A stretch of 64,000 nucleotides of DNA from Kiritimatiellia bacterium (GTDB lineage Bacteria; Verrucomicrobiota; Kiritimatiellia; CAIQIC01; Lenti-01), in contig JAFXQI010000022.1 in NCBI GenBank assembly GCA_017527155.1, positions 160-64,159 on the forward strand. Reading direction: 5' to 3'. The notes below the pieces were generated by a model. That model saw only the letters and a program-made list of their open reading frames with translations, was not told the origin of the DNA and made no database searches. Below are positions 1-64,000 of the stretch, one piece after another; positions within the stretch are counted from its first letter, which is position 1, and every line of letters starts with the position of its first letter. The position numbers and the translations under genes were made by a program.

Positions 1-181
1 GAAGCTCCACTGTTTCTTAAACCGCCCTAGCCGCCGGGGCGCCCCTGCGCGATCGGCTTGTCCGGAGAGCTCGACCCGACACACCCCGGCCTCCGGGCTC
101 CGCTGTCGTTTTTGGGATTGAGGGGACGGGGCGGGGAGGATAGAGTGGCAGGGAATCGGATAAAACGGACGAGGTTGTCGA

Positions 182-835
182 ATGGTCAACGTGATATTGC
201 ATGGCGGGCCGGTGGTATGGCTGCTGTTGGCGGGCGGGTTCTTCGCGCTCCTGGTGTTCCTGGAGCGGCTCTTCAACCTGCACCGGGCGCAGATTGCCGC
301 GGACGATTTCCTCAAGGGCATCTACAACATCCTCAACCGCGGCAACGTCGTCGAGGCCGCGACGCTCTGCGAGGAGGCGCCGGGGCCCGTCGCGCGTCTC
401 GCCCTGGCCGCGGTGCTGCACCACGACGACTCGCCGGAGGACCTCGCGCGCGCCATCGAGGACGCGGGACTGGAGGAAATCCCCCGCATGGAATGGGGGC
501 TGGGCTGGCTGGCGTCGGTGGCGCGCATCGCGCCGCTGGTGGGGCTGCTGGGGACGGTGCTGGGCATGATGGAGATGCTCCAGGCGTCGAAACGCGCGGC
601 GCCGCTGGTGCAGTCGGCGGACCTGACGGGGGGACTCTGGTCGGCGCTGGTCGCGACGGCGCTCGGGCTGCTCATCGGCATCCTGGCGTACGCGGGGTAC
701 AATTTCCTGGTGTCGCGGGTGGAATCGATCCTGCTGGACATGGAGCGGTCGGCCTCGGCGCTGCTGAACTACATGCGCCAGCAGCGCGCGGCGTCGGAGA
801 CGGCGGCGTCCGCCGGGGAAGGGGCGGCGGAATGA
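182..835 (+). CDS. MotA/TolQ/ExbB family proton-channel protein
   Basis: 217 aa with three TM helices and the TolQ/ExbB-like core (GLLGTVLGMMEMLQA...TALGLLIGILAY). It lies directly upstream of an ExbD/TolR-like gene. Confidence 0.8.
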   Translation: MVNVILHGGPVVWLLLAGGFFALLVFLERLFNLHRAQIAADDFLKGIYNILNRGNVVEAATLCEEAPGPVARLALAAVLHHDDSPEDLARAIEDAGLEEIPRMEWGLGWLASVARIAPLVGLLGTVLGMMEMLQASKRAAPLVQSADLTGGLWSALVATALGLLIGILAYAGYNFLVSRVESILLDMERSASALLNYMRQQRAASETAASAGEGAAE

Positions 836-1308
836 TCGTGCCGGGCACGACGCTGCAACTGCGCTTCCGCAGCGTGCGGAGGCGCTTCCCGGCGCGGTGC
901 GGGTACGCGGCGGCACCGCTGGAGGTGGCGGCGTTGCTGAACGTGGCGATCCTGGTGGGGATGTTCTGCTTCGCGTCGTCGGGGTTCGTGCTGCAGCCGG
1001 GGGTGCAGGTGCGGTTGCCGGAGGCGCCGTTCCTGGACGGGCAGGCGTACGGGGCGCGGACGCTGGCGGTGACGGCGCAGGGATTGCTCTTCTACAACGA
1101 CGAGCCGGTATCGGTGGAGGACTTCGAGCAGCGTCTCGCCGCGGAGACGGATGGCGCCGCGGAGGGGACGGAGGTGCCGCTGCTGGTGGAAGCGGACGCG
1201 GGGACGTCCTACGAGCTGCTCATGCGCATCTGGTCCGCCGCGGTGCGCAACGGAATCGACGACGTGGTACTGGCGACGCGCCCGCCCGCGATGGCTCCGG
1301 CGCCATGA
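832..1308 (+). CDS. ExbD/TolR family biopolymer transport protein
   Basis: ATGA start/stop overlap with the upstream ExbB-like gene. One N-terminal TM helix, then an ExbD-like periplasmic domain (LLVEADAGTSYELLMRIWSAAVRNGIDDVVLATR). Confidence 0.75.
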   Translation: MIVPGTTLQLRFRSVRRRFPARCGYAAAPLEVAALLNVAILVGMFCFASSGFVLQPGVQVRLPEAPFLDGQAYGARTLAVTAQGLLFYNDEPVSVEDFEQRLAAETDGAAEGTEVPLLVEADAGTSYELLMRIWSAAVRNGIDDVVLATRPPAMAPAP

Positions 1309-2111
1309 TGCTCCGCGACGGCATCGAAGACTCCCTGGAGCGGGACCGCCGCTTCCGCCGTGCCGGCTGGCGCCGGGCGTGGGCGGTGGCGTTGGCCATC
1401 GTCGCGGCCGTGGCGGTGCTGGGGCGGATCGCGCCGCCGGAAGAGGCGACGACGGTCCGCCGCACGCCGCGCTGGACGTGGGTGCTGCCGGATGCCGAGG
1501 CGGCGCTGGCGGACGTGCGGGCCGTGCGGTCGCCGACGGCGTTCGCGCTGCCGACGCCGTCGGGCTTCACGGGGTCCCTCCGCGCGCGGGCGCCGCGGCT
1601 GGCCCCGCCGGTACGGCGCACGGAGGCCATGGCCTACGCCCCGTCCGCCGCCGCGCCGCGGCCCGCCGCGGAGACCGACTGGAACGCGCCGGAGTTCGTC
1701 CCGGTGCTGCCGCTGGGAATCGTGCCGCGGGGGTGGACGCCGGTGTTCGCGAACCGCACGCCGCCGTCGGAGGAGCCGCGGATGGAGTTCCCGCCCGGGT
1801 GGGAGCAGCGGCTGTTCGCCGGGGTGGACCTGGCGTACGCCGGGTGGGCGCCGGGCCGCGAGTGGACGGCGTCCGCGGAGCTGGAATTCGACGAACGCGG
1901 CATCCTGACGGCCATCCTGCTGGACCGCTCCAGCGGCATCCCGCGGGTGGACCGGCGGCTCGCCCGCTCGGCCGCCGGCTGGCGGCTGCTCGATGCCGGT
2001 GCGCCGCGCCGCGGTACGGTCGTCTGGCGCGTACCCGCCCCGGCCGCGCCCGCCGCCGCCCCAACCCCCGCCCCGGTCCCCGCCGCCACGGAGGAAGGAG
2101 CGGTGCCGTGA
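1305..2111 (+). CDS. TonB-like / Pro-rich membrane-anchored protein (third gene of the ExbBD cluster)
   Basis: Overlapping start (ATGATG at 1305). Single TM helix (AWAVALAIVAAVAVLG), a Pro/Ala-rich spacer and a C-terminal globular region. Position after ExbB/ExbD supports TonB/TolA-like energy transducer, but the sequence is divergent. Confidence 0.45.
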   Translation: MMLRDGIEDSLERDRRFRRAGWRRAWAVALAIVAAVAVLGRIAPPEEATTVRRTPRWTWVLPDAEAALADVRAVRSPTAFALPTPSGFTGSLRARAPRLAPPVRRTEAMAYAPSAAAPRPAAETDWNAPEFVPVLPLGIVPRGWTPVFANRTPPSEEPRMEFPPGWEQRLFAGVDLAYAGWAPGREWTASAELEFDERGILTAILLDRSSGIPRVDRRLARSAAGWRLLDAGAPRRGTVVWRVPAPAAPAAAPTPAPVPAATEEGAVP

Positions 2112-2350
2112 CCCCGCTCTTCACGCTGCCGCAGATGCTGGAGGGCGGGCTTTGGGCCGGTATCGCCGTCATCTTCGTCCTCTCCGTGTTCTACTCGGTG
2201 CGGCGGCGGTTGCGCGTCCGCCGCGCCCGCGCGACCCCCTTCATCTTCCGCTGCGCCGTCTGCGGACACGTCTACTTCGACCGCCGGAACGTTCCCATGG
2301 CCGAATGCCCGAAATGCGGCAACATGAACGAAACCATAAAAGGATTCTGA
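2108..2350 (+). CDS. small membrane protein with C-terminal zinc-ribbon (CxxC...CxxC)
   Basis: GTG start overlaps the stop of the upstream gene, with an AAGGAG RBS 8 nt upstream. One TM helix, then CAVCGHVYF...CPKCGNMNE. Confidence 0.5.
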   Translation: MTPLFTLPQMLEGGLWAGIAVIFVLSVFYSVRRRLRVRRARATPFIFRCAVCGHVYFDRRNVPMAECPKCGNMNETIKGF

Positions 2351-2368
2351 CAAAGAAAGGAGCCCACC

Positions 2369-3694
2369 ATGAGCCTTGCCGTACCGATCGTCAAATGGTC
2401 CCCCCACGCCTCCACGCCCGAAGTCGAGGGCTTCCTGAAGCGTCCCGCGCTCGACCCCGTCGCGCTCGATACCGCCCGCCGCGTGCTCGACGACATCCGC
2501 CGCGAAGGCGATGCCGCGGTCGCCCGCTACACCCTCGAATTCACCAAGGCCGACCTCCCGCCCTCCCGCTTCGCCGTGGGCCGCGAAGAACGCACCGCCG
2601 CGTCCGAGGCGGTGGACCTCCCCTTCAAGCGGGTCGCGTCCGAAATCTTCGCGCGCGTGATGCACTTCGGCAAGGCCGGGATGCGCAAGGACTGGAGCAT
2701 GAACACCCCCAAGGGCGGCGTCCTCGGCGAGCTGTTCATCCCCATCCAGCGCGTCGGCTGCTACGTCCCCGGCGGCACCGCGCCGCTCGCCTCGACCGCG
2801 CTCATGACCGTCACCCTCGCCAAGGCCGCCGGCGTCCCCGAAATCGTCGCCTGCACCCCGTGCGCCCCCGACGGCAGCGTCAACCCCTACCTCCTGCACG
2901 CCCTCGAAGTCGCCGGCGCCACCGAAATCTACCGTCTGGGCGGCATCCAGGCCATCGGCGCGATGGCCTACGGAACCGAGACCATCCGGCCCGTCCTCAA
3001 GATCGTCGGCCCCGGCGGCCCCTACGTCGCCGCCGCCAAGAAACTCGTCTACGGCGACGTCGACCTCGACATGGTCGCCGGTCCCAGCGAAATCGCCGTG
3101 CTGGCCGACGAAACCGCCCGCCCCGAACACATCGCCGCCGACCTCCTCTCCCAGCTCGAACACGGCTCCGGACAGGAGAAGGCCCTCTTCGTCACCCCCT
3201 ACGTCACCCTCGCCAACCGCGTCCTCTCCGAGATGGAGCGGCAGTCGGCGACCCTCTCCCGCCGCACCCGCATCGAGCGCGCGGTGGAGAACGGCGGCGC
3301 GATGATCGTCCTGTGCGAGAACCTCGACGCCGGCATCGACCTGGTCAACCGGTTCGCGCCCGAACACTTCGAGATCATGACCAAGGAACCCCGCCGCTGG
3401 CTCAAGAAAGTCCGCAACGCCGGGGCCGTCTTCGTCGGCGCGTGGACGCCGGAAAGCGCGGGCGACTTCGTCGCGGGGCCGAGCCACGTCCTGCCGACGG
3501 GCGGCACCGCCGCATGCTTCTCCGGCCTCACGGTGGATTCCTTCCGCAAGCGCAGCAGCGTCATCGCCTTCACCCGCGCCGACCTGATGGAGACCCTCCC
3601 GATGATCGAACGCATGGCCGAAGTCGAAGGCCTCGACGCCCACGGCCGCGCCGGCTCCATCCGTTTCGAAAACGCCGCGCCCAGGGCCGATTGA
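2369..3694 (+). CDS. hisD: histidinol dehydrogenase
   Basis: 441 aa, full-length HisD architecture with conserved blocks (GGIQAIGAMAYGTETI, VDMVAGPSEIAVLADE, SQLEHGSG, GDFVAGPSHVLPTGGTA). AAAGGAG RBS. Confidence 0.93.
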   Translation: MSLAVPIVKWSPHASTPEVEGFLKRPALDPVALDTARRVLDDIRREGDAAVARYTLEFTKADLPPSRFAVGREERTAASEAVDLPFKRVASEIFARVMHFGKAGMRKDWSMNTPKGGVLGELFIPIQRVGCYVPGGTAPLASTALMTVTLAKAAGVPEIVACTPCAPDGSVNPYLLHALEVAGATEIYRLGGIQAIGAMAYGTETIRPVLKIVGPGGPYVAAAKKLVYGDVDLDMVAGPSEIAVLADETARPEHIAADLLSQLEHGSGQEKALFVTPYVTLANRVLSEMERQSATLSRRTRIERAVENGGAMIVLCENLDAGIDLVNRFAPEHFEIMTKEPRRWLKKVRNAGAVFVGAWTPESAGDFVAGPSHVLPTGGTAACFSGLTVDSFRKRSSVIAFTRADLMETLPMIERMAEVEGLDAHGRAGSIRFENAAPRAD

Positions 3695-3766
3695 GAAATC
3701 CTTTTTTCCGCTCCTCCGGTCTTCCGGACAGGTAGGGCGGGCTCTCCGGACAGGCCGTGCCGGCCG

Positions 3767-4972
3767 TTACGCCTCCACCCCCGCGAGGGCGAGGAGCGGG
3801 CCGACGGTGGCACGCACGACGCCGGGGAGATCGAAGTGGCGGCGCGCGTCGGCGTGGGCCGCGGCGCCGAGGCGGGCGCGCAGGGCGGAATCCGCGGCCA
3901 GCGCCAGGAGGGCCGTCTGGAAGGCGGGGCCGTCGTCCGGCGGGAAGAGGTAGCCGTTGCGGCCGTCCTCCACGACTTCGGCGACGCCGCCGAGCCGCGC
4001 CGCCAGCACGGGCAGCCCGCACGCCATGGAGTGGACGAGGGCGCCCGTCATGTGGAAGTCGTCCGACCGCGCGCCGGTGCGCATGACCAGTCCGATGTCG
4101 GCGGCGCCCAACGCGCGGCATACGTCGGCGGGGCCGGGCAGCCATCCGGTGAAAGTGCACGCGCGCGCGATACCCAGTTCCTCCGCCAGGCGCCGCAGGC
4201 GCGGCAGTTCGGGGCCGTCGCCGACGAGCAGGAACCGCAGCCCCGGATGCTCCGGCAGCAGCGGTGCGAGCCAGCGCAGGATGCGGTCGTTGCCCTTGTT
4301 GGGATGGGCGATGCCGTGGTGGGCGAGCACGATGTCGCCGGGGCCGTACCCGAAGGCGGCCCGCACGGCCTCCCGCTCCCCCGGCGCCGCCGGATGGTAG
4401 AGGCCGAAATCGCAGGGGTCGTACACCGGATGCACCGCCTCCGGCGCCACGCCGCGCTCCGCCAGCCAGTCCCGGGTGTTGCGGGCGCGCGTGAAAACCA
4501 GCGGCAACCGCCGCCACGCGCGGATGTCGGCCCGCTGCAGGAGGCGGCCGACCGGGGCGAGGGCGCCGGTGAAGTAGATGTCGGTGAACATGTCCGCGAC
4601 CGTCACCGCGACGCGCGGCCCGAAGTGCCGCAGGGCGATGCCGGCGGTCAGCGGAATCGTCTCGTCGATGTACACCGCCCGCACCCCCAGCGCCCGGCAC
4701 CGGCGCGCCACGTACGGCAGCGCCGCCACCCAGAGCGCCGTCTTCGCCAGCTTGGACAGCCCCGAGTTCCGCCGCACCCGCAGCGGGAGCGGATGCCACT
4801 CGACGGTGCGGAGGATGTTTTCGGAAATCGGTTTTTCCGTGCGCATCCCGAAGCAGTGGACGGTGCAATGACGCGCGAGTTCGGCCCAGATTTCCGGCAT
4901 GGCATGGAAGAGTTCCGCGTGCTCCGCCGGGCCGTAGCGGAACCAGAAGGCGATGGACGGCCGCCCGCTCAC
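3767..4972 (-). CDS. glycosyltransferase family 4 (GT4, GT-B fold)
   Basis: C-terminal GT4 signature (LVGDGPE...GLPVLAARLGGVAEVVEDGRNGYLF). GTG start at 4972 sits in a GTGA overlap with the stop of the upstream epimerase gene; an alternative ATG lies at 4900. Confidence 0.8.
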   Translation of the reverse strand: MSGRPSIAFWFRYGPAEHAELFHAMPEIWAELARHCTVHCFGMRTEKPISENILRTVEWHPLPLRVRRNSGLSKLAKTALWVAALPYVARRCRALGVRAVYIDETIPLTAGIALRHFGPRVAVTVADMFTDIYFTGALAPVGRLLQRADIRAWRRLPLVFTRARNTRDWLAERGVAPEAVHPVYDPCDFGLYHPAAPGEREAVRAAFGYGPGDIVLAHHGIAHPNKGNDRILRWLAPLLPEHPGLRFLLVGDGPELPRLRRLAEELGIARACTFTGWLPGPADVCRALGAADIGLVMRTGARSDDFHMTGALVHSMACGLPVLAARLGGVAEVVEDGRNGYLFPPDDGPAFQTALLALAADSALRARLGAAAHADARRHFDLPGVVRATVGPLLALAGVEA

Positions 4973-5778
4973 GGCAGCACCACCCGCCCCGCCAGGACGT
5001 CGGCGACGAAGGCCCGCACCGTCGGGGCCGTTTCCGGCAGGTCGAGCAGGGTGGACGCGAGACCGAGGTTCAGTTCGGCGTGGACGGTCGGCAGCGACGC
5101 GGTCTCCGGCGGCAGGGCGCGCCCCGCCCAGGCGGCGATTTCGGCGACGGTGGCGGTCCCGCGCGCGGAGACGTTGACCACGTCCGGCGGCGGCCCGGAC
5201 CGCTCGTAGAGGGCGAACGCCGCCCGCGCCAGGTCGCGCGTGTGCATGAACTGGAAGGCCGACGCCGGGTTCACGAACAGCGGCCCGCCCGACAGCACGT
5301 CGCGAACCGCGTTCTTGCGCAGGCCCGGCCCGACGAAGCCGCCCATGCGCAGGACCAGCCGCCGCGGGCACTCGTGGAGCACCAGCAGCTCGGCGAGGCG
5401 CTTGTGGAAGCCGTAGCGCGTCATGCGGGCGGGGTCCAGCGGCGTGTCCTCGGCGTTGCGCGCCGGGTCGCCTTCGTCGGGATACACCGCGCCCGAGGAG
5501 AGCAGCAGGAAGAAGTCGGGATGGAAGTCGCACAGCGCCCGCCGCATCGCTTCCACCGAGAGCCGGAAGCCTTCCAGCGGGTCCCGGTCGTCGATGAATT
5601 TCCGCGAATTGCCCGCCGCGAAGACCAGCAGGTCCGGCTTCGCGCCGACCGCGCCGGCATAGTTGTCCAGGTCGACCGCCTGCACGCCGTAGCCGCGCGC
5701 CGCTGCCTCCGCCGCGACCGCGGACCCGATGAAGCCCCGCGCCCCCAGCACCAGGCAGGTTTTCCCGCGCGCGGCCAT
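4969..5778 (-). CDS. NAD-dependent epimerase/dehydratase family protein
   Basis: N-terminal Rossmann motif (LVLGARGFIGSAV), SDR-type epimerase length (269 aa). Lies in an operon with fcl and GT4. Confidence 0.75.
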   Translation of the reverse strand: MAARGKTCLVLGARGFIGSAVAAEAAARGYGVQAVDLDNYAGAVGAKPDLLVFAAGNSRKFIDDRDPLEGFRLSVEAMRRALCDFHPDFFLLLSSGAVYPDEGDPARNAEDTPLDPARMTRYGFHKRLAELLVLHECPRRLVLRMGGFVGPGLRKNAVRDVLSGGPLFVNPASAFQFMHTRDLARAAFALYERSGPPPDVVNVSARGTATVAEIAAWAGRALPPETASLPTVHAELNLGLASTLLDLPETAPTVRAFVADVLAGRVVLP

Positions 5779-5783
5779 GGCGC

Positions 5784-6740
5784 TCAGAGCCGTACGTCCC
5801 CGGTCCCGCGCGCCGCACGGAACCAGTCCGCCGTGCGCTTGAGCCCCACCGACAGCGGCGTGTCGCACGAGAGCCCCAGCGAATGCAGGCGCGAGACGTC
5901 GAATATCTTGTCCATCTGTCCGTCGGGCTGCGTGGTGTCCCACACGATTTCGCCGCGGAACCCGGTCGCCTCGCGGACGGATTCGGCGAGCTCCCGGATG
6001 GAGATGCGCCGCCCGGCGGAGATGTTCACCGGCTCGGAGGAATCGTAGTGGCGGATGAACCACGGCACCGTCGCCATGACGTCGCCCGCGTACACGAAGT
6101 CGCGCGTCGGCTTCCCCGTCCCGAACGCCCGCACGCTCGCGTCGCCGCGGTCCGCCGCCTCGATGTACTTGCGCACCAGCGCCGGGATCACGTGCGCCTG
6201 CTCCAGGTTGAAGTTGTCCCACTCCCCGTACACGTTGCCGGGAACCAGCACCACCGAGTTGAAGCCGTGCTGCACGCGGTAGGCCCACGACTGCACCAGC
6301 AGCATCTTCTTCGCCACCGAGTAGCCCGCCGACTCGATCTGCGGGAAGCCGTTCCACATCTGGTCCTCGCCGATGGGCGAGACGGCGTCGTGGGGGTACG
6401 AGCAGCCGCCCATGAACGTCACCAGCTTGCGGACCCCCGCGCGCTGCGACTCGTGCAGCATGTGGAGGTTCATGCAGAGGTTCTCGTAGAAGAAGTCCGC
6501 CGGATGCAGCCGGTTCGTCAGGATGCCGCCCGACTTCGCCGCCATGTGGATGACGCAGTCGGGCTTCGTCCGCGCCAGCAGCGCCGCCGGCGCGCCGGGC
6601 TCCAGCAGGTCCGCGTCGGCGCGCGACACCGGCAAAATCTCGCTCTCCGGGAATTCGCGCCGGAGGACGGGCAGGAGGTGGTGGGCGAGGAAACCGGTGG
6701 CCCCGGTGACCAGGATACGCTTGTAATCGGCATTGCTCAT
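5784..6740 (-). CDS. fcl: GDP-L-fucose synthase (GDP-4-keto-6-deoxy-D-mannose 3,5-epimerase/4-reductase)
   Basis: KRILVTGATGFLA Rossmann motif plus Fcl/WcaG-typical blocks (NVYGEWDNFNLEQAHVIPALVRKY; DGQMDKIFDVSRL). Confidence 0.8.
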   Translation of the reverse strand: MSNADYKRILVTGATGFLAHHLLPVLRREFPESEILPVSRADADLLEPGAPAALLARTKPDCVIHMAAKSGGILTNRLHPADFFYENLCMNLHMLHESQRAGVRKLVTFMGGCSYPHDAVSPIGEDQMWNGFPQIESAGYSVAKKMLLVQSWAYRVQHGFNSVVLVPGNVYGEWDNFNLEQAHVIPALVRKYIEAADRGDASVRAFGTGKPTRDFVYAGDVMATVPWFIRHYDSSEPVNISAGRRISIRELAESVREATGFRGEIVWDTTQPDGQMDKIFDVSRLHSLGLSCDTPLSVGLKRTADWFRAARGTGDVRL

Positions 6741-6825
6741 GCCCCCGACTCTACACGACCCCGGATGCCCGGACAATGCGAAAAGCCACCCCGCCCTTCC
6801 CTCGCGATCCCCCTCCATCCAATAT

Positions 6826-6839
6826 TTGGAAACAGGAAA
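6826..6839 (+). promoter_or_regulatory. conserved upstream element TTGGAAACAGGAAA (copy 1), 42 nt before the ATGAAA start of paralog A
   Basis: Identical 14-mer at 27981. A downstream TTTCCCC box and a CCCCACC-ATGAAAAA start context are shared. Confidence 0.5.
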
Positions 6840-6881
6840 GAATTGACGGAATCTTCTCGTTTCCCCATACTCCTCCCCACC

Positions 6882-7820
6882 ATGAAAAACATCCTCCGCA
6901 ACGCCTCCGACCGCACCCAATCCGTCTTCGCCGCCGCCTATTCCCCCTTCCGCGGCGGCAACGGGGCGATCGGCCTTGCCTTTCTTCCGGCCGTCCTCGG
7001 CGTCACGGCAACCGCCTTCGTCGGCTTCCTCGCCACCGAGACCGGCGCCGCGATCCTCGGCGAACTCCGTCGCCGCGGCCGCCTCCGCACTCCCCACCCG
7101 GAGAGCCCCTCCCTCCGCGGCACCCCGACCGCGCAAGAGCTGAAAGCCGATTGCACGATTTCGCCGCGTACCCTCCGAGTGCGCCTGCGCCTCGGTTCGC
7201 GCCTGGCCGACCTCGGTCCGACGCTCGACAGCGGCAACCATTACCGCGAATCTGCGACCGGTGCCAAACGCATCCAGTCGCGTGGCCGCGGCCTGCGCGG
7301 CTACCTCGCGGACAACCGCATCGCCGCCAGCTACTCCACCCTCATGCGATACCGCCGCCTCGCCCTCCGTCTCCGCCGGCTCCTGCAGCTCGATTCCCGT
7401 CTTCCCCTCGAATGGCTCCTTCCCGGCGAATCCCCGGACCGCCCGCTTCCCGCCGACCTACAGGTCCCCTACTCCACCGCCCGGCGCCGCCTCGACCGCC
7501 TCCTCCGCGAACACCGGAACTTCGACCGCCTCCGCAAACACGTCGATGCCAAGCTCGGCATTCCCGAACTGCTGACCGTCCGCCGTACCGCCCACCGCGC
7601 GAAGGAAGCGGGGAAATCCTGCCGCCGGTTGCCGAAACAAAAGCCGCTCCACTGCCAGTCGGTGGTTCTCGGCGACTACACCGTCACCCCCTCTCCATCC
7701 CGCCTTGATGCAACGATGCGGGCCTTCGCCCGGTTTCTGCACGAGCGCAACCTCCCCGTGAAGCTCGCCGTCCACCGCGACCGCTTCGCCCAATGGCTCG
7801 CCCAAGCGGGTGCCTCCTGA
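6882..7820 (+). CDS. hypothetical N-terminally anchored Arg-rich protein (paralog A of the 28860-29834 gene)
   Basis: 312 aa. Shares clear blocks with the gene at 28860 (RLR-GSRLADL-PTLDS; YST-M-Y--LA-RLR-L; PLEWLLP; RLLAEH) and the same conserved upstream element 42 nt before the ATGAAA start. Confidence 0.6.
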   Translation: MKNILRNASDRTQSVFAAAYSPFRGGNGAIGLAFLPAVLGVTATAFVGFLATETGAAILGELRRRGRLRTPHPESPSLRGTPTAQELKADCTISPRTLRVRLRLGSRLADLGPTLDSGNHYRESATGAKRIQSRGRGLRGYLADNRIAASYSTLMRYRRLALRLRRLLQLDSRLPLEWLLPGESPDRPLPADLQVPYSTARRRLDRLLREHRNFDRLRKHVDAKLGIPELLTVRRTAHRAKEAGKSCRRLPKQKPLHCQSVVLGDYTVTPSPSRLDATMRAFARFLHERNLPVKLAVHRDRFAQWLAQAGAS

Positions 7821-7951
7821 ACGGAGTTGAGGGGGCCGACCGTAGCGTATCGTGACAAACGGCGGGCACTCCCTGCGGGGCCGAACGGGCGATGGAAACG
7901 GCTCGCCCGGAGCGCCCGAACGGCCGTCTGGAACCCCAAACGGGAGCTGCG

Positions 7952-8641
7952 CTATTGCTGAATCCGCGCCAGCACCGCGGCCTCGGCGGCGCGGCGCATG
8001 CCGGAGATGGCGGCGGCCATGTCGGGGGCCTTGTAGAGGAAGGAACCGGCGCCGAGGATGTTCGCCCCGGCCGCCGCGCAACGCGCCCCCGTTTCGGTGT
8101 TGATGCCGCCGTCCACGGACAAATCCAGATCGGGCCAGCGGCGGCGCAGCTCGCGGAATTTCGGCAATCCCGACTCCAGGAAGGTCTGCCCGCCGAATCC
8201 CGGGTGCACCGTCATGACGAGCACCTCGTCCAGCAACCCGGCGTCGGCCACGTCCGCCAGGGCGTCCACGGGGGTTTCGGGGCAGATGACCGCGCCCGCC
8301 TTCTTGCCCGCGGCGCGGATGGCCCGCAGGGTGTCCGGGATGCCGCACGGCGCTTCGATGTGCACCAGCACCGCGTCGGCACCGGCCCCGATGAAGCGTG
8401 GCGCGTAGAAATCGGGACGGTCCACCATCAGGTGGACATGCAGGTACGCCTCCGGAAGTTCATCCCGCAGTGCCCGCAGCACGTCCGGCCCCAGCGTCAT
8501 GTTCGCGACGAAGTGTCCGTCCATGACATCGAAATGCAGGCCGTCCGCCCCCGCCTCCAGGGCGCGCCGGCAGTCGGCGGCCAGATGTCCCATGCGGGCG
8601 GACAGGATGGAGGGGAGAATCTGGATTTTTTTCGTGTTCAT
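7952..8641 (-). CDS. rpe: ribulose-phosphate 3-epimerase
   Basis: 229 aa. Rpe motifs (LHFDVMDGHFV, HVHLMV, MTVHPGFGGQ, SVDGGI). Confidence 0.92.
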   Translation of the reverse strand: MNTKKIQILPSILSARMGHLAADCRRALEAGADGLHFDVMDGHFVANMTLGPDVLRALRDELPEAYLHVHLMVDRPDFYAPRFIGAGADAVLVHIEAPCGIPDTLRAIRAAGKKAGAVICPETPVDALADVADAGLLDEVLVMTVHPGFGGQTFLESGLPKFRELRRRWPDLDLSVDGGINTETGARCAAAGANILGAGSFLYKAPDMAAAISGMRRAAEAAVLARIQQ

Positions 8642-8736
8642 GTTGCCATTCTATCCTGCATCCGACCAACCCGGCAAGGCCGGAAAAGACATCCCGCCAT
8701 CCGCATCCCGATCGGATACGACAGACCGGGAGTGCG

Positions 8737-9636
8737 CTACGTGCGGGCTTTGTCGGCGGCGCGGTGGCGGTTCCAGTGGAGTTCCATCTCGGGGAGGGTG
8801 CAATCCTTGAGGGTCTTGCCTTCGGCGAGGATTTCGGATTCCATGGCGCGGAAGCGGCGCTCGAACTTGGCGTTGGTGCGGTCGAGGGCGTAGTGGGGGT
8901 CGCACTGGACGAAGCGGGCGACCTTCACCGCCGCGAAGAGGACGTCGCCGAGTTCTTCCATGACGTGGTCGCGGGAGTCTTCCTTCACGGCTTCGTCGAG
9001 TTCGCCGACTTCCTCGCGGAGTTTGTCGAGGGCGCCGTTGACGTCGGCCCAGTCGAAGCCGGCGCGCGCGGCCCGCTTCTGGAGCTGGTAGGCGCGGTGG
9101 AGGGGCGGGACGTGCGAGGGAATGCCGTCGAGGGCGGATTGGCGGGCGGTCTTTTCGGCGCGCTTGATCCGGTCCCAGTTGCGCAGGACGTCGGCCGTGG
9201 TCGGGGCGGATTCGGTGCCGAAGATGTGGGGATGGCGGCGGATCAGCTTGTCGGAGATGCCGCGGGCGACGTCGGCCATGTCGAAGAGACCGGATTCGGC
9301 GGCGACCTGAGCGATGAAGACGATCTGGAGGAGGAGATCGCCGAGTTCTTCGACCATGTCGGCGCGGTTCTGCGTTTCGAGGGCGTCGAGGGCTTCGTAG
9401 GCTTCTTCGATGAGGTAGGGCTTGAGGGTTTCGAGGGTCTGTTCGAGGTCCCAGGGGCAGCCGTCGCCGGGGCGCCGGAGGCGGGCCATGATGTCGAGGA
9501 GCCGGGCGTACTGGGCGGAGGCCTCGGGGGTGGCGCCGGTGGCGGAGGGGGTACGCGAAGGAGCCGCCCCGGCGGGGGCGGCTCCGGCGGCGTCGCGCGG
9601 GGCGCGGGGAAGGGCCGGATCAGAGGGCGAGTTCAC
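8737..9636 (-). CDS. mazG: nucleoside triphosphate pyrophosphohydrolase MazG
   Basis: Tandem MazG domains (LLDIMARLRRPGDGCPWDLEQT...EELGDLLLQIVF and ...EELGDVLFAAVKVARF). The Pro/Ala-rich N-terminal ~45 aa may be 5' over-extension. Confidence 0.8.
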   Translation of the reverse strand: MNSPSDPALPRAPRDAAGAAPAGAAPSRTPSATGATPEASAQYARLLDIMARLRRPGDGCPWDLEQTLETLKPYLIEEAYEALDALETQNRADMVEELGDLLLQIVFIAQVAAESGLFDMADVARGISDKLIRRHPHIFGTESAPTTADVLRNWDRIKRAEKTARQSALDGIPSHVPPLHRAYQLQKRAARAGFDWADVNGALDKLREEVGELDEAVKEDSRDHVMEELGDVLFAAVKVARFVQCDPHYALDRTNAKFERRFRAMESEILAEGKTLKDCTLPEMELHWNRHRAADKART

Positions 9637-10309
9637 GGAAGAAGTTGGCGGGTACGAGGTCCTTGAGGGAGTCGCAGACGGCGTTGGCGCCGCCGAAGTC
9701 CTGGAAGTCGGTGAAGGCGTCGGGGACGGCGAGGACGTTCATGCCGGCGGCGAGGGCGCCCTTGGCGGATTCGGCGCCGGAGACGATGGCGAGGCAGTTC
9801 TTGGGATTGCGCTCGGCGGTCTTGGCGGCGCGAAGCCAGAGGTCGGCCTGCTGCATGGAGGTGTCGGTGGGGGCGGCGACGAGGATGCGCGCGTTCCAGC
9901 GGGCGAAGTCGAGGTGCTGCGCGATGGATTCGGCGGAGGGCAGGATGGAGACGCCGACGATGTTGAAATGGCGGGAAAGGGCGGCGTCGAGCCAGGGAAC
10001 GAGGTCGGCGCGGATGGTGGCGTCCTTCTGCATGAGCCGGGAGGTGGTCTCGCCGACGAGGCGCTTGGCGACCTGCTCGGGGGTGGCGGAGGTGTACTGG
10101 AGGGCGTCGAGCAGTCCGGGGAGGTAGGCGGCCGGGAGGGTGGCGAGGCAGTGGCGGAGGAAGAGGGGTTCGGGGAAGTCGATGCCCTGCTCGCCGAGGA
10201 TGCCCTTGAGGATTTCGTAGCGGATGGCGCGGGCGCCGAGGGCGATGTCGTCGAACTCGAAAATCAGTCCGCACTGGGGGGCGGCGGCGGCCTTGTCTTC
10301 TTTCTTCAT
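9620..10309 (-). CDS. HAD-like hydrolase-fold protein (divergent motifs)
   Basis: 229 aa. The C-terminal region resembles HAD motifs III/IV (KNCLAIVSGAESAKGALAAGMNVLAV), but the N-terminal DxD nucleophile motif is not canonical (FEFDDIAL). Confidence 0.4.
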   Translation of the reverse strand: MKKEDKAAAAPQCGLIFEFDDIALGARAIRYEILKGILGEQGIDFPEPLFLRHCLATLPAAYLPGLLDALQYTSATPEQVAKRLVGETTSRLMQKDATIRADLVPWLDAALSRHFNIVGVSILPSAESIAQHLDFARWNARILVAAPTDTSMQQADLWLRAAKTAERNPKNCLAIVSGAESAKGALAAGMNVLAVPDAFTDFQDFGGANAVCDSLKDLVPANFFRELAL

Positions 10310-10345
10310 GGTATGTCTTTCGTTCCTTGTGGGTTTTCGGGCACT

Positions 10346-11905
10346 CTACGGCGTGCCCGCGCCGGGGTCAATTCCGTTTTGCCCGCCGGCGGCGCGCGCG
10401 GCGCGGACGGAGGCGAGGAGGGTTTCGAGGGTTTCGTCGGGCTGGAGCAGGGATTCGTCTTCGTGGCGGAGGCCGACGAGGATGGTCTTGAACGTGCGCA
10501 GGAGGATGGAGAGGTCGAGGAGGGGGGAGAGGTTCTTGACGTAGTAGAGGTCGAACTGGAGCTTGCGGGCGGCGGCGTCGATGCTGGAGGCGTAGGGGAA
10601 CCAGATCTGCGCCCATCCGGTGAGGCCGGGGGGAACGAGGGTGCGTTCGTTGTAGAAGGGGATTTCCTTTTCGAGGACGGCCGTGAACTCGGGGCGCTCG
10701 GGGCGCGGGCCGACGAGGCTCATCTCGCCCTTGAGGACGTTGAAGAGCTGGGGGATTTCGTCGAGGCGCCATTTGCGGAGGAAGTAGCCGACGGGGGTGA
10801 CGCGGGCGTCGGAGGAGGCGGACCATACGGCGCCGGCGTCTTCGGCGTGGTCGCACATGGTGCGGAGCTTGTAGAGGGTGTAGGGGCGGCCGCCGAGGCC
10901 GACGCGCGTCTGGCGGTAGATCATCGGGCCGCGCGAGGTGAGCTTGACCAGCAGGCCCGCGAGGAGCATCAGGGGCAGGCCCGGGACGAGGCCGAGCAGC
11001 GCGGCGGCGATGTCGAGGATGCGCTTGGTGCGGCGGATGGGGAGGACGGCGCAGTTCATGGCGGACTGCATGAGCCATTCCTCGGAGATGTAGGCGAGCG
11101 GGATTTCTCGGCGGATGTCTTCGCAGAGGGCGAGGCGGTCGTGGATTTCAAACCCGCGGTAGCGGAGGCCGCGCAGGCGCGGGAGCAGGTCGTGTGCCCG
11201 GTCGGGGGCGACGGCGACGAGCAGGGACGATATTTCACGGGCTTCGAGGAAACCGGCGTCGAGTTCGGAGAGGGTGCCGGCGACGGGGACCGGGCGCCCG
11301 GGCTCGGCATCGGCGGGGGCGCCGGGCTTGGCGGCGAAGATTCCGGCGAAGGCGGATGCGGGCTCCGTCCCGCACGGGACGATGCCATCGACGCGGAAGG
11401 GGCACGGGCGGCCGTCGCGCAGGATGGCGAGCAGCTCGCGCGCGGTTTCCGGCGTGTCGCACAGCAGGAGGGCGCGCTTGAGGAAGTGGCCGCGGCGGAG
11501 AAGGAGGCGGAGGACGGCGCGAAGGGCGTAGACGGCGATCAGGATGAGGCCCGAGGCGAGAATCCAGACGCCGCGCCCGAGCACCATGCCGGGATTGGCG
11601 AATACGACGATGGCCGAGAGCGCGGTCGCGAGGAGCGTCGCGGCCAGCGGCAGGAAGTCGAACGGGCGCGCGGGCCGGTTCCACGCCGGTTCGTACATGC
11701 CGGAGGCGTAGAACACGAGCAGGTAGACGAGCACCGAAACCCCGATGCCGATCCAGTTCCCCGCCAGATACAGCATCGCGCCGTTCCAGCCGAAACGGAC
11801 GCACAACGCGCCGAGCTGCGCGAGCAGGACGATCAGCAGATCGCCGAACAGCAGGCACCGCCGCGGCATCGAGATGTGGCGCTTGCGCTGGAAGAGGAGA
11901 ACCAT
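10346..11905 (-). CDS. exopolysaccharide polyprenyl glycosylphosphotransferase (bacterial sugar transferase, WbaP/EpsB-like)
   Basis: Multi-TM N-terminus plus conserved C-terminal Bac_transf block (YKLRTM...RLDEIPQLFNVLKGEMSLVGPRPERPEF). An alternative start lies at 11869. Confidence 0.85.
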   Translation of the reverse strand: MVLLFQRKRHISMPRRCLLFGDLLIVLLAQLGALCVRFGWNGAMLYLAGNWIGIGVSVLVYLLVFYASGMYEPAWNRPARPFDFLPLAATLLATALSAIVVFANPGMVLGRGVWILASGLILIAVYALRAVLRLLLRRGHFLKRALLLCDTPETARELLAILRDGRPCPFRVDGIVPCGTEPASAFAGIFAAKPGAPADAEPGRPVPVAGTLSELDAGFLEAREISSLLVAVAPDRAHDLLPRLRGLRYRGFEIHDRLALCEDIRREIPLAYISEEWLMQSAMNCAVLPIRRTKRILDIAAALLGLVPGLPLMLLAGLLVKLTSRGPMIYRQTRVGLGGRPYTLYKLRTMCDHAEDAGAVWSASSDARVTPVGYFLRKWRLDEIPQLFNVLKGEMSLVGPRPERPEFTAVLEKEIPFYNERTLVPPGLTGWAQIWFPYASSIDAAARKLQFDLYYVKNLSPLLDLSILLRTFKTILVGLRHEDESLLQPDETLETLLASVRAARAAGGQNGIDPGAGTP

Positions 11906-11920
11906 CGGATTGCAGGGCCC

Positions 11921-14179
11921 TCAGACTTTCTTCGTGGCGGGGGACGCGGCCGGCGCCGCGGCGTCCTCTTCCTCGTAGCGGTAGTCGTAGGTGTAGTAGG
12001 GCGCGTAGTAGCTGGAGTAGCCGTAGTGGGCCGCGTGCATCATGTCGAGGCTGTTGATCACCAGGCCCGCGATGCGCGTGCCGCGCGTCTCCAGCTGGCG
12101 GACCGACATCCTGACCAGCTTGCGCGACGTGCGCCCGCCGTGCACCACCAGGATCGCCGCGTCCGCGATCGACCCGATGACCGTCGATTCCGACACCGCC
12201 AGCACCGGCGGCGCGTCCAGGAACACCAGGTCGTACTTCTCCGCCGCCTCGCGCAGGAACGCCTGCATCGCGGGCCGCAGCACCAGCTCCGCCGGATTGT
12301 CCGGGAACGAGCCCGTCGCCACCAGGTCCAGCCCCGGCACGGCGGTGTGCTGCACCACCGCGTCGAACGTCGCCCTGCCGGCGAGCACGTCGGACACGCC
12401 CAGCCCCGCCTGGAGGCCGAAGGGATGGTGCAGGCTGCCGCGGTGGAGGTCCATGTCCACGAGCAGGATCTTCCGCCCCGTCTGCGCGAAGCAGGTGCCG
12501 AGGTTGGCGCAGGTGGTCGTCTTGCCTTCCTTGGGCACGGAGGAAATGACGGAATAGATGCGCGGGACGGGGTCGCCCGGACTGAGCAGGATGGCGGACC
12601 GGATGTTGCGGTACGCCTCCGCGAAGCCGCTCGACGGGTCCACCTTGCCGATCCAGTAGCTTTCGTTTTCGTCGCGCTTCCAGTGCGCCATCGGGACGAG
12701 GCCGAGGAAGGGCACGTCGAGCGCCTTCACGGCGTCCTCGGGAATGCGGATGGAGTCGTCCATGAAGTCCAGCAACACGATCAGCGCGATGCCGATGCCC
12801 AGCCCGATGATCGCCGCGAGGAACAGCCCTTGCAGGTTGCGCGGGTTGTTCATGCCGCCGGGGACGAGGGCGCGTTCGAGGATGCGCACGGATTCGAGCT
12901 GGATGCCGGCCGAGATGTCCACTTCCTGGAGGCGGTTGAGGATGAGGTCGTAGAGCCGCTGGGCGCGGTCGAGCTTGCGCTGGAGGCCTTCGTATTCGGT
13001 CTTCTTGCGCTCGATTTCCAGCGCCTCTTCCTCCCATTCGCTCTCGACGCGCTTCGCGGCCTTTTCCTTGATGGAAAGCGCTTCGAGCTTGGCGCGGTAC
13101 TGCTTGAGGGCGAACTGCGTCTCGACATCCATCGCCTCCTCGTTCGCGCGGAGCTTTTCGAGGGTCTGCTGGATGTACGGATGGTCGTCGAGCCATTTCT
13201 TGCGGTAGGAGACGAGCTGCGCCTCCAGGAGGGCGTTCTCGCGCTTGAGTTTCTCCCAGTTGGGCGGCTGGATGAGGCCGTGGTCGATCAGGTTTTCCAC
13301 GTTGTCCGCGAGCGTGTCGGCGCCGCCTTCGCCCGTGCCCGCCGCCGTCGCCGCCGCTTCCGCCGCGGCCGGGGTCGCGAGCGCCTGGGCGGAGAGGCCG
13401 TAGTCGAGGGTCGCCAGCACGATTTCGGGCGAGGCCGATGACAGCAACGGCTGCTGCGTCTCCAGCAGGCGCCGCTGGGTGTGGTACTCCGCCGACTGCG
13501 ACGAGAGCTGCGCGAACAGCGCCGCCGCCTGGTTGCCGCGCTCCTTGATGCCGAGCACGCTGTTCTCGCGCACGAAGGCCAGAAGGTCGTCTTCCATCTT
13601 CTCGATCTGGACGGCCAGGTTCGCCGCCTGCTCGGAGAGGTTCTGCGCCGTGTCCTGCGAGCTGCCCGAACGCTCGGCCCGCTTGTACTCGATGTAGGCC
13701 TCCGCGATGGCGTTCGCGTAGTCCGCGCAGAAGTGCGGATCGAGACTCGTCACCGAAATGTTCAGGATGGCCGTCTGCCAGCCCGGGTTCACCGAGACCG
13801 ACCCGCCCTTGGACCCGAACTCCTGCGGCGTCAGGTCCAGCTTCGACTTCGCGAGGTCGATGACGTTCGTGCTCAGGATGATCGACCGCTGCGTCTGCGC
13901 GTAGTCGCCGAGGATCGTTTCCATGTCCGCCTGCCGCAGGTTGCTCGGCAGCGCGAGCACCGACCGCACCAGCTGGACCTTCGCCGTCGCGGTGTACTCC
14001 GGTTCCTGCTTCATCATCATCACCAGCATCACGGAGACGGAGATGAAGAAGCACAGCACCAGCAGCCAGAGCCGCCGGACGATCATGTAGAAATACTTGC
14101 GGAACTCGAATTTCGGCGCGTCGTTGGCGGGCGCGGCGGGTGCGGGGGCGGCGGTGGGCGGCTGGAGCAGGTCTTTCAT
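11921..14179 (-). CDS. polysaccharide co-polymerase/tyrosine autokinase (Wzc/GumC-like chain-length determinant + CpsD/CapB P-loop ATPase)
   Basis: 752 aa. Wzz-like N-terminus with TM, long coiled coil, second TM. C-terminal Walker A (SSVPKEGKTTTCANLG), VDMDLHRGS, and a Tyr-rich tail (YGYSSYYAPYYTYDYRY). Confidence 0.85.
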   Translation of the reverse strand: MKDLLQPPTAAPAPAAPANDAPKFEFRKYFYMIVRRLWLLVLCFFISVSVMLVMMMKQEPEYTATAKVQLVRSVLALPSNLRQADMETILGDYAQTQRSIILSTNVIDLAKSKLDLTPQEFGSKGGSVSVNPGWQTAILNISVTSLDPHFCADYANAIAEAYIEYKRAERSGSSQDTAQNLSEQAANLAVQIEKMEDDLLAFVRENSVLGIKERGNQAAALFAQLSSQSAEYHTQRRLLETQQPLLSSASPEIVLATLDYGLSAQALATPAAAEAAATAAGTGEGGADTLADNVENLIDHGLIQPPNWEKLKRENALLEAQLVSYRKKWLDDHPYIQQTLEKLRANEEAMDVETQFALKQYRAKLEALSIKEKAAKRVESEWEEEALEIERKKTEYEGLQRKLDRAQRLYDLILNRLQEVDISAGIQLESVRILERALVPGGMNNPRNLQGLFLAAIIGLGIGIALIVLLDFMDDSIRIPEDAVKALDVPFLGLVPMAHWKRDENESYWIGKVDPSSGFAEAYRNIRSAILLSPGDPVPRIYSVISSVPKEGKTTTCANLGTCFAQTGRKILLVDMDLHRGSLHHPFGLQAGLGVSDVLAGRATFDAVVQHTAVPGLDLVATGSFPDNPAELVLRPAMQAFLREAAEKYDLVFLDAPPVLAVSESTVIGSIADAAILVVHGGRTSRKLVRMSVRQLETRGTRIAGLVINSLDMMHAAHYGYSSYYAPYYTYDYRYEEEDAAAPAASPATKKV

Positions 14180-14192
14180 CGTGTGTCTCCGA

Positions 14193-15389
14193 TCAGAAGG
14201 GCCAAAAACTGTCCAGGATCCCCGCCTCGGGCGCCACCAGCACGTCGCCGTCCTGCAACGCCACGTCGTCCTCGAAGTCCCCCTTCTTCAGGATCTTCCG
14301 GATGTCCAGCACCAGCGTCTTCTTGCTCCCGTCCGGAGCCAGCCTCTGGAGGCGCACCCGCCCGTCCGCGAAATCCGTCAGCCCCCCGTGCGCCAGGATG
14401 ATCCGAGCCGCCGTCGCGGTCGGCCCCGGCATGAACGACACCGCGCCCGGCTTCTGCACCTCGCCGAGCAGGTAGATCTGCGCGCTGACCACGTTGCGGA
14501 CCGACGGCACGATGAAGATGTCCCCCTTCTTCATCGGCAGGTTGCATTCCATGTCCGCCGCGCTGAAGAGGCGGTTGAGGTCCACCGGCAGAATCGTGTA
14601 CTCCCCGTTCGGCTGCTTGCGCATGATGCGCGCCGACGACCAGTCCGCGAACTCGCCCAGGCCACCGACCATCGTCACCGCCTTGATGACGTCCAGGTCC
14701 GCGCTGTAGGGGTGGTATCCCGGCTGGCGGACCTCGCCCATCGCCAGGAACTCGTTGCGCTCGTCGCTGCCGTTGCCGCGGCTGGGGACGATGATGTAGT
14801 CGCGCGGCCGCAGGTACTGGTCGTTCGCGAAGTCCAGCGTGTCCATCATGTACTGCACGTTCACGTCGATCGACTGCTTTTCCATCGATCCGCCCGGCCG
14901 CCACCGCAGGATGCGCACCCGGTCGCCCGCCGCGTTCTCCGCCAGCCCGCCGCACTGCGTGATGGCTTCCACCAGCGTCATGATGGAGTCCCCGCGGAAG
15001 GGCAGCGACTGCGGACTCCGCACCGCCCCGGTCACGTACACGTCGCCCTCGACGAAGTTGGCGATGGAAATCTCCACGTGCGCCTCGCGGAAGTACCGGC
15101 TTTCGAGCACTTCCTCCAGTTTGCGCGCCGCCTCGTCGGCGGTGAGTTCCCCGATGACCACGCGCCCGGCGAACGCGAAATCCACCGACCCGTCCCCCGC
15201 CACCGCGTAGACGCGGTTGAGGTCGCTCTGCTCCTTTACGGAAATGTTCAGCCGGTCGCCGGCCATGATGCGCCGCGCCGACACGTCGGTGGGAATCGTT
15301 CCCCCCGCCGCGAACGCCGTCCCGGCGCATCCCAAAACCAACAGCGTCGCCATCCCCCACCGCCAATACCATTTTGCCAATGCATGCAT
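14193..15389 (-). CDS. polysaccharide export outer-membrane lipoprotein (Wza-like, PES + SLBB domains)
   Basis: Lipobox (LVLGC). Poly_export motif (GDRLNISV...YAVAGDGSVDFAFAGRV) and repeated soluble-ligand-binding beta-grasp segments. Confidence 0.8.
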   Translation of the reverse strand: MHALAKWYWRWGMATLLVLGCAGTAFAAGGTIPTDVSARRIMAGDRLNISVKEQSDLNRVYAVAGDGSVDFAFAGRVVIGELTADEAARKLEEVLESRYFREAHVEISIANFVEGDVYVTGAVRSPQSLPFRGDSIMTLVEAITQCGGLAENAAGDRVRILRWRPGGSMEKQSIDVNVQYMMDTLDFANDQYLRPRDYIIVPSRGNGSDERNEFLAMGEVRQPGYHPYSADLDVIKAVTMVGGLGEFADWSSARIMRKQPNGEYTILPVDLNRLFSAADMECNLPMKKGDIFIVPSVRNVVSAQIYLLGEVQKPGAVSFMPGPTATAARIILAHGGLTDFADGRVRLQRLAPDGSKKTLVLDIRKILKKGDFEDDVALQDGDVLVAPEAGILDSFWPF

Positions 15390-15806
15390 ACGCAGTCCAC
15401 TCTACCAAACCCCGACGCCCCGACAATCCCGGATTTTTCCCTTCTTCCATCCGTTGTTCCCCTGCCTTCCAACTGTGAGATCAATGCTTGCCCGAACCAC
15501 AACGGATGGCGTCATCGTGGCACTTGTTGAGGCAGCTGATTCCGTTCCCCATGGGCGGCCCATGACGGAGGATTCGACATTGGATGCGGAATGGTTGTCC
15601 GAAAAAGGCTTCTGGCAGGTGCTCCCCGGGAAGCTTGGGGAGAAGGTCGAGAAGGGACGGCGGGACGTCCGCTCCGCAAACGGAGCCCTGGTGGCGGGAG
15701 GATGGGGTGGACGGATTCGGACGTGAGTTGTCCGGCCCTTGGCCCGGTCCGTCTTCGTGGCGTCTTCGCGCTTGTGCCGAGGCGGGGGGTTTGCTAGAAG
15801 GAGGTC

Positions 15807-16181
15807 ATGTTCACGTTCCTCCAGTCCAGCTTCAGCATGCCGCTGGCGGCGTTGCAGACCGCGCACGGCACTTGGTCGCCGCGGTCGTGGCTTTGGGTCT
15901 TCCTCTGCGGGGTGTTCGTCGCCCTGTGGATCCGCGCGCTGGGACGCCGCGACGCGGCCCGTTCCGACGAAGCCCGCAAGCCGTTCGTATCGGGCAACGA
16001 CGTCGCCGATCCCGAGGCCGCGCGCGTCTCCGCCTCTCACATGTACTGGGGCTTTCTCACGGCCCTCCGTCCCTACTACCGCCGGCTTCTCGCCTTCCAT
16101 GCGGGCCTGCTCCCGGACTACATCCTCTGGTTCCTCGCGGCGGTGGCCGTCTGGTTCCTGCTCCCCGGAGGCACGCCGTGA
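15807..16181 (+). CDS. nuoA: NADH-quinone oxidoreductase subunit A-like small membrane subunit
   Basis: 124 aa, TM helices at both ends. A central block KPFVSGNDV...[11 protein letters not shown] aligns to the NuoA PFESG...ARLRLSAKFY region. GAAGGAGG RBS. GTGA-overlapped by the nuoB-like gene. Confidence 0.5.
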
Positions 16182-16606
16182 GCGCCGCTCCCGCTTCCTT
16201 CCGCCGCGCCCTCTGGGTGTTCTTCTGCAACGCGGGCAGCTGCAACGGGTGCGACATCGAAAACGTCGCGATGGTCACCCCCCGCTACGACGTCGAGCGC
16301 TTCGGCATCAAGGTCGTCGGCTCGCCGCGCCATGCGGACGTGCTGGTCGTGACGGGTCCCGTCACCCGCAAGATGGCCCCCCGCCTGCGCCGCGTCTACG
16401 AACAGATGCCCGAGCCCAAGCTGGTGGTCGCGGTGGGCGCCTGCGCGGTCTCCGGCGGCGTCTTCTACGACTCCTACACTCTCTGCGGCCCCGTCGACCA
16501 GGTCTTGCCCGTCGACGTCTACGTCCCCGGATGCCCGCCCCGCCCCGAGGCGATCATCCACGGCATCGTCCAGGGCATCCAGGCCCTTGAAAAGAAGGAG
16601 TCGTGA
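16178..16606 (+). CDS. nuoB: NADH-quinone oxidoreductase subunit B (20 kDa, NuoB/hydrogenase small-subunit fold)
   Basis: CNGCDIE...VGACAVSGG...[10 protein letters not shown] Fe-S cluster N2 ligating motifs. GTGA start/stop overlap. Confidence 0.85.
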
Positions 16607-17301
16607 TGTCATCCGCCACTTCCGGCAAACGCTGGTCCCCCGATTACCGCATCGCCGTCCCCGGCGCCCGCCTCTCCCCCCAGGACGTCCTCGATGCCCT
16701 GACCGCGGCCGCGGGCGACGCCTTCATCTCCGGCCGCCTCGCCGACTGGACCGAGAATCCCCGGCCTGCCCCCGAGGTGCCTGCGCCCGCGGAAGGCGAG
16801 GCCACCACGCCTCCTCCCGCCCCGGTTTCCGCCGTTCCCGCTGTTCCTTCCTTCCGGCAGGTCTGGATCGATCTGCGCGCCGACGGCCTCCGTCCGGCGG
16901 TCGGGAAGCTCATTGCCATCCATTTCCCGCATTTCGTGGTCATCGCGGCGGAAGACCGCGGGGACGAAATCGTCCTGCCCTACTTCTTCCGCATCTACCA
17001 CGGCGTGCGTCACGCGGAAATCATGGTCGTCCTCTCCGTCCACGTTCCCAAGGCCGCGCCGGTCGTCCCGAGCCTCTGCGACCTGATTCCGGGCATCCTG
17101 ATCAGCGAACGCGAGAAGCAGGAAATGATGGGCGTGACGGTCTCGGACATCCCCGACGGCCGCCGCATGTTCCTCCCCGACGACTTCCCCGAAGGCGTCT
17201 ACCCCTGGCGCAAGGACGAAACCGCGCCACCGCCCTCGATGGTCCGCGACCTCTGGGCCGCCGGCCGTCCGGCTGCCCCCGCCCAGGCCCCCCAACCCTG
17301 A
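16603..17301 (+). CDS. nuoC: NADH-quinone oxidoreductase subunit C (30 kDa subunit)
   Basis: Complex1_30kDa block ([49 protein letters not shown]). Overlapped start after nuoB. Confidence 0.8.
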
Positions 17302-17443
17302 CCGGTCCCTTGCTTTTTTGCCCGAGGAGACCTCGGGGCACGGCACCTTTCCCGCCCCGTCCGGGTGGCTCCTGCACCCGCCCCGTCCAATCCGGCGGGA
17401 TGGGATTGCGTTCCGCGGCGGCGGGGGTATACTGCACGGACTC

Positions 17444-18850
17444 ATGATTCGACTTCGACATTGGCTGTTCGCCGCGATGGTGGCGTTGATGGCGTCCGGC
17501 GCGGTCCTCCCGCGCCCGGCGTCGGCGCAGGTGCGCACCCTCAAGGCGGTGGCCTTCTCCGGCAAGCGCTACGTCGCGCTCGCCGACATCGCCGCCATGT
17601 ACGGGCTGCCGCTCGTCCCCCAGCCCGGCAAGACCCATCTCGTCCGCGGGCAGAACGTCAGCCTCCTCTTCACCGAGAACCAGCGGAAGGCGGTCATCAA
17701 CGGCACCGTCGTCTGGCTGCACGCCCCGCTGACCCCCATCAAGGGCAAGTGGTACGTGAGCGACGCCGACGCGCAGTACGTCATCGACCCGCTCGTGCGG
17801 CCCTCGGCCTACCTCGGCGGGCGCGGGACGCAGACGGTCATCCTCGACCCCGGCCACGGCGGCAAGGACCCCGGATGCCACTCCACCGCCGGCCAGCAGG
17901 AGAAGGACACGGCGCTGGCGATCGCCCTGCGCGTGCGCGCGCACCTTCTCGCCGCCGGTCTCCGCGTGGTGATGACGCGCGACACGGACAAGTTCCTGGA
18001 GCTGGAGGACCGCCCCAAGCTGGCGTCGAAGCAGAAGGGCGACCTCTTCGTGAGCATCCACCTGAACGCGACGGCGAACACGGCGGTCAAGGGCGTGGAA
18101 ACCTTCGCGACGGCCGCCGAGAACTATCCCGCCACCGCCGACGGCGACCTCTCCAAGAAGCACGCCGCCGAGCCGAACAACAAGTTCAACCACTCCAGCA
18201 CGGCCCTCGCGAACCAGATCCAGAAGGCGCTCGTCGGCGTGACCCGCGCCGAGGACCGCGGCCTCAAGCGGGCGCGGTTCGTGGTGATCCGCGAGTCGTC
18301 GATGCCGGCGGCGCTGGTGGAGTGCGGTTTTTTGACGAACGCGGGCGAGGCCTCCAAGCTCGCCACGACGGCGTACCGCGAGACGGTCGCGCGCGGCATC
18401 GCGCAGGGCATCCTCAACTACATCGCCCTCGTCAACCGCGCCAAGAAGGAGCTCGGCGCGCCCGTCGTCCAGACCCCCGCCGTGCCCGCGCTGCTCCCCG
18501 CCCCGGCCCCGGCGCCCGCCCCCGCCCCGGCCGCGCCGGCCGCCGCGCCGAAGCCCACGCCGATGGCGTCGCGCTCCTTCACGCTGCCACCGCAGGCGCA
18601 GCCGGCGGCCCCCGTGCCGCGTACGGTGGCGCCGGCCGCCCCCGCGCCGCAACCCGCGCCGCAGCCTGCCCCCGCGGTACCCGCGGCGCCCGCCTACGCC
18701 CCGGCCCCCGTCCGTCCCGTCCCCGTCATTTCCGCCCCGGCGCCCGCGCTGCCGGCCTACCCGCCGGTCCCCATCGCGCCGCCGCCGAACCACCTGCTGA
18801 ACCCCGGCCTGGCCACCCGCCCGGCCCCCACCCCAGGAGCCCTCCAATGA
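17444..18850 (+). CDS. N-acetylmuramoyl-L-alanine amidase (AmiC-like, N-terminal AMIN-like domain, Pro/Ala-rich C-terminal tail)
   Basis: Signal peptide. Amidase_3 motifs (VILDPGHGGKDPG, DLFVSIHLNA, ECGFLTNAGE). C-terminal ~110 aa are low-complexity PAPA repeats. Confidence 0.85.
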   Translation: MIRLRHWLFAAMVALMASGAVLPRPASAQVRTLKAVAFSGKRYVALADIAAMYGLPLVPQPGKTHLVRGQNVSLLFTENQRKAVINGTVVWLHAPLTPIKGKWYVSDADAQYVIDPLVRPSAYLGGRGTQTVILDPGHGGKDPGCHSTAGQQEKDTALAIALRVRAHLLAAGLRVVMTRDTDKFLELEDRPKLASKQKGDLFVSIHLNATANTAVKGVETFATAAENYPATADGDLSKKHAAEPNNKFNHSSTALANQIQKALVGVTRAEDRGLKRARFVVIRESSMPAALVECGFLTNAGEASKLATTAYRETVARGIAQGILNYIALVNRAKKELGAPVVQTPAVPALLPAPAPAPAPAPAAPAAAPKPTPMASRSFTLPPQAQPAAPVPRTVAPAAPAPQPAPQPAPAVPAAPAYAPAPVRPVPVISAPAPALPAYPPVPIAPPPNHLLNPGLATRPAPTPGALQ

Positions 18851-19920
18851 ACGCCAAAAGCCTCTCCTTCCTCAAGCGCCTGATGGCGACCATCTCGCCC
18901 TCCGGCTACGAAATGGCCGCCGTCCGCGAATACCGCAAGGAGGCCGCCTCCTTCGCCGCCGAAGTCCGCACCGACGTGCACGGAAACACCGACGTCGTCG
19001 TCAATCCCGGCGGCTCCCCGCGCGTCCTGCTCGCGGGCCACTACGACGAAATCGGCTTCATCGTCACCCTCATCGACGACAAGGGCTACCTCTGGATTTC
19101 CCCCATCGGCGGCTGGGACCCGCAGATTCCGCAAGGCCAGCGCGTAAGCATCCTCTCCTCGACCGGCAAGACCGTCCCCGGCGTCCTCGGCAAGGCCCCC
19201 ATCCACGTCCAGAAGCAGGAAGACCGCAACCGCGTCACCCCCCTCACCGAGCTCTGGGTGGACATCGGCGCCAAGGACAAGGAAGAAGCCGAGAAGCTCG
19301 TCTCCGTCGGCGACCCGATGGTCGTCGACCAGGGCGTCACCGAACTCCCCAACGGCCGCCTCGCCGGACGCGCCTTCGACGACCGCGCGGGCGCCTTTGT
19401 GATCCTGGAGGCCGCGCGCCTGCTCGCCGCCACCAAGAACCTCAAGGCCGAAGTCCACGCCGTCGGCACCGTGCAGGAAGAAATCGGCTCGCGCGGCGCC
19501 CAGACCGCGACCTTCGGCATCGACCCCGACGTCGGCATCGCCGTCGACGTCACCTTCGCGACCGACCATCCCCTCATGGAATCCGCCGAAAAGCGCGAAG
19601 GCCGCGTCACGCTCGGCGGCGGCCCCGCCCTCACCCGCGGCGCCAACGTCAACCCCGTCCTCTACCGCCACCTCAAGGCCGTGGCCGACGCCAACAAAAT
19701 CCCCGTCCAGACCGTCGCCGACGGCCGCGCCACCCCCACCGACGCCGACCCCATCCAGATCTCCCGCGCCGGCGTCTCCGCCGCCCTCGTCTCCATCCCC
19801 CTCCGCTACATGCACACCCCCGGCGAAATCATCTCCCTCGACGACCTCGACGCCTGCTCCCGCCTCCTCGCCGCCGCCGTCTCCGCCATGCAGCCCGGCA
19901 TGGACTGGCGCCCCTTCTGA
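18847..19920 (+). CDS. M42 family metallopeptidase (glutamyl aminopeptidase/FrvX-like)
   Basis: 357 aa. M42 motifs (LLAGHYDEIGF, AFDDRAGA, VGTVQEEIGSRGA, IPLRYMHTPGE). ATGA overlap with the amidase stop. Confidence 0.85.
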   Translation: MNAKSLSFLKRLMATISPSGYEMAAVREYRKEAASFAAEVRTDVHGNTDVVVNPGGSPRVLLAGHYDEIGFIVTLIDDKGYLWISPIGGWDPQIPQGQRVSILSSTGKTVPGVLGKAPIHVQKQEDRNRVTPLTELWVDIGAKDKEEAEKLVSVGDPMVVDQGVTELPNGRLAGRAFDDRAGAFVILEAARLLAATKNLKAEVHAVGTVQEEIGSRGAQTATFGIDPDVGIAVDVTFATDHPLMESAEKREGRVTLGGGPALTRGANVNPVLYRHLKAVADANKIPVQTVADGRATPTDADPIQISRAGVSAALVSIPLRYMHTPGEIISLDDLDACSRLLAAAVSAMQPGMDWRPF

Positions 19921-19935
19921 GCTGCCCCCCAAGCC

Positions 19936-19971
19936 CTAGAAACCTAGATATCTAGATATCTAGAAACCTAG
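19936..19971. promoter_or_regulatory. CTAG-based palindromic operator candidate upstream of dnaJ
   Basis: CTAGAAAC-CTAGATATCTAGATATCTAG-AAACCTAG: a perfect 20-bp palindrome flanked by direct AAAC-CTAG repeats, AT-rich within a 70% GC genome, 19 nt before the dnaJ ATG. Confidence 0.45.
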
Positions 19972-19989
19972 CAGAAAGAGCCCCCCCCC

Positions 19990-21189
19990 ATGAGCGACAC
20001 CAAACGCGACTGCTACGAAGTCCTCGAAGTCCCCCGCGACGCCACAGACGACCAGATCAAGAAGGCCTACCGCAAGAAGGCCATGCTCTACCATCCCGAC
20101 CGCAACCCGGGCAACAAGGAAGCCGAAGAAAAATTCAAGGAAGCGACCCAGGCCTACGAAATCCTCTCCAAGCCCGAGACCCGCCGCCAGTACGACCAAT
20201 TCGGTTGGGCGGCCTTCGACCACGGCCGCGGCATGGGCGGCGGCCCCGGCGGCTTCGGCGGCCTGAACATGGAAGACGCCCTGCGCGCCTTCGCCTCCGC
20301 CTTCGGCGGCGGCGGCGGGGGCATCTTCGAGACCCTCTTCGGCGGCGGCATGCGCGGCGGCGGCGAACCCGGCGGCCCGGCGCGCGGCGCCGACCTCCAG
20401 TACGGCATCAAGATCGACTTCGAAGAAGCCGCCTTCGGCTCCACCCGCGAACTCACCCTCGACATCGAAGACGACTGCCCCGACTGCCACGGCACCGGAG
20501 CCGCCCCCGGCTCCAAGCCCGAGACCTGCAAAACCTGCCACGGCCGCGGCCAGGTCGTCACCTCCAACGGCTGGATCCAGATGAGCCGCCCCTGCCCCCG
20601 CTGCGGCGGCACCGGCGAAACCATCTCCAAGCCCTGCCCCGCATGCAACGGCGAAGGCCGCCAGCGCGCCAAGAAAAAGATCGCCCTCAAGATCCCGGCC
20701 GGCGTCGATACCGGTTCCCGCCTGCGCCTCGCGGGCAAGGGCGAAGGCGGCTCCCGCGGCGGCCCTCCCGGCGATTTGTACGTCGTCTTCGAAGTCCGCG
20801 ACCACGACATCTTCAAGCGCGACGGCCTCGACACCCTCTGCGAAGTCCCCATTCCCTTCCACATCGCCACCCTGGGCGGCGAAATCCAGATCCCGACCCT
20901 CCGCGGCGACGTCCCCCTGAAGATTCCCGCCGGCACCTCCGACGGCAAACTCTTCACCTTCCGTGGCCTTGGCATGCCCGACCCGCGCGGCCGGACCGCC
21001 GGCGACCACCACGTCCGCGTCGTCATCGAGACCCCGACCGACCTCCCCCGCAACTCCCGCGACCTCCTGGCCGCCTTCGGCGCGACCCTCACGGAGGCCA
21101 ACCATCCCCGCCTCGCCGCCCTCCGCAAGAAAGCCCGCGCCTTCCACGACCGCCGCGAACAGATGGCGTCCGCGAAGGAAAAGTCCTGA
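19990..21189 (+). CDS. dnaJ: molecular chaperone DnaJ
   Basis: J-domain with HPD (YHPDRNPG), Gly-rich linker, four CxxCxGxG zinc-finger repeats, C-terminal substrate-binding domains. Confidence 0.95.
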
Positions 21190-21226
21190 CCGCCCGCCCC
21201 CTGCAACCTCCCTCCTCCCATCAAGC

Positions 21227-21258
21227 AAAACGCCCCCGGAACACTCCGGGGGCGTTTG
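21227..21258. terminator. bidirectional intrinsic terminator between dnaJ and the convergent lipoprotein gene
   Basis: AAAACGCCCCCGGA-ACACT-CCGGGGGCGTTTGG: a 9-bp GC stem flanked by an A-run and a T-run. Confidence 0.7.
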
Positions 21259-21271
21259 GCAAAGGCCGTGA

Positions 21272-21544
21272 TCAGGGCGTCTCGGCAGCGGCCTTCTTCT
21301 TGGCGGCCTTCTTGGTCTCCTTGACGGCGGCTTTCTTCGGCTCCTTGACCTTCGCGGGCTTGTCGCAGGCGGGCTTGTCGGCCTTCGCGGCGCAGCCGCA
21401 GGAGGCCTCGCAGGCGGAGGAGCAGGTGCACGCATCGCCGCAGCAAGCCGGCTTCGCGGCCTTTTCGCACTGCGACGGGCAGACGCATCCGGACAGCCCC
21501 GCGACCATCGCGGCGGCCGCAAGCAGGACAATCAGTTTCTTCAT
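21272..21544 (-). CDS. small Cys-rich lipoprotein with Lys/Ala-rich tail (metal-binding candidate)
   Basis: 90 aa. Lipoprotein signal peptide (MKKLIVLLAAAAMVAGLSGC). 10 Cys in ~40 aa (CVCPSQC...ACCGDACTCSSACEASCGC...PAC), then a KKAAK repeat tail. Confidence 0.6.
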   Translation of the reverse strand: MKKLIVLLAAAAMVAGLSGCVCPSQCEKAAKPACCGDACTCSSACEASCGCAAKADKPACDKPAKVKEPKKAAVKETKKAAKKKAAAETP

Positions 21545-21676
21545 GGCAATTCCTTTCGGTTGGTTGGGATTCCGGTGGGACTCTACGGCACACTCCCCCC
21601 TCCGCGCAAGCCGAAATACGCTCTTTTCCCCGCATTGGCGCTTGCGCGCGGGGCCGGGGCGTGGCAGAGTGCGGGC

Positions 21677-22567
21677 ATGATTTCCTGGGAACAACTTTCG
21701 CACACGCTCGTCCTGCCCGGATTGCGGGGATTCCTCGAAATCGCCGTGCTCTCGGCCATCATCTATTCCGTGTTCCTGTTCTTCCGCGGCACGCGCGGGG
21801 CGCAGGTGCTGCTCGGGCTCGTGTTCGCCGCCATCCTGCTGATGGTCGTCACGCAGGTGGGGCACCTCACCACGCTCAACTGGCTGCTGCAGCACCTGTC
21901 GATGTACGCGGTGATTGCCGTCGTCGTGATCTTCCAGCCCGAAATCCGCCGCGCGCTCGCGGAGCTCGGCAAGAAGCCGGCCTTCTCGTCGGGCACCGTC
22001 CACGACCGCGACGTGCTGGAGGAGCTGGTGCGCGCCGTCGAGACCCTCTCCGCCGGCAAGACCGGCGCGCTGATCGCCATCGAGCGCGAGATCGGCACCC
22101 GCGCGATCCAGGAAACCGGCACGCACGTGGACGCCGAAGTCAGCAGCGACCTGCTCAACACCATCTTCTTCCCGCACACGGCGCTGCACGACGGCGGGGT
22201 CATCATCGCGGGCAACCGCATCCGCTCGGCGGCATGCGTCTTCCCGCTGACCTCCAAGCCGCTGCCGGGCAACCTCGGCACGCGCCACCGCGCCGCGGTG
22301 GGGATATCGGAGGAAACCGACGCGCTGGTCCTGGTCGTCTCCGAGGAAACCGGCGCCATCTCCGTCGCCTACAAGGGACACCTCGCCTACGGCATCGACG
22401 AATCGCGCCTGCACCGCCTCCTCGCCGCCCTGCTGCTGCGCAACACCGCCGCCCGCGAATCCCGCTGGACCCGCTTCCGCAAGAGCCTCGACCTCTCGCC
22501 CACCGGCATCGCCAAGACCGACGCCCTCATGGAGAAGGAATTTGAAGATACTGAAAACCATCTCTGA
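21677..22567 (+). CDS. cdaA: diadenylate cyclase CdaA
   Basis: Three N-terminal TM helices plus DAC domain (GALIAIEREIG...LHDGGVIIAGNRI...TRHRAAVGISEETDALVLVVSEETGAISVA). Confidence 0.9.
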   Translation: MISWEQLSHTLVLPGLRGFLEIAVLSAIIYSVFLFFRGTRGAQVLLGLVFAAILLMVVTQVGHLTTLNWLLQHLSMYAVIAVVVIFQPEIRRALAELGKKPAFSSGTVHDRDVLEELVRAVETLSAGKTGALIAIEREIGTRAIQETGTHVDAEVSSDLLNTIFFPHTALHDGGVIIAGNRIRSAACVFPLTSKPLPGNLGTRHRAAVGISEETDALVLVVSEETGAISVAYKGHLAYGIDESRLHRLLAALLLRNTAARESRWTRFRKSLDLSPTGIAKTDALMEKEFEDTENHL

Positions 22568-23513
22568 CCGGCTCGAAACGCGCGGCGGCATCTTCCTGAT
22601 CTCGCTGGCCATCGCGGCGATCGTGTGGTTCGGCATCCGCGCCATCACCGGCTACTCCGCGCGCGTGACGGAAATCCCCGTCTCCATCCAGCCGCCGCCC
22701 GGCTGGATCGTCCTCGACGCCTCCGCCCGCACCGTCGACATCTCCTTCCTCGGCACGCGCGAAGACCTCCGCCTGCTCAACCGCGACCTCGTCAAGGTCT
22801 CCGTCGACCTGCGGCACCATACCGACGCCGCCCCCTGCGTCCACGAATTCGCGGCCGCCGACGTCAGCGCCCCCGGCTCGCCCATCCTCGACTTCGCCGT
22901 GCCGTCCAAGATCGTCGTCCGCATGGACCGCCAGGGCACCAAGCAGGTCCCCGTGCGGCTGGAGACCCAGAACATGCTCCCCGCCGGCTACGAGCAGAAG
23001 GCGCCCGTCATCACGCCCGCCACCGTGCAGCTCACCGGACCCGAATCCGTCCTCGCGCGCATCGAATCCGTATCCACGCTGCCGATCGACCTCGACGGCC
23101 GCATCCGGACCTTCACCCGGCGCGCCCAGCGCCTCGTGCTGCCGGGTGACGCCGCCGAACACGTACGGATGGATCCGCCGACCGCCACCCTCGAAATCCC
23201 CATCGTCGAGCGTTCCGGGACCATGCGGTTCGACGACGTCCCCGTCGGCCTCGTCTGCCCGCCCGGGCAGGCCTTGCAGGCGACGGTCGTGCCCGACGTC
23301 GCGGCCGTGACCGTCAAGGGCCCGCCCGAACTCGTCGACGCCCTGTCCGCGGGCGACGTGCGGCTCTTCGTGGACGCGACCGGCGTCGGCGGCCCCGTCT
23401 CCCAGCTCCGCCCCATCCACGCCGACCTCCCCGCCAGCCTCTCCCTCGTCCAGACCGATCCCCCCCAGGCCCGCGTCCAGGTCACCTTCGGAACCCTCCA
23501 GCCCGACGAGTGA
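22542..23513 (+). CDS. cdaR: CdaA regulatory protein CdaR (YbbR-like domain protein)
   Basis: N-terminal TM helix, then repeated YbbR-like beta-rich segments. Overlaps the cdaA 3' end by 26 nt, the canonical cdaA-cdaR arrangement. Confidence 0.7.
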   Translation: MKILKTISDRLETRGGIFLISLAIAAIVWFGIRAITGYSARVTEIPVSIQPPPGWIVLDASARTVDISFLGTREDLRLLNRDLVKVSVDLRHHTDAAPCVHEFAAADVSAPGSPILDFAVPSKIVVRMDRQGTKQVPVRLETQNMLPAGYEQKAPVITPATVQLTGPESVLARIESVSTLPIDLDGRIRTFTRRAQRLVLPGDAAEHVRMDPPTATLEIPIVERSGTMRFDDVPVGLVCPPGQALQATVVPDVAAVTVKGPPELVDALSAGDVRLFVDATGVGGPVSQLRPIHADLPASLSLVQTDPPQARVQVTFGTLQPDE

Positions 23514-23516
23514 CGC

Positions 23517-23744
23517 GGGACAATCTCTCACGCAGAGACGCTGAGAGGCAGAGGCGCAGAGGCTTGGAGGGGGGCAAGAAAAACTCGTGCGAAGGCGCGG
23601 AGGCGCGGAGAGAAAAACGGGGTCATTTTTGTCCTTTTGTGCTTTCCCGTCCCCCAAAAGCCCTCCGCGCCTCCGCGCCTCCGCGCGAGTTCACTCTTTC
23701 CCCGTCCCCCCTCCAAGCCCTCTGCGTCTCTTCTTCTCTGCGCC
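23517..23744. repeat. long imperfect inverted repeat (~95-nt arms, ~50-nt centre) between convergent cdaR and EEP genes
   Basis: Left arm CTCACGCAGAGACGCTGAGAGGCAGAGGCGCAGAGGCTTGGAGGGGGG...GGCGCGGAGGCGCGGAG. The right arm is its imperfect reverse complement. Internal GCAGAGGC / GGCGCGGAG tandem sub-repeats. Confidence 0.6.
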
Positions 23745-23763
23745 TCTGCGTGAGCCGCCCCGC

Positions 23764-24618
23764 TCAGTCCACCGGCACCCGGAACGTCTTCATCACCGGC
23801 AGATGCTGCAGCGACGCCCCCGCGTCGTCCTTCCGCGCCGGGAACGGTGGCCGCGACCACAGCCGCGTGTCGAACACGATGCCGTCCGGGAAGCCCAGCC
23901 CGCCCACCACCGTCTTCACCTCGTACGGGGCGAGCGCGCGGTTCGGCAGCACCACGTCGTAGGGGTGGGTGCGGACCGAGTTGGTGTCCGGGTTCCCCTT
24001 CTGGTCCGCCGGAACCCGTTGCAGGTCGAAGATCCGCCCCAGCACCGCCATCACGCCCGTCTCGCGGCTGCCCGTGTTGAGGTCGCCGCAGAGCACGATG
24101 TAGTCCTTCGCGGGGAAGTGCCGCCGGATGCGTTCCACCAGGTAGTCCGCCTCCGGTATCCGCCGGTTCGCGCGGTTCTGGACCAGATGGACGCTCACCA
24201 CGTGCAGGTCCTTCCCGCCCGGCAGCCGCACCGTCGCCCAGAACAGCTGGCGGTTCTTGACGTACGGGTCCTCCCACTGGCCCCAGGCCACCACGGGGAA
24301 CCGGCTCACGACCCCGTTCGGCAGCCGCGCCCCGCCGCGTTCCCGGCAGAACTCCCGGTCGCCGCGCGGGAACATGCGCTTCACGAGGTCGGCGCTGGTC
24401 CCCTCCTTGTAATTGAACTCCTGGATGCCGATCACGTCCGGGTCCAGTGCCTGGAGCATCCGGATGCCGGCCGGTCCGTACGCCTGCGTGTCGTTGTCGG
24501 AGAGATTGGCCGACGCGACGGTGAAACTCACCCACCGCTTCGGCGCCGCACCCGCGGCCGCGCACCATGCCACCGCCGCCAGCGCGACCGCAAACCCTGT
24601 CCAACCTCTCCGTTTCAT
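23764..24618 (-). CDS. endonuclease/exonuclease/phosphatase (EEP) family protein, secreted
   Basis: Signal peptide. EEP motifs (IGIQEF, VVSVHL, VLCGDLN, THPYDVVLPN). Confidence 0.75.
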   Translation of the reverse strand: MKRRGWTGFAVALAAVAWCAAAGAAPKRWVSFTVASANLSDNDTQAYGPAGIRMLQALDPDVIGIQEFNYKEGTSADLVKRMFPRGDREFCRERGGARLPNGVVSRFPVVAWGQWEDPYVKNRQLFWATVRLPGGKDLHVVSVHLVQNRANRRIPEADYLVERIRRHFPAKDYIVLCGDLNTGSRETGVMAVLGRIFDLQRVPADQKGNPDTNSVRTHPYDVVLPNRALAPYEVKTVVGGLGFPDGIVFDTRLWSRPPFPARKDDAGASLQHLPVMKTFRVPVD

Positions 24619-24847
24619 CTCCCCGATTCTAGCCGCCTGCCCCCGCCTTGGCAAGCCCCAAGCCCCCCCCTTTGCGGGCCCGGTCCGGCTGCAGCGTTTT
24701 TTGAGATTACGGAAAACCCCGGCAAATTCCCCCTTTCCCCCCCCATTCCTCCCCCATGAACGACATTTCCCCGGCCCCCCGCGATTTGCGGCTTGCCGCC
24801 GCCCCGTCCGAAACGCTAGAGTCCGGACCATGAAGGAGACCGTTGCC

Positions 24848-25432
24848 ATGAAACCGTCCGTCCACGCCCTCGCCCTCTCGTTCCTGCTGCTCGCCGCCGC
24901 CGGCGCTGCCGCACAGGACATCCGCACCGCGTGGGCCTACCACGCCGCCGAAGGCGCCTCCCCCGCCGCCGAGATCATCCCCGGCAAGGCGACCGCCTTC
25001 CTCGCCAACGGCACCGCGTCCATCCCCCAGGACCGCACCGTCACCCTCTACGTCATGACCGACCACCAGTTCGCCGGCGACCTCGACGAACAGATCTTCG
25101 TCCGCTGGTGGGACGGCTACATGGCCCACTGGGTCATGGGCTCCTGGGTCGAAAACCTCCACCTCTCCCCCTCCAATTCCATCCGCGGCTTCCCGGCCGA
25201 CGGCGAGGTCATGGTCGATCTCTGGAAGATCGACATCCCCTCCTGGATCACCCAGCCCGGCGAGAATTTCTACGCCATCCAGCTCAAGGGCTGCCGCGGC
25301 GACCATTCCGAGGAGCGCTACCTCCTCCGCCGCGCCGGCGGCGACTTCTCGCGCCGCAACGCGCTCGGCCAGGCCTGGTCCTCGTCGGAAGAATTCGACG
25401 GCCAGGACTGGAGCGTCACGATCCTGCCCTGA
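24848..25432 (+). CDS. secreted hypothetical protein
   Basis: AAGGAG RBS. Sec signal peptide (MKPSVHALALSFLLLAAAGAAAQD). No recognisable domain. Confidence 0.55.
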   Translation: MKPSVHALALSFLLLAAAGAAAQDIRTAWAYHAAEGASPAAEIIPGKATAFLANGTASIPQDRTVTLYVMTDHQFAGDLDEQIFVRWWDGYMAHWVMGSWVENLHLSPSNSIRGFPADGEVMVDLWKIDIPSWITQPGENFYAIQLKGCRGDHSEERYLLRRAGGDFSRRNALGQAWSSSEEFDGQDWSVTILP

Positions 25433-25444
25433 CCTCCCGCCGCC

Positions 25445-27928
25445 GTGGAGTGGTGGGCGGAGCAGGAAGAGGAGGATTTCCTCGCCTCGCAGCGGCCGCC
25501 GCGCGCCCGTCCGATGGTCGGGATCGCGGTACCGTTCATGGCCGGCATCGCCGCTGGCCTGACGCTCCCCGTGCCCGCCTGGACCGCCGCCGCCGCCGCG
25601 CTCGTGCTGGCGGGCGGCGCGTTCGCCTTCCTGCGGCGCGGGTGGTCGGCGGGGCTCCTCGCGCTGCTGCTGTTCGTGCTCGGCGCCGGCCACGCGCGGC
25701 TCTCCATCGAAGCCCGCAATGGCCCCGACGCCCTCGCCTCGCGCATCCCCCGCCGAATGGAGTACGTCCGCTTCGCCGCCGTCGCGCGCGAGGACGCCGT
25801 GCGCCGCCCGCCCCGCCCCGGACGCCGCTCCGGCGACGTGTGCGTCGAAACCGACGCCGTGGCGCTGGACCGCGACGGCCGCTGGGAGCGCGCCGCCGGG
25901 CGCATCCAGGTCGTCCTGCGCGGCGTCCCCGACGGCGCCCCCCTCCCCCTCTACGGCGAGCGCTGGGCCTTCCACGGCCTCGTGCGCCCCGGACACGGCC
26001 GCGGCGGCCGCACGCAGGCCGTCATCGACGCCGACCGCGCCGTACGCTGGGACGCCGGCCACGGGAACCCCTTCGTGCGCTGGTGCATGGAGCGCCGCCG
26101 CGCCTGCCGCCGCATCCTCTCCGCGGGCCTCGACGACCGCCCCGAGGAGCGCGCCATCCTGCAGGCCCTCCTCCTCGGCTACCGCGCCGACCTCCCCGAG
26201 ACCCTCCGCGACGACTTCCGCGCGACGGGCACCATCCACGTCTTCGCCATATCCGGCGCGCACGTCATGGTCATGATGGTCCTCGTGGACGCCGTGCTCG
26301 CCCTCCTCGGCATCCCGCGCACCCGCTGGTTCTGGGCCGCCGCGCCCCTGCTCGCCGCCTACACCGTCGGGACCGGCGCCGCCGTCAGCGCCGTCCGCGC
26401 CTGCCTCATGGCCGTGTCCGCGATGGGGGCCCTCTGCCTGCGCCGGCGCGGCGACGGCACCAGCTCCCTGCTGGCGGCGGCCATGCTGATTCTCGTCTTC
26501 GCGCCCGACCAGCTCTTCGATCTCGGCTTCATCCTCTCCTTCACCGCCGTCGCCTCCCTCCTCGCCCTCGTACCCCCGATGGAGCGGCCCGTCGCCCGCC
26601 TCTTCTCGCGCGACCGCTGGCGCATCCCCGCCGACCTCCCCTGGTGGCGGGAAGCCCCCCTCGCCGCGGGCGCCTTCCTGCGCCAGAACGCCGTCGTCTC
26701 CTGCGCCGCGTGGATTGGTACCGGTCCCCTCACCGCCTTCTGGTTCAACCTCTTCTCGCCCATCGCCCTCCTCGTCAACCTCGCCGTCGTCCCCACCGTG
26801 CTCGCCCTCCTCGCCCTCGGCGTCGCCAGCCTTCTCGGCGCCTGGACCGGCCCCGCCTGGCCCGAACTGTGCAACCGCGCCGCCGCGGGACTCGCCGGAC
26901 TCCTCGCCTCCTGCATCGGCTGGGCCTCCCGCGTCCCCCACGGACACTGGTTCGTCCGCTCCCCGCCCGCCCTCCTCGTGTGGAGCGGCTACGCCGTCCT
27001 CCTCGCCGGCGTCTGGGCCCGCTCCCGGGGCCGCCGATGGGTCCTCCCCGCCGCCCTCGCCGCCGTCGCCGCCGCCTACGCCGCGTGGGGCGCCCTCGAC
27101 GCCCGGCGCTGCCGCATCAGCATCCTCGACGCCGGCGAAAGCAACGCCGTCCTCGTGCAGGCCGGACCCGCCCGCGTACTGGTCGATACCGGCGAATCCT
27201 TCCGCGCCTGGACCCTTCTCCGCCAACTCCGCGCCCAGGGCGTCAACCGCCTCGACGCCGTCGTCCTCACCCATGCCGACACCGCGCACACCGGCGCCCT
27301 CCCCTACCTCCTCGACGCCGTCCCCGTCGGCGCCCTCTGGCTCCCCGACCCCGTATGGCCCACCCCCGCCATCCGCGACCTCCTCGCCCGCTGCGAAAAC
27401 CCCAATCCCGACGATCCTCCCCTCCCTCCCCTCCGCCGCCTCTCCGCCGGCGACGCCGGACTCCTCCCCCTCGGCGTCTCCTGGGAAGTCCTCTGGCCCT
27501 CCAAAAACGCCCCCATGGCCTGCGCCGACGACACCTCCCTCGTCCTCCGCGTCGCCCGCTACGGCGCCTCCGTCCTCCTCCCCTCCGACGCCACCCCCGC
27601 CGCCGAGCGCGCCATCCTCGACGCCGGGCGCCGCCCCGACGCCGCCCTCCTGCTCGCCGCCGACCACGGCAGCTCCGCCTCCACGCCGCCCTGGTGGCTC
27701 GACGCCGTATCCCCAGACGCCGTCCTCGTCAGCTGCGGCCCCCATTCCAAGGCCTACCATCCCGACGCCGCCCTCCTCGACCTCCTCGCCTCCCGGAACC
27801 TCCCCGTCCTCCGCACCGACCTCTCCGGCGACCTCCACATCGACTTCCTCCCCTCCGTCCCACGCCCTCCCCGCCGCGGCTACCGCCTCACCGCCTCCCG
27901 CCCCCTCCCCTCCGACCTCCCCCTCTAA
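25445..27928 (+). CDS. comEC: DNA internalization-related competence protein ComEC/Rec2
   Basis: Polytopic competence domain (TGTIHVFAISGAHVMVM...) plus C-terminal metallo-beta-lactamase domain (VLTHADTAHTGAL; LLAADHGSSAS). The true start may be internal (MVGIAV at ~25514). Confidence 0.85.
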   Translation: MEWWAEQEEEDFLASQRPPRARPMVGIAVPFMAGIAAGLTLPVPAWTAAAAALVLAGGAFAFLRRGWSAGLLALLLFVLGAGHARLSIEARNGPDALASRIPRRMEYVRFAAVAREDAVRRPPRPGRRSGDVCVETDAVALDRDGRWERAAGRIQVVLRGVPDGAPLPLYGERWAFHGLVRPGHGRGGRTQAVIDADRAVRWDAGHGNPFVRWCMERRRACRRILSAGLDDRPEERAILQALLLGYRADLPETLRDDFRATGTIHVFAISGAHVMVMMVLVDAVLALLGIPRTRWFWAAAPLLAAYTVGTGAAVSAVRACLMAVSAMGALCLRRRGDGTSSLLAAAMLILVFAPDQLFDLGFILSFTAVASLLALVPPMERPVARLFSRDRWRIPADLPWWREAPLAAGAFLRQNAVVSCAAWIGTGPLTAFWFNLFSPIALLVNLAVVPTVLALLALGVASLLGAWTGPAWPELCNRAAAGLAGLLASCIGWASRVPHGHWFVRSPPALLVWSGYAVLLAGVWARSRGRRWVLPAALAAVAAAYAAWGALDARRCRISILDAGESNAVLVQAGPARVLVDTGESFRAWTLLRQLRAQGVNRLDAVVLTHADTAHTGALPYLLDAVPVGALWLPDPVWPTPAIRDLLARCENPNPDDPPLPPLRRLSAGDAGLLPLGVSWEVLWPSKNAPMACADDTSLVLRVARYGASVLLPSDATPAAERAILDAGRRPDAALLLAADHGSSASTPPWWLDAVSPDAVLVSCGPHSKAYHPDAALLDLLASRNLPVLRTDLSGDLHIDFLPSVPRPPRRGYRLTASRPLPSDLPL

Positions 27929-27980
27929 CCCCTCCTCCCTCCCGCCCTCCCGCCCTTCCGCCCCCCGTCGCGACCAACTT

Positions 27981-27994
27981 TTGGAAACAGGAAA
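27981..27994 (+). promoter_or_regulatory. conserved upstream element TTGGAAACAGGAAA (copy 2), 41 nt before an ATGAAAAA small ORF
   Basis: Exact 14-mer repeat of 6826-6839 with the same TTTCCCCC box and CCCCACCATGAAAAA. Located in the ComEC / OMP convergent gap. Confidence 0.45.
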
Positions 27995-28035
27995 AATCCA
28001 CACATTTCCCCCTTCCCGGCACCATCATCCCCACC

Positions 28036-28173
28036 ATGAAAAATCCCCCCTCCTCCCCCCTGGAAACGCCGAAGGCGCCCCCCGCAGGGGACGCCTTCCG
28101 CAACCCGGCCGAACCCGTTCTCAGAACGCCCAGCTCACGATTGGCATCATCTTCACGTCCCCCGAATCGATGA
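28036..28173 (+). other. 45-codon ORF (MKNPPSSPLETPKAPPAGDAFRNPAEPVLR...) preceded by conserved element copy 2; possible small protein, leader or transcribed RNA
   Basis: Same CCCCACC-ATGAAAAA start context and 41-nt spacing as the three full-length genes carrying the element. Overlaps the 3' end of the convergent OMP gene by ~50 nt, so coding status is doubtful. Confidence 0.25.
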
Positions 28174-28603
28174 TGTTGATGATCCCGATCTGCACCCCGT
28201 GGAGGCCACCCACGTGGTTGAACAACCCGATCTGCAACCCATCCATCTGCCCCTTCACGATGTTGACCAACCCGAGCTGGAAGCCCGTCGCCGCTTCGTC
28301 GATGTTCACCAGACCCACCTCGAAACCGCAGGACATCACGTCCGAGAGGTTGATCGCGTTCAGCCGGATGCCGCGGATGGTGCCGCCGCCGCCCGCGATG
28401 CCGAGATCGAGGCCGGTCATCTCGATGTTTTCGCTGTACGGCAGATTCAGCCGCAGCCCCACCACCTCGCGGTCGGCCCCGAACAACTGCGCCGAATCCC
28501 CGACGATGCCGATCTGCACGGGCACCGCCGCCGACGCGACCACCGTACCGACCAACGCCATCGCCACCAAGCCCAACCACAAACCCTTTGCCGTCTTCTT
28601 CAT
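28121..28603 (-). CDS. outer-membrane beta-barrel candidate with tandem 8-residue GxQxGxxN repeats
   Basis: Signal peptide (MKKTAKGLWLGLVAMALVGTVVASAAV). Repeats GLQIGLFN/GVQIGIIN/GFQLGLVN/GFEVGLVN. Aromatic C-terminus (SWAF), typical of OMP barrels. Confidence 0.6.
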   Translation of the reverse strand: MKKTAKGLWLGLVAMALVGTVVASAAVPVQIGIVGDSAQLFGADREVVGLRLNLPYSENIEMTGLDLGIAGGGGTIRGIRLNAINLSDVMSCGFEVGLVNIDEAATGFQLGLVNIVKGQMDGLQIGLFNHVGGLHGVQIGIINIIDSGDVKMMPIVSWAF

Positions 28604-28758
28604 GTCATGACCTTTCATTGTTTGCATCGGCACCCCGCCGATTGCCCCCGTACCATACCCATCCCCCCCCCGTGAACGCAACCCCAAACCACCCGCCCGT
28701 CCGCCCGTCCGTCCATCCTCCCTCCCTCTCCCCCTCTCCCGCCCACATCCTCCCTTGA

Positions 28759-28803
28759 CCTCCATTGTCCGCCCCACTCTTGGCCTCCATTGTCCGCCCC
28801 ACT
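28759..28803. repeat. direct 20-bp repeat CCTCCATTGTCCGCCCCACT x2 (5-nt spacer) immediately upstream of the conserved element of paralog B
   Basis: Read directly; abuts the GCGATATCAAGGAA element. Confidence 0.7.
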
Positions 28804-28804
28804 T

Positions 28805-28818
28805 GCGATATCAAGGAA
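28805..28818 (+). promoter_or_regulatory. conserved upstream element GCGATATCAAGGAA (copy 1), 41 nt before the ATGAAA start of paralog B
   Basis: Same 14-mer at 35094 and, inverted, at 29641. Followed by a TTTCC box. Confidence 0.5.
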
Positions 28819-28859
28819 TTCTCTTGCATTTCCTTCCGTTTTCATCCATCATCCCCTCC

Positions 28860-29834
28860 ATGAAAGACGAACCCATCTTCCCCCGCGGCTACCTCAAGGC
28901 CCTCGCCTCCGACTGCTTCGGCCCCTCCTGCAGCCATGCCCCCACGGCCATGCTCCTGCAGACCGTCGGCTCCCTGGCCCTCTTCACCGGCGCCCTCGCC
29001 GCGCACCTCGCCTGGTACGGAGGCAAACGCATCCTCTCCCGCCTCCGCCGCCGCGTCTCCCCGCCAGAACCCGTGCCACCTCCCGCCTCCCAAGCCCCCC
29101 TTTCCCTCCGTGGCATCCCCTCCCCCGGCGACATCGAAGACGTCTGGGACCTCGACCCGCGCACCCTCTGCGGCCGCCTTCGCATCGGCTCCCGCCTGGC
29201 CGACCTCGAACCCACCCTCGACTCCCGGTTCCTCTTCAAGAAGTCCCGCAACGGCTCCCGCCGCATCGTCGCCCGCCAACCGGGTCTCAAAGGCTGGATG
29301 AAAAAGCACGTCCCGTCCATCAAGTATTCCACCGCCATGCACTACAAGAAGCTGGCCACCCGCCTCCGCCAGCTCACCGGCCTCGACCCGCGAATCCCCC
29401 TCGAATGGCTCCTCCCCGACAACCAAGAATCCCTCCCCGCCCTCTCCCCCTCCGACCACCAGACCGTCACCCAGGCCAAGACCCGGCTTGCCCGTCTCCT
29501 CGCCGAGCATCCCAAGGTCACCCACCTGATCCGGGCGGTCGAATCCAAGCTCGGGATCATGCGGATGGTCACGATCCGCCACATCCAGCCCCCTGGGCCG
29601 GGACGCGGGAGGAGACGGAACTCGAAAGAAATCCCCGATAATTCCTTGATATCGCGAGTCTCCCGTGGTGGATGGGCCGTGACGGCGGACGCGGTGCGCA
29701 CGCAGGCTTTCTGGGATGCGATACGGAGGGTACTGGGCGATCCCTCCCCGGATGCCGGGACCCGCCGCCTGCAATCGGACATCCGCGAATGGCTGAACGC
29801 CCCTCTGGAGGCACGCCGGAACCGGCGGCGATAG
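28860..29834 (+). CDS. hypothetical N-terminally anchored Arg-rich protein (paralog B of the 6882-7820 gene)
   Basis: 324 aa. Homologous blocks with paralog A. The conserved upstream element GCGATATCAAGGAA lies 41 nt before its ATGAAA start. Confidence 0.6.
   Translation: MKDEPIFPRGYLKALASDCFGPSCSHAPTAMLLQTVGSLALFTGALAAHLAWYGGKRILSRLRRRVSPPEPVPPPASQAPLSLRGIPSPGDIEDVWDLDPRTLCGRLRIGSRLADLEPTLDSRFLFKKSRNGSRRIVARQPGLKGWMKKHVPSIKYSTAMHYKKLATRLRQLTGLDPRIPLEWLLPDNQESLPALSPSDHQTVTQAKTRLARLLAEHPKVTHLIRAVESKLGIMRMVTIRHIQPPGPGRGRRRNSKEIPDNSLISRVSRGGWAVTADAVRTQAFWDAIRRVLGDPSPDAGTRRLQSDIREWLNAPLEARRNRRR
29641..29655 (-). promoter_or_regulatory. inverted copy of GCGATATCAAGGAAT inside the 3' part of paralog B coding sequence
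   Basis: Reverse complement reads TCGCGATATCAAGGAATTATC, matching the two upstream copies over 15 nt. Confidence 0.3.
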
Positions 29835-29991
29835 AGGTTGGGACGAGATGGCGGGGGATGGGAACGCTCTCCCACCGGATGCCGGCAGGGGAATGTGTGA
29901 ACGGCTGGATGCACAGGAGGGGAATCAGGCCGGAGAAGGGCCGAATGCAGGGTTGCATGGGAAGGGGAAGGGAGGGTATATTGAAGGGGTT

Positions 29992-31485
29992 ATGGCCAAT
30001 GCTTGGGCAACCGGTGTGTGCGTCAGGCCGGACGGGCTGGAATGGACCGTCCTGCGGCGCACGAAGGAGTCGTGGGACGTTCATTCCCGCGGCTCGGCGG
30101 CGTTTGCTCCGGAGGGGGGCGCGGCCGCGGAGGGGGACGGCGGCGAGACGGCCGCGACGCTTCCGCCGCCGGAGCCGGTCGACTCCGCCCACATGGACTG
30201 GGGAAAGTGGACGGCGGAGGCGCTGCGTCCGCACCTGAAGTCGATGAGGGGGAAAATATCCGTCGTCCTGCCGATGGACCAGGCGCTGGTGCGGCTGGAG
30301 ACGTTCCCGTCGGGGGACGCGGAGGAGCTGTACGGGATGGCCGGGCTCCAGACGGACAAGCTCTCGCCCTTCCCGGAGGAGGAGACGGCGACGGGCGTCG
30401 AGACGCTGGAATGCACCGAGGCGGAATCGCTGGTCGCGCTCGCCATCGTGCGCGCGGATGCGGTGGAGAAGGCGGGGGCGCCGTTCCTGGAACTGGGGTC
30501 GTTGCCGGACGCGGTGGACGTGGAGCCGCTGGCGTGGTGGTGGGGCGCGAGGAAGCTGCTGGGCGAGTCGCCGCGCGGTGGGAGGATCGTGCTGCGGGCG
30601 GAGGCGTCGGGGCGCATCGCGATGGCGGTGGCGCACGGGACCCGGCCGATCGCGTTCGGGGCGCTGCCGCCGCTGCCGCCGGAGGGGGCGGACGGGGAGT
30701 GGCTGGAGGAGGCGGCCGAGGAGGTGTCGTATGCGCTGACGTCGCTGGAGAGCGCGTGGGGCGCGGAGGGGGCGCTGAAGATGTCGGTGGTGGCGCCGGA
30801 GGGCGTCGACGTGTCGTGGGCGGCGGGGCTGGCGAAGGCGCTGGGGGCGTCGGCGCCGGAGACGGTGAAGGCGGAGGAGGTTCCGAGCGTGTCGGAGGGG
30901 GCGGCGCGGCGGCTGGCGGAGCCGGCGGAGCCGCTGTGGATGGACCTGGCGCCGGCGGCGTGGCGGGAGGAGGACGAGCGCCGCCGCGGGAACCGGGTGC
31001 TGATGGGGGCGGCGACGGTGTTCGTTGCGCTGTGGCTGCTGGCGCTGGGGGTGTTTTTCACGATGCTGAACGTGCGCCGCGCGCGCCTGTCGGATTTGGA
31101 GGCGAAGGTGGAGGCGGTGGAGAAGCCGGCGGCGGAGGTGCGGCGGCTGAGGGCGAAGGTGATGGACTTCGCGGCCTACGCGGACCGGAGCCGCTCGGCG
31201 CTGGAGTGCCTGCGGGCGATGAGCGAGGCGCTGCCGCCGGGCGTGGAGCTGAACTCGTTCATCTACCGCAAGGGGACGTCGCTGACGCTGCGCGGCGAGG
31301 CGGACGATTCGGAGCGCATCTACGCCTTCACGCGCGGCCTCGACGAGTCGGGGCTGTTCGACGACGTGAAGTCGGACGGCATCAGCATGAAGCCGGGCGC
31401 GGGCGGCGGCGCGGCGAAGTACACCTTCGGCATCACGGCCGCGCTCCCCGGCAACGGCGACGAATCGGAAGGCGGTGCGCCGTGA
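29992..31485 (+). CDS. fused PilM-like / PilN-like pilus (or T2SS) assembly protein
   Basis: N-terminal ~330 aa actin-like PilM-type region. Then a TM helix (VLMGAATVFVALWLLALGVFF), a coiled coil and a PilN-like periplasmic domain (GVELNSFIYRKGTSLTLRGEAD...FTRGLDESGLFDDV). Confidence 0.6.
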   Translation: MANAWATGVCVRPDGLEWTVLRRTKESWDVHSRGSAAFAPEGGAAAEGDGGETAATLPPPEPVDSAHMDWGKWTAEALRPHLKSMRGKISVVLPMDQALVRLETFPSGDAEELYGMAGLQTDKLSPFPEEETATGVETLECTEAESLVALAIVRADAVEKAGAPFLELGSLPDAVDVEPLAWWWGARKLLGESPRGGRIVLRAEASGRIAMAVAHGTRPIAFGALPPLPPEGADGEWLEEAAEEVSYALTSLESAWGAEGALKMSVVAPEGVDVSWAAGLAKALGASAPETVKAEEVPSVSEGAARRLAEPAEPLWMDLAPAAWREEDERRRGNRVLMGAATVFVALWLLALGVFFTMLNVRRARLSDLEAKVEAVEKPAAEVRRLRAKVMDFAAYADRSRSALECLRAMSEALPPGVELNSFIYRKGTSLTLRGEADDSERIYAFTRGLDESGLFDDVKSDGISMKPGAGGGAAKYTFGITAALPGNGDESEGGAP

Positions 31486-31487
31486 AG

Positions 31488-32054
31488 ATGGCCCCCCGCG
31501 AACGCAATCTCCTTTTCGCGACGCTGGCGGTAGCGCTGCTGGCGGGCACGTGGGCGTTCCTGGCGCCGCAGCGCGCGGAGTGGAAGGACTACCGCGACCG
31601 CCGCGACGACCTGGACGACCGCCTGGCGAAGGCGGAGCGCATGCTCGGCCAGCAGGCGGACGTGGAGACGCGCCTGGCGGAGTTCCGCAAGGGCGTGCCG
31701 GTGTTCGCCGAAGGCAAGCGCGCGGAAGCGGAGCTGCTGCCGGAGGTGGACCGCATGGCGAGCCGCCACGGCCTGGCGCTGGTGCGGCGGTCGGCGTCGG
31801 ACAAGGAGCGCGAGGCGGGCGACCTCTACGAGACGACGCTGACCTGCGAGTGGGAGGGGACGCTGGACGCGCTGGTGCATTTCCTCTACGACCAGCAGTC
31901 GCAGGGCGTGGTGTCGGACATCCGGCAGCTGCGCATCCAGCCGCAGACGGGCGCGAAGCTCGGCACCCTCAAGGGCGGCTTCGAGATGGACTGCGCCTAC
32001 CGCCGCGAGGCCGCAGGCGGCGGCGCCGAAGCCGGCGGGGAGGCCGCCGAATGA
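31488..32054 (+). CDS. PilO/GspM-like pilus assembly protein
   Basis: N-terminal TM helix (LLFATLAVALLAGTWAF), coiled coil, C-terminal PilO-like domain. Start overlaps the stop of the PilMN-like gene (GTGAAGATG). Confidence 0.55.
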   Translation: MAPRERNLLFATLAVALLAGTWAFLAPQRAEWKDYRDRRDDLDDRLAKAERMLGQQADVETRLAEFRKGVPVFAEGKRAEAELLPEVDRMASRHGLALVRRSASDKEREAGDLYETTLTCEWEGTLDALVHFLYDQQSQGVVSDIRQLRIQPQTGAKLGTLKGGFEMDCAYRREAAGGGAEAGGEAAE

Positions 32055-32092
32055 CCGCCCGGCGCACAACCGACCCCGGACGCGGGAAATCC

Positions 32093-32134
32093 CGATTGCA
32101 GTCGATTGCAATCGATTGCAGTCGAATGCAATCG
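32093..32134. repeat. four tandem 10-mers CGATTGCAGT/CGATTGCAAT/CGATTGCAGT/CGAATGCAAT, 56 nt upstream of the secretin start
   Basis: Read directly from the sequence; 10-bp (one helical turn) periodicity. Confidence 0.8.
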
Positions 32135-32189
32135 AAAAACCCGCCCGGGCCGCAAGGAGACGTTTGACCACAACGACGGAGTCGAGAGC

Positions 32190-35048
32190 ATGAACCACGC
32201 GAAGCACCATCCCTCCCTCTGGCAGCGGGGCCTGTCGGCCCTGCTCGCGGTGGCGTTCGCCGCCGCGGAACTCGCCCCCGCGGCCGCCTACGCCCAGGGC
32301 GACGAAACGCGCGCACGGGTGCGGCGCCTGCGCGAACTCAACGAGGCGCGCCAGCGCGCCGCCGCCGCCGCGCCCGTGCCCGGCGACGCGGACGCCGCCG
32401 CCGATGACGCCGCGCCCTCCGCGCCCGCGCCGCGCTCCTTCCCCTCCGCGCGCGACCCCGCCGCCGGCGCCGACGCGGGCGACGAGGACAGCATCTGGCA
32501 GTTCAACCTCGTCAAGGACGCCCCCCTCGACGCGCTCCTCGACATGTATTCGCAGGTCACCGGCCGCACCATGATCAAGGCGCCCGGCGTCAACGCCACC
32601 TTCCCCAACATCAAGGTCAAGGAGAAGCTCACCAAGTCCGAGATGCTCCAGGTCATGGACAGCCTGCTTTCCATGAACAACATCTCGCTCGTGCCGCTGG
32701 GGACGCGGTTCTACCGGGTCGTGCAGATCGACAAGGCGTCCACCGAGGGCATGTCCATCCAGACCGAGGTCCCCGAGGGCGGCTACCCCGAGAGCGACGC
32801 GCTGGTCAGCCAGCTGATCCGCCTGAAGTACCTCGGGATGGAGGACGCCAACAACATCGTCGGCGCCATGCTCCACGGCTACGGGAAGGTCCAGCGGCTC
32901 GACCGCATCAACAGCCTCCTCGTCCTCGAAACCTCCACCAACCTGCGCCGCATCAACGACATCCTGGAGATGGTGGACCAGCCGACCGAGCTCAACGTCG
33001 AGACCAGCGTCTACGTCATCCGCCACGCCAAGGCCGCCGACATCGCCGCCCGCCTCAACGAACTCGCCAGCGACAGCGAGCAGAAGGAAGAAGTCGCGCG
33101 CGTCGCCGAGCCCCGTTTTCCCCGCCGTCCCCCCAGCATGATGCGCGCCCGCCAGCCCGCCGCCGCCGCCGAGGACGCCGCCCAGCCCAGCGCCGCCTCC
33201 ACCGCCGCCACCGCCGCCGAGAAGGGCATCATCCAGGGCAAGGTCAAGATCCTCACCGACGAGCGGACCAACATCATCATCGTCATCACCAACCCCGTCA
33301 ACCTCCCCTTCTTCAACATGATCGTCAACGCCCTGGACGTCTCCGTCGATCCCGAAGTCGAGGTGCAGGTCGTCAACCTCGAATTCGCCGACGCCGAGGA
33401 AATGGCGTCGCTGCTCAACAACTTCATCGGCGCCTCCTCCTCGTCCAGCGATTCAAGCAACGTCCCCGGCGGCGGCCGCTCCACCGCCAGCGGCGACGAC
33501 TCGCGCGCGCAGGCCCTGGAGAATTTCGTCCGCGCCCGCGCCAGCGCCGCCGACCGCAACGCCGCCAAGGAAGCCGTTGCCAAGATCGGGCAGCTCTCCA
33601 GCGACACCAAGATTCTCGCCGACACCCGCACCAACACCATCCTGCTCATGGGCACCAAGGGCGACATCGCGGCGCTGCTCGAAGTCATCAAGAAAGTCGA
33701 CATCATGCTCGCGCAGGTCCTCATCGAGGCCGTCATCCTCGAAGTCAACCTCCACAACGACTCCTCCTACGGCATCAGCTGGCTCCAGAAATCCATGACC
33801 GCGTACAACGCCAAGAACGTCAACGGCATCTCCGTCAAGAACCCCGTCGTCTCATGGGGCGGCTCGTTCGGGGGGAACAACTTCGGGACCGTGGCGGGCG
33901 ACACCGTCAGCCGCGCGTTCGCGGGAGGCACGGGACTGAGCTACTTCTTCACCTTCACCGACCTCAACATGGACGCCGTCCTCGACATGGTCGCCTCCAG
34001 CGGCGAAGGGCGCGTGCTGGCGACGCCGGTCATCCTGACCACCGACAACACCGAAGCCTCCATCATCTCCGGCCAGAGCGTGCCCATCCGGACGGGCGAC
34101 TCCAGCTACTCCTCCGGCACCTACTACGGCACCTACGAATACAAGGACGTCGGCATCGAGCTGAAGGTCAAGCCGCGCATCAACCCGTCCCGCTACGTCA
34201 CGCTCGAGATTTCGCAGTCCGCCAACACCCTCGGCGACCAGACCGACGTCGGCAACGGCTCGACCATGTACAAGATCAACAAGCGCGAACTGACCGCGTC
34301 CATTTCCCTCCCGTCGCGATCCACCATCGTGCTGGGCGGCCTCGTCGAGACCGACTACTCCTCCAGCGAAAGCCACATCCCGATCCTCGGGAGCATCCCG
34401 ATCATCGGCGCCCTCTTCCGCAACGAAAACAAGACCCGCCAGCGCACCGAGCTGCTGGTCCTCATCACCCCGTACGTCCTGATGACCCCCGAAGAAGCCC
34501 GTGCCGAGACCGAGCGCCTCCACCGCGCCTCCAACGTCGCGGCCGAGGACTGGTACCGCGGCTGGTCCGACTCCTCCCTCGCCCCCTTCTCCCCCGCCAA
34601 ACTCAAGGAAATGCGCAAGAAGGAAAAGGCCAAGCAGGAAGGCATCACCCTCCGCACCCTTGATGACGCCCCCGCCGCGACCGGCATTGGCCGTGCAACC
34701 GCCCCCGGTAGCACCGGCGCCCCCGTCGGCATCATCCCCTCCAGCCTCTTCCCGGACGCCCCCGGCGCGGCCGACCTTCCCGACCTCGCCCCCGAGGACG
34801 GCGACACCCCGCTTCCCGCCCCCGAATCCCCGGCGACCGACGCCCCCTTCACCTTCGATGCCGCCGCGGCGGCCGCCTTCGCGACCCCCGCCGACGAGGA
34901 CGCCCTCCCGCCCGCGGACCCGTCCGATTCCCCGGATTCCGACGACGCCCCCTCCGCCGTCGCCCCCCGCCGCAGCCTCTTCGGCCGCCGTTCCACCCCC
35001 GACCCCGAGCCCAAACCCAGCATGTTCCCCGCCCCCGACGCGGAGTGA
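32190..35048 (+). CDS. type II/IV secretion system secretin (GspD/PilQ family)
   Basis: Signal peptide. N0/N1-like domains and a conserved secretin C-domain (VPILGSIPIIGALFRNENKTRQRTELLVLITPYVL). Long Pro/Ala/Asp-rich C-terminal tail. Confidence 0.85.
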   Translation: MNHAKHHPSLWQRGLSALLAVAFAAAELAPAAAYAQGDETRARVRRLRELNEARQRAAAAAPVPGDADAAADDAAPSAPAPRSFPSARDPAAGADAGDEDSIWQFNLVKDAPLDALLDMYSQVTGRTMIKAPGVNATFPNIKVKEKLTKSEMLQVMDSLLSMNNISLVPLGTRFYRVVQIDKASTEGMSIQTEVPEGGYPESDALVSQLIRLKYLGMEDANNIVGAMLHGYGKVQRLDRINSLLVLETSTNLRRINDILEMVDQPTELNVETSVYVIRHAKAADIAARLNELASDSEQKEEVARVAEPRFPRRPPSMMRARQPAAAAEDAAQPSAASTAATAAEKGIIQGKVKILTDERTNIIIVITNPVNLPFFNMIVNALDVSVDPEVEVQVVNLEFADAEEMASLLNNFIGASSSSSDSSNVPGGGRSTASGDDSRAQALENFVRARASAADRNAAKEAVAKIGQLSSDTKILADTRTNTILLMGTKGDIAALLEVIKKVDIMLAQVLIEAVILEVNLHNDSSYGISWLQKSMTAYNAKNVNGISVKNPVVSWGGSFGGNNFGTVAGDTVSRAFAGGTGLSYFFTFTDLNMDAVLDMVASSGEGRVLATPVILTTDNTEASIISGQSVPIRTGDSSYSSGTYYGTYEYKDVGIELKVKPRINPSRYVTLEISQSANTLGDQTDVGNGSTMYKINKRELTASISLPSRSTIVLGGLVETDYSSSESHIPILGSIPIIGALFRNENKTRQRTELLVLITPYVLMTPEEARAETERLHRASNVAAEDWYRGWSDSSLAPFSPAKLKEMRKKEKAKQEGITLRTLDDAPAATGIGRATAPGSTGAPVGIIPSSLFPDAPGAADLPDLAPEDGDTPLPAPESPATDAPFTFDAAAAAAFATPADEDALPPADPSDSPDSDDAPSAVAPRRSLFGRRSTPDPEPKPSMFPAPDAE

Positions 35049-35093
35049 TCTTCCCCCTCCCCCACCCCATTCCCGCTTCCCTTCCGGCCATTC

Positions 35094-35107
35094 GCGATAT
35101 CAAGGAA
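35094..35107 (+). promoter_or_regulatory. conserved upstream element GCGATATCAAGGAA (copy 2), 41 nt before the ATGAAA start of the transglutaminase-like gene
   Basis: Exact 14-mer repeat. Immediately followed by a perfect hairpin with a T-run. Confidence 0.5.
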
Positions 35108-35132
35108 AAACCGAACCTTTCATTCGGTTTTT
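35106..35132. terminator. perfect hairpin AAAAACCGAA-CCTTTCA-TTCGGTTTTT (secretin terminator and/or 5'-leader attenuator of the next gene)
   Basis: 10-bp stem including A/T runs on both sides. Sits between the conserved upstream element and the ATG at 35149. Confidence 0.55.
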
Positions 35133-35148
35133 CCCCCAACCTCCCCCC

Positions 35149-36987
35149 ATGAAAACCCACCGCCCGGCACCCGCCCCCGGGCTCGAGTTTTCGGCTGGCG
35201 GAGAGAAGGGTGGACGCGGTAGCATGTACGGCATGAACCCCATCCCCCCCGACTACATCCCCGTCCCCTCCTCCCTCATGGAGGAGTACTCCTCCGCCGC
35301 GACGCTCTCCGACATGGAGATATTCATCTTTCCCCGCCTGCTCTATCCCCTGGTCCTGGCAAACATGATGTCCCCGGCCCTCTGGCGCTGGCGCGACGAC
35401 CCGTGGTTCGCGAACTCGGCCCGCCTCAGCCCCTACCGCCGCATCCTGCGCCTCAAGCAGTTCATCATGGACCACTACACCTTCAACCTCGACCTCGAAA
35501 CCTGGGGCCTGACCACCCAGCGCCGCGAGCTCGACCGCTTCGCGCGCTACATGCCGCCCGAGACGATCGCGCGCTCCAACGCCCTCTTCGGCTACCACGG
35601 CGACCGCTTCTACTTCGACCTCGACATCCGCCGCCACTTCGGCCTCGACAAATACTCCGGCGACACCATCCCCTACTGGAAGACCGAGACCCTCGAAGCC
35701 ATGGACGCCTTCCGCCACCGCCCCGGACACGCCACCGGCGCCGGCGAATGCGTCTCCCTCTCGACCCTCTACGCCGCGGCCCTGCACGTCCACGCCGGCA
35801 TCCCGCTCGACGACATCTACCTCCTCGCCACGCCCCTGCACTCCCAGAACTTCGTCGACCTCGGCGACGGCATCCTGACCAACAACCGGCGTCTCGTGAC
35901 GAAGGCCATGTGGTACAACGGCACCGCCCTGAGCGCGAAGGCCCGCCGCGCCCTCGAGCACGAACGCCTGACCATCGTCTCGCACCTCACCGGCCACATC
36001 CACACCGTCTATCCCGAAGCGACCATCTCCCCCGACGCCTACGCCCGCTTCCAATTCCGCCTCCGCGCCTTCGCCGCGACCGACCCCACCGCCGAAATCC
36101 TCTGCAACTTCCTCCGCCAGGCCCCGCACCGGCAGCCGTGCTTCCAGATCGAGGCGACCATCAACGGCAAACCCCGCTGGCTGCCCGCCGAGAAAGCCTA
36201 CGCCTTCGAGAACTCCGGCTCCTACAAAGTCTCCGACTCCACCCGCGACCGGCTCCTGGCGGGCATCGACGAAGACGAATTCTTCGCCGCGCCCATCCCC
36301 GACCGCATCCCCCTCAACCGCTTCGACGCCTTCTTCCGCAACCACCCCGTGCGGCTCGACGACCCGGCCGACCGCCAGGCCCTCGCGCGCGAATTCGACT
36401 GCTTCCGCACCGGCGTCTGCGAGATCGCCGACGAACTGGCCGCCTTCTGCCGCCTCGAACCCCGATGGCCCGACGCCGACGGTCCCGCCAAGACCTTCGT
36501 TCCCTCGCCGGCCCTCCGCATCCCCGAAGGCCCCGACTTCACCCGCGAAGCCCTCGTCGAGGCCCTCGCCGCACAGCGCCGGACCAACCCCGTCGCCGAC
36601 CTCGCCTTCTACGTCTGGCGCGACCTCTCCCGTACCGACCCGCGCCCCTTCCTGAAGGCGGCCGTCGAGCGCTCCCCCGTCTGCGACGAAGCCACCCGCG
36701 CCGTCGCCACCGGAGACCTCCCCGCGCTGGTCCGCGACCTCCCCGACGAATCCATCTACGGCGAAGGCCCCCGCGCGGCCCAACCCGACGAAGTCTGGAA
36801 CTCCCGCCGCGGCGACGGCCTCGAAAAAGCCGTCCTGCTGGCCGCCCTCCTGCACGCCCGCGCTCCCGGCGAAGCGCTGTCGCTCGAATCGGACGGCCGC
36901 ACCGCCCGCCTCCGCTTCGGCACCCAAGACCACCTCTTCCCCACCACCAACCCGGCGGTTCTCGAAGCGGCCTACGACCCCGCCTAG
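35149..36987 (+). CDS. transglutaminase-like (Cys-His-Asp) domain protein
   Basis: 612 aa. Core GAGECVSLSTLYAAALHVHAGIPLDD...LHSQNFVDLGDG matches the transglutaminase-like cysteine-peptidase fold pattern (C ... H-x-x-F/W-V-E/D ... D). The conserved upstream element lies 41 nt before the start. Confidence 0.5.
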   Translation: MKTHRPAPAPGLEFSAGGEKGGRGSMYGMNPIPPDYIPVPSSLMEEYSSAATLSDMEIFIFPRLLYPLVLANMMSPALWRWRDDPWFANSARLSPYRRILRLKQFIMDHYTFNLDLETWGLTTQRRELDRFARYMPPETIARSNALFGYHGDRFYFDLDIRRHFGLDKYSGDTIPYWKTETLEAMDAFRHRPGHATGAGECVSLSTLYAAALHVHAGIPLDDIYLLATPLHSQNFVDLGDGILTNNRRLVTKAMWYNGTALSAKARRALEHERLTIVSHLTGHIHTVYPEATISPDAYARFQFRLRAFAATDPTAEILCNFLRQAPHRQPCFQIEATINGKPRWLPAEKAYAFENSGSYKVSDSTRDRLLAGIDEDEFFAAPIPDRIPLNRFDAFFRNHPVRLDDPADRQALAREFDCFRTGVCEIADELAAFCRLEPRWPDADGPAKTFVPSPALRIPEGPDFTREALVEALAAQRRTNPVADLAFYVWRDLSRTDPRPFLKAAVERSPVCDEATRAVATGDLPALVRDLPDESIYGEGPRAAQPDEVWNSRRGDGLEKAVLLAALLHARAPGEALSLESDGRTARLRFGTQDHLFPTTNPAVLEAAYDPA

Positions 36988-37244
36988 CGCGGTCCAAGAA
37001 ACAGTCGGCCCTCCATCCATCGTCCCGCCGGGCATTTTCCACCGCGGACGCGCAGAAGCGCGTCCCTCCCCGTGGCGCGCCCGGCAGGAGGGTCGCGCTT
37101 TCGCGCGACCATGCATCCGGAATGCCGCAGGACCATCGGCTGGGTGTCTGCGGGCGGAAGAACGGCGGCGTCCCAAATGGCCGAAAAGGCGTGCAATCGG
37201 GTCGTGGACGGGATAGGATGGACGCAAACCAACTTGGAGTAACC

Positions 37245-40200
37245 ATGAGCTTGGACAAAAACGCCAACGAAATCGTCGATACGCCCCTCCGCGGGCGGTG
37301 GTGGATCTCGGCCGCGCTGGCCGCGGGCGCGCTCGGACTGTACCTCGCGACGCTCAGCCGGGGCGTGTTCCCCGGGATGCCGGCGAAGAACCTGGTATGG
37401 CACCTGCATCTGGACGCGTTTCCGACGCTGCTCGACCCGGTATGGGGCTGGCTCGTCCGCCAGTGCGGCCGCTTCGGCGGCGAGGCGCTCGGCTCCGCCG
37501 TGCTGAGCGCGGTCTGCGGCGCGCTGTGCGTGTTCTTCCTCTCCGCGCTGATGATGCGCGTGCGCTACACGGTCCACGAAAAGGAAGACCCCGGCGAGGT
37601 CGCCCGCGAGGAACAGGCCCGCCGCCTGGCCGGCATCGTGTCGGGCATCGCGCTGGCGGTGAGCGTCCCCTTCTGGGTCCACGCGACGCGCTCGATGCCG
37701 GGTACCTTCCACCTGCTGCTGCTGCTCGCGGCGACCTGGCTCTTCTCGGAGTACCAGCGCGAAGGCAAGACCGGAACCCTCTACTGGTTCGGTTTCGTCT
37801 ACGGCATCGGCATCCCCGAGTTCGCGACGTTCATCCTCTTCGCGCCGCTGGCGGCCATCCTCGTCGCCCGCGCGATGCTCCAGCGGGCCTCGTTCCGGTG
37901 GAGCACGATGGTCGGCACGGCCCTCTGCGCGCTGCCGCCGATGATCATCCTCTACATCCTCAACGGGAGCTTCCTCTGGAACACGGATCCGTCCATCCCG
38001 CTGCATCCGCTCTGCCCGTCGCTGCCGGCGGTGATCTGGCGGATGATGGTGGACCAGTGGCGCCTGATCGCGGGCGCGCCGATGATGATCCTGCTGTTCG
38101 CGATGACGGCGCTTCCCTGGATGATCCTCTACCTGATCCGCAGCAAGAAGGCGGCCTGGCGCTACAACGCCTGGCAAACGCTCCTGCGCCTCGCGGTGCT
38201 GGCGGCGGCCTGCGCGGCCATCTTCAACACGGCCTTCTCCCCGTGGCACTTCTTCGGCATGGCGTTCCCGCTGGTGACCCCGTACCTGATCCTGGCCATC
38301 TGCGCCGGCACGGTCGCGGGCGAATTCTGGGTGATGGGCCAGTCGCGCGACCACAAGGCGGTGGGGATCGGCCAGCCGCTGCGCAAGGTGTGCGGGACCA
38401 TCGCGCTGCTGCTGCCGGCGGCGTTCGCCGTCGCGGGCGTGCTGAACGCGAAGGTCGCCGACGGCCGCGCCGGCACCAAGATCGCCGCCCTCCTGGACCA
38501 GACGGTCGAGTCGCTCGCCGACCACGACCTCGTCCTCTCGACGGGCGTGCTGGACGACGCCCTCCGCGTGGCGGCGCACGAGCACGGCGCGAAGCTGCGG
38601 GTGATATCGATGCCCGCGGCGGGCACGGAAACCTACCTGAAGTTCCTCTCCGAGACGGCCTTCAAGGAACCGCGCCAGCGCGCCCTCCTGCAAGTGGGCT
38701 TCGGCGCGTTCATCCAGGACTACCTGGCGAACGACGCGCACCTCATCAAGACCGCCGCGATCGACTCCGCCGACCTCCTCCGCGAGTTCGGCTACCTCGT
38801 CCCCGACGGCCTGGTCTCGACCGCCGTCCCCACCCCCGACCGCGCCGACTGGAACGTCGTGCTCGGCGAGCGCCTCCCGGCCTTCCGCGGCCAGATGGAG
38901 GCCCTCCAGGCGGACGCCGCCGACCCGCGCAACCCCATCCGCCCCTACGAACAGTACGTCCTGCGCCTTGCGTCGAAGACCTTCAACAACGTCGGCTTCG
39001 CGCGCGTCGAAGCCGGCGACAAGGAAGGCGCGGTCCCCTACTTCGAGACCGCCCGCGCCCTCTATCCCGACAACATCTCCGCCCTTCTCAACCTCCTCAC
39101 CCTCGCGCGCGACGCCAAGTCCCCCTCCCTCGAACCCCTCGAAGCCGACTGGAAGGCCCTCGTCGACCGCGGCCTGAACAACCGCGTCATGCAGTCCCTC
39201 GGCCACCTCTACGGCTACGTCTACAACACCGGCTACCTCGTCCGCAACGGCATGATGTGGGCCGTCTCCGGCCGCCCGAGGATGGCCGAAGCCGAACTCC
39301 GCCGCGCCGCCGGCGGCCAGTCCGTCGATCCCGCCGCCAAGGCGTTCCTCGCCCGCGCGTTCCTTGCCACCGGCGATCGCGAGACCAGCGCCCAGTACTT
39401 CCGCGAAGCCCTCGAAAACAAGCCCGGCGACCCCTCCGTCCGCCTCAAGCTCGCCGAAATCGCGATGTCCGAGGGCGACCTCGACGCCGCGCGGGAGCAG
39501 CTCGACGCCCTCGCCGCCGACGGCGTCCCCGCGGAAGCGCTCGCCTTCGACCGCATCGTGATGCAGTACCTCGGCGGCGACGCCGACGGCGCCGTCCTGG
39601 CCCTCAAGGAGCGTACCGCGAAGCACAAGCAGGACGTCCGCGCCTGGTCCTTCCTCGCCTACCTCACCGGCGACGGTTCCGATCCCGAGACCTACGAGCG
39701 CGCCCTCAAGGCCATCAAGTCCCTCCGCGGCGCCTCCCCCGAGACGCGCCTGCTCCTCGCCGAACTCTATTCCAAGCGCCACGAATGGGGCGACGCCCGC
39801 GCCGAACTCGAACAGGTCCTCCGCCTGAACCCCCGCCTCGTCAAGGCGTGGGAGATGCTGGTCGCCGTCGACTTCGGCGAACGCAAGCGCGACCTGGCCG
39901 AAGACCACGTCCGCGCCCTCCTGACGCTCGATCCGTCGAACCACGAAGGCAACCTCATGCTCGGCTCCTTCCAGTACGAGCGCGGCCAGTATTCCCTCGC
40001 CGCCGCCTCCTACCGAACCGCCCTCGAAGCCAAGCGCACCCCCACCTGCCTCAACGACCTCGCGTACATCCTCATCGGCGAAGGCAGCTACGCCGAAGCC
40101 GAGTCCCTCATCGACGAAGCCTGCGCCATGAAGCCCGACGACCCGCTCCTCCTCTCCACCCGCGGCGAACTCTACCTCCGCACCGGCCGTCTCGACGAAG

Positions 40201-40397
40201 CCGAAACCGACATCCAGCAGGTCCTCTCCGTCCTTCCCGACAACCTCCAGATGCAGCTTCTCGCCGCCGAACTCTACCACGCCCGCGGCCAGGACCCCGC
40301 CGCCCGCCAGATCCTCGACACCCTCCGCGGCCGCGTCCACGAGTTTCCCGCCGACCTCCAGGCCCGTCTCCAGGACCTCCTCCGCGACGTCCCGTGA
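37245..40397 (+). CDS. polytopic membrane protein with C-terminal TPR repeats (GT-C-fold / DUF2723-TMEM260-like, paralog 1 of 3)
   Basis: 1050 aa. About 11 TM helices in the first ~480 aa, then ~550 aa of TPR repeats (many A-x-x-Y / L-x-x-A periodicities). N-terminal block LYLATLSRGVFPG resembles the DUF2723 start. Confidence 0.5.
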   Translation: MSLDKNANEIVDTPLRGRWWISAALAAGALGLYLATLSRGVFPGMPAKNLVWHLHLDAFPTLLDPVWGWLVRQCGRFGGEALGSAVLSAVCGALCVFFLSALMMRVRYTVHEKEDPGEVAREEQARRLAGIVSGIALAVSVPFWVHATRSMPGTFHLLLLLAATWLFSEYQREGKTGTLYWFGFVYGIGIPEFATFILFAPLAAILVARAMLQRASFRWSTMVGTALCALPPMIILYILNGSFLWNTDPSIPLHPLCPSLPAVIWRMMVDQWRLIAGAPMMILLFAMTALPWMILYLIRSKKAAWRYNAWQTLLRLAVLAAACAAIFNTAFSPWHFFGMAFPLVTPYLILAICAGTVAGEFWVMGQSRDHKAVGIGQPLRKVCGTIALLLPAAFAVAGVLNAKVADGRAGTKIAALLDQTVESLADHDLVLSTGVLDDALRVAAHEHGAKLRVISMPAAGTETYLKFLSETAFKEPRQRALLQVGFGAFIQDYLANDAHLIKTAAIDSADLLREFGYLVPDGLVSTAVPTPDRADWNVVLGERLPAFRGQMEALQADAADPRNPIRPYEQYVLRLASKTFNNVGFARVEAGDKEGAVPYFETARALYPDNISALLNLLTLARDAKSPSLEPLEADWKALVDRGLNNRVMQSLGHLYGYVYNTGYLVRNGMMWAVSGRPRMAEAELRRAAGGQSVDPAAKAFLARAFLATGDRETSAQYFREALENKPGDPSVRLKLAEIAMSEGDLDAAREQLDALAADGVPAEALAFDRIVMQYLGGDADGAVLALKERTAKHKQDVRAWSFLAYLTGDGSDPETYERALKAIKSLRGASPETRLLLAELYSKRHEWGDARAELEQVLRLNPRLVKAWEMLVAVDFGERKRDLAEDHVRALLTLDPSNHEGNLMLGSFQYERGQYSLAAASYRTALEAKRTPTCLNDLAYILIGEGSYAEAESLIDEACAMKPDDPLLLSTRGELYLRTGRLDEAETDIQQVLSVLPDNLQMQLLAAELYHARGQDPAARQILDTLRGRVHEFPADLQARLQDLLRDVP

Positions 40398-40431
40398 TCC
40401 GACCGCCCGCCTCCGACGCCCGCTCCGCCGC

Positions 40432-40471
40432 CGATTGCCGTCGATTGCCCTCGATTGCAGTCGGTTGCAGC
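40432..40471. repeat. four tandem 10-mers CGATTGCCGT/CGATTGCCCT/CGATTGCAGT/CGGTTGCAGC, 25 nt upstream of TPR-membrane paralog 2
   Basis: Same CGATTGCNNT family as 32093-32134, again x4 with 10-bp phase. Confidence 0.8.
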
Positions 40472-40495
40472 CGCTTTCCCCGGAAGGCTCCCTGA

Positions 40496-43400
40496 ATGCC
40501 CGTCGGCGCATCCAGCCCCATTCCCATCCCCCGCCAGCCGCCCCCTCCCCCGCCGCCGGTGACGGGGTGGCGCCGGTTGCTGGTGCCCGCGGCGTTCTTC
40601 CTCCTCGCCCTCGTGCTATACGGCACCCTCGTCGGCGCCGCCCCCTTCCCCGGCGCCCCGGCGCACGCGCTGGTGGACGCCCTCCGGCTCGACGGACCCG
40701 GCGTATCCTCGGCGCCCGTCTGGGAAACCCTGGTCCGCCTTTCCGCCCGCGCCGGTCTCCCGCCCGCCGCGGCGATGAACGTCTTCAGCCTCTTCTGCGG
40801 CGCGCTCGGCATCGCGATCCTCGTCTGGCTCGTGCTCCAGATGCCCTACCGCACGGTCCCCGGCGCCATGGCCGCGGACGTGGTCCGCGAGCGCCAGGCG
40901 CGCGTCTTCGCCGCCGTCTCCACCGGCCTCTACCTCCTCGCCAGCACCCCCTGGGCCCTCGCCTCCACCCGCTCCCTGCCGCAGACCTTCCACCTGCTGG
41001 TCTTCGGCATCGCCCTCTGGCTCCTCGCGCGCCACGCCCAGACGGGACGCGACCGCTGGCTCTTCGCGCTGGGCGGCTGGCTCGCGGCGGGCTCGCTGGA
41101 GTACCCGTTCTTCTGGCCGCTGCTGCTGCTCATGCCCATCGCCGTCGCGGTGTCGCTCTTCCACAACGGCCGACTCGGCAGCGGACGCTCCTGGCTCCTC
41201 TGGCTGCTCGGGCTTCTCCTCGGCGCCTCGGCCTACGTCCTGCACGCCTGGCATCTCATCCGTTCCGGCCACGCCACCTCCGCCTCCCTCGGCGGCACGC
41301 TTCTCGCGGTCCTGGCGAACCGCGCCGAAGTCTTCCTCCCCTACCGCCATCCCGGCCTCCTCTCCGCCTTCGCCCTTGCGTGGGTGCCGGTGCTGGTCCT
41401 CTTCCTCGGTTCCCGCCGCAGCCCGTGGTACTACGGCAAGGACCAGATGTTCCTGCGCCTCGTCCTCGCGGTCCTGGCGGTGGCGTGGCTCCCGGCGGAA
41501 CTGGCCCTCCTCATGCGCATCACCCGCACCGTCTTCGTCGCGCTGCTCCCTGACGCCGCGCTCGCGGTGGCCGTCGGCTGCATCGCCGGCGAATTCTGGA
41601 TCCACGGCCAGCGCCAGCTCGACGACAACGAATGGCCGCGCCGCTTCTACCGCGGATTCCACTCCGCCCTCGCCTGGGTCCTTCCCGTCGCCCTCGCCGG
41701 CGTCGTCTTCTGGCAGCGTCCCGTCGCCGACGCGCGCCCCGCGTCGATCGTCTACGGTACCGCCCGCACCCTTCTCTCGCGCATGGCCCCCGGCGACCGC
41801 ATCGCGGAATTCGGTTCCATCCCGATTCCCGGCGACGGCGGCATGGCAGACCTCCTGCGTCTGGCGAACCTGCATCCTGACCTCATGCGCGGGCAAGCGG
41901 AACACCCGTGCTGCGGCGGCCGCGTCCTGGTCTTCGACTGGTCCCGCCTGGCCGATCCCTCCTACTTCCTCTGGGCGCGCGCCCGCTGGACCGACCCCGT
42001 CCCCGCCGCCGACGCCGCCACCCCCACCCTCTTCTCCAACCACATCCTCCGCCAGATGGCGGCCGACCCGCCGCCCCCCGGCGCCCACGACACCGTCTTC
42101 CTCGTCCCGCCCCCCACCCCGCTCCCCGGCATCCGCCTCGTCCCCGACGGCTGGCTCTACCGCCCCGTGCCATCCCCCACCCCGTGGTCCCCCGTGCCCC
42201 TTCCCCCCGACCCCACCCCCTTCTGGGACGTCCTCGCGCGCGCCGCCGACCGCTTCCCGTCCGACCGCAATCCAGCCGCCCAGCTCTTCCGCAGCTTCCT
42301 CGCGCTGATCTCCCGCAACGCCGACGCCTACGGCGTCCTCCTCGCCGAATCCGGCGACCCCGCCGCCGCCGACCGCGTCTTCGGGGCCGGACTCGCCCTG
42401 TCCCCCGACAACCTCAGCCTGCTCGCCAACCGCATCCCGCCCGACGCCCTGACGCCGATTCCCGCGACCCTCCCCGCCGGCGCCGATTCCCTCCAGACCG
42501 CCATGTACGACCGCGAAGGCCGCCTCTGGGGCCTCGATCTCCTCTACGGCCCCATCCTCGACCCCGAAACCCGCGCCACGCATCCCGACTGGCTCTTCGT
42601 CTGCTCCGGCATCCCGCCCGACCGCCTCTCCGCCCTCTCCCCCGGCGCCCCGCCGCCCGACGACCCCCTCCCGCCCGACGTATGGGAGCGCATCTTCCGC
42701 CACGCCCTCGCCCCCGCGCCGACCTTCCCCGCCGTCTTCTCCCGCCTCCGCACCGACCCGCGCGACTCCGACGCCCTCCTCGCGCTCCTGCGCCTCTTCA
42801 TCCTGCACCACCGTCCCGAACTCGCCGCTTCCACCCTCACCCACCTCGTGCGCATCGGCTTCGACGAAGAACTCCTCCAGCCCGAGATCGCCTGCATCGA
42901 GCGCCTGCGAGGCAACATCGGCGGCTCCGTCGAACACGCCCGCCGCCACCTCGCCAACACCCCGTCCGACATCTCCGGATGGCTCGCCATCCTCTGCTGG
43001 ACCGCGCCCCCCGATCCCCTCTTCGCGCAAGCCGTCCAGATCCTCCAGGAGCGCGCCGGACACGACCGCGAAATCCGCCTCGCCCTCGGCCTGCGCTACT
43101 GCGAACTCCACGACTGGCCCAACGCCCTCGACCAATACAACCGCGCCCTCCAGCTCCGCTCCGCCCCGCCCATCCTCCTGCGGCTGATCACCCTCTCGCG
43201 CATCCTGCAGGACGGTTCCATCGGCACCCTCCGCGCCTCCCTCCGCCGCACCGCCCCCGACCATCCCATCTTCCGCGCCTCCCTCACCCGGCGGCCCGAA
43301 GACCCCGAAACCGCCGCCCGCACCGTCCGCGACCTCCGCGAACTCGCCCGCGCCACCCGCAATCCCGAATTGCTAAACGCCGTCTGCGAGTCCATACTGT

Positions 43401-43750
43401 ATGTTTCGGGTTCGGAAGACCCCGAGATGCGCGGCTGGATGCACCAGGCCATCCACGCGCAGCCCTGGAACCCCGTCTTCCACTGCACCCTCACCGAAAT
43501 GCTGATGCTCGCCGGAGAACTGAAGGAAGCCGCCGAAGAGGCCCGCCGGTCCGTCGCCTACGCGCCGGACTTCGCCCCCGCGTGGGTGCTTTCCGGCGAA
43601 CTCTTCCGCCGCGCCGGCAAGCTCGACCAGGCCCGCCGCTGCCTCCGCCGCGCCGAAGTCCTCCCCCAGGGCGCCCTCTCCCCCACCCAGCACGAATGCC
43701 TCTCCACCCTCCGCTCCGCCCTCGCCGCCCTCCCGGAGCCCGCCCCATGA
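40496..43750 (+). CDS. polytopic membrane protein with C-terminal TPR repeats (paralog 2 of 3)
   Basis: 1084 aa. Same architecture and alignable N-terminal blocks (LVLYGTLVGAAPFPG; SLPQTFHLLVFG) as paralogs 1 and 3. Confidence 0.5.
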   Translation: MPVGASSPIPIPRQPPPPPPPVTGWRRLLVPAAFFLLALVLYGTLVGAAPFPGAPAHALVDALRLDGPGVSSAPVWETLVRLSARAGLPPAAAMNVFSLFCGALGIAILVWLVLQMPYRTVPGAMAADVVRERQARVFAAVSTGLYLLASTPWALASTRSLPQTFHLLVFGIALWLLARHAQTGRDRWLFALGGWLAAGSLEYPFFWPLLLLMPIAVAVSLFHNGRLGSGRSWLLWLLGLLLGASAYVLHAWHLIRSGHATSASLGGTLLAVLANRAEVFLPYRHPGLLSAFALAWVPVLVLFLGSRRSPWYYGKDQMFLRLVLAVLAVAWLPAELALLMRITRTVFVALLPDAALAVAVGCIAGEFWIHGQRQLDDNEWPRRFYRGFHSALAWVLPVALAGVVFWQRPVADARPASIVYGTARTLLSRMAPGDRIAEFGSIPIPGDGGMADLLRLANLHPDLMRGQAEHPCCGGRVLVFDWSRLADPSYFLWARARWTDPVPAADAATPTLFSNHILRQMAADPPPPGAHDTVFLVPPPTPLPGIRLVPDGWLYRPVPSPTPWSPVPLPPDPTPFWDVLARAADRFPSDRNPAAQLFRSFLALISRNADAYGVLLAESGDPAAADRVFGAGLALSPDNLSLLANRIPPDALTPIPATLPAGADSLQTAMYDREGRLWGLDLLYGPILDPETRATHPDWLFVCSGIPPDRLSALSPGAPPPDDPLPPDVWERIFRHALAPAPTFPAVFSRLRTDPRDSDALLALLRLFILHHRPELAASTLTHLVRIGFDEELLQPEIACIERLRGNIGGSVEHARRHLANTPSDISGWLAILCWTAPPDPLFAQAVQILQERAGHDREIRLALGLRYCELHDWPNALDQYNRALQLRSAPPILLRLITLSRILQDGSIGTLRASLRRTAPDHPIFRASLTRRPEDPETAARTVRDLRELARATRNPELLNAVCESILYVSGSEDPEMRGWMHQAIHAQPWNPVFHCTLTEMLMLAGELKEAAEEARRSVAYAPDFAPAWVLSGELFRRAGKLDQARRCLRRAEVLPQGALSPTQHECLSTLRSALAALPEPAP

Positions 43751-43822
43751 CCGCCCGCTTGCCCCATCCCGGCATCGCATCCGCGCATTCCCTCCTGCAC
43801 GGCCTGGAAATCCCATGCTCTA

Positions 43823-43844
43823 GGCGGGCAGGGGACTGCCCGCC
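43823..43844. terminator. GC hairpin (GGCGGGCAG-GGGA-CTGCCCGCC) downstream of TPR-membrane paralog 2, nested in a larger GCCCTACCC/GGGTAGGGC inverted repeat
   Basis: 9-bp stem, no T-run, so it may be a structural/REP-like element rather than a terminator. Confidence 0.3.
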
Positions 43845-44025
43845 CTACCCCGGGACGCTCCCCCTGCGCAGAGGGCGGGTAGGGCGGCGAGTCCCCTCCC
43901 CGCCGCGCAAACGCCTGGCACCTCCTGGCCAATGGGATTCGCGGATGCGTCCTCCGCGTCCGTCCCCTCTCCGTCGTCCGTATCCGCTCAGCGGTTCCCG
44001 GGTTTTCCATGTAAATAATCCGCAT

Positions 44026-44055
44026 CTTGTCACTTGTCACTTGTCACTTGTCACT
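44026..44055. repeat. four tandem heptamers CTTGTCA, ending 18 nt upstream of the TPR-membrane paralog 3 start
   Basis: CTTGTCACTTGTCACTTGTCACTTGTCACT read directly. Confidence 0.8.
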
Positions 44056-44072
44056 CCCTTCTCCTCTCGCCC

Positions 44073-47000
44073 ATGAGTTCACCCTCCTCCAATCTCCCCC
44101 CTCCCCGCCCCGGCTTCCTCCCCGGCCTCCTCGACCGCATCCGCTCCCGTCTCCGCCCCGCACCGCCCCCGCGCAAGCCCCCGACCCTCGGCAGCTTCAC
44201 CCCCGACGGCAAATTCCAGTTCTTCCAGCCCCGCGACGTCGACGCCTTCTTCGAAGGCCGCGACGCCCACGCCGCCATCAAGTTCGACGCCTACGCCCAC
44301 CTCCATCCCCGCCGCTGGGTCCTCGACATCGCCCTCTTCTGCATCGCCCTGGTCCTCTACCTCCTGACCATGAGCTGGTCCGCCTTCCCCGGACCGCCCA
44401 CCAACGAACTCCTCTCCAAGATGAGCGTCGAGGCCACCCCCTCCCCCACCGACTTCCTCTGGGGCTGGGCCGTCCGCCTCCTCGACCGCTTCCCCGTCCT
44501 TCCCCTCCCCTCCTGGATGGGACTCGTCTCCGCCTTCTTCGGCGCCCTGACCGTCGCCATGCTGACCGACCTGATGATGAACGTCGGCTACCTCGTCCGC
44601 AACGAACCCGGCCCCTGGTCCTTCGAATTCGAAGCCTACGGCCGCCGCCTTTCCGCCTTCTGCGCCGGCCTTTTCCTCGCCATCTGCCCGCCCTTCTGGA
44701 TCGCCTCCACCCGCTCCCTCCCGCACACCTTCCACATGGCGATGCTGATGGCCTGCGCCTGCCTCTTCTCCCGCTACCAGCACTGGGGCCGCAAGCGCGA
44801 CCTCTTCGCCCTGGCCTTCCTCTTCGGCATCGGCTGCACCGAATCCTCCGCCTTCCTCGTCTTCCTCCCCGCCTTCATCCCGCTGATGATCCGCGAACTC
44901 GTCCGCTGGAACAAGGCCTCCTCCTTCGGCCACCACCTCCTCCTCTGGGGCACCCTCGCCCTCTCCGCCGCCGGCCTCTACGCCTTCAACGCCCACGTCC
45001 TCTACAAGCGCGGCCTCTTCATGGAAATCTACGCCTCGCCCCTCGACGCCCTCCTCGGCATCCTCCGCGCGCAGCTTTCCGTCGTATCCGCCGCCAACGG
45101 CCACCCCGGCTTCCTCGTCCTGATGGCGTTCACCCTCATCCCGTGGCTCATCGCCTTCCTGATCACCCACCGCTCCCCGTGGTTCTACGAGCGCTGGGAA
45201 GTCTGCGTCCGCATCACCTGCCTCGCCGGCCTCCTCGGCATCCTCTACGACTGCAACTACTCGCCCTGGAAACTCATGGGCATGTACCCCTGCCTCGTCA
45301 CCCCCTACCTCCTCGTCGCCGGCTCCTTCGGCTACATCTGCGGCGAATTCCTCATCTTCGGCGAGCGCAACAAACTCTGCGAAATCCGCACCTGCCAGAA
45401 GGTCCTCCACCGCGTCTCCTTCGTTTTCGCCCTCTGCCTGCCCTTCCTCGTCGCCGGCGCCGCCGTCCGCAACTACGGCACCGCCGACGGCCGCTACGCC
45501 CGCCTCGTCGAAGACGCCTCCCTCGACATCCTCGACCGCCGCGGCGCCGGCCGCGACATCTTCTTTTCCTCCGGCATCCTCGACAACACCCTCCGCCTCC
45601 TCACCTGGCAGAAGCGCGACCCCACCTGCTTCATCAACACCCGCCAGCTCAACTCCCGCACCTACCTCAAGACCCTCACCCGCTTCATCATCGACCCCGT
45701 CCTCACCCCCATGCTCGCCAAGGGCGACATCATCCAGTTCCTCGACGAACTCCTCCTCAACCGCGGCGACTACTTCCGCATCGGCCTCATCGACTTCACC
45801 AACCCCGTCTTCCTCGAATACGGCGACTTCGTCCCCGACGGCTACTTCTACACCGTCGAACCCGACCTCGCCTCCGTCGACTGGACCGCCCGCTTCGAGC
45901 ACCAGCGCCCCTTCTGGAAACTCCTGCAGGACATGCGCGACACCCCCATCCCCGAGGGCAACCCCATGTACCGCTTCCGCGAAGCCCTCCTGCGCATCGC
46001 CGGCAAGGGCATCGACAACTTCGCCATCGAACTCCTCCGCGCCGGACGCCCCGCCGACGCCAACGAAGTCCTCCGCATCGGCCACGGCATCGACCCCGAA
46101 AACGTCTCCATCCTCCTCAACCTCGCCTCCATGGCCTCCGAGTACCCCCTCGAAGAAGGCTTCGACCCCGACGCGGAAGTCGACCGCATCATCCCCCTCA
46201 TCCACGGCCACCGCTGGAACTGCGGCGCCAACTTCGGCTTCGTCTGGGACGCCCGCTCCTGGGTCCGCAACGGACGCGTCTGGGCCATCTCCGCCGAAGT
46301 CCCCCGCACCCTCGCCCAGCGCCGCGCCGCCGAAAACAACTTCGAGGAAGACGCCCTCCACGCCAAGTGGATCGACATCGCCTTCGGCCTCTACGGCGTC
46401 CCCCGCCCCGACGAAATCGCCTGCCGCAACGCCCTCGTCCGCGACGACCACGACCAGCACGCCCTCCTCGAACTCGCCTTCCTCGCCATGCGAGCCAAGG
46501 ATCTCGAAATGGCGCGCGCCTACATCGTCGAAGCCCTTTCCGTCGGCCATGCCGAAGCCGAAGTCGCCTTCCACCGCGCCCTCCTCCAGTACCTCGACGG
46601 CGAGCGGGCCGAAGCCTTCGAATCCGTCCGCTACCAGACCACCTACGACACCCTCAACGAGCGCCTCTGGATCACCGACCTGCTCATGGCCGAAGACGCC
46701 AACGACGAAAAGGAAATCTACCGCGCCCGCTCCGCCCTCGCCATGTTCCGCCCCGGACTCCTCGGCACCCACCTCTCCCTCGCCCGGCACTTCATGGACC
46801 TGAAGCTCTGGCGCCTCGCCCAGCGCGAACTCGACCGCGCCGCCGAGATCGCCCCTTCCACCGTCATCCTCTGGGAGATGATGGGCGAAGTCGCCTCCCA
46901 GACCGGCAACGCCGCCCTCATGCAGGTCTCCCTGCGCGCCCTCCAGGCCCGCAACCCCCAGCACTACCTCAAATACCAGAACGAAGGTCTCCTCGCCTAC

Positions 47001-47420
47001 CAGCAGGGCGACCTCGAACGCGCCGAAAAAGCCTTCCGCAACGGCATCGTCCAGCAGCGGAACCCCTTCCTCCTCAACAACCTCGCCCACGTCATCACCG
47101 AGCGCGGCGGCGACTACTACAACGCCCTGTCCCTCGTCGAAGAAGCCATCCGCCGCGACCCCACCGAAATCTCCTTCCTCGCCACCCGCGCCGCCGTCAA
47201 CCTCCACCTCGGCGACCCCGCCGCCACCCTCCGCGACCTCTTCGTCCTCAAGCAGGCCGGCCAGATGAACCACTCCCGCTGGCTTCTCTGCATGGAAGCC
47301 CTCGTCCAGCTCGGCAAATGCGAAGAAGCCCGCCGCGTCGGCCTCTCCATCGCCCGCGACCCCGCCCTCTCCCCCTCCGACCTCTCCCGCATCCACGACC
47401 TCATCGCCTCCTGCAAATAG
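44073..47420 (+). CDS. polytopic membrane protein with C-terminal TPR repeats (paralog 3 of 3)
   Basis: 1115 aa. Same architecture (LVLYLLTMSWSAFPGPP; SLPHTFHMAMLM). ATG at 44073 is preferred over the upstream TTG inside the heptamer repeat. Confidence 0.5.
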   Translation: MSSPSSNLPPPRPGFLPGLLDRIRSRLRPAPPPRKPPTLGSFTPDGKFQFFQPRDVDAFFEGRDAHAAIKFDAYAHLHPRRWVLDIALFCIALVLYLLTMSWSAFPGPPTNELLSKMSVEATPSPTDFLWGWAVRLLDRFPVLPLPSWMGLVSAFFGALTVAMLTDLMMNVGYLVRNEPGPWSFEFEAYGRRLSAFCAGLFLAICPPFWIASTRSLPHTFHMAMLMACACLFSRYQHWGRKRDLFALAFLFGIGCTESSAFLVFLPAFIPLMIRELVRWNKASSFGHHLLLWGTLALSAAGLYAFNAHVLYKRGLFMEIYASPLDALLGILRAQLSVVSAANGHPGFLVLMAFTLIPWLIAFLITHRSPWFYERWEVCVRITCLAGLLGILYDCNYSPWKLMGMYPCLVTPYLLVAGSFGYICGEFLIFGERNKLCEIRTCQKVLHRVSFVFALCLPFLVAGAAVRNYGTADGRYARLVEDASLDILDRRGAGRDIFFSSGILDNTLRLLTWQKRDPTCFINTRQLNSRTYLKTLTRFIIDPVLTPMLAKGDIIQFLDELLLNRGDYFRIGLIDFTNPVFLEYGDFVPDGYFYTVEPDLASVDWTARFEHQRPFWKLLQDMRDTPIPEGNPMYRFREALLRIAGKGIDNFAIELLRAGRPADANEVLRIGHGIDPENVSILLNLASMASEYPLEEGFDPDAEVDRIIPLIHGHRWNCGANFGFVWDARSWVRNGRVWAISAEVPRTLAQRRAAENNFEEDALHAKWIDIAFGLYGVPRPDEIACRNALVRDDHDQHALLELAFLAMRAKDLEMARAYIVEALSVGHAEAEVAFHRALLQYLDGERAEAFESVRYQTTYDTLNERLWITDLLMAEDANDEKEIYRARSALAMFRPGLLGTHLSLARHFMDLKLWRLAQRELDRAAEIAPSTVILWEMMGEVASQTGNAALMQVSLRALQARNPQHYLKYQNEGLLAYQQGDLERAEKAFRNGIVQQRNPFLLNNLAHVITERGGDYYNALSLVEEAIRRDPTEISFLATRAAVNLHLGDPAATLRDLFVLKQAGQMNHSRWLLCMEALVQLGKCEEARRVGLSIARDPALSPSDLSRIHDLIASCK

Positions 47421-48980
<1,560 letters not shown>

Positions 48981-48998
48981 CCCCCTGTCCTTCCCCCC

Positions 48999-49030
48999 GG
49001 GCGGCCCTCCCAAGGGCCGCCCTTTTTTTT
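48999..49030 (+). terminator. rho-independent terminator of eno
   Basis: GGGCGGCCC-TCCCAA-GGGCCGCCC followed by T8. Confidence 0.85.
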
Positions 49031-49264
49031 GCCCCCCGAGGTTCCGCACCCACCCCGAAAGAGCCGCCCCCCTCTTTTTCCCCCTCCCCCTTCACGCCCC
49101 CCCGTTCCCCCCTTCTACCCATCCCTCCAAGCGGTCCCGCGCCCGGCCCGAAAGGGCCGGGTCCCTCCCCCTCCTCCCCCTCACACCCCCCGTTTCCCCC
49201 TTCCACGAGGTCCCGCTCCCCGCCGCGTGCGGCGGGGACTCCCCGCTCCCCAAAGTGCCCCCCG

Positions 49265-52200
49265 TCACTCCCCCGCCTGCATGTGCCGGTTCGGCAGCGT
49301 GTAGAATTTCTTCGGGTTGTACGTCCAGGTCCAGCTCTCCCCGGCCCCGCCGCTCTTCGACACGATCACCAGCACGTCGTTCGGCTTGAAGTACCCGGCC
49401 GGCACCATCCCGTTCCCGCCCACGAACCGCCACTCGTACCGGACCTGGCCGTCCTCCACCACCTTCTTGCAGTAGCAGGAATGACCCGGCTCCCTCGTGA
49501 TGGTGTCGATCGTGTAGATCTGGTCGCCCCGGAACACCTGGCTCCCCTCCACGTACCCGAACCCGCTTTCCACCAGGTTCATCTCGGACGGATGCGCCGC
49601 CACCGGCAACCGCAACGCCACCACGTTGAACACCGGCGCCGTGACCTCCCCGCACTGGATCGCCTGGCTGAACCCGTTCGTCGGCACCTGCAGGATCGGC
49701 TTCCACACCATGTACGGCACGACCGTCGTGTTCCCGTTCGAGTGGCGGATCGTCTCCGTGCCGGCCACGTACTTCTCCGGCAGCTCGTTCGGCAGGTTGA
49801 TCGAAAACGCCCGCGTGAAGAAATTCCGGTCCGTCTGGACCACGTCTCCGACCGGCCGGTCGCCGCCATCCATCCATTCCCCGTCGTCGCGCAGCCAGTA
49901 CGTTTCGTGCGCCAGCGCGTTCGTGGCGGGCGTGAAGAAGTCGATGGTCGTCCCGAGCGCCGCCGTCGTCCCGCCGGGGAACTCCTCCGCCCCGCCGAAC
50001 ACGGCGTGGAACGTGTTCGTGTACGGCACGCCGTGCAGCGCCGTGTAGTTCTCCCCCGGCCGCAGCCGCACCGCCGTCTGCGCGTACACTTCCTCGCTGA
50101 CCAGCGGCGTCTGCGCCGTCACCTGCCCGGTCGTGGCGTTCGTCACGGCCTTCTTCCAGCGGTCCTTGTAGCTCGCGCGGTAGAAGCGGATCGACCCGCG
50201 GTTGGTCGGCCCGCCGTCGTCCACGAACCAGTTCGTCTTCACCGTCTGCAGCAACTTCCAGTCGTTGTCCGGCGACTCGCGGAAGTTCCGCGCGTCCCAC
50301 TGCAGCAGGTCGTAGTCCTTCGTCGCTTCGCCTTCCATCTCACCGGTTTCGGCGTTCCGCGTCATGCCGGCCGCGGTCCACTCCAGGGCGGACACCACGG
50401 CGTTGGTCAGGCGCTGGCCGATGTCGGAGACGCGCCCTTCGAGCGCCGTCACCGCCTCCGCCTTCGGCACGTGCCAGCCGCGCGTCAGGGAGAACTTGAT
50501 GGTGTTGTTCGTCGCCCAGCTGTTGGCGTTGACCGGGCCTTCGTTCCCGGCCTTGTCCACGCCGACGACCACGACGACGTACTCCTGGTCGAAGTCCAGG
50601 TCGTACAACCGCACGGTCTGCTGGTTGTTCGCGTCCTTCGTGATCTGGTCCCAGCCGCTGTACTTGCGCTTCCCGCCCACGGCCGGCGCGGTCACGTCCT
50701 CGATCTCGGCTCCGTTCTCCACGTGCTTCCACCCGGCCCCGTGGTACTTCGGACGTCCCTGGTCGTCGGTTCCTTCGATCAGCGTCTCGTACAGGTACGT
50801 TTCCGTGCTCTTCCCGGCCTTCGAGGCCTTGTCCTCCATATCCACCGGATCGTACGTCGTGTAGTAGACCCGGTACGTCCCCCACGGCGAGAGGACGTCC
50901 TTGCCCGACCAGCCGGTCTGGTAGTTGGCGTCATCCGGATCGTCCGGCCCGATGTCGTTGGAGAACCACGTCAGGTCGAACTGCGTCGTCGGGTCGTCCA
51001 CCTGGTCCGTGCTGGCCCCCTTCCCGTGGCTCTTGAACGCCACCGGCGTCGGCGCCGTGATGTCGTACGCCGTGTGGAACGCCGCCGCGGCGCCGACCAT
51101 CCGGTCGTTCCGCCGGTCGTTGTCCGCGTCGACGGCGTACAGGAACTTGTTCTGCAGGCCCTGCGCTTCGGGCGTCGCCACGTAGCGCATCATCCCCGTC
51201 GTTCCCGCGCCCTTCTTCACGGACAGCCGCACGTCGTCCACGTTCGCTCCCGCACTGTTCGCGAACAGGCAGAACCGCATGTACGCCGCGCCGGCTGGCA
51301 CCGTGATGGTCTTCGTCGCCAGCGCGCGGTCCTTCAGCCACTCCTCGACCGGGTCCCCGCTCGCACCGCTCCCCGTGTTGAACTGATAGGCGCCACCGCC
51401 GGCCTGGTTCCCGCTCGGGCTCGTCCACATCACGTCCCCGCCGTCGAAGTCGGCCGTCGCCGCCGCCAGCTGGATCTGCGCGTACACGATGGTTCCCGCC
51501 CCGCGCTTGTACACGCTGGCCGTCACGTCCACGTCCACCGTGTAGTCGCTCCCGGAGACCTCCAGCGGCAGGATCTGCGCCACTTCGGGATACCCGTTCG
51601 CCGACGTGTGCGCCTGCAGGTAGAAGGAATTCACGCCCTCCTTCGCCGTCACCTTGGCGCCTCCCTTCGACACGCCGGTCGGCTGCACGCCGGACCCGGA
51701 GACGTTGCACGTCCAGGGCTCCGCCGTGGCGTTCTCGAAGCCGCCGTTCCCGGCCGCCCCGTTCGTCACGGTCACGCTGTACGCCGACGCCGCCGCCCGC
51801 CCCGCGTCCGTGTCCGCCAGCGCGACGCGGTACTCGCCGACGCCGGTGACGCCGTCCTGGACGACGTCGATCCACCCGTTCGCCGTCATCTCCTCCGCCG
51901 TGGGCGCCTCGTCGTGGGCGACGGCGAAGGTGATGGTGAAGTCGGGCTTGTTGGTCCACAGCGGCTCGGTGACGGAGTCCATGGAGACGCCGTTGACGGC
52001 CACGCCGGACGGCGCCGTCGGCCCCTTCACGTCCTGGTCCACGACGGTGAACCCGAAGTCGCCGTCGATCTTGAGGCGGTCGACGTTCTCGCCGCCGCTG
52101 GTGCGGTCCGCGTCGGCGTCCCAGACCTCGACGGACCCGGTGTAGTCGCCGAGGACGACGTTGTTGTAGCCGGCGGCGACGCCGGAGAGGTCGACGGCGA

Positions 52201-55200
52201 ACTCACCGGCGGCCTCGCTCTTCGCGTCGGCCATCGACCCGGTGAAGGCCAGGGCGGTCGTGGGCACCAGCGTGGTCCCGCCGCGCTTGAGCGAGTAGGT
52301 GGCCTCGCTGATGCCGCTCTTCTCGTCCCAGGCGTTGCCGGTAAGGCTGCCGAGGGAAGCCCCGCCGGCCAGCGCGTGGTCGGTCACGTACGTCACGTCC
52401 TCGGTCTGCCCGTTCGCGTACGTCACCGTCCCCTCGACCGTCAAATCGTGGATGTACCACGGCGCCCCGACGCCCTTCGACGGGTCGGCGCATCCCGTGC
52501 CGCGGATTCGCAGTTCGTTCAGCGAGTTCCCGTCCAGCGTGATGTCCACCGCCAGCGAGCACCCGTCCTTCCACGTCTTGATGGTGTCGGCGGTCCACGC
52601 CGACGCGCCGGAAGGCAGCAGCGAGAGGCTGCCCAGCGTCGTTTCGGTGCCGTCGGCGGGCGCGTCCGTGTCCGGGTCGATGGAGGCGGCGGTGATGCCC
52701 GAGACGAGGGACACCGTGCAGGCCGTCGGCGAGTTCGTGCTGCCGGTCTTGCTGTCGAAGGAGATCTTGTTGATCTTGAAGACGGCCCCGTCGTCGCCGG
52801 TGGTCCCGACGAGCGTCTCCAGGCGCACGTACCAGTACTTGGTCCCGAAGTGCCAGCCCGACTGGTAGACGCCCCACCCCTTGCTTGCGTCGGCCGAATC
52901 GTACGCGATCGGCCGCAGCGGCTTCGGCGGCTCGGCCCCGCCGCCGGCGCGCGCCTTGAGGACGCTGGCGTTGAGCCCGTTCGCGTGCTTCGTCGCCGCC
53001 GCGGCCGTTGCCTCGGGCTTGTCGCCGAAGCACCACGCCGCCAGCGTGTTGCCCGTGCGCGGCTTCATGCTCGTCATCTTGATTTCCGGCGGATCCTCGT
53101 CGTCGTCGTACACCCGCAGCACGCCGAAGTCGCCGTTGAGCGTGGTCTGGTCGCCGGCCCGGTCGTCGTCCGCGTCCGCCACCGTGATCTTCAGGTGCGT
53201 CCCGCCCTCTTCGGAGGCGGCGAACCACTTCTGCACGTTGTCGGTCGTCAGCGCCTCGTCCACCTGCCACGAGAGCGAGCTCGCGGGGTCCTTGCCGCCG
53301 TCGACGAGCGACGCGCTGCGCGTGTGGGCCGCGCCCGAGCCGGCGACCGTCTCCAGCCCGCTCTTGAACACGGCCGTCGCCTCGTCCAGCCCGCTGCCCG
53401 GGTCGCTGACGCGCGCAAGGAACGTCGGCCGCGCCCCGACCAGGGCCGCGTCGCTGACCGCCACCTCGTCGGGCGTCCCGCGCACCTGGATGCAGTCCAT
53501 GCGGAACGACCCGTTACCCGTCTTGCGCTCGGAGACCACCACGCGGAACCACAGGTGGCCGACGCCGCGCGGGATCGCCGGCGCCCCGTCCTTCTCGTAT
53601 TCCAGGCTCCCCACGAACTCCGCGAACGTGCTCGCCCCGCCCGTGCCCGTCGTCGCGTCCAGCTCCAGCTCCCAGACGTCCTCCCACGACACGCCGTCCG
53701 TCGAGACCTGGACCTTGCCCGCCTTGAACCCGTCCGAACCGGTCGCGTACCAGAACGACACCTCGCGGTCCGTCATGCTCTCCATGTCCGTCTCGAACCC
53801 GATCCACGCCTCGTCCTCGGCCGTGATGTTGTACCCCTCCGTGTTGCACTTGAAGTACAGCTCGCCGTTCCCCACCTGGTTCACCCCGTTGAACTCCACC
53901 CCCGTCACGCCCTTGCCGGACCCGACGGACAGCAGGCGCTCCACCGTCCCCAGGTTCGCGCTGCACGTCAGTCGCGCGTTCTCCTTCTCCGCGCTCCCGC
54001 TCCAGACCTCCATCGCGGCCGCCGCGCTGGCGGTGTTCGTGAAGCTCCACCCCGCCAGCACGAAGTCGCGCGTCCCCGCCGCCCGCTCCAGCAGGTCCGG
54101 CACCCCGCCCGTCTTCGTCAGGTACAGCCCGTTCCCCTCCGCCCCCAGCACCGGCGCCACCTCGTCGTCGTCGTACACCGTGAACTCCATGTTCCCCCCC
54201 AGGCCGATGTTCCGGTCGTACTGCCCCGCCGTCGCCACGAAGTTCGTGTACTTCGGTGTCGTGTCGTAGTCGTCGTTCAGTCGCGGCTCCGGCCAACACC
54301 AGTCGCGGTACTCCCACTCGCTCTCGTCGATGATGTATGGCTTCGACCGCGGCAGGTGCGTCGCCGTCTCTTTGCGGCTCATGATGAATTTGCCGTCCTC
54401 GCTCGGTCCGTGGTCGATGATGTTCGCCGAGTTCCCGCATGCATCCAACCAGTTCAGGCTCACGCGGCTGCTGCCCTTGGCCGCCGTCACGGTCGCCTCG
54501 TCGAAGTCTTCCGCCTTCACCAGAAGGTAAGGGACCTTTCCGCCCGCATCCAGAACTTCGTTCGTCATGAGGATGTATCGCGCGCCCGCCTGCGTCAACG
54601 CCGTTTTCAGGGCAGCCAACCGGTTGTTTCGGATGGTCAGATCGTCGCCCGAAGCGCCCATTTTGTTGTTCAGCAACACAATGGTTTCCTTGTGGTGCAA
54701 GATGACGTGTTCGCTCGGGTTTTCCTCGGGGCAAATCCGGGCAAACGGATGGGTTCCATTGGGGATGAGGTTGTCATAAGTCGCACTGAAATCGTTCCCG
54801 CCAGACGATGCGTTCGCCGGCCGGAAGATGTAGTAGTCGTACAGGTCGATGTCGTGTCCCGTTCCGTTGTACAATTCGATGTACTTGTCCCAATACCGCC
54901 CTTCCCCGTATTCCCCGAAGAACAGATCCGACGCCCCGCCGCCGCCCGTTTCGCTCGCCGCCGTCACGGTCGCTTCCTTGCCGCCGATGCTCGTCATCTT
55001 CACTTCCACCGTGTAGGTCGCGTTCGTCGAAATCCAGTTCGTCGGCACCGCCACCCCGACGGCTCCGCCGATCCTGCCCGCCGCGTTCGTCGTCCACCAC
55101 TCCGGATACGCCGAGTCCCGCGCCCCGTCCAGATGGACCGCCACGGGCGCGCCGCCCGTGCCCGCCCGCGTGTCGTTCGTCGTCACCGCCCCCGTCTGCG

Positions 55201-58200
55201 CGTTCGTCGTCGTCGCCCGCCACTCGGCCGGACGCAGCAGGCTGTTGCCCTCTTCGTCCTTGATCGTGAAGCTCGCCGCCGCGATGCCCGTCCGGTGGTA
55301 CAGCTCGAACTGCGCGTTCAGCCCCACGTCGCCGTGCGCCAGCGCGCCGTCGCTGATCTTCCACAGCCGGTGCCCGTCCGCGTCCTCGCCGACCATGATG
55401 CCGCTCCCCGCATCCGGCTTGTCGAAGTCGAACGACTCCACCTCCGGCGCGTTGAACAGGAACAGCTCCTCCCACGTCGAGGCGAACCGCACTTCGTCGA
55501 AGTACACGTGGCCCAGTTCCTTCCCGCTCTCGGACCCCGCCCGCAGCTGGATTTTCGCCACCGGCGCCGGCGTTCCCGAGAAGTCGCAGTCCGCGACGAA
55601 CGAATTCATCGCCGTCGGCAACGTGTCGAAGGACACCTCTTCGTCCCGGCCTTCGACCTTCTTCGAGAAGATTTCGGGAATCTGCCCCGCGCCCGCGTAG
55701 TACGCCCACATCCTGAACTTGCCGGCGTTCCGGTCCACCTGCCCGACCACGATGTAGTCGTTCCCGTGGCCCGAATACAGCTCGAACGGGTCGAACCCGG
55801 CGTACTGCCCGCCGTCGTACTCGATGGCGGCGTTGATGCTGTCCCACCCCGGCTTGCCGAACGACACGATGTCGTTCCCGCTCGCGTCCTGCAGCACGAT
55901 CTGGATCCACTTGCTCTCCGCTCCCGTCTCGGGATGCGGCTCGTCGTAGTTCAGGATGGCCGCCACGAAGAAGGTCCCTCCGTTCGGGCTCGCCAGCGCG
56001 CGCGTGAGTTTCGCCTCGTCGCGGGACCCCGTGGAGGTGTCCTGCCAGTACAGCTTGTTGGCCGCCGGAGCCGGATAGCGCGTCTCCCCGACCGGCAGGC
56101 TCGCGTCGTGGAGCTTCCACTTGTCCGTGTCGCCCGTCCACGGCCCGCCCCAGCCGCTGCCCGTCTCCGGCCGCGTCTCGTAATTGAAGGCCAGCGCCAG
56201 GTTCTGCGGGTCCGTGTCCCCGATTTCCGGCACGCTCGTCCGGTACGCGAACGCGTCCACGCCCTCGCCCGGCTCGTACTTCGCCGTCGTGCAGGGCCAG
56301 CCGCCCTCCTCGACCGCGCCGGCGACCGGCACGCCGCTGCCGTCCACGGCCGTGTGGTCCGTCACGGTCACCGCGCCGGTTGCGGCGTTGGTGGTGGAGG
56401 TGGTCCAGTGGTAGGCGGTGGGATGCACGGGCGTGCTGAAGAAGTGGCCCGTCGTCCCGTCGCCCGTCATCCCGTACACCGCGAAGTAGTTCGAGCTGCC
56501 CGGCGCCACCACGAACTCCCGCGCCGTCCACGTCCCCGCCAGATGGTTGTCCCCTGTTCCGTTGTACACCACCTTCCCCCACCCTTCGACCGTCGTCCCT
56601 TCGGCCAGCGCTTCGAGCCGCCCCTGCGGCGCCGCGTCCTCCGCGATTTCCTCGTCGCTCCGCACCACCACGTACGTCTTGCCGGCCGTCCGCGCCCAGC
56701 GCAGCACGACCATTTCCGCCCCGTCCGCCTCCGCGGTCGCCCAGGCCGGTGCCACTGGCGCCTCGTCGCAGAGCGTGAAGCGGAACTCCGCCGTCCCCTC
56801 CAGCGAATCCCCCGCGCGGTCCCGGTCGTGGTCCCACGCGCGGACCGTCACCACGCAGTTCGTCGTCCGCCACGCCGCGTCGAACGCGCTCGCCGGGATG
56901 CTCCCCGACAGCGCCACGTCCGTCCCCGCCCCGTCACCCGACGGCACGATCCCCGCCGACGCGAACGTCCCCGACGCCCGCTCCGTGTCATCGACCGTCA
57001 GCGTCCACCCCGGCGCCTTCGCCCCGCCCGTCCAGATGCCGCTCGCGTCGTGCACCATCCCCGTGAAGCTCAGCCCCGCCGACGCCGCCGTCGCCGCCGC
57101 CACCGCGCCGCCGATGTCGAACCCTTCCAGCTCCGGCGCCTCCGTGTCCTCGTCAATCACGTGGACGACCGACGGAATTTCCTGGCCCTTCTGGCAGGGG
57201 AAGTGGAAGTCGTCGAACAGCCCCCACTTCTTGTCGCTGCCCCCGGCCGTCGTGTCGTGCCCGTGGTTCCAGACCGCGCCCGCGTACGGGAGCGATTCGC
57301 CGATCAGGTCGCCGCCGGCGAGGTGGACCGTCGCCGCGAGGTCCGCGTCCGTGCATTCCTCCAGCGGGTTGCCGCCGGTGGACGCGACCTCCTTGACGAA
57401 CAGCTTCATCCGCGCCGGCACCTCGTCCTGCACGTCCTCGATGTACTCCTGCCCCGGCAGGAAGTCCACCCGCACCGCCAGCGTCTTGCCCGCGAACGTC
57501 CCCGTCCACCCGTGCGGCTTCGTCCCGTCCTCCACCCACGCCCCGGACCCGTTCTTCGTCCGCGGCACCAGCACCGTCCGCGTGCCGCTCTCGATCCACC
57601 CCTTCGAGAAGCGCACCAGCTCGATCCCCGCCCCCGTCATCGTCACCGCGTACCCCTTCTGCGCCGTGTCGTTCGCGAAGAACCCGCTCCCCGCCGCCCC
57701 CAGCACGAACGCGCCCGCCGTGCTCCCGTCCGTGAAGTTCACCGGCTCGCCGCCCATCCGGAAGTGGAAGCCCCACGACACCGCCGACGCCATGTCCTCC
57801 GGATTCTTCTCGTACCCCCAGTCCGACATATCCCTCACCGCCGCCGCGCGCCCGTCCTCCCCGCTCCGGTCCCCGTACGGCCCCCACAGCTCCAGCGCAC
57901 CGCCGTGGATTGCCGCCGAACCCGGCGTCGAATCCGTCGACTGCGCCACCCACCCCTCCTCCAGCGCCCCCAGCCCGTCGCCCTTGCGGTCCGCCCGCGT
58001 GAAGTCGTCCAGCAGCCACCCCTTCTCCGCCGGCGTGTACGTCCCCGCCGCCGCCGCCGGCACCTCGTGCGTCTTCGTCGCGTCCCACGCCGAGACCTCC
58101 ACCGTGTACGCCCCGCGCACCGCCCCTTCCGCGCCCAGCGCCGGCACCGCCGCCGAGAACTCCATGCACGACTTCCCGCCGTACGTCCGGGCGACCACCC

Positions 58201-61200
58201 CCGTGAACGCCTGCCCCGACAGCACCGCCGTCCCCTCCGGGTCCTTCAGCGTCCACGTCGCCGCCTTCGCGCCCGTCAGGTTCGTCCAGATCCCGTTGTA
58301 GTGCCACAGCACCACCTTCAGCTCCGGCCGCTTCGCCCCCGGCAGCTCCCCGCCCGTCCCGTCCGGCGTCCCCAGCGCCAGCGAGTGGTCCGCGATCGTG
58401 TCCTCGATCCCGAGCCCGTCCTCCACGTCCACCGTGAACACCGTCGGCGGCTCCGTGCTCGGGTCGTGGCATTCGCCCGCCAGCGGGATGTCGAACGTCT
58501 TGCCCGCGGCCACCGTCCCCTCCGGATTCGCGTTGTATGCGTTGCACGTCACACGCAGCACCGCGTCCTTCGTCCCCGCCGTCACCGGCGCGAACCGCAC
58601 CGTCACCGAGTGCGTCTGCCCCGGCTCCAGCGTCGCCGCCGCCCCGCCCGACACCACCGTGTACCCGATCCCCGACGGCACCACCGCGATCGACGCGATC
58701 TCCAGCGCCGGCGTCGTCGCCGGATTCAGCCGGCTCCCCGAGTTGCGCAGCGTGAACGTCTTCTCCGCCGACTCGTCCCGCTCCAGCGTCCTGAAGTCGT
58801 ACCGCTTCGGCACCGCCGCCAGCTGCGGCACGTCCGCCGTCGCCGCGCTGCCGCCCGTCGCGTTCGTGCAGCCCCCGTCGCTCCACGCCGTCACCATGTA
58901 CCAGTACGTCTCCCCCACCTCCAGACCGTCCACCGTACGGCTCCAAGGCGCCTCCGTCACCGTCGTCTGGTACTTCAGCCCCACCTTCCCGCTCCCCGAT
59001 CCCGACGGAACCGTCGGCACCACGCGGATGTTGTCGATGTACACGCGCTTCTTCGTCGTCTCGAAGCAAATCCAGAAATCCGTGTTCCCCGACGGCAGGC
59101 TCGCCTGGAACGTCTGCCAGCTGCTCCCCGGCTCCACCGACTTCAGCTCCGTCCACTCGTCGTTCTCCGCGTCGTCGTCCCCGTCGTCCAGGCAAATCTG
59201 CACCGACACCGTCGTGCCGTCCCCGTAATCCATCAAATCGAAGTAAACCGTTCCCCCGTTCGCCAGCCCACCCGCAATCCGCCGCGTCGTGATGAAGCCC
59301 GTCGCGGACCCCGACCCCAGCTTCGCGCTCCCCGAATTCGGATACACCTTGCCCCCGTACCACCCGCTCAACCCCGTGTAGCTGTCCAGATTCTCCCCGA
59401 CATCCGCCGTCGTGGTGGACGTGAAGCCCGCGAAATCCTGTTCCAGCACCGCCGAACCATCGCTTGACGAACTCGTCCACACCCCCTCCGTGTCCGAGAC
59501 CAGCACCGTGTAGTAGTCCGCCCCCGGCACCGGCGTCCAGGACAGCGTCAGCGCCGTCCCCGCGCCCGCCGGCGACACCGACGGCGCGCCCAGCGTCGCC
59601 TCCGCGCTCGCCGGCTCGCTCCCGGCGCTCGTCGTCGGCGTCCCTTCCACCGCCGCCGACTGCCACGCCCGGTACCAGTGCGTCGCGCAGCCCGCCAGCC
59701 CCGTGTCGTCGAACGCCACCAGCGTCGCCGATTCCGTCGCTACCGTCGCCACCACGCTCCCGTTCGCGTCCGCCAGCGCGTCCTCCCGGCTCGCGTACCG
59801 CTTCAGCGTCACCGTCGCCCCGGCCGCGCGCGTCACCGTACCCGTCACCTGCCCCGCCCCGGGCCCCGTCCACGCCGTCACCGTCGGCGCCCCCAGCAAC
59901 TCCGCCGTCGAAAAACTGTCGCTCCCCGACGTCCCGCCCGTGCAACCCCCGTCGCCCAGCGCCGTCACCTTCCACCCGTACCCCGTCGCCTCCGTCAGCC
60001 CGCCCAGGGTCACCCCCGTCGCCCCGTTCGCCGCCACCGTCACCGCGCTCCCCGCCTGCACCACCCCGCCGATCACGTCATCCACCTTCGTCCCGCTGGA
60101 GCCTCCCTCCCATTCAATCGTGATCGAGTTTGCATAGCTCGCCCCGCCGGACGGCACAATCAACACCGCCACGTAGCCGCTCTCCGAAATGTCGCCCGTC
60201 GACGGCGAAGCATAGGTCAAGGTTCCAATCTGCGTCGCCCCGCTCGTCGACGTCCCGTCAAACGTCCCGCTCGTCTTCCCATACACTTTGTAGGAATTGG
60301 CGTTCTTGAACCAGTCGACGGACACCGACTTCAGCGTCCCGCCGCTCGTCGTCGTCCAGATTCCCCGCTCATTCCCGCTCTTTGCATTCTGCTGGATGCC
60401 GCTGCCATTGTCGGAACTCGCCTTCGCAACTTCCCCGGCATATACGGCATCCGATCCATCGGCCGCCTGCACGCCACTGAAGCCCGAATACGCATTCACG
60501 CTCGTCACCCCCAGCGTCTCGATTGTCAGCTCGTCCGTCTTCGTCTCGCTCCCGCTCCCGCCCTCATAGTGCCACAAGTCAATCGCGTACCCCGCCGCCC
60601 CCGCCGCCGGGGCCCACGTCAGCGTCGCGTTGTGCGCCCCCGGCGTCCCGTGCCCCAGCCCCGTCGGCGCCGCCGGCGCGCTCGCGGCCGCCGTCCCCGT
60701 CCGCGCCGTCCCGCAAGCCACCCCGCCAATTACTTCCCAAGCCTTGAAATAGTGGGTCTTGCACCCGGTCACTCCGCTGACCGTGTAACTCCCGCCCGTC
60801 AGCCCCGTCGCCTCGTTCGCCCACGCCGTCCCCGGATCCGGAATCGCCGCCAGGCTGACGTCGCTCCACCGCACCAGCACGCTCCCGCCCGCCCCCGCCG
60901 TCCACGTCAAATCGACCTGCCCGCCCGCCGACGCCCCCGTCGCCGCCGAAAACGCCGTCAGGTTCCCGATCGTCTGCAAGCCCGTCGCCGACGTCTCCCC
61001 GTTCTTCCGCGCCCCCGTCGTCGCGAACGCGTCCTTCGTCAACGCCGCCACCCCGACCGTGTTCCCGCCCGACGCCCCCGCCTTCGTCACCGCCTCGATC
61101 CACACGTAGTACGTCTGCCCCGCCGTCAGCGTCTGCGCGCTCCCGAACGTCACCGTGTGGCTCCCCGCCGCACCCGCCGTCACCGTCCCCTTCACCGTCT

Positions 61201-64000
61201 CCGTCCCCGCGAACGTCGCGCTCGTCCCCACCCGGACCTGGTACGTCGCCAAGTCGCCCGTCCCCGCCGTCCCCGTCGTCGTGAACGTCACCCCCGTCAG
61301 CGTCGGGTTCACCGACCCGCTCGCCACCGCCAGCTTCGTCCCCTGCACCAGAACCGTCTGCCCCGCCGCCACGGCCCCCGCCGCCACCGCGCTGTCGTTC
61401 CCCGCCCCGTCCGCGTCGCTGATCGTCACGTCCGTCACGGTCGTGTCTTCCTTCGTCGTCACGTCCTCGACGTTCGAGTCCCCGCTCGTGCAGCTGCTAT
61501 TCGCCCCTTCCGCCCGGACCTTCACGTGGTACGTCGTCTGCTCGTCAAGCCCCGTCACCGTGTACGTCGTCACGTTCCCCACGTCCTTGTCCTCGTACCC
61601 CGCCACGTACGTGATCGATCCTGCTTTTTCCCATTCCACTTCAATCTGGCTGGCATAGCTGGCCCCTCCGCCGCTACCCGTCATCCCGACATATTCGTAG
61701 TCGGTGGTAAACGTGTATTCCGTGCTGGTTCCGCACACAATGGAACCCACCTGCGTCCCGTCCACCGGGGAAGACATGGCCGAATGGCTCCCGTAAATCA
61801 GAATCGAGCGCCCGGAGCTGGTGCCGGAATACCAAGTTACCGTCACTTTTTTGACGGTGCCGCCGGAAGTGGTCGTCCAGATTCCGTGGTCGGTGTTCAC
61901 ATTCATCTGGATGCTGCTGTTGCCCCCGGCGGTCGCCCCGGCGTATACCGCGCCGCTCTGATCCGATTTGTCGCTCCAGGACGCGTAAGAGCCGGAAGTG
62001 GTCGAGCCGGTCCATGCGCTCGTCATCGTGTCCGTCTTCGAGGACCCCGCCCCGCCCGTGTAAACGTCCAACCGGTACTTCGCAGCCCCCGGCACCGCAC
62101 TCCACGTCGCCACGAACTGGTTGTGCGTCGTGGTTCCCGCCGCGATTGCGTTCAGCACCGGCGCCGCCGGCGTCGCAATCGTCGCATTCGCCACTCCGCT
62201 CCCCGCGCTCCACGCATCCTCACTGGCGGCCTTCGCCCACACCTTGTAATAATACGTGTTGCATCCGACGACCGTCGTGTCCGTGAAGGTCGCCGCCGTC
62301 CCCCGGTACACCACCGTCGCCGCGTTCGCCCCCGTTCCCAGCGTCCCGCCCTGGTTCGGTCCCGACCCGGTCGGATTGGTGTCGAACGTCCCCGTCGTGT
62401 TCCGCGCCACCACGTATGTCACCCCGCTGTCCCCGCCCGTCAGCGTCCCCGACCCGGCATCCGTCACGGTCACCGACGGCGTCGAAACGCTCGAACTCGC
62501 CACCGTCGTCCGCGCCCCCGCGCTGTAGTACCCGTTGTTCACCGAGTACAGCACGTACGTGTACGTCGTCCCCTGCGCCACAGCCGTATCCACCGACGTC
62601 CCCGCCCATTCCCGGTACACCACCGTCCCCGCCCCGATCGTCGCCCCTGACTCATAGTGCTGTCCCGGCGTCGGCGCCGTCACCGTCGGAGTCGCCCCCG
62701 TGTAGCGCACGATCATCACCGGATGGCTGGCCGCGTCCAGGCTCCACCGCAGCGCCACCGTCTCGTAGCCCGCCGTCGCGCTCGTCACCGCCGGATCCGG
62801 CACCGGCTCCACCGTGAAGTACGTCGCCCCGAAGTCCGTCGGCAGCCACGTCGTGTAATTCACCCAGTCGCCGGCGCAACGCACCGTCGAGTTGTCCCCC
62901 GCCGCGTTCTTCGCCGCGTAAATCACGTTGTACTGTCCCACCTGCGTGAACTGGAACCCCGCCAAATCTCGCCGCACCCGCTTGTTCCCGGACTTCTCTC
63001 CCTCTTCGTAGTACCCAGCGTCCGCCCAGTCGAAGTCGCCCCACACCGTCCCCGTCGAAAGCCCGATACCCACCTCCGACTTGTTCCAGCTGCTCTGCCC
63101 GATTTCGAAATTCAGGAAATGCTCGCCCATCGTGTCCCCCACCGTCTTCGTCCCCTGGTTCCCCGTCGTCAGCGGCTTGATCCAGATGTTCCCCGTCGTC
63201 TCGTTGATTCCCGTCCCCGTCAGCGCCACCGTCGCCGGACTCCCCGACGCCGCCCCGCTCGCCGTCACCGTCAGCGTCCCGCTCTTGCCCCCCGCCGACG
63301 CCGGAGCGAACCGCACCGACACCGTCGCGCTCCCCCCCGCCGCGATGCTCTGCGAACTCCACGCGCTCACCAGCGAGAACCCCGTCCCGCTCACCGACAC
63401 GCTCCCCACCGTCAGCGCCACGTTGCCCGTGTTTCGGATCGTCACCGTCTCCGTCTTCGGCGAATCCAGCGGCGTGTTCCCGAAGGCCAGCCCCCCCGCG
63501 CTCTCGTCCACCGCCAGGATCCCGCCTGTCGCCGAGGCCGTCACCGTGAACCGGTACGGCGTCGTCTTCTCCCCGTCATTGTGCGTGAAGCTCACCGTCG
63601 CGCTCTTCTGTCCCGCCCCGATCATCTCCGCCGTCGGCGTGAACGTCACCGTGAACGTCGTGCTCCCGCTCCCGGCCACCGACCCGCTCTCCGGCCCCGT
63701 CACCGTGAACCCCTGCCCCGCCGTCACCCCCACCGTTCCCAGCGTCAGCGTCCCGCTCCCCGTGTTCGCCACCGTGAACGTCTTTGTCTGCGGACTCCCC
63801 ACCCCCACGTTCCCGAACGCCACCGTCCCGTCGTACGCCACCCCGCTCCCCCCCACCGTCACCCCCATCGTCGGCGTAGCCGCCGTCGGCTCCTCGTGCC
63901 CGATGCTCGACGTCGTCTCGCACGACTCCCCGCCGTTCGCCGTCACGCGGTACGAATACGTCACCCCGTTCGTCAATCCGCTCAACGAGTGCGAAACGTT
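49265..64000 (-). CDS. giant surface/adhesin-like protein (>4900 aa, 5'-truncated by window edge) with tandem Ig-like/FN3-like beta-sandwich repeats and a lamin-tail domain
   Basis: Single ORF 49265 to beyond 63985. Dozens of ~100-aa Thr/Gly/Ser-rich repeats (TFTV..TGSGTLTLG..). FN3-like segments. Lamin-tail-domain motif (LFFGEYGEGRYWDKYIELYNGTG). Confidence 0.85.
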   Translation of the reverse strand, partial: NVSHSLSGLTNGVTYSYRVTANGGESCETTSSIGHEEPTAATPTMGVTVGGSGVAYDGTVAFGNVGVGSPQTKTFTVANTGSGTLTLGTVGVTAGQGFTVTGPESGSVAGSGSTTFTVTFTPTAEMIGAGQKSATVSFTHNDGEKTTPYRFTVTASATGGILAVDESAGGLAFGNTPLDSPKTETVTIRNTGNVALTVGSVSVSGTGFSLVSAWSSQSIAAGGSATVSVRFAPASAGGKSGTLTVTASGAASGSPATVALTGTGINETTGNIWIKPLTTGNQGTKTVGDTMGEHFLNFEIGQSSWNKSEVGIGLSTGTVWGDFDWADAGYYEEGEKSGNKRVRRDLAGFQFTQVGQYNVIYAAKNAAGDNSTVRCAGDWVNYTTWLPTDFGATYFTVEPVPDPAVTSATAGYETVALRWSLDAASHPVMIVRYTGATPTVTAPTPGQHYESGATIGAGTVVYREWAGTSVDTAVAQGTTYTYVLYSVNNGYYSAGARTTVASSSVSTPSVTVTDAGSGTLTGGDSGVTYVVARNTTGTFDTNPTGSGPNQGGTLGTGANAATVVYRGTAATFTDTTVVGCNTYYYKVWAKAASEDAWSAGSGVANATIATPAAPVLNAIAAGTTTHNQFVATWSAVPGAAKYRLDVYTGGAGSSKTDTMTSAWTGSTTSGSYASWSDKSDQSGAVYAGATAGGNSSIQMNVNTDHGIWTTTSGGTVKKVTVTWYSGTSSGRSILIYGSHSAMSSPVDGTQVGSIVCGTSTEYTFTTDYEYVGMTGSGGGASYASQIEVEWEKAGSITYVAGYEDKDVGNVTTYTVTGLDEQTTYHVKVRAEGANSSCTSGDSNVEDVTTKEDTTVTDVTISDADGAGNDSAVAAGAVAAGQTVLVQGTKLAVASGSVNPTLTGVTFTTTGTAGTGDLATYQVRVGTSATFAGTETVKGTVTAGAAGSHTVTFGSAQTLTAGQTYYVWIEAVTKAGASGGNTVGVAALTKDAFATTGARKNGETSATGLQTIGNLTAFSAATGASAGGQVDLTWTAGAGGSVLVRWSDVSLAAIPDPGTAWANEATGLTGGSYTVSGVTGCKTHYFKAWEVIGGVACGTARTGTAAASAPAAPTGLGHGTPGAHNATLTWAPAAGAAGYAIDLWHYEGGSGSETKTDELTIETLGVTSVNAYSGFSGVQAADGSDAVYAGEVAKASSDNGSGIQQNAKSGNERGIWTTTSGGTLKSVSVDWFKNANSYKVYGKTSGTFDGTSTSGATQIGTLTYASPSTGDISESGYVAVLIVPSGGASYANSITIEWEGGSSGTKVDDVIGGVVQAGSAVTVAANGATGVTLGGLTEATGYGWKVTALGDGGCTGGTSGSDSFSTAELLGAPTVTAWTGPGAGQVTGTVTRAAGATVTLKRYASREDALADANGSVVATVATESATLVAFDDTGLAGCATHWYRAWQSAAVEGTPTTSAGSEPASAEATLGAPSVSPAGAGTALTLSWTPVPGADYYTVLVSDTEGVWTSSSSDGSAVLEQDFAGFTSTTTADVGENLDSYTGLSGWYGGKVYPNSGSAKLGSGSATGFITTRRIAGGLANGGTVYFDLMDYGDGTTVSVQICLDDGDDDAENDEWTELKSVEPGSSWQTFQASLPSGNTDFWICFETTKKRVYIDNIRVVPTVPSGSGSGKVGLKYQTTVTEAPWSRTVDGLEVGETYWYMVTAWSDGGCTNATGGSAATADVPQLAAVPKRYDFRTLERDESAEKTFTLRNSGSRLNPATTPALEIASIAVVPSGIGYTVVSGGAAATLEPGQTHSVTVRFAPVTAGTKDAVLRVTCNAYNANPEGTVAAGKTFDIPLAGECHDPSTEPPTVFTVDVEDGLGIEDTIADHSLALGTPDGTGGELPGAKRPELKVVLWHYNGIWTNLTGAKAATWTLKDPEGTAVLSGQAFTGVVARTYGGKSCMEFSAAVPALGAEGAVRGAYTVEVSAWDATKTHEVPAAAAGTYTPAEKGWLLDDFTRADRKGDGLGALEEGWVAQSTDSTPGSAAIHGGALELWGPYGDRSGEDGRAAAVRDMSDWGYEKNPEDMASAVSWGFHFRMGGEPVNFTDGSTAGAFVLGAAGSGFFANDTAQKGYAVTMTGAGIELVRFSKGWIESGTRTVLVPRTKNGSGAWVEDGTKPHGWTGTFAGKTLAVRVDFLPGQEYIEDVQDEVPARMKLFVKEVASTGGNPLEECTDADLAATVHLAGGDLIGESLPYAGAVWNHGHDTTAGGSDKKWGLFDDFHFPCQKGQEIPSVVHVIDEDTEAPELEGFDIGGAVAAATAASAGLSFTGMVHDASGIWTGGAKAPGWTLTVDDTERASGTFASAGIVPSGDGAGTDVALSGSIPASAFDAAWRTTNCVVTVRAWDHDRDRAGDSLEGTAEFRFTLCDEAPVAPAWATAEADGAEMVVLRWARTAGKTYVVVRSDEEIAEDAAPQGRLEALAEGTTVEGWGKVVYNGTGDNHLAGTWTAREFVVAPGSSNYFAVYGMTGDGTTGHFFSTPVHPTAYHWTTSTTNAATGAVTVTDHTAVDGSGVPVAGAVEEGGWPCTTAKYEPGEGVDAFAYRTSVPEIGDTDPQNLALAFNYETRPETGSGWGGPWTGDTDKWKLHDASLPVGETRYPAPAANKLYWQDTSTGSRDEAKLTRALASPNGGTFFVAAILNYDEPHPETGAESKWIQIVLQDASGNDIVSFGKPGWDSINAAIEYDGGQYAGFDPFELYSGHGNDYIVVGQVDRNAGKFRMWAYYAGAGQIPEIFSKKVEGRDEEVSFDTLPTAMNSFVADCDFSGTPAPVAKIQLRAGSESGKELGHVYFDEVRFASTWEELFLFNAPEVESFDFDKPDAGSGIMVGEDADGHRLWKISDGALAHGDVGLNAQFELYHRTGIAAASFTIKDEEGNSLLRPAEWRATTTNAQTGAVTTNDTRAGTGGAPVAVHLDGARDSAYPEWWTTNAAGRIGGAVGVAVPTNWISTNATYTVEVKMTSIGGKEATVTAASETGGGGASDLFFGEYGEGRYWDKYIELYNGTGHDIDLYDYYIFRPANASSGGNDFSATYDNLIPNGTHPFARICPEENPSEHVILHHKETIVLLNNKMGASGDDLTIRNNRLAALKTALTQAGARYILMTNEVLDAGGKVPYLLVKAEDFDEATVTAAKGSSRVSLNWLDACGNSANIIDHGPSEDGKFIMSRKETATHLPRSKPYIIDESEWEYRDWCWPEPRLNDDYDTTPKYTNFVATAGQYDRNIGLGGNMEFTVYDDDEVAPVLGAEGNGLYLTKTGGVPDLLERAAGTRDFVLAGWSFTNTASAAAAMEVWSGSAEKENARLTCSANLGTVERLLSVGSGKGVTGVEFNGVNQVGNGELYFKCNTEGYNITAEDEAWIGFETDMESMTDREVSFWYATGSDGFKAGKVQVSTDGVSWEDVWELELDATTGTGGASTFAEFVGSLEYEKDGAPAIPRGVGHLWFRVVVSERKTGNGSFRMDCIQVRGTPDEVAVSDAALVGARPTFLARVSDPGSGLDEATAVFKSGLETVAGSGAAHTRSASLVDGGKDPASSLSWQVDEALTTDNVQKWFAASEEGGTHLKITVADADDDRAGDQTTLNGDFGVLRVYDDDEDPPEIKMTSMKPRTGNTLAAWCFGDKPEATAAAATKHANGLNASVLKARAGGGAEPPKPLRPIAYDSADASKGWGVYQSGWHFGTKYWYVRLETLVGTTGDDGAVFKINKISFDSKTGSTNSPTACTVSLVSGITAASIDPDTDAPADGTETTLGSLSLLPSGASAWTADTIKTWKDGCSLAVDITLDGNSLNELRIRGTGCADPSKGVGAPWYIHDLTVEGTVTYANGQTEDVTYVTDHALAGGASLGSLTGNAWDEKSGISEATYSLKRGGTTLVPTTALAFTGSMADAKSEAAGEFAVDLSGVAAGYNNVVLGDYTGSVEVWDADADRTSGGENVDRLKIDGDFGFTVVDQDVKGPTAPSGVAVNGVSMDSVTEPLWTNKPDFTITFAVAHDEAPTAEEMTANGWIDVVQDGVTGVGEYRVALADTDAGRAAASAYSVTVTNGAAGNGGFENATAEPWTCNVSGSGVQPTGVSKGGAKVTAKEGVNSFYLQAHTSANGYPEVAQILPLEVSGSDYTVDVDVTASVYKRGAGTIVYAQIQLAAATADFDGGDVMWTSPSGNQAGGGAYQFNTGSGASGDPVEEWLKDRALATKTITVPAGAAYMRFCLFANSAGANVDDVRLSVKKGAGTTGMMRYVATPEAQGLQNKFLYAVDADNDRRNDRMVGAAAAFHTAYDITAPTPVAFKSHGKGASTDQVDDPTTQFDLTWFSNDIGPDDPDDANYQTGWSGKDVLSPWGTYRVYYTTYDPVDMEDKASKAGKSTETYLYETLIEGTDDQGRPKYHGAGWKHVENGAEIEDVTAPAVGGKRKYSGWDQITKDANNQQTVRLYDLDFDQEYVVVVVGVDKAGNEGPVNANSWATNNTIKFSLTRGWHVPKAEAVTALEGRVSDIGQRLTNAVVSALEWTAAGMTRNAETGEMEGEATKDYDLLQWDARNFRESPDNDWKLLQTVKTNWFVDDGGPTNRGSIRFYRASYKDRWKKAVTNATTGQVTAQTPLVSEEVYAQTAVRLRPGENYTALHGVPYTNTFHAVFGGAEEFPGGTTAALGTTIDFFTPATNALAHETYWLRDDGEWMDGGDRPVGDVVQTDRNFFTRAFSINLPNELPEKYVAGTETIRHSNGNTTVVPYMVWKPILQVPTNGFSQAIQCGEVTAPVFNVVALRLPVAAHPSEMNLVESGFGYVEGSQVFRGDQIYTIDTITREPGHSCYCKKVVEDGQVRYEWRFVGGNGMVPAGYFKPNDVLVIVSKSGGAGESWTWTYNPKKFYTLPNRHMQAGE

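Follow-up and report, generated by a model that had tools for sequence, protein, structure and literature searches.

A giant, probably surface-associated beta-sandwich protein of an uncultured Kiritimatiellae bacterium and the C-terminal module that it shares with a family of giant proteins

According to the available part of the account by West-Roberts et al. (bioRxiv 10.1101/2023.11.21.568195), the giant proteins of the Omnitrophota contain transmembrane segments as well as SecA-like and peptidase domains, and their genes lie directly beside a secretion locus; a conserved C-terminal module is not mentioned in that part. As far as they are described there, they resemble the protein analysed here in being products of multi-thousand-residue ORFs of PVC bacteria, in their adhesion- and carbohydrate-binding-type beta-sandwich domains, in their large unannotated stretches and in the presence of a T2SS-like locus in the same genome region, whereas our protein has no transmembrane, SecA-like or peptidase parts and the secretin gene is not adjacent. 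In giant modular adhesins with Ig- or cadherin-like stalks stiffened by Ca2+, such as SiiE, the LapA/RTX adhesins and SdrD, Ig-like domains likewise form very long chains with acidic motifs between them and presumably serve surface attachment, and paralogs of our protein carry SdrD_B domains. SiiE and LapA are type I substrates, which lack a Sec peptide, carry a C-terminal RTX/T1SS signal and are encoded next to ABC, MFP and TolC genes (in part PMC6272769); in contrast, relatives of our protein possess Sec signal peptides, and neither RTX repeats nor nearby T1SS genes were found. The cargo proteins of the T9SS are similar in that a Sec signal and a variable passenger are combined with a conserved beta-sandwich C-terminal module in several cargoes per genome. 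The T9SS CTD, however, comprises about 80-100 aa and is found by NCBIfam/Pfam models, whereas the module described here comprises ~640 aa, and none of its 65 family sequences matches a T9SS CTD model. Kiritimatiellae are common in gut and anaerobic-digester communities but have hardly been brought into culture, and a giant surface protein is of interest for how they contact and capture polysaccharide substrates or host surfaces.

The DNA analysed is a stretch of 64,000 nucleotides, in the following termed the window, from contig JAFXQI010000022.1 of a Kiritimatiellia bacterium, whose source habitat is probably the herbivore gut, as suggested by sample and MAG names. An earlier note on this DNA had described a single unbroken minus-strand ORF of more than 4900 codons that runs to the window edge, is incomplete at its 5' end, is Cys-poor and represents a PVC-group giant gene, all of which was borne out.

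49265..64000, minus strand: giant ORF, 4911 codons plus a stop codon at 49265-49267, open at the window edge

The deduced protein contains 12.6% G, 12.1% A, 11.5% T, 7.3% S and 0.7% C, and all homologs with an organism label belong to the Kiritimatiellae/Kiritimatiellia; the record titles of the homologous loci read Kiritimatiellia, Verrucomicrobiota or Lentisphaerae. We considered whether the ORF might have arisen by chance in GC-rich DNA, by faulty assembly or as a pseudogene, since at 69% GC several frames hold ORFs of more than 1000 aa and misassembly of the repeated units in the 5' third is conceivable. The long ORFs of the other frames are shadows due to this GC content, such as an overlapping plus-strand ORF of 3841 aa with a GC1 of 0.94, the antisense shadow of the giant ORF. 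The giant ORF itself shows GC contents of 0.60/0.54/0.93 at the three codon positions, evenly over its full length, i.e. a GC3 of 0.93 with GC1 > GC2 throughout. A metagenome scaffold from an independent assembly (L002) matches window positions 37700-58980 at 100% identity, another independent one (L003) is identical to the giant gene across the portion covered, and positions 49265-58980 are thus the same in three assemblies; the frameshifts or stops that the earlier note had proposed to look for in further sequence were found in neither of the two. Together with orthologs that are collinear across 3200 aa and with confident AF2 models, these data rule out a pseudogene, artefact or chance ORF for positions 49265-58980 and leave it a negligible probability for the ORF as a whole. 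The complete gene call on scaffold L002 is 5784 aa, so that ~870 aa of the N-terminus lie outside the window; giant gene calls on contigs of the same strain are 5784 and 6070 aa long, and the full-length gene sequence is recorded in ENA ERZ28653664 (scaffold_3626, 38,015 bp), where its start is expected near coordinate ~1144. The window thus contains 85% of the gene, namely its 3' part. The ~5800-aa product is probably a multi-domain protein that an uncultured Kiritimatiellae bacterium secretes and keeps associated with its cell surface.

The domain composition of the protein, which is of extracellular type (ASH/choice-of-anchor-D, fn3, LTD, CBM_4_9), was derived from profile searches, motif scans and comparison with orthologs and is summarized below for the region upstream of the C-terminal module.

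58829..64000, minus strand: lineage-specific N-proximal part (fragment aa 1-1724), delimited by domain and collinearity comparison
49268..58828, minus strand: conserved ~3200-aa core (aa 1725-4911), collinear with 28-31% identity in the giant ORFs of about 25-30 loci
58511..58822, minus strand: third ASH/HYDIN-type Ig domain (aa 1727-1830) at the core start, with matches in 15 of 16 orthologs
55442..56725, minus strand: unannotated region (aa 2426-2853) ending ...HVYFDEVRF, shared by 41-56 loci
54614..54928, minus strand: probable lamin-tail domain (aa 3025-3129), 22.8 bits in the window, with ortholog support
53087..53794, minus strand: super-repeat copy (aa 3403-3638), hhalign 97.9%, E 4e-13 against aa 3724-3994
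52019..52831, minus strand: super-repeat copy (aa 3724-3994), hhalign and motif scan
51206..51763, minus strand: CBM4/9-like jelly-roll (aa 4080-4265) ending VDDVRLSV, weak match (E 0.052)

The earlier note had regarded the protein as a series of many ~90-110 aa repeats. Self-similarity is indeed evident in the first ~1850 aa, which include three ASH/choice-of-anchor-D Ig domains, two copies of a ~175-aa unit (aa 626-799 and 1123-1306) and several FN3-like units, the latter as had been proposed, but the other ~3000 aa are not simple repeats. Judged from its sequence, the protein is not a monotonous repeat array but contains a collinear core with a cryptic super-repeat, and the evidence supports beta-sandwich modules of the Ig, FN3 and jelly-roll types as its main components, together with a probable LTD. 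Two of the ASH/choice-of-anchor-D domains (aa 58-146 and 171-261) and FN3-like units are located in the N-proximal part, for which no collinear counterpart was found among the relatives. The choice-of-anchor D model NF012200 of NCBIfam scores 93 bits (cutoff 45) over three stretches of the protein, and the Pfam models PF22544 and PF15780 score 84.3 bits (cutoff 25.5) and 80.5 bits (cutoff 27), respectively. Our protein thus resembles choice-of-anchor D and ASH/HYDIN surface proteins in three domains above curated cutoffs, yet such domains make up less than 7% of it, and the database proteins possessing choice-of-anchor D domains are 400-700 aa long and have nothing else in common with it. The usual partners of these domains in the NCBIfam description, i.e. 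PEP-CTERM, T9SS CTD and LPXTG, are absent from the giant protein. When the N-terminal 400 aa served as query against an index of 5.8 billion proteins, only generic choice-of-anchor-D proteins of 400-700 aa were obtained, and giant orthologs are therefore evidently absent from this index.

Neither the whole protein nor four segments of the core retrieved anything from the PDB in sequence and profile searches. The region aa 2426-2853, the most widely shared part of the family after the C-terminal module, has no relative in Pfam or the PDB, and its motifs suggest a jelly-roll. Among the jelly-roll units, a single one has Pfam support, and this is weak: the CBM_4_9 match at aa 4080-4265 recurs in 2 of 16 orthologs (best E-value 1.3e-6). 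An LTD-like motif had been noticed earlier, and the motif EYGEGRYWDKYIELYNGTG indeed lies at aa 3029-3047 (window 54860-54916) inside the probable lamin-tail domain. The match of the window sequence to PF00932 (16.8-22.8 bits) by itself stays under the Pfam gathering cutoff of 34.3, but 14 of 15 orthologs match the LTD at the aligned position (best E-value 2.1e-10); a second LTD present in orthologs is absent from our protein. A likeness to bacterial PF00932 proteins would be confined to this one domain, which is one of about 30 modules of the giant protein and does not define the family. The super-repeat, which is backed by hhalign and a motif scan, consists of a jelly-roll, an Ig unit with the motif DxDxDR and an acidic linker. 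In aa 3403-3638 the jelly-roll-like unit is represented by its end, the Ig unit carries ADADDDR and the linker reads VYDDDEDPP, whereas in aa 3724-3994 the Ig unit that accompanies the jelly-roll-like unit contains WDADADR and the linker reads VVDQDVKGP; a further Ig unit (aa 2302-2433, window 56702-57097) is also homologous to the latter copy.

The best conserved part of the protein is its C-terminus, where a module of ~640 aa defines the family.

49268..51193, minus strand: family-defining C-terminal module, ~640 aa (aa 4270-4911), recognized by genome and metagenome scans, alignment and AF2
49268..50545, minus strand: terminal 426 aa, AF2 pLDDT 85 and pTM 0.84, all-beta, without a significant PDB neighbour
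49268..49333, minus strand: conserved tail WTWTYNPKKFYTLPNRHMQAGE, whose W, Y, P and R do not vary among 65 sequences

In the module, an Ig unit that contains DADNDR and an FN3-like unit that ends in VGVDKAGNEG are combined with the terminal compact beta assembly of ~420 aa. Alignment-based scans of GTDB genomes and JGI metagenomes yielded 56 module loci in GTDB (28 genomes) and 33 in metagenomes, corresponding to 65 distinct sequences, which stem from 28 Kiritimatiellia-type genomes with 1-3 copies per genome and from contigs of metagenomes. Where a locus extends to the 3' end of the gene, the query match almost always reaches residue ~996 of 1000. Family members were defined by an end-to-end alignment of the module, the invariant W/Y/P/R tail and the VGVDKAGNEG...SWATNNTIKF block, and the window sequence, which shows these features, forms row 1 of the family alignment. 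The other 64 of the non-identical modules are 29-82% identical to that of the window (mostly 42-53%), with 44 invariant columns, and a profile search with the module retrieved 27 proteins without a name, the E-values ranging from 1e-117 to 0. The domains N-terminal of the module vary between family members and include DUF11, SdrD_B, Gly_rich_2 and PA in paralogs. No sequence relative of the module was found in Pfam, NCBIfam or the PDB, and our literature search found no account of the family. On these comparisons, the module appears to be undescribed and modestly novel, and common to 1-3 giant proteins per genome, whereas the giant protein itself is of a familiar type, namely a giant surface protein of a PVC bacterium. 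Nothing is overturned by this, as giant beta-sandwich surface proteins are expected in the PVC superphylum, but an anonymous giant ORF becomes part of a family that is diagnosed by its C-terminal module and for which alignments and a confident model are available. In MAGs, such proteins almost invariably occur as fragments annotated as 'hypothetical', and the module helps to find them there; the family also helps to address the display of multi-thousand-residue proteins by diderm PVC bacteria in the absence of any known sorting signal.

AF2 models of the last 650 and 426 aa, for which the input alignment was built from database proteins, are sets of beta-sandwiches without a beta-barrel, and their best PDB matches are tandem FN3 arrays; a viral fold library gave only weak FN3 and tail-fibre-like matches. 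The C-terminal module is thus confidently predicted to be a compact all-beta assembly. It would most likely act as a shared 'handle' that holds the protein in the envelope or is recognized by an export machinery, because it is conserved in all 1-3 paralogs per genome while their N-terminal domains differ. After export to the periplasm by a Sec signal peptide, the protein would cross the outer membrane or be displayed on it and form a long beta-sandwich chain outside the cell, in which jelly-roll (CBM/LamG-like) units and the one LTD alternate with Ig units, and this chain may present several binding modules to glycans or other surfaces. By analogy with the linkers of cadherins and of SdrD-type proteins, the acidic DxDxDR and V.D.D...P motifs of the Ig units may be linkers stiffened by Ca2+. 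The same architecture could serve a structural envelope or matrix protein, such as an S-layer-like coat or a biofilm scaffold, whose arrays build a lattice or fibre. The size of the protein, its low Cys and its high Thr, Gly and Ala content and the EPS export cluster in the same window are in line with such a role, and the compact C-terminal module, as modelled, could mediate self-association or attachment. However, the 1-3 paralogs with very different sets of N-terminal domains fit variable binding better, and searches with Pfam and NCBIfam revealed neither SLH nor any other domain known to anchor S-layers, so that we regard a structural role as improbable, although nothing measured here separates it from that of an adhesin.

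Concerning the export of the probable surface protein, clear Sec signal peptides of the basic-hydrophobic-AxA type are present in six of eight distinct complete members (L032, L058, L036, L033, L023 and L090), and a Sec signal peptide of the window's own gene is presumed from these paralogs and orthologs only. The view that the C-terminus, which reads ...FYTLPNRHMQAGE, lacks a PEP-CTERM, LPXTG or T9SS signal was confirmed: none of the 19-residue windows in the 4911 aa has a Kyte-Doolittle mean above 1.6, i.e. there is no transmembrane-like stretch, NCBIfam models gave no match to the module in the 65 family members, and Pfam/NCBIfam gave none in the last 650 aa of our protein, including T9SS CTD models (Por_Secre_tail/TIGR04183-type). 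The succession of motif, hydrophobic helix and basic cluster that characterizes PEP-CTERM, LPXTG and GlyGly-CTERM proteins does not occur. The Sec peptides of the six complete relatives and the lack of RTX/BIg Pfam matches argue against a type I RTX/BIg adhesin, and the lack of a Pfam autotransporter match and of a C-terminal barrel in the AF2 models against a type V autotransporter.

The tail has the family consensus W.W.Y.P..FY.LPTRWMG followed by 1-2 residues (in summary form W.W.Y.P..FY.LP.R.M..), and its final part might be a new C-terminal sorting signal for a dedicated processing or anchoring enzyme. Its invariant W, Y, P and R would agree with this, as would a stop codon 4-6 residues past the P.R motif in most members, the several paralogous cargoes per genome and the failure to detect known sorting domains; furthermore, a 234-aa HExxH membrane protein is encoded convergently, directly past the stop, in six loci of one subgroup. 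Unlike all sortase- and exosortase-type signals, however, the motif precedes neither a transmembrane helix nor a basic cluster, and in 15 loci (11 distinct sequences) it is internal and succeeded by 131-372 aa comprising 1-3 more FN3 domains, which means that the module need not be strictly terminal. AF2 moreover places the tail inside a folded domain (pLDDT about 80-85) rather than in a flexible peptide, no candidate enzyme is kept across subgroups, and no conserved partner gene for a transporter, anchor or protease was found beside family members. A sorting signal of this kind is therefore very unlikely. With some reserve, the entire module with its W..Y..P.R tail may be proposed as the recognition or attachment domain of an undescribed export or anchoring pathway for giant Sec-dependent surface proteins in Kiritimatiellia. 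It would then be comparable in function to the CTD of T9SS cargo or to the domains that anchor S-layers, and would serve 1-3 very different passengers per genome; we put this forward as a tentative idea.

The earlier note had named an adjacent secretin as a candidate export route. The secretin gene (32055-35048, on the strand opposite to the giant gene) encodes a bona fide GspD according to the NCBIfam equivalog model (398.7 bits, cutoff 351.35), which makes type II secretion a legitimate candidate, and is adjoined by a PilM/N-like gene. It is not adjacent, as it is situated 14 kb from the giant gene stop with at least four genes in between, among them enolase and three TPR genes. Once exported by Sec, the protein might leave in folded form via GspD and be released or loosely attached, the C-terminal module then being the structural signal seen by the T2SS. 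The Sec signal peptides and the lack of a membrane anchor in the family are compatible with this, and in the Omnitrophota, likewise PVC bacteria, giant genes adjoin T2SS-like loci according to the available part of the account (bioRxiv 10.1101/2023.11.21.568195). On the other hand, no secretin homolog was present within 10 kb of the other 88 family loci, whose upstream side is poorly sampled because it is mostly taken up by the giant ORF itself, and the link of the secretin to the giant gene is no better than genome-wide co-occurrence. Known T2SS cargo proteins are also far smaller than a folded chain of ~5800 aa. Secretion by the T2SS is accordingly doubtful.

Downstream of the probable surface protein gene lies a convergent enolase gene, which was used as an anchor to find identical contigs.

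47700..48980, plus strand: enolase, convergent with the giant gene
48999..49030, plus strand: hairpin and T8, intrinsic terminator that belongs to enolase rather than to the giant gene

The hairpin with a T-run reported between the giant gene stop and eno does exist, but on the plus strand, where it belongs to enolase and ends 235 nt from the giant gene stop; on its own strand, the giant gene has a GC hairpin without a U-run in a region that folds no better than shuffled sequence. A conserved adjacency of enolase was rejected, as no enolase homolog occurs in any other family locus. In eukaryotes, TMTC and TMEM260 proteins carry out O-glycosylation, and by analogy the three neighbouring TMEM260-like GT-C/TPR genes might O-glycosylate the Thr/Ser-rich giant protein, a hypothesis without support from synteny, because no such gene was found within 10 kb of any other family member. 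In eight loci, the convergent neighbour of the giant gene encodes a 426-aa protein, which from reading its sequence we take to be an HflX-type GTPase.

Translation of the minus strand from position 64000 of the window yields 4911 open codons before a stop at 49265-49267. Very long open reading frames (ORFs) occur in several frames because the window has a GC content of about 69%, and a plus-strand ORF of 3841 aa covers the same DNA. Codon-position GC decides the matter: the minus frame (GC1/2/3 of 0.60/0.54/0.93, uniform across all 1.5-kb slices) is the true coding frame, and the plus-strand ORF is an antisense shadow of the giant gene, since its GC1 is 0.94. The uninterrupted ORF to the window edge described in an earlier note is thus upheld, as is the Thr/Ser/Gly-rich, Cys-poor composition of its product (Gly 12.6, Ala 12.1, Thr 11.5, Ser 7.3, and Cys 0.7%). 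The protein encoded by the convergent enolase gene, which starts with Met at 47700, occurs in identical form on 22 public contigs. Scaffold L002 (ENA ERZ28653664, 38 kb) matches window 37700-58980 at 100% identity, and contig L003 is identical over the part of the giant gene that it covers. The giant gene is real, its frame being still open in independent assemblies when checked for the frameshifts or stops of a pseudogene. On contigs with the identical enolase it was called at 5784 and 6070 aa, so that roughly 870-1160 N-terminal residues are missing from the window. All homologues with an organism label belong to Kiritimatiellae/Kiritimatiellia, and the sample label 'XIEF21' together with J6Y19 locus tags suggests a ruminant-gut metagenome study.

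A word-index search among 5.8 billion proteins yielded only three homologues of the last 1000 aa. Alignment-based DNA scans revealed 56 family loci in 28 GTDB species genomes (1-3 copies each; labelled Kiritimatiellia, Verrucomicrobiota or Lentisphaerae) and 33 in JGI metagenomes, and the match reaches query residue ~996 of 1000 in nearly all loci covering the 3' end of the gene. The family ORFs are giant, too, complete ones having 2700-3900 aa and many exceeding 4200 aa while open at the locus edge. Collinearity with the window protein extends from aa ~1725 to the C-terminus in about 25-30 loci (28-31% identity), another subgroup shares with this protein only aa ~2426-2853 and the C-terminal module, and the first ~1700 aa of the fragment are lineage-specific. 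This module, the last ~640 aa, is the conserved core of the C-terminal match. In an alignment of 65 non-identical sequences, 44 of its columns are invariant; conserved stretches are VGVDKAGNEG, SWATNNTIKF, and the tail W.W.Y.P..FY.LPTRWMG (WTWTYNPKKFYTLPNRHMQAGE in the window). A profile search with the module found 27 database proteins, all unnamed and none with a Pfam annotation on the module, and PDB sequence and profile searches with the whole protein and its segments gave no matches. PVC bacteria are expected to have giant β-sandwich surface proteins, as indicated in a preprint (bioRxiv 10.1101/2023.11.21.568195), and the protein is therefore a known kind of object; new are the Kiritimatiellia-restricted conserved core of ~3200 aa and, above all, the ~640-aa module without Pfam, NCBIfam or PDB sequence match.

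Conservation within the module is mosaic. Window 49961-50734 (aa ~4423-4680) and L001 3346-4112, in the P0001 gene from another sample, share a 775-bp tract at 91% DNA identity (90-100% protein identity over aa 4472-4660), flanked in these two genes by regions of only 35-57% protein identity. The tract looks like recombination or gene conversion.

AlphaFold2 models of the last 650 aa (29-sequence alignment; mean pLDDT 80, pTM 0.74) are almost all β, and the only PDB structures that Foldseek matched to them were tandem-FN3 proteins (such as contactins, fibronectin, phage T5 pb4; E ~1e-6, low TM). The last 426 aa alone were modelled with a pLDDT of 85 and a pTM of 0.84; this model matched nothing significantly in the PDB (best E 9e-3, probability 0.13, TM <=0.2) and had weak FN3 or tail-fibre-like matches in a viral library. 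The models and structure searches therefore predict a compact β-sandwich assembly, into which the conserved tail is folded (pLDDT ~80-85). An outer-membrane barrel and an enzyme were considered and rejected on this predicted fold.

A clear Sec-type signal peptide (e.g. MTRLRPGWLPRMPAICLALALGAGGWGPAAWA|QV) is present in six of eight distinct complete members (L032, L058, L036, L033, L023, L090); no clear start is seen in L019, L024, and L037, whose ORFs are stop-bounded. Because relatives begin with Sec signal peptides, a two-step route is favoured and type I secretion disfavoured. The absence of an obvious PEP-CTERM, LPXTG or T9SS signal, remarked on previously, extends to all known sorting signals, and NCBIfam models matched none of the 65 family modules. 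The conserved tail might itself be a new sorting signal; its strong conservation would fit this rival explanation, but 131-372 aa of FN3 domains follow it in 15 loci (11 distinct sequences), so that it is not an obligate free C-terminus. Ahead of the module, paralogs carry DUF11 (x4), SdrD_B, Gly_rich_2, PA, ASH, and CBM48-like domains, and differing N-terminal domains with one C-terminal module is the pattern of variable passengers and a common handle. A bolder reading, in which the module is the hallmark of a pathway for export or anchoring that has yet to be described, we regard as rather unlikely.

Pfam and NCBIfam annotate little of the giant protein, fn3 matches apart from the following:
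aa 58-146, 171-261, and 1727-1830, minus strand: ASH/HYDIN/choice-of-anchor-D Ig domains, the third matched in 15 of 16 orthologs
aa 3025-3129, minus strand: lamin-tail domain (LTD), sub-threshold in the window protein, matched in 14 of 15 orthologs (best E 2e-10)
aa 4080-4265, minus strand: CBM_4_9, weakly supported (2 of 16 orthologs)

The LTD-like motif noted earlier, EYGEGRYWDKYIELYNGTG, lies at aa 3029-3047. The claim that the protein consists of many repeats of 90-110 aa is upheld only in part: self-comparison detected repeats in the first ~1850 aa and none beyond; aa 2291-3000 had no Pfam match at all in ortholog scans. Profile-profile comparison of ortholog alignments matched aa 3403-3638 with 3724-3994 (probability 97.9%, E 4e-13) and the Ig unit aa 2302-2433 with 3873-4010 (95.4%, E 2e-8), which confirms, at the level of profiles, a cryptic super-repeat. 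Motif scans found four WDxDxDR motifs (aa 2390, 3609, 3961, 4291) and four V.D.D...P linkers (aa 2281, 3275, 3630, 3986), three of the linkers following a WDxDxDR motif at a distance of ~20 residues. The ending ..[FY].D[DN][IV]R.., frequent in CBM-type jelly-rolls, closes several segments. No hydrophobic, transmembrane-like stretch was found in all 4911 aa. A second LTD is present in 10 of 16 orthologs (L007, L011, L013, and others; best E 4e-16), upstream of the ASH domain opening the conserved core (ortholog profile positions ~85-200); at the aligned position it is missing from the window protein.

The reading with the best support is a multi-domain protein of the cell surface that is exported by Sec. 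Jelly-roll/LTD-type putative binding modules would alternate with Ig spacers whose acidic motifs may bind Ca2+, the function may be glycan-related or adhesive, and the C-terminal module may be a shared handle for envelope retention or recognition by the export machinery. A structural coat protein is a rival reading.

On the enolase side of the giant gene, the window contains:
25433-27928, plus strand: ComEC
29797-31485, plus strand: PilM/N-like gene
32055-35048, plus strand: secretin (NCBIfam GspD equivalog, 398.7 vs cutoff 351.35 bits)
37248-47420, plus strand: three tandem TMEM260-like GT-C/TPR genes (~1050-1115 aa each), directly upstream of enolase
48999-49030, plus strand: hairpin and T8

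Since the secretin passes the GspD cutoff, the window encodes an outer-membrane channel of the type II secretion kind, and in a rival reading the giant protein would be a substrate of such a system, as the Sec signal peptides of its relatives would allow. However, the secretin, proposed earlier as an adjacent route, sits 14 kb away beyond the three GT-C/TPR genes, and no other family member has a secretin, such GT-C/TPR genes or enolase within 10 kb. In each GT-C/TPR product, C-terminal TPR repeats follow an N-terminal TMEM260-like GT-C glycosyltransferase part (PF11028); products two and three are paralogs (24% identity). The clean hairpin/T-run reported between the giant gene and enolase exists, but it is on the plus strand and terminates enolase; 3' of the giant gene itself there is a GC hairpin that lacks a U-run, and this region folds no better than shuffled sequence. 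The 284 nt between the convergent stops (48981-49264) are very C-rich on the plus strand and contain degenerate direct repeats spaced ~90 nt, each with a GGTCCCGC...CCCGAAAGGGCC-type hairpin.

Recurrent neighbours of other family members are subgroup-specific only and include no evident dedicated partner for secretion or anchoring:
8 loci, convergent with the giant gene: 426-aa gene, which reads as a putative HflX-type GTPase
some loci: GH13-like gene
6 loci (L031 12712-13416, L041, L042, L046, L047, L054), convergent, 10-160 nt past the giant gene's stop: multi-pass HExxH membrane protein of ~234 aa (motif YILGHELTHALW)

The HExxH protein, absent from other subgroups and the window, is a possible processing protease.

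The window further contains an exopolysaccharide export cluster (10346-15401, minus strand) with a Bac_transf sugar transferase, a Wzz/GNVR/P-loop tyrosine-kinase-type co-polymerase, and a Wza-like Poly_export/SLBB protein. A small protein encoded close upstream of the PilM/N-secretin genes (28121-28810, minus strand) matches NF047436, for LA_2272-type surface repeats, above the cutoff and the VC2662 family below threshold (52.9 vs 140 bits). The identical enolase protein is also encoded on L004 (5794-7074) and L005 (10001-11281), a JGI metagenome contig and NCBI MAG GCA_017540905.1, with 98.5-98.8% DNA identity to window 47616-49036. Its flanks there are wholly unlike those in the window: it stands between citrate synthase and rpe, with no adjoining giant or TPR genes, whereas in the window rpe (7952-8650) is 39 kb from enolase.
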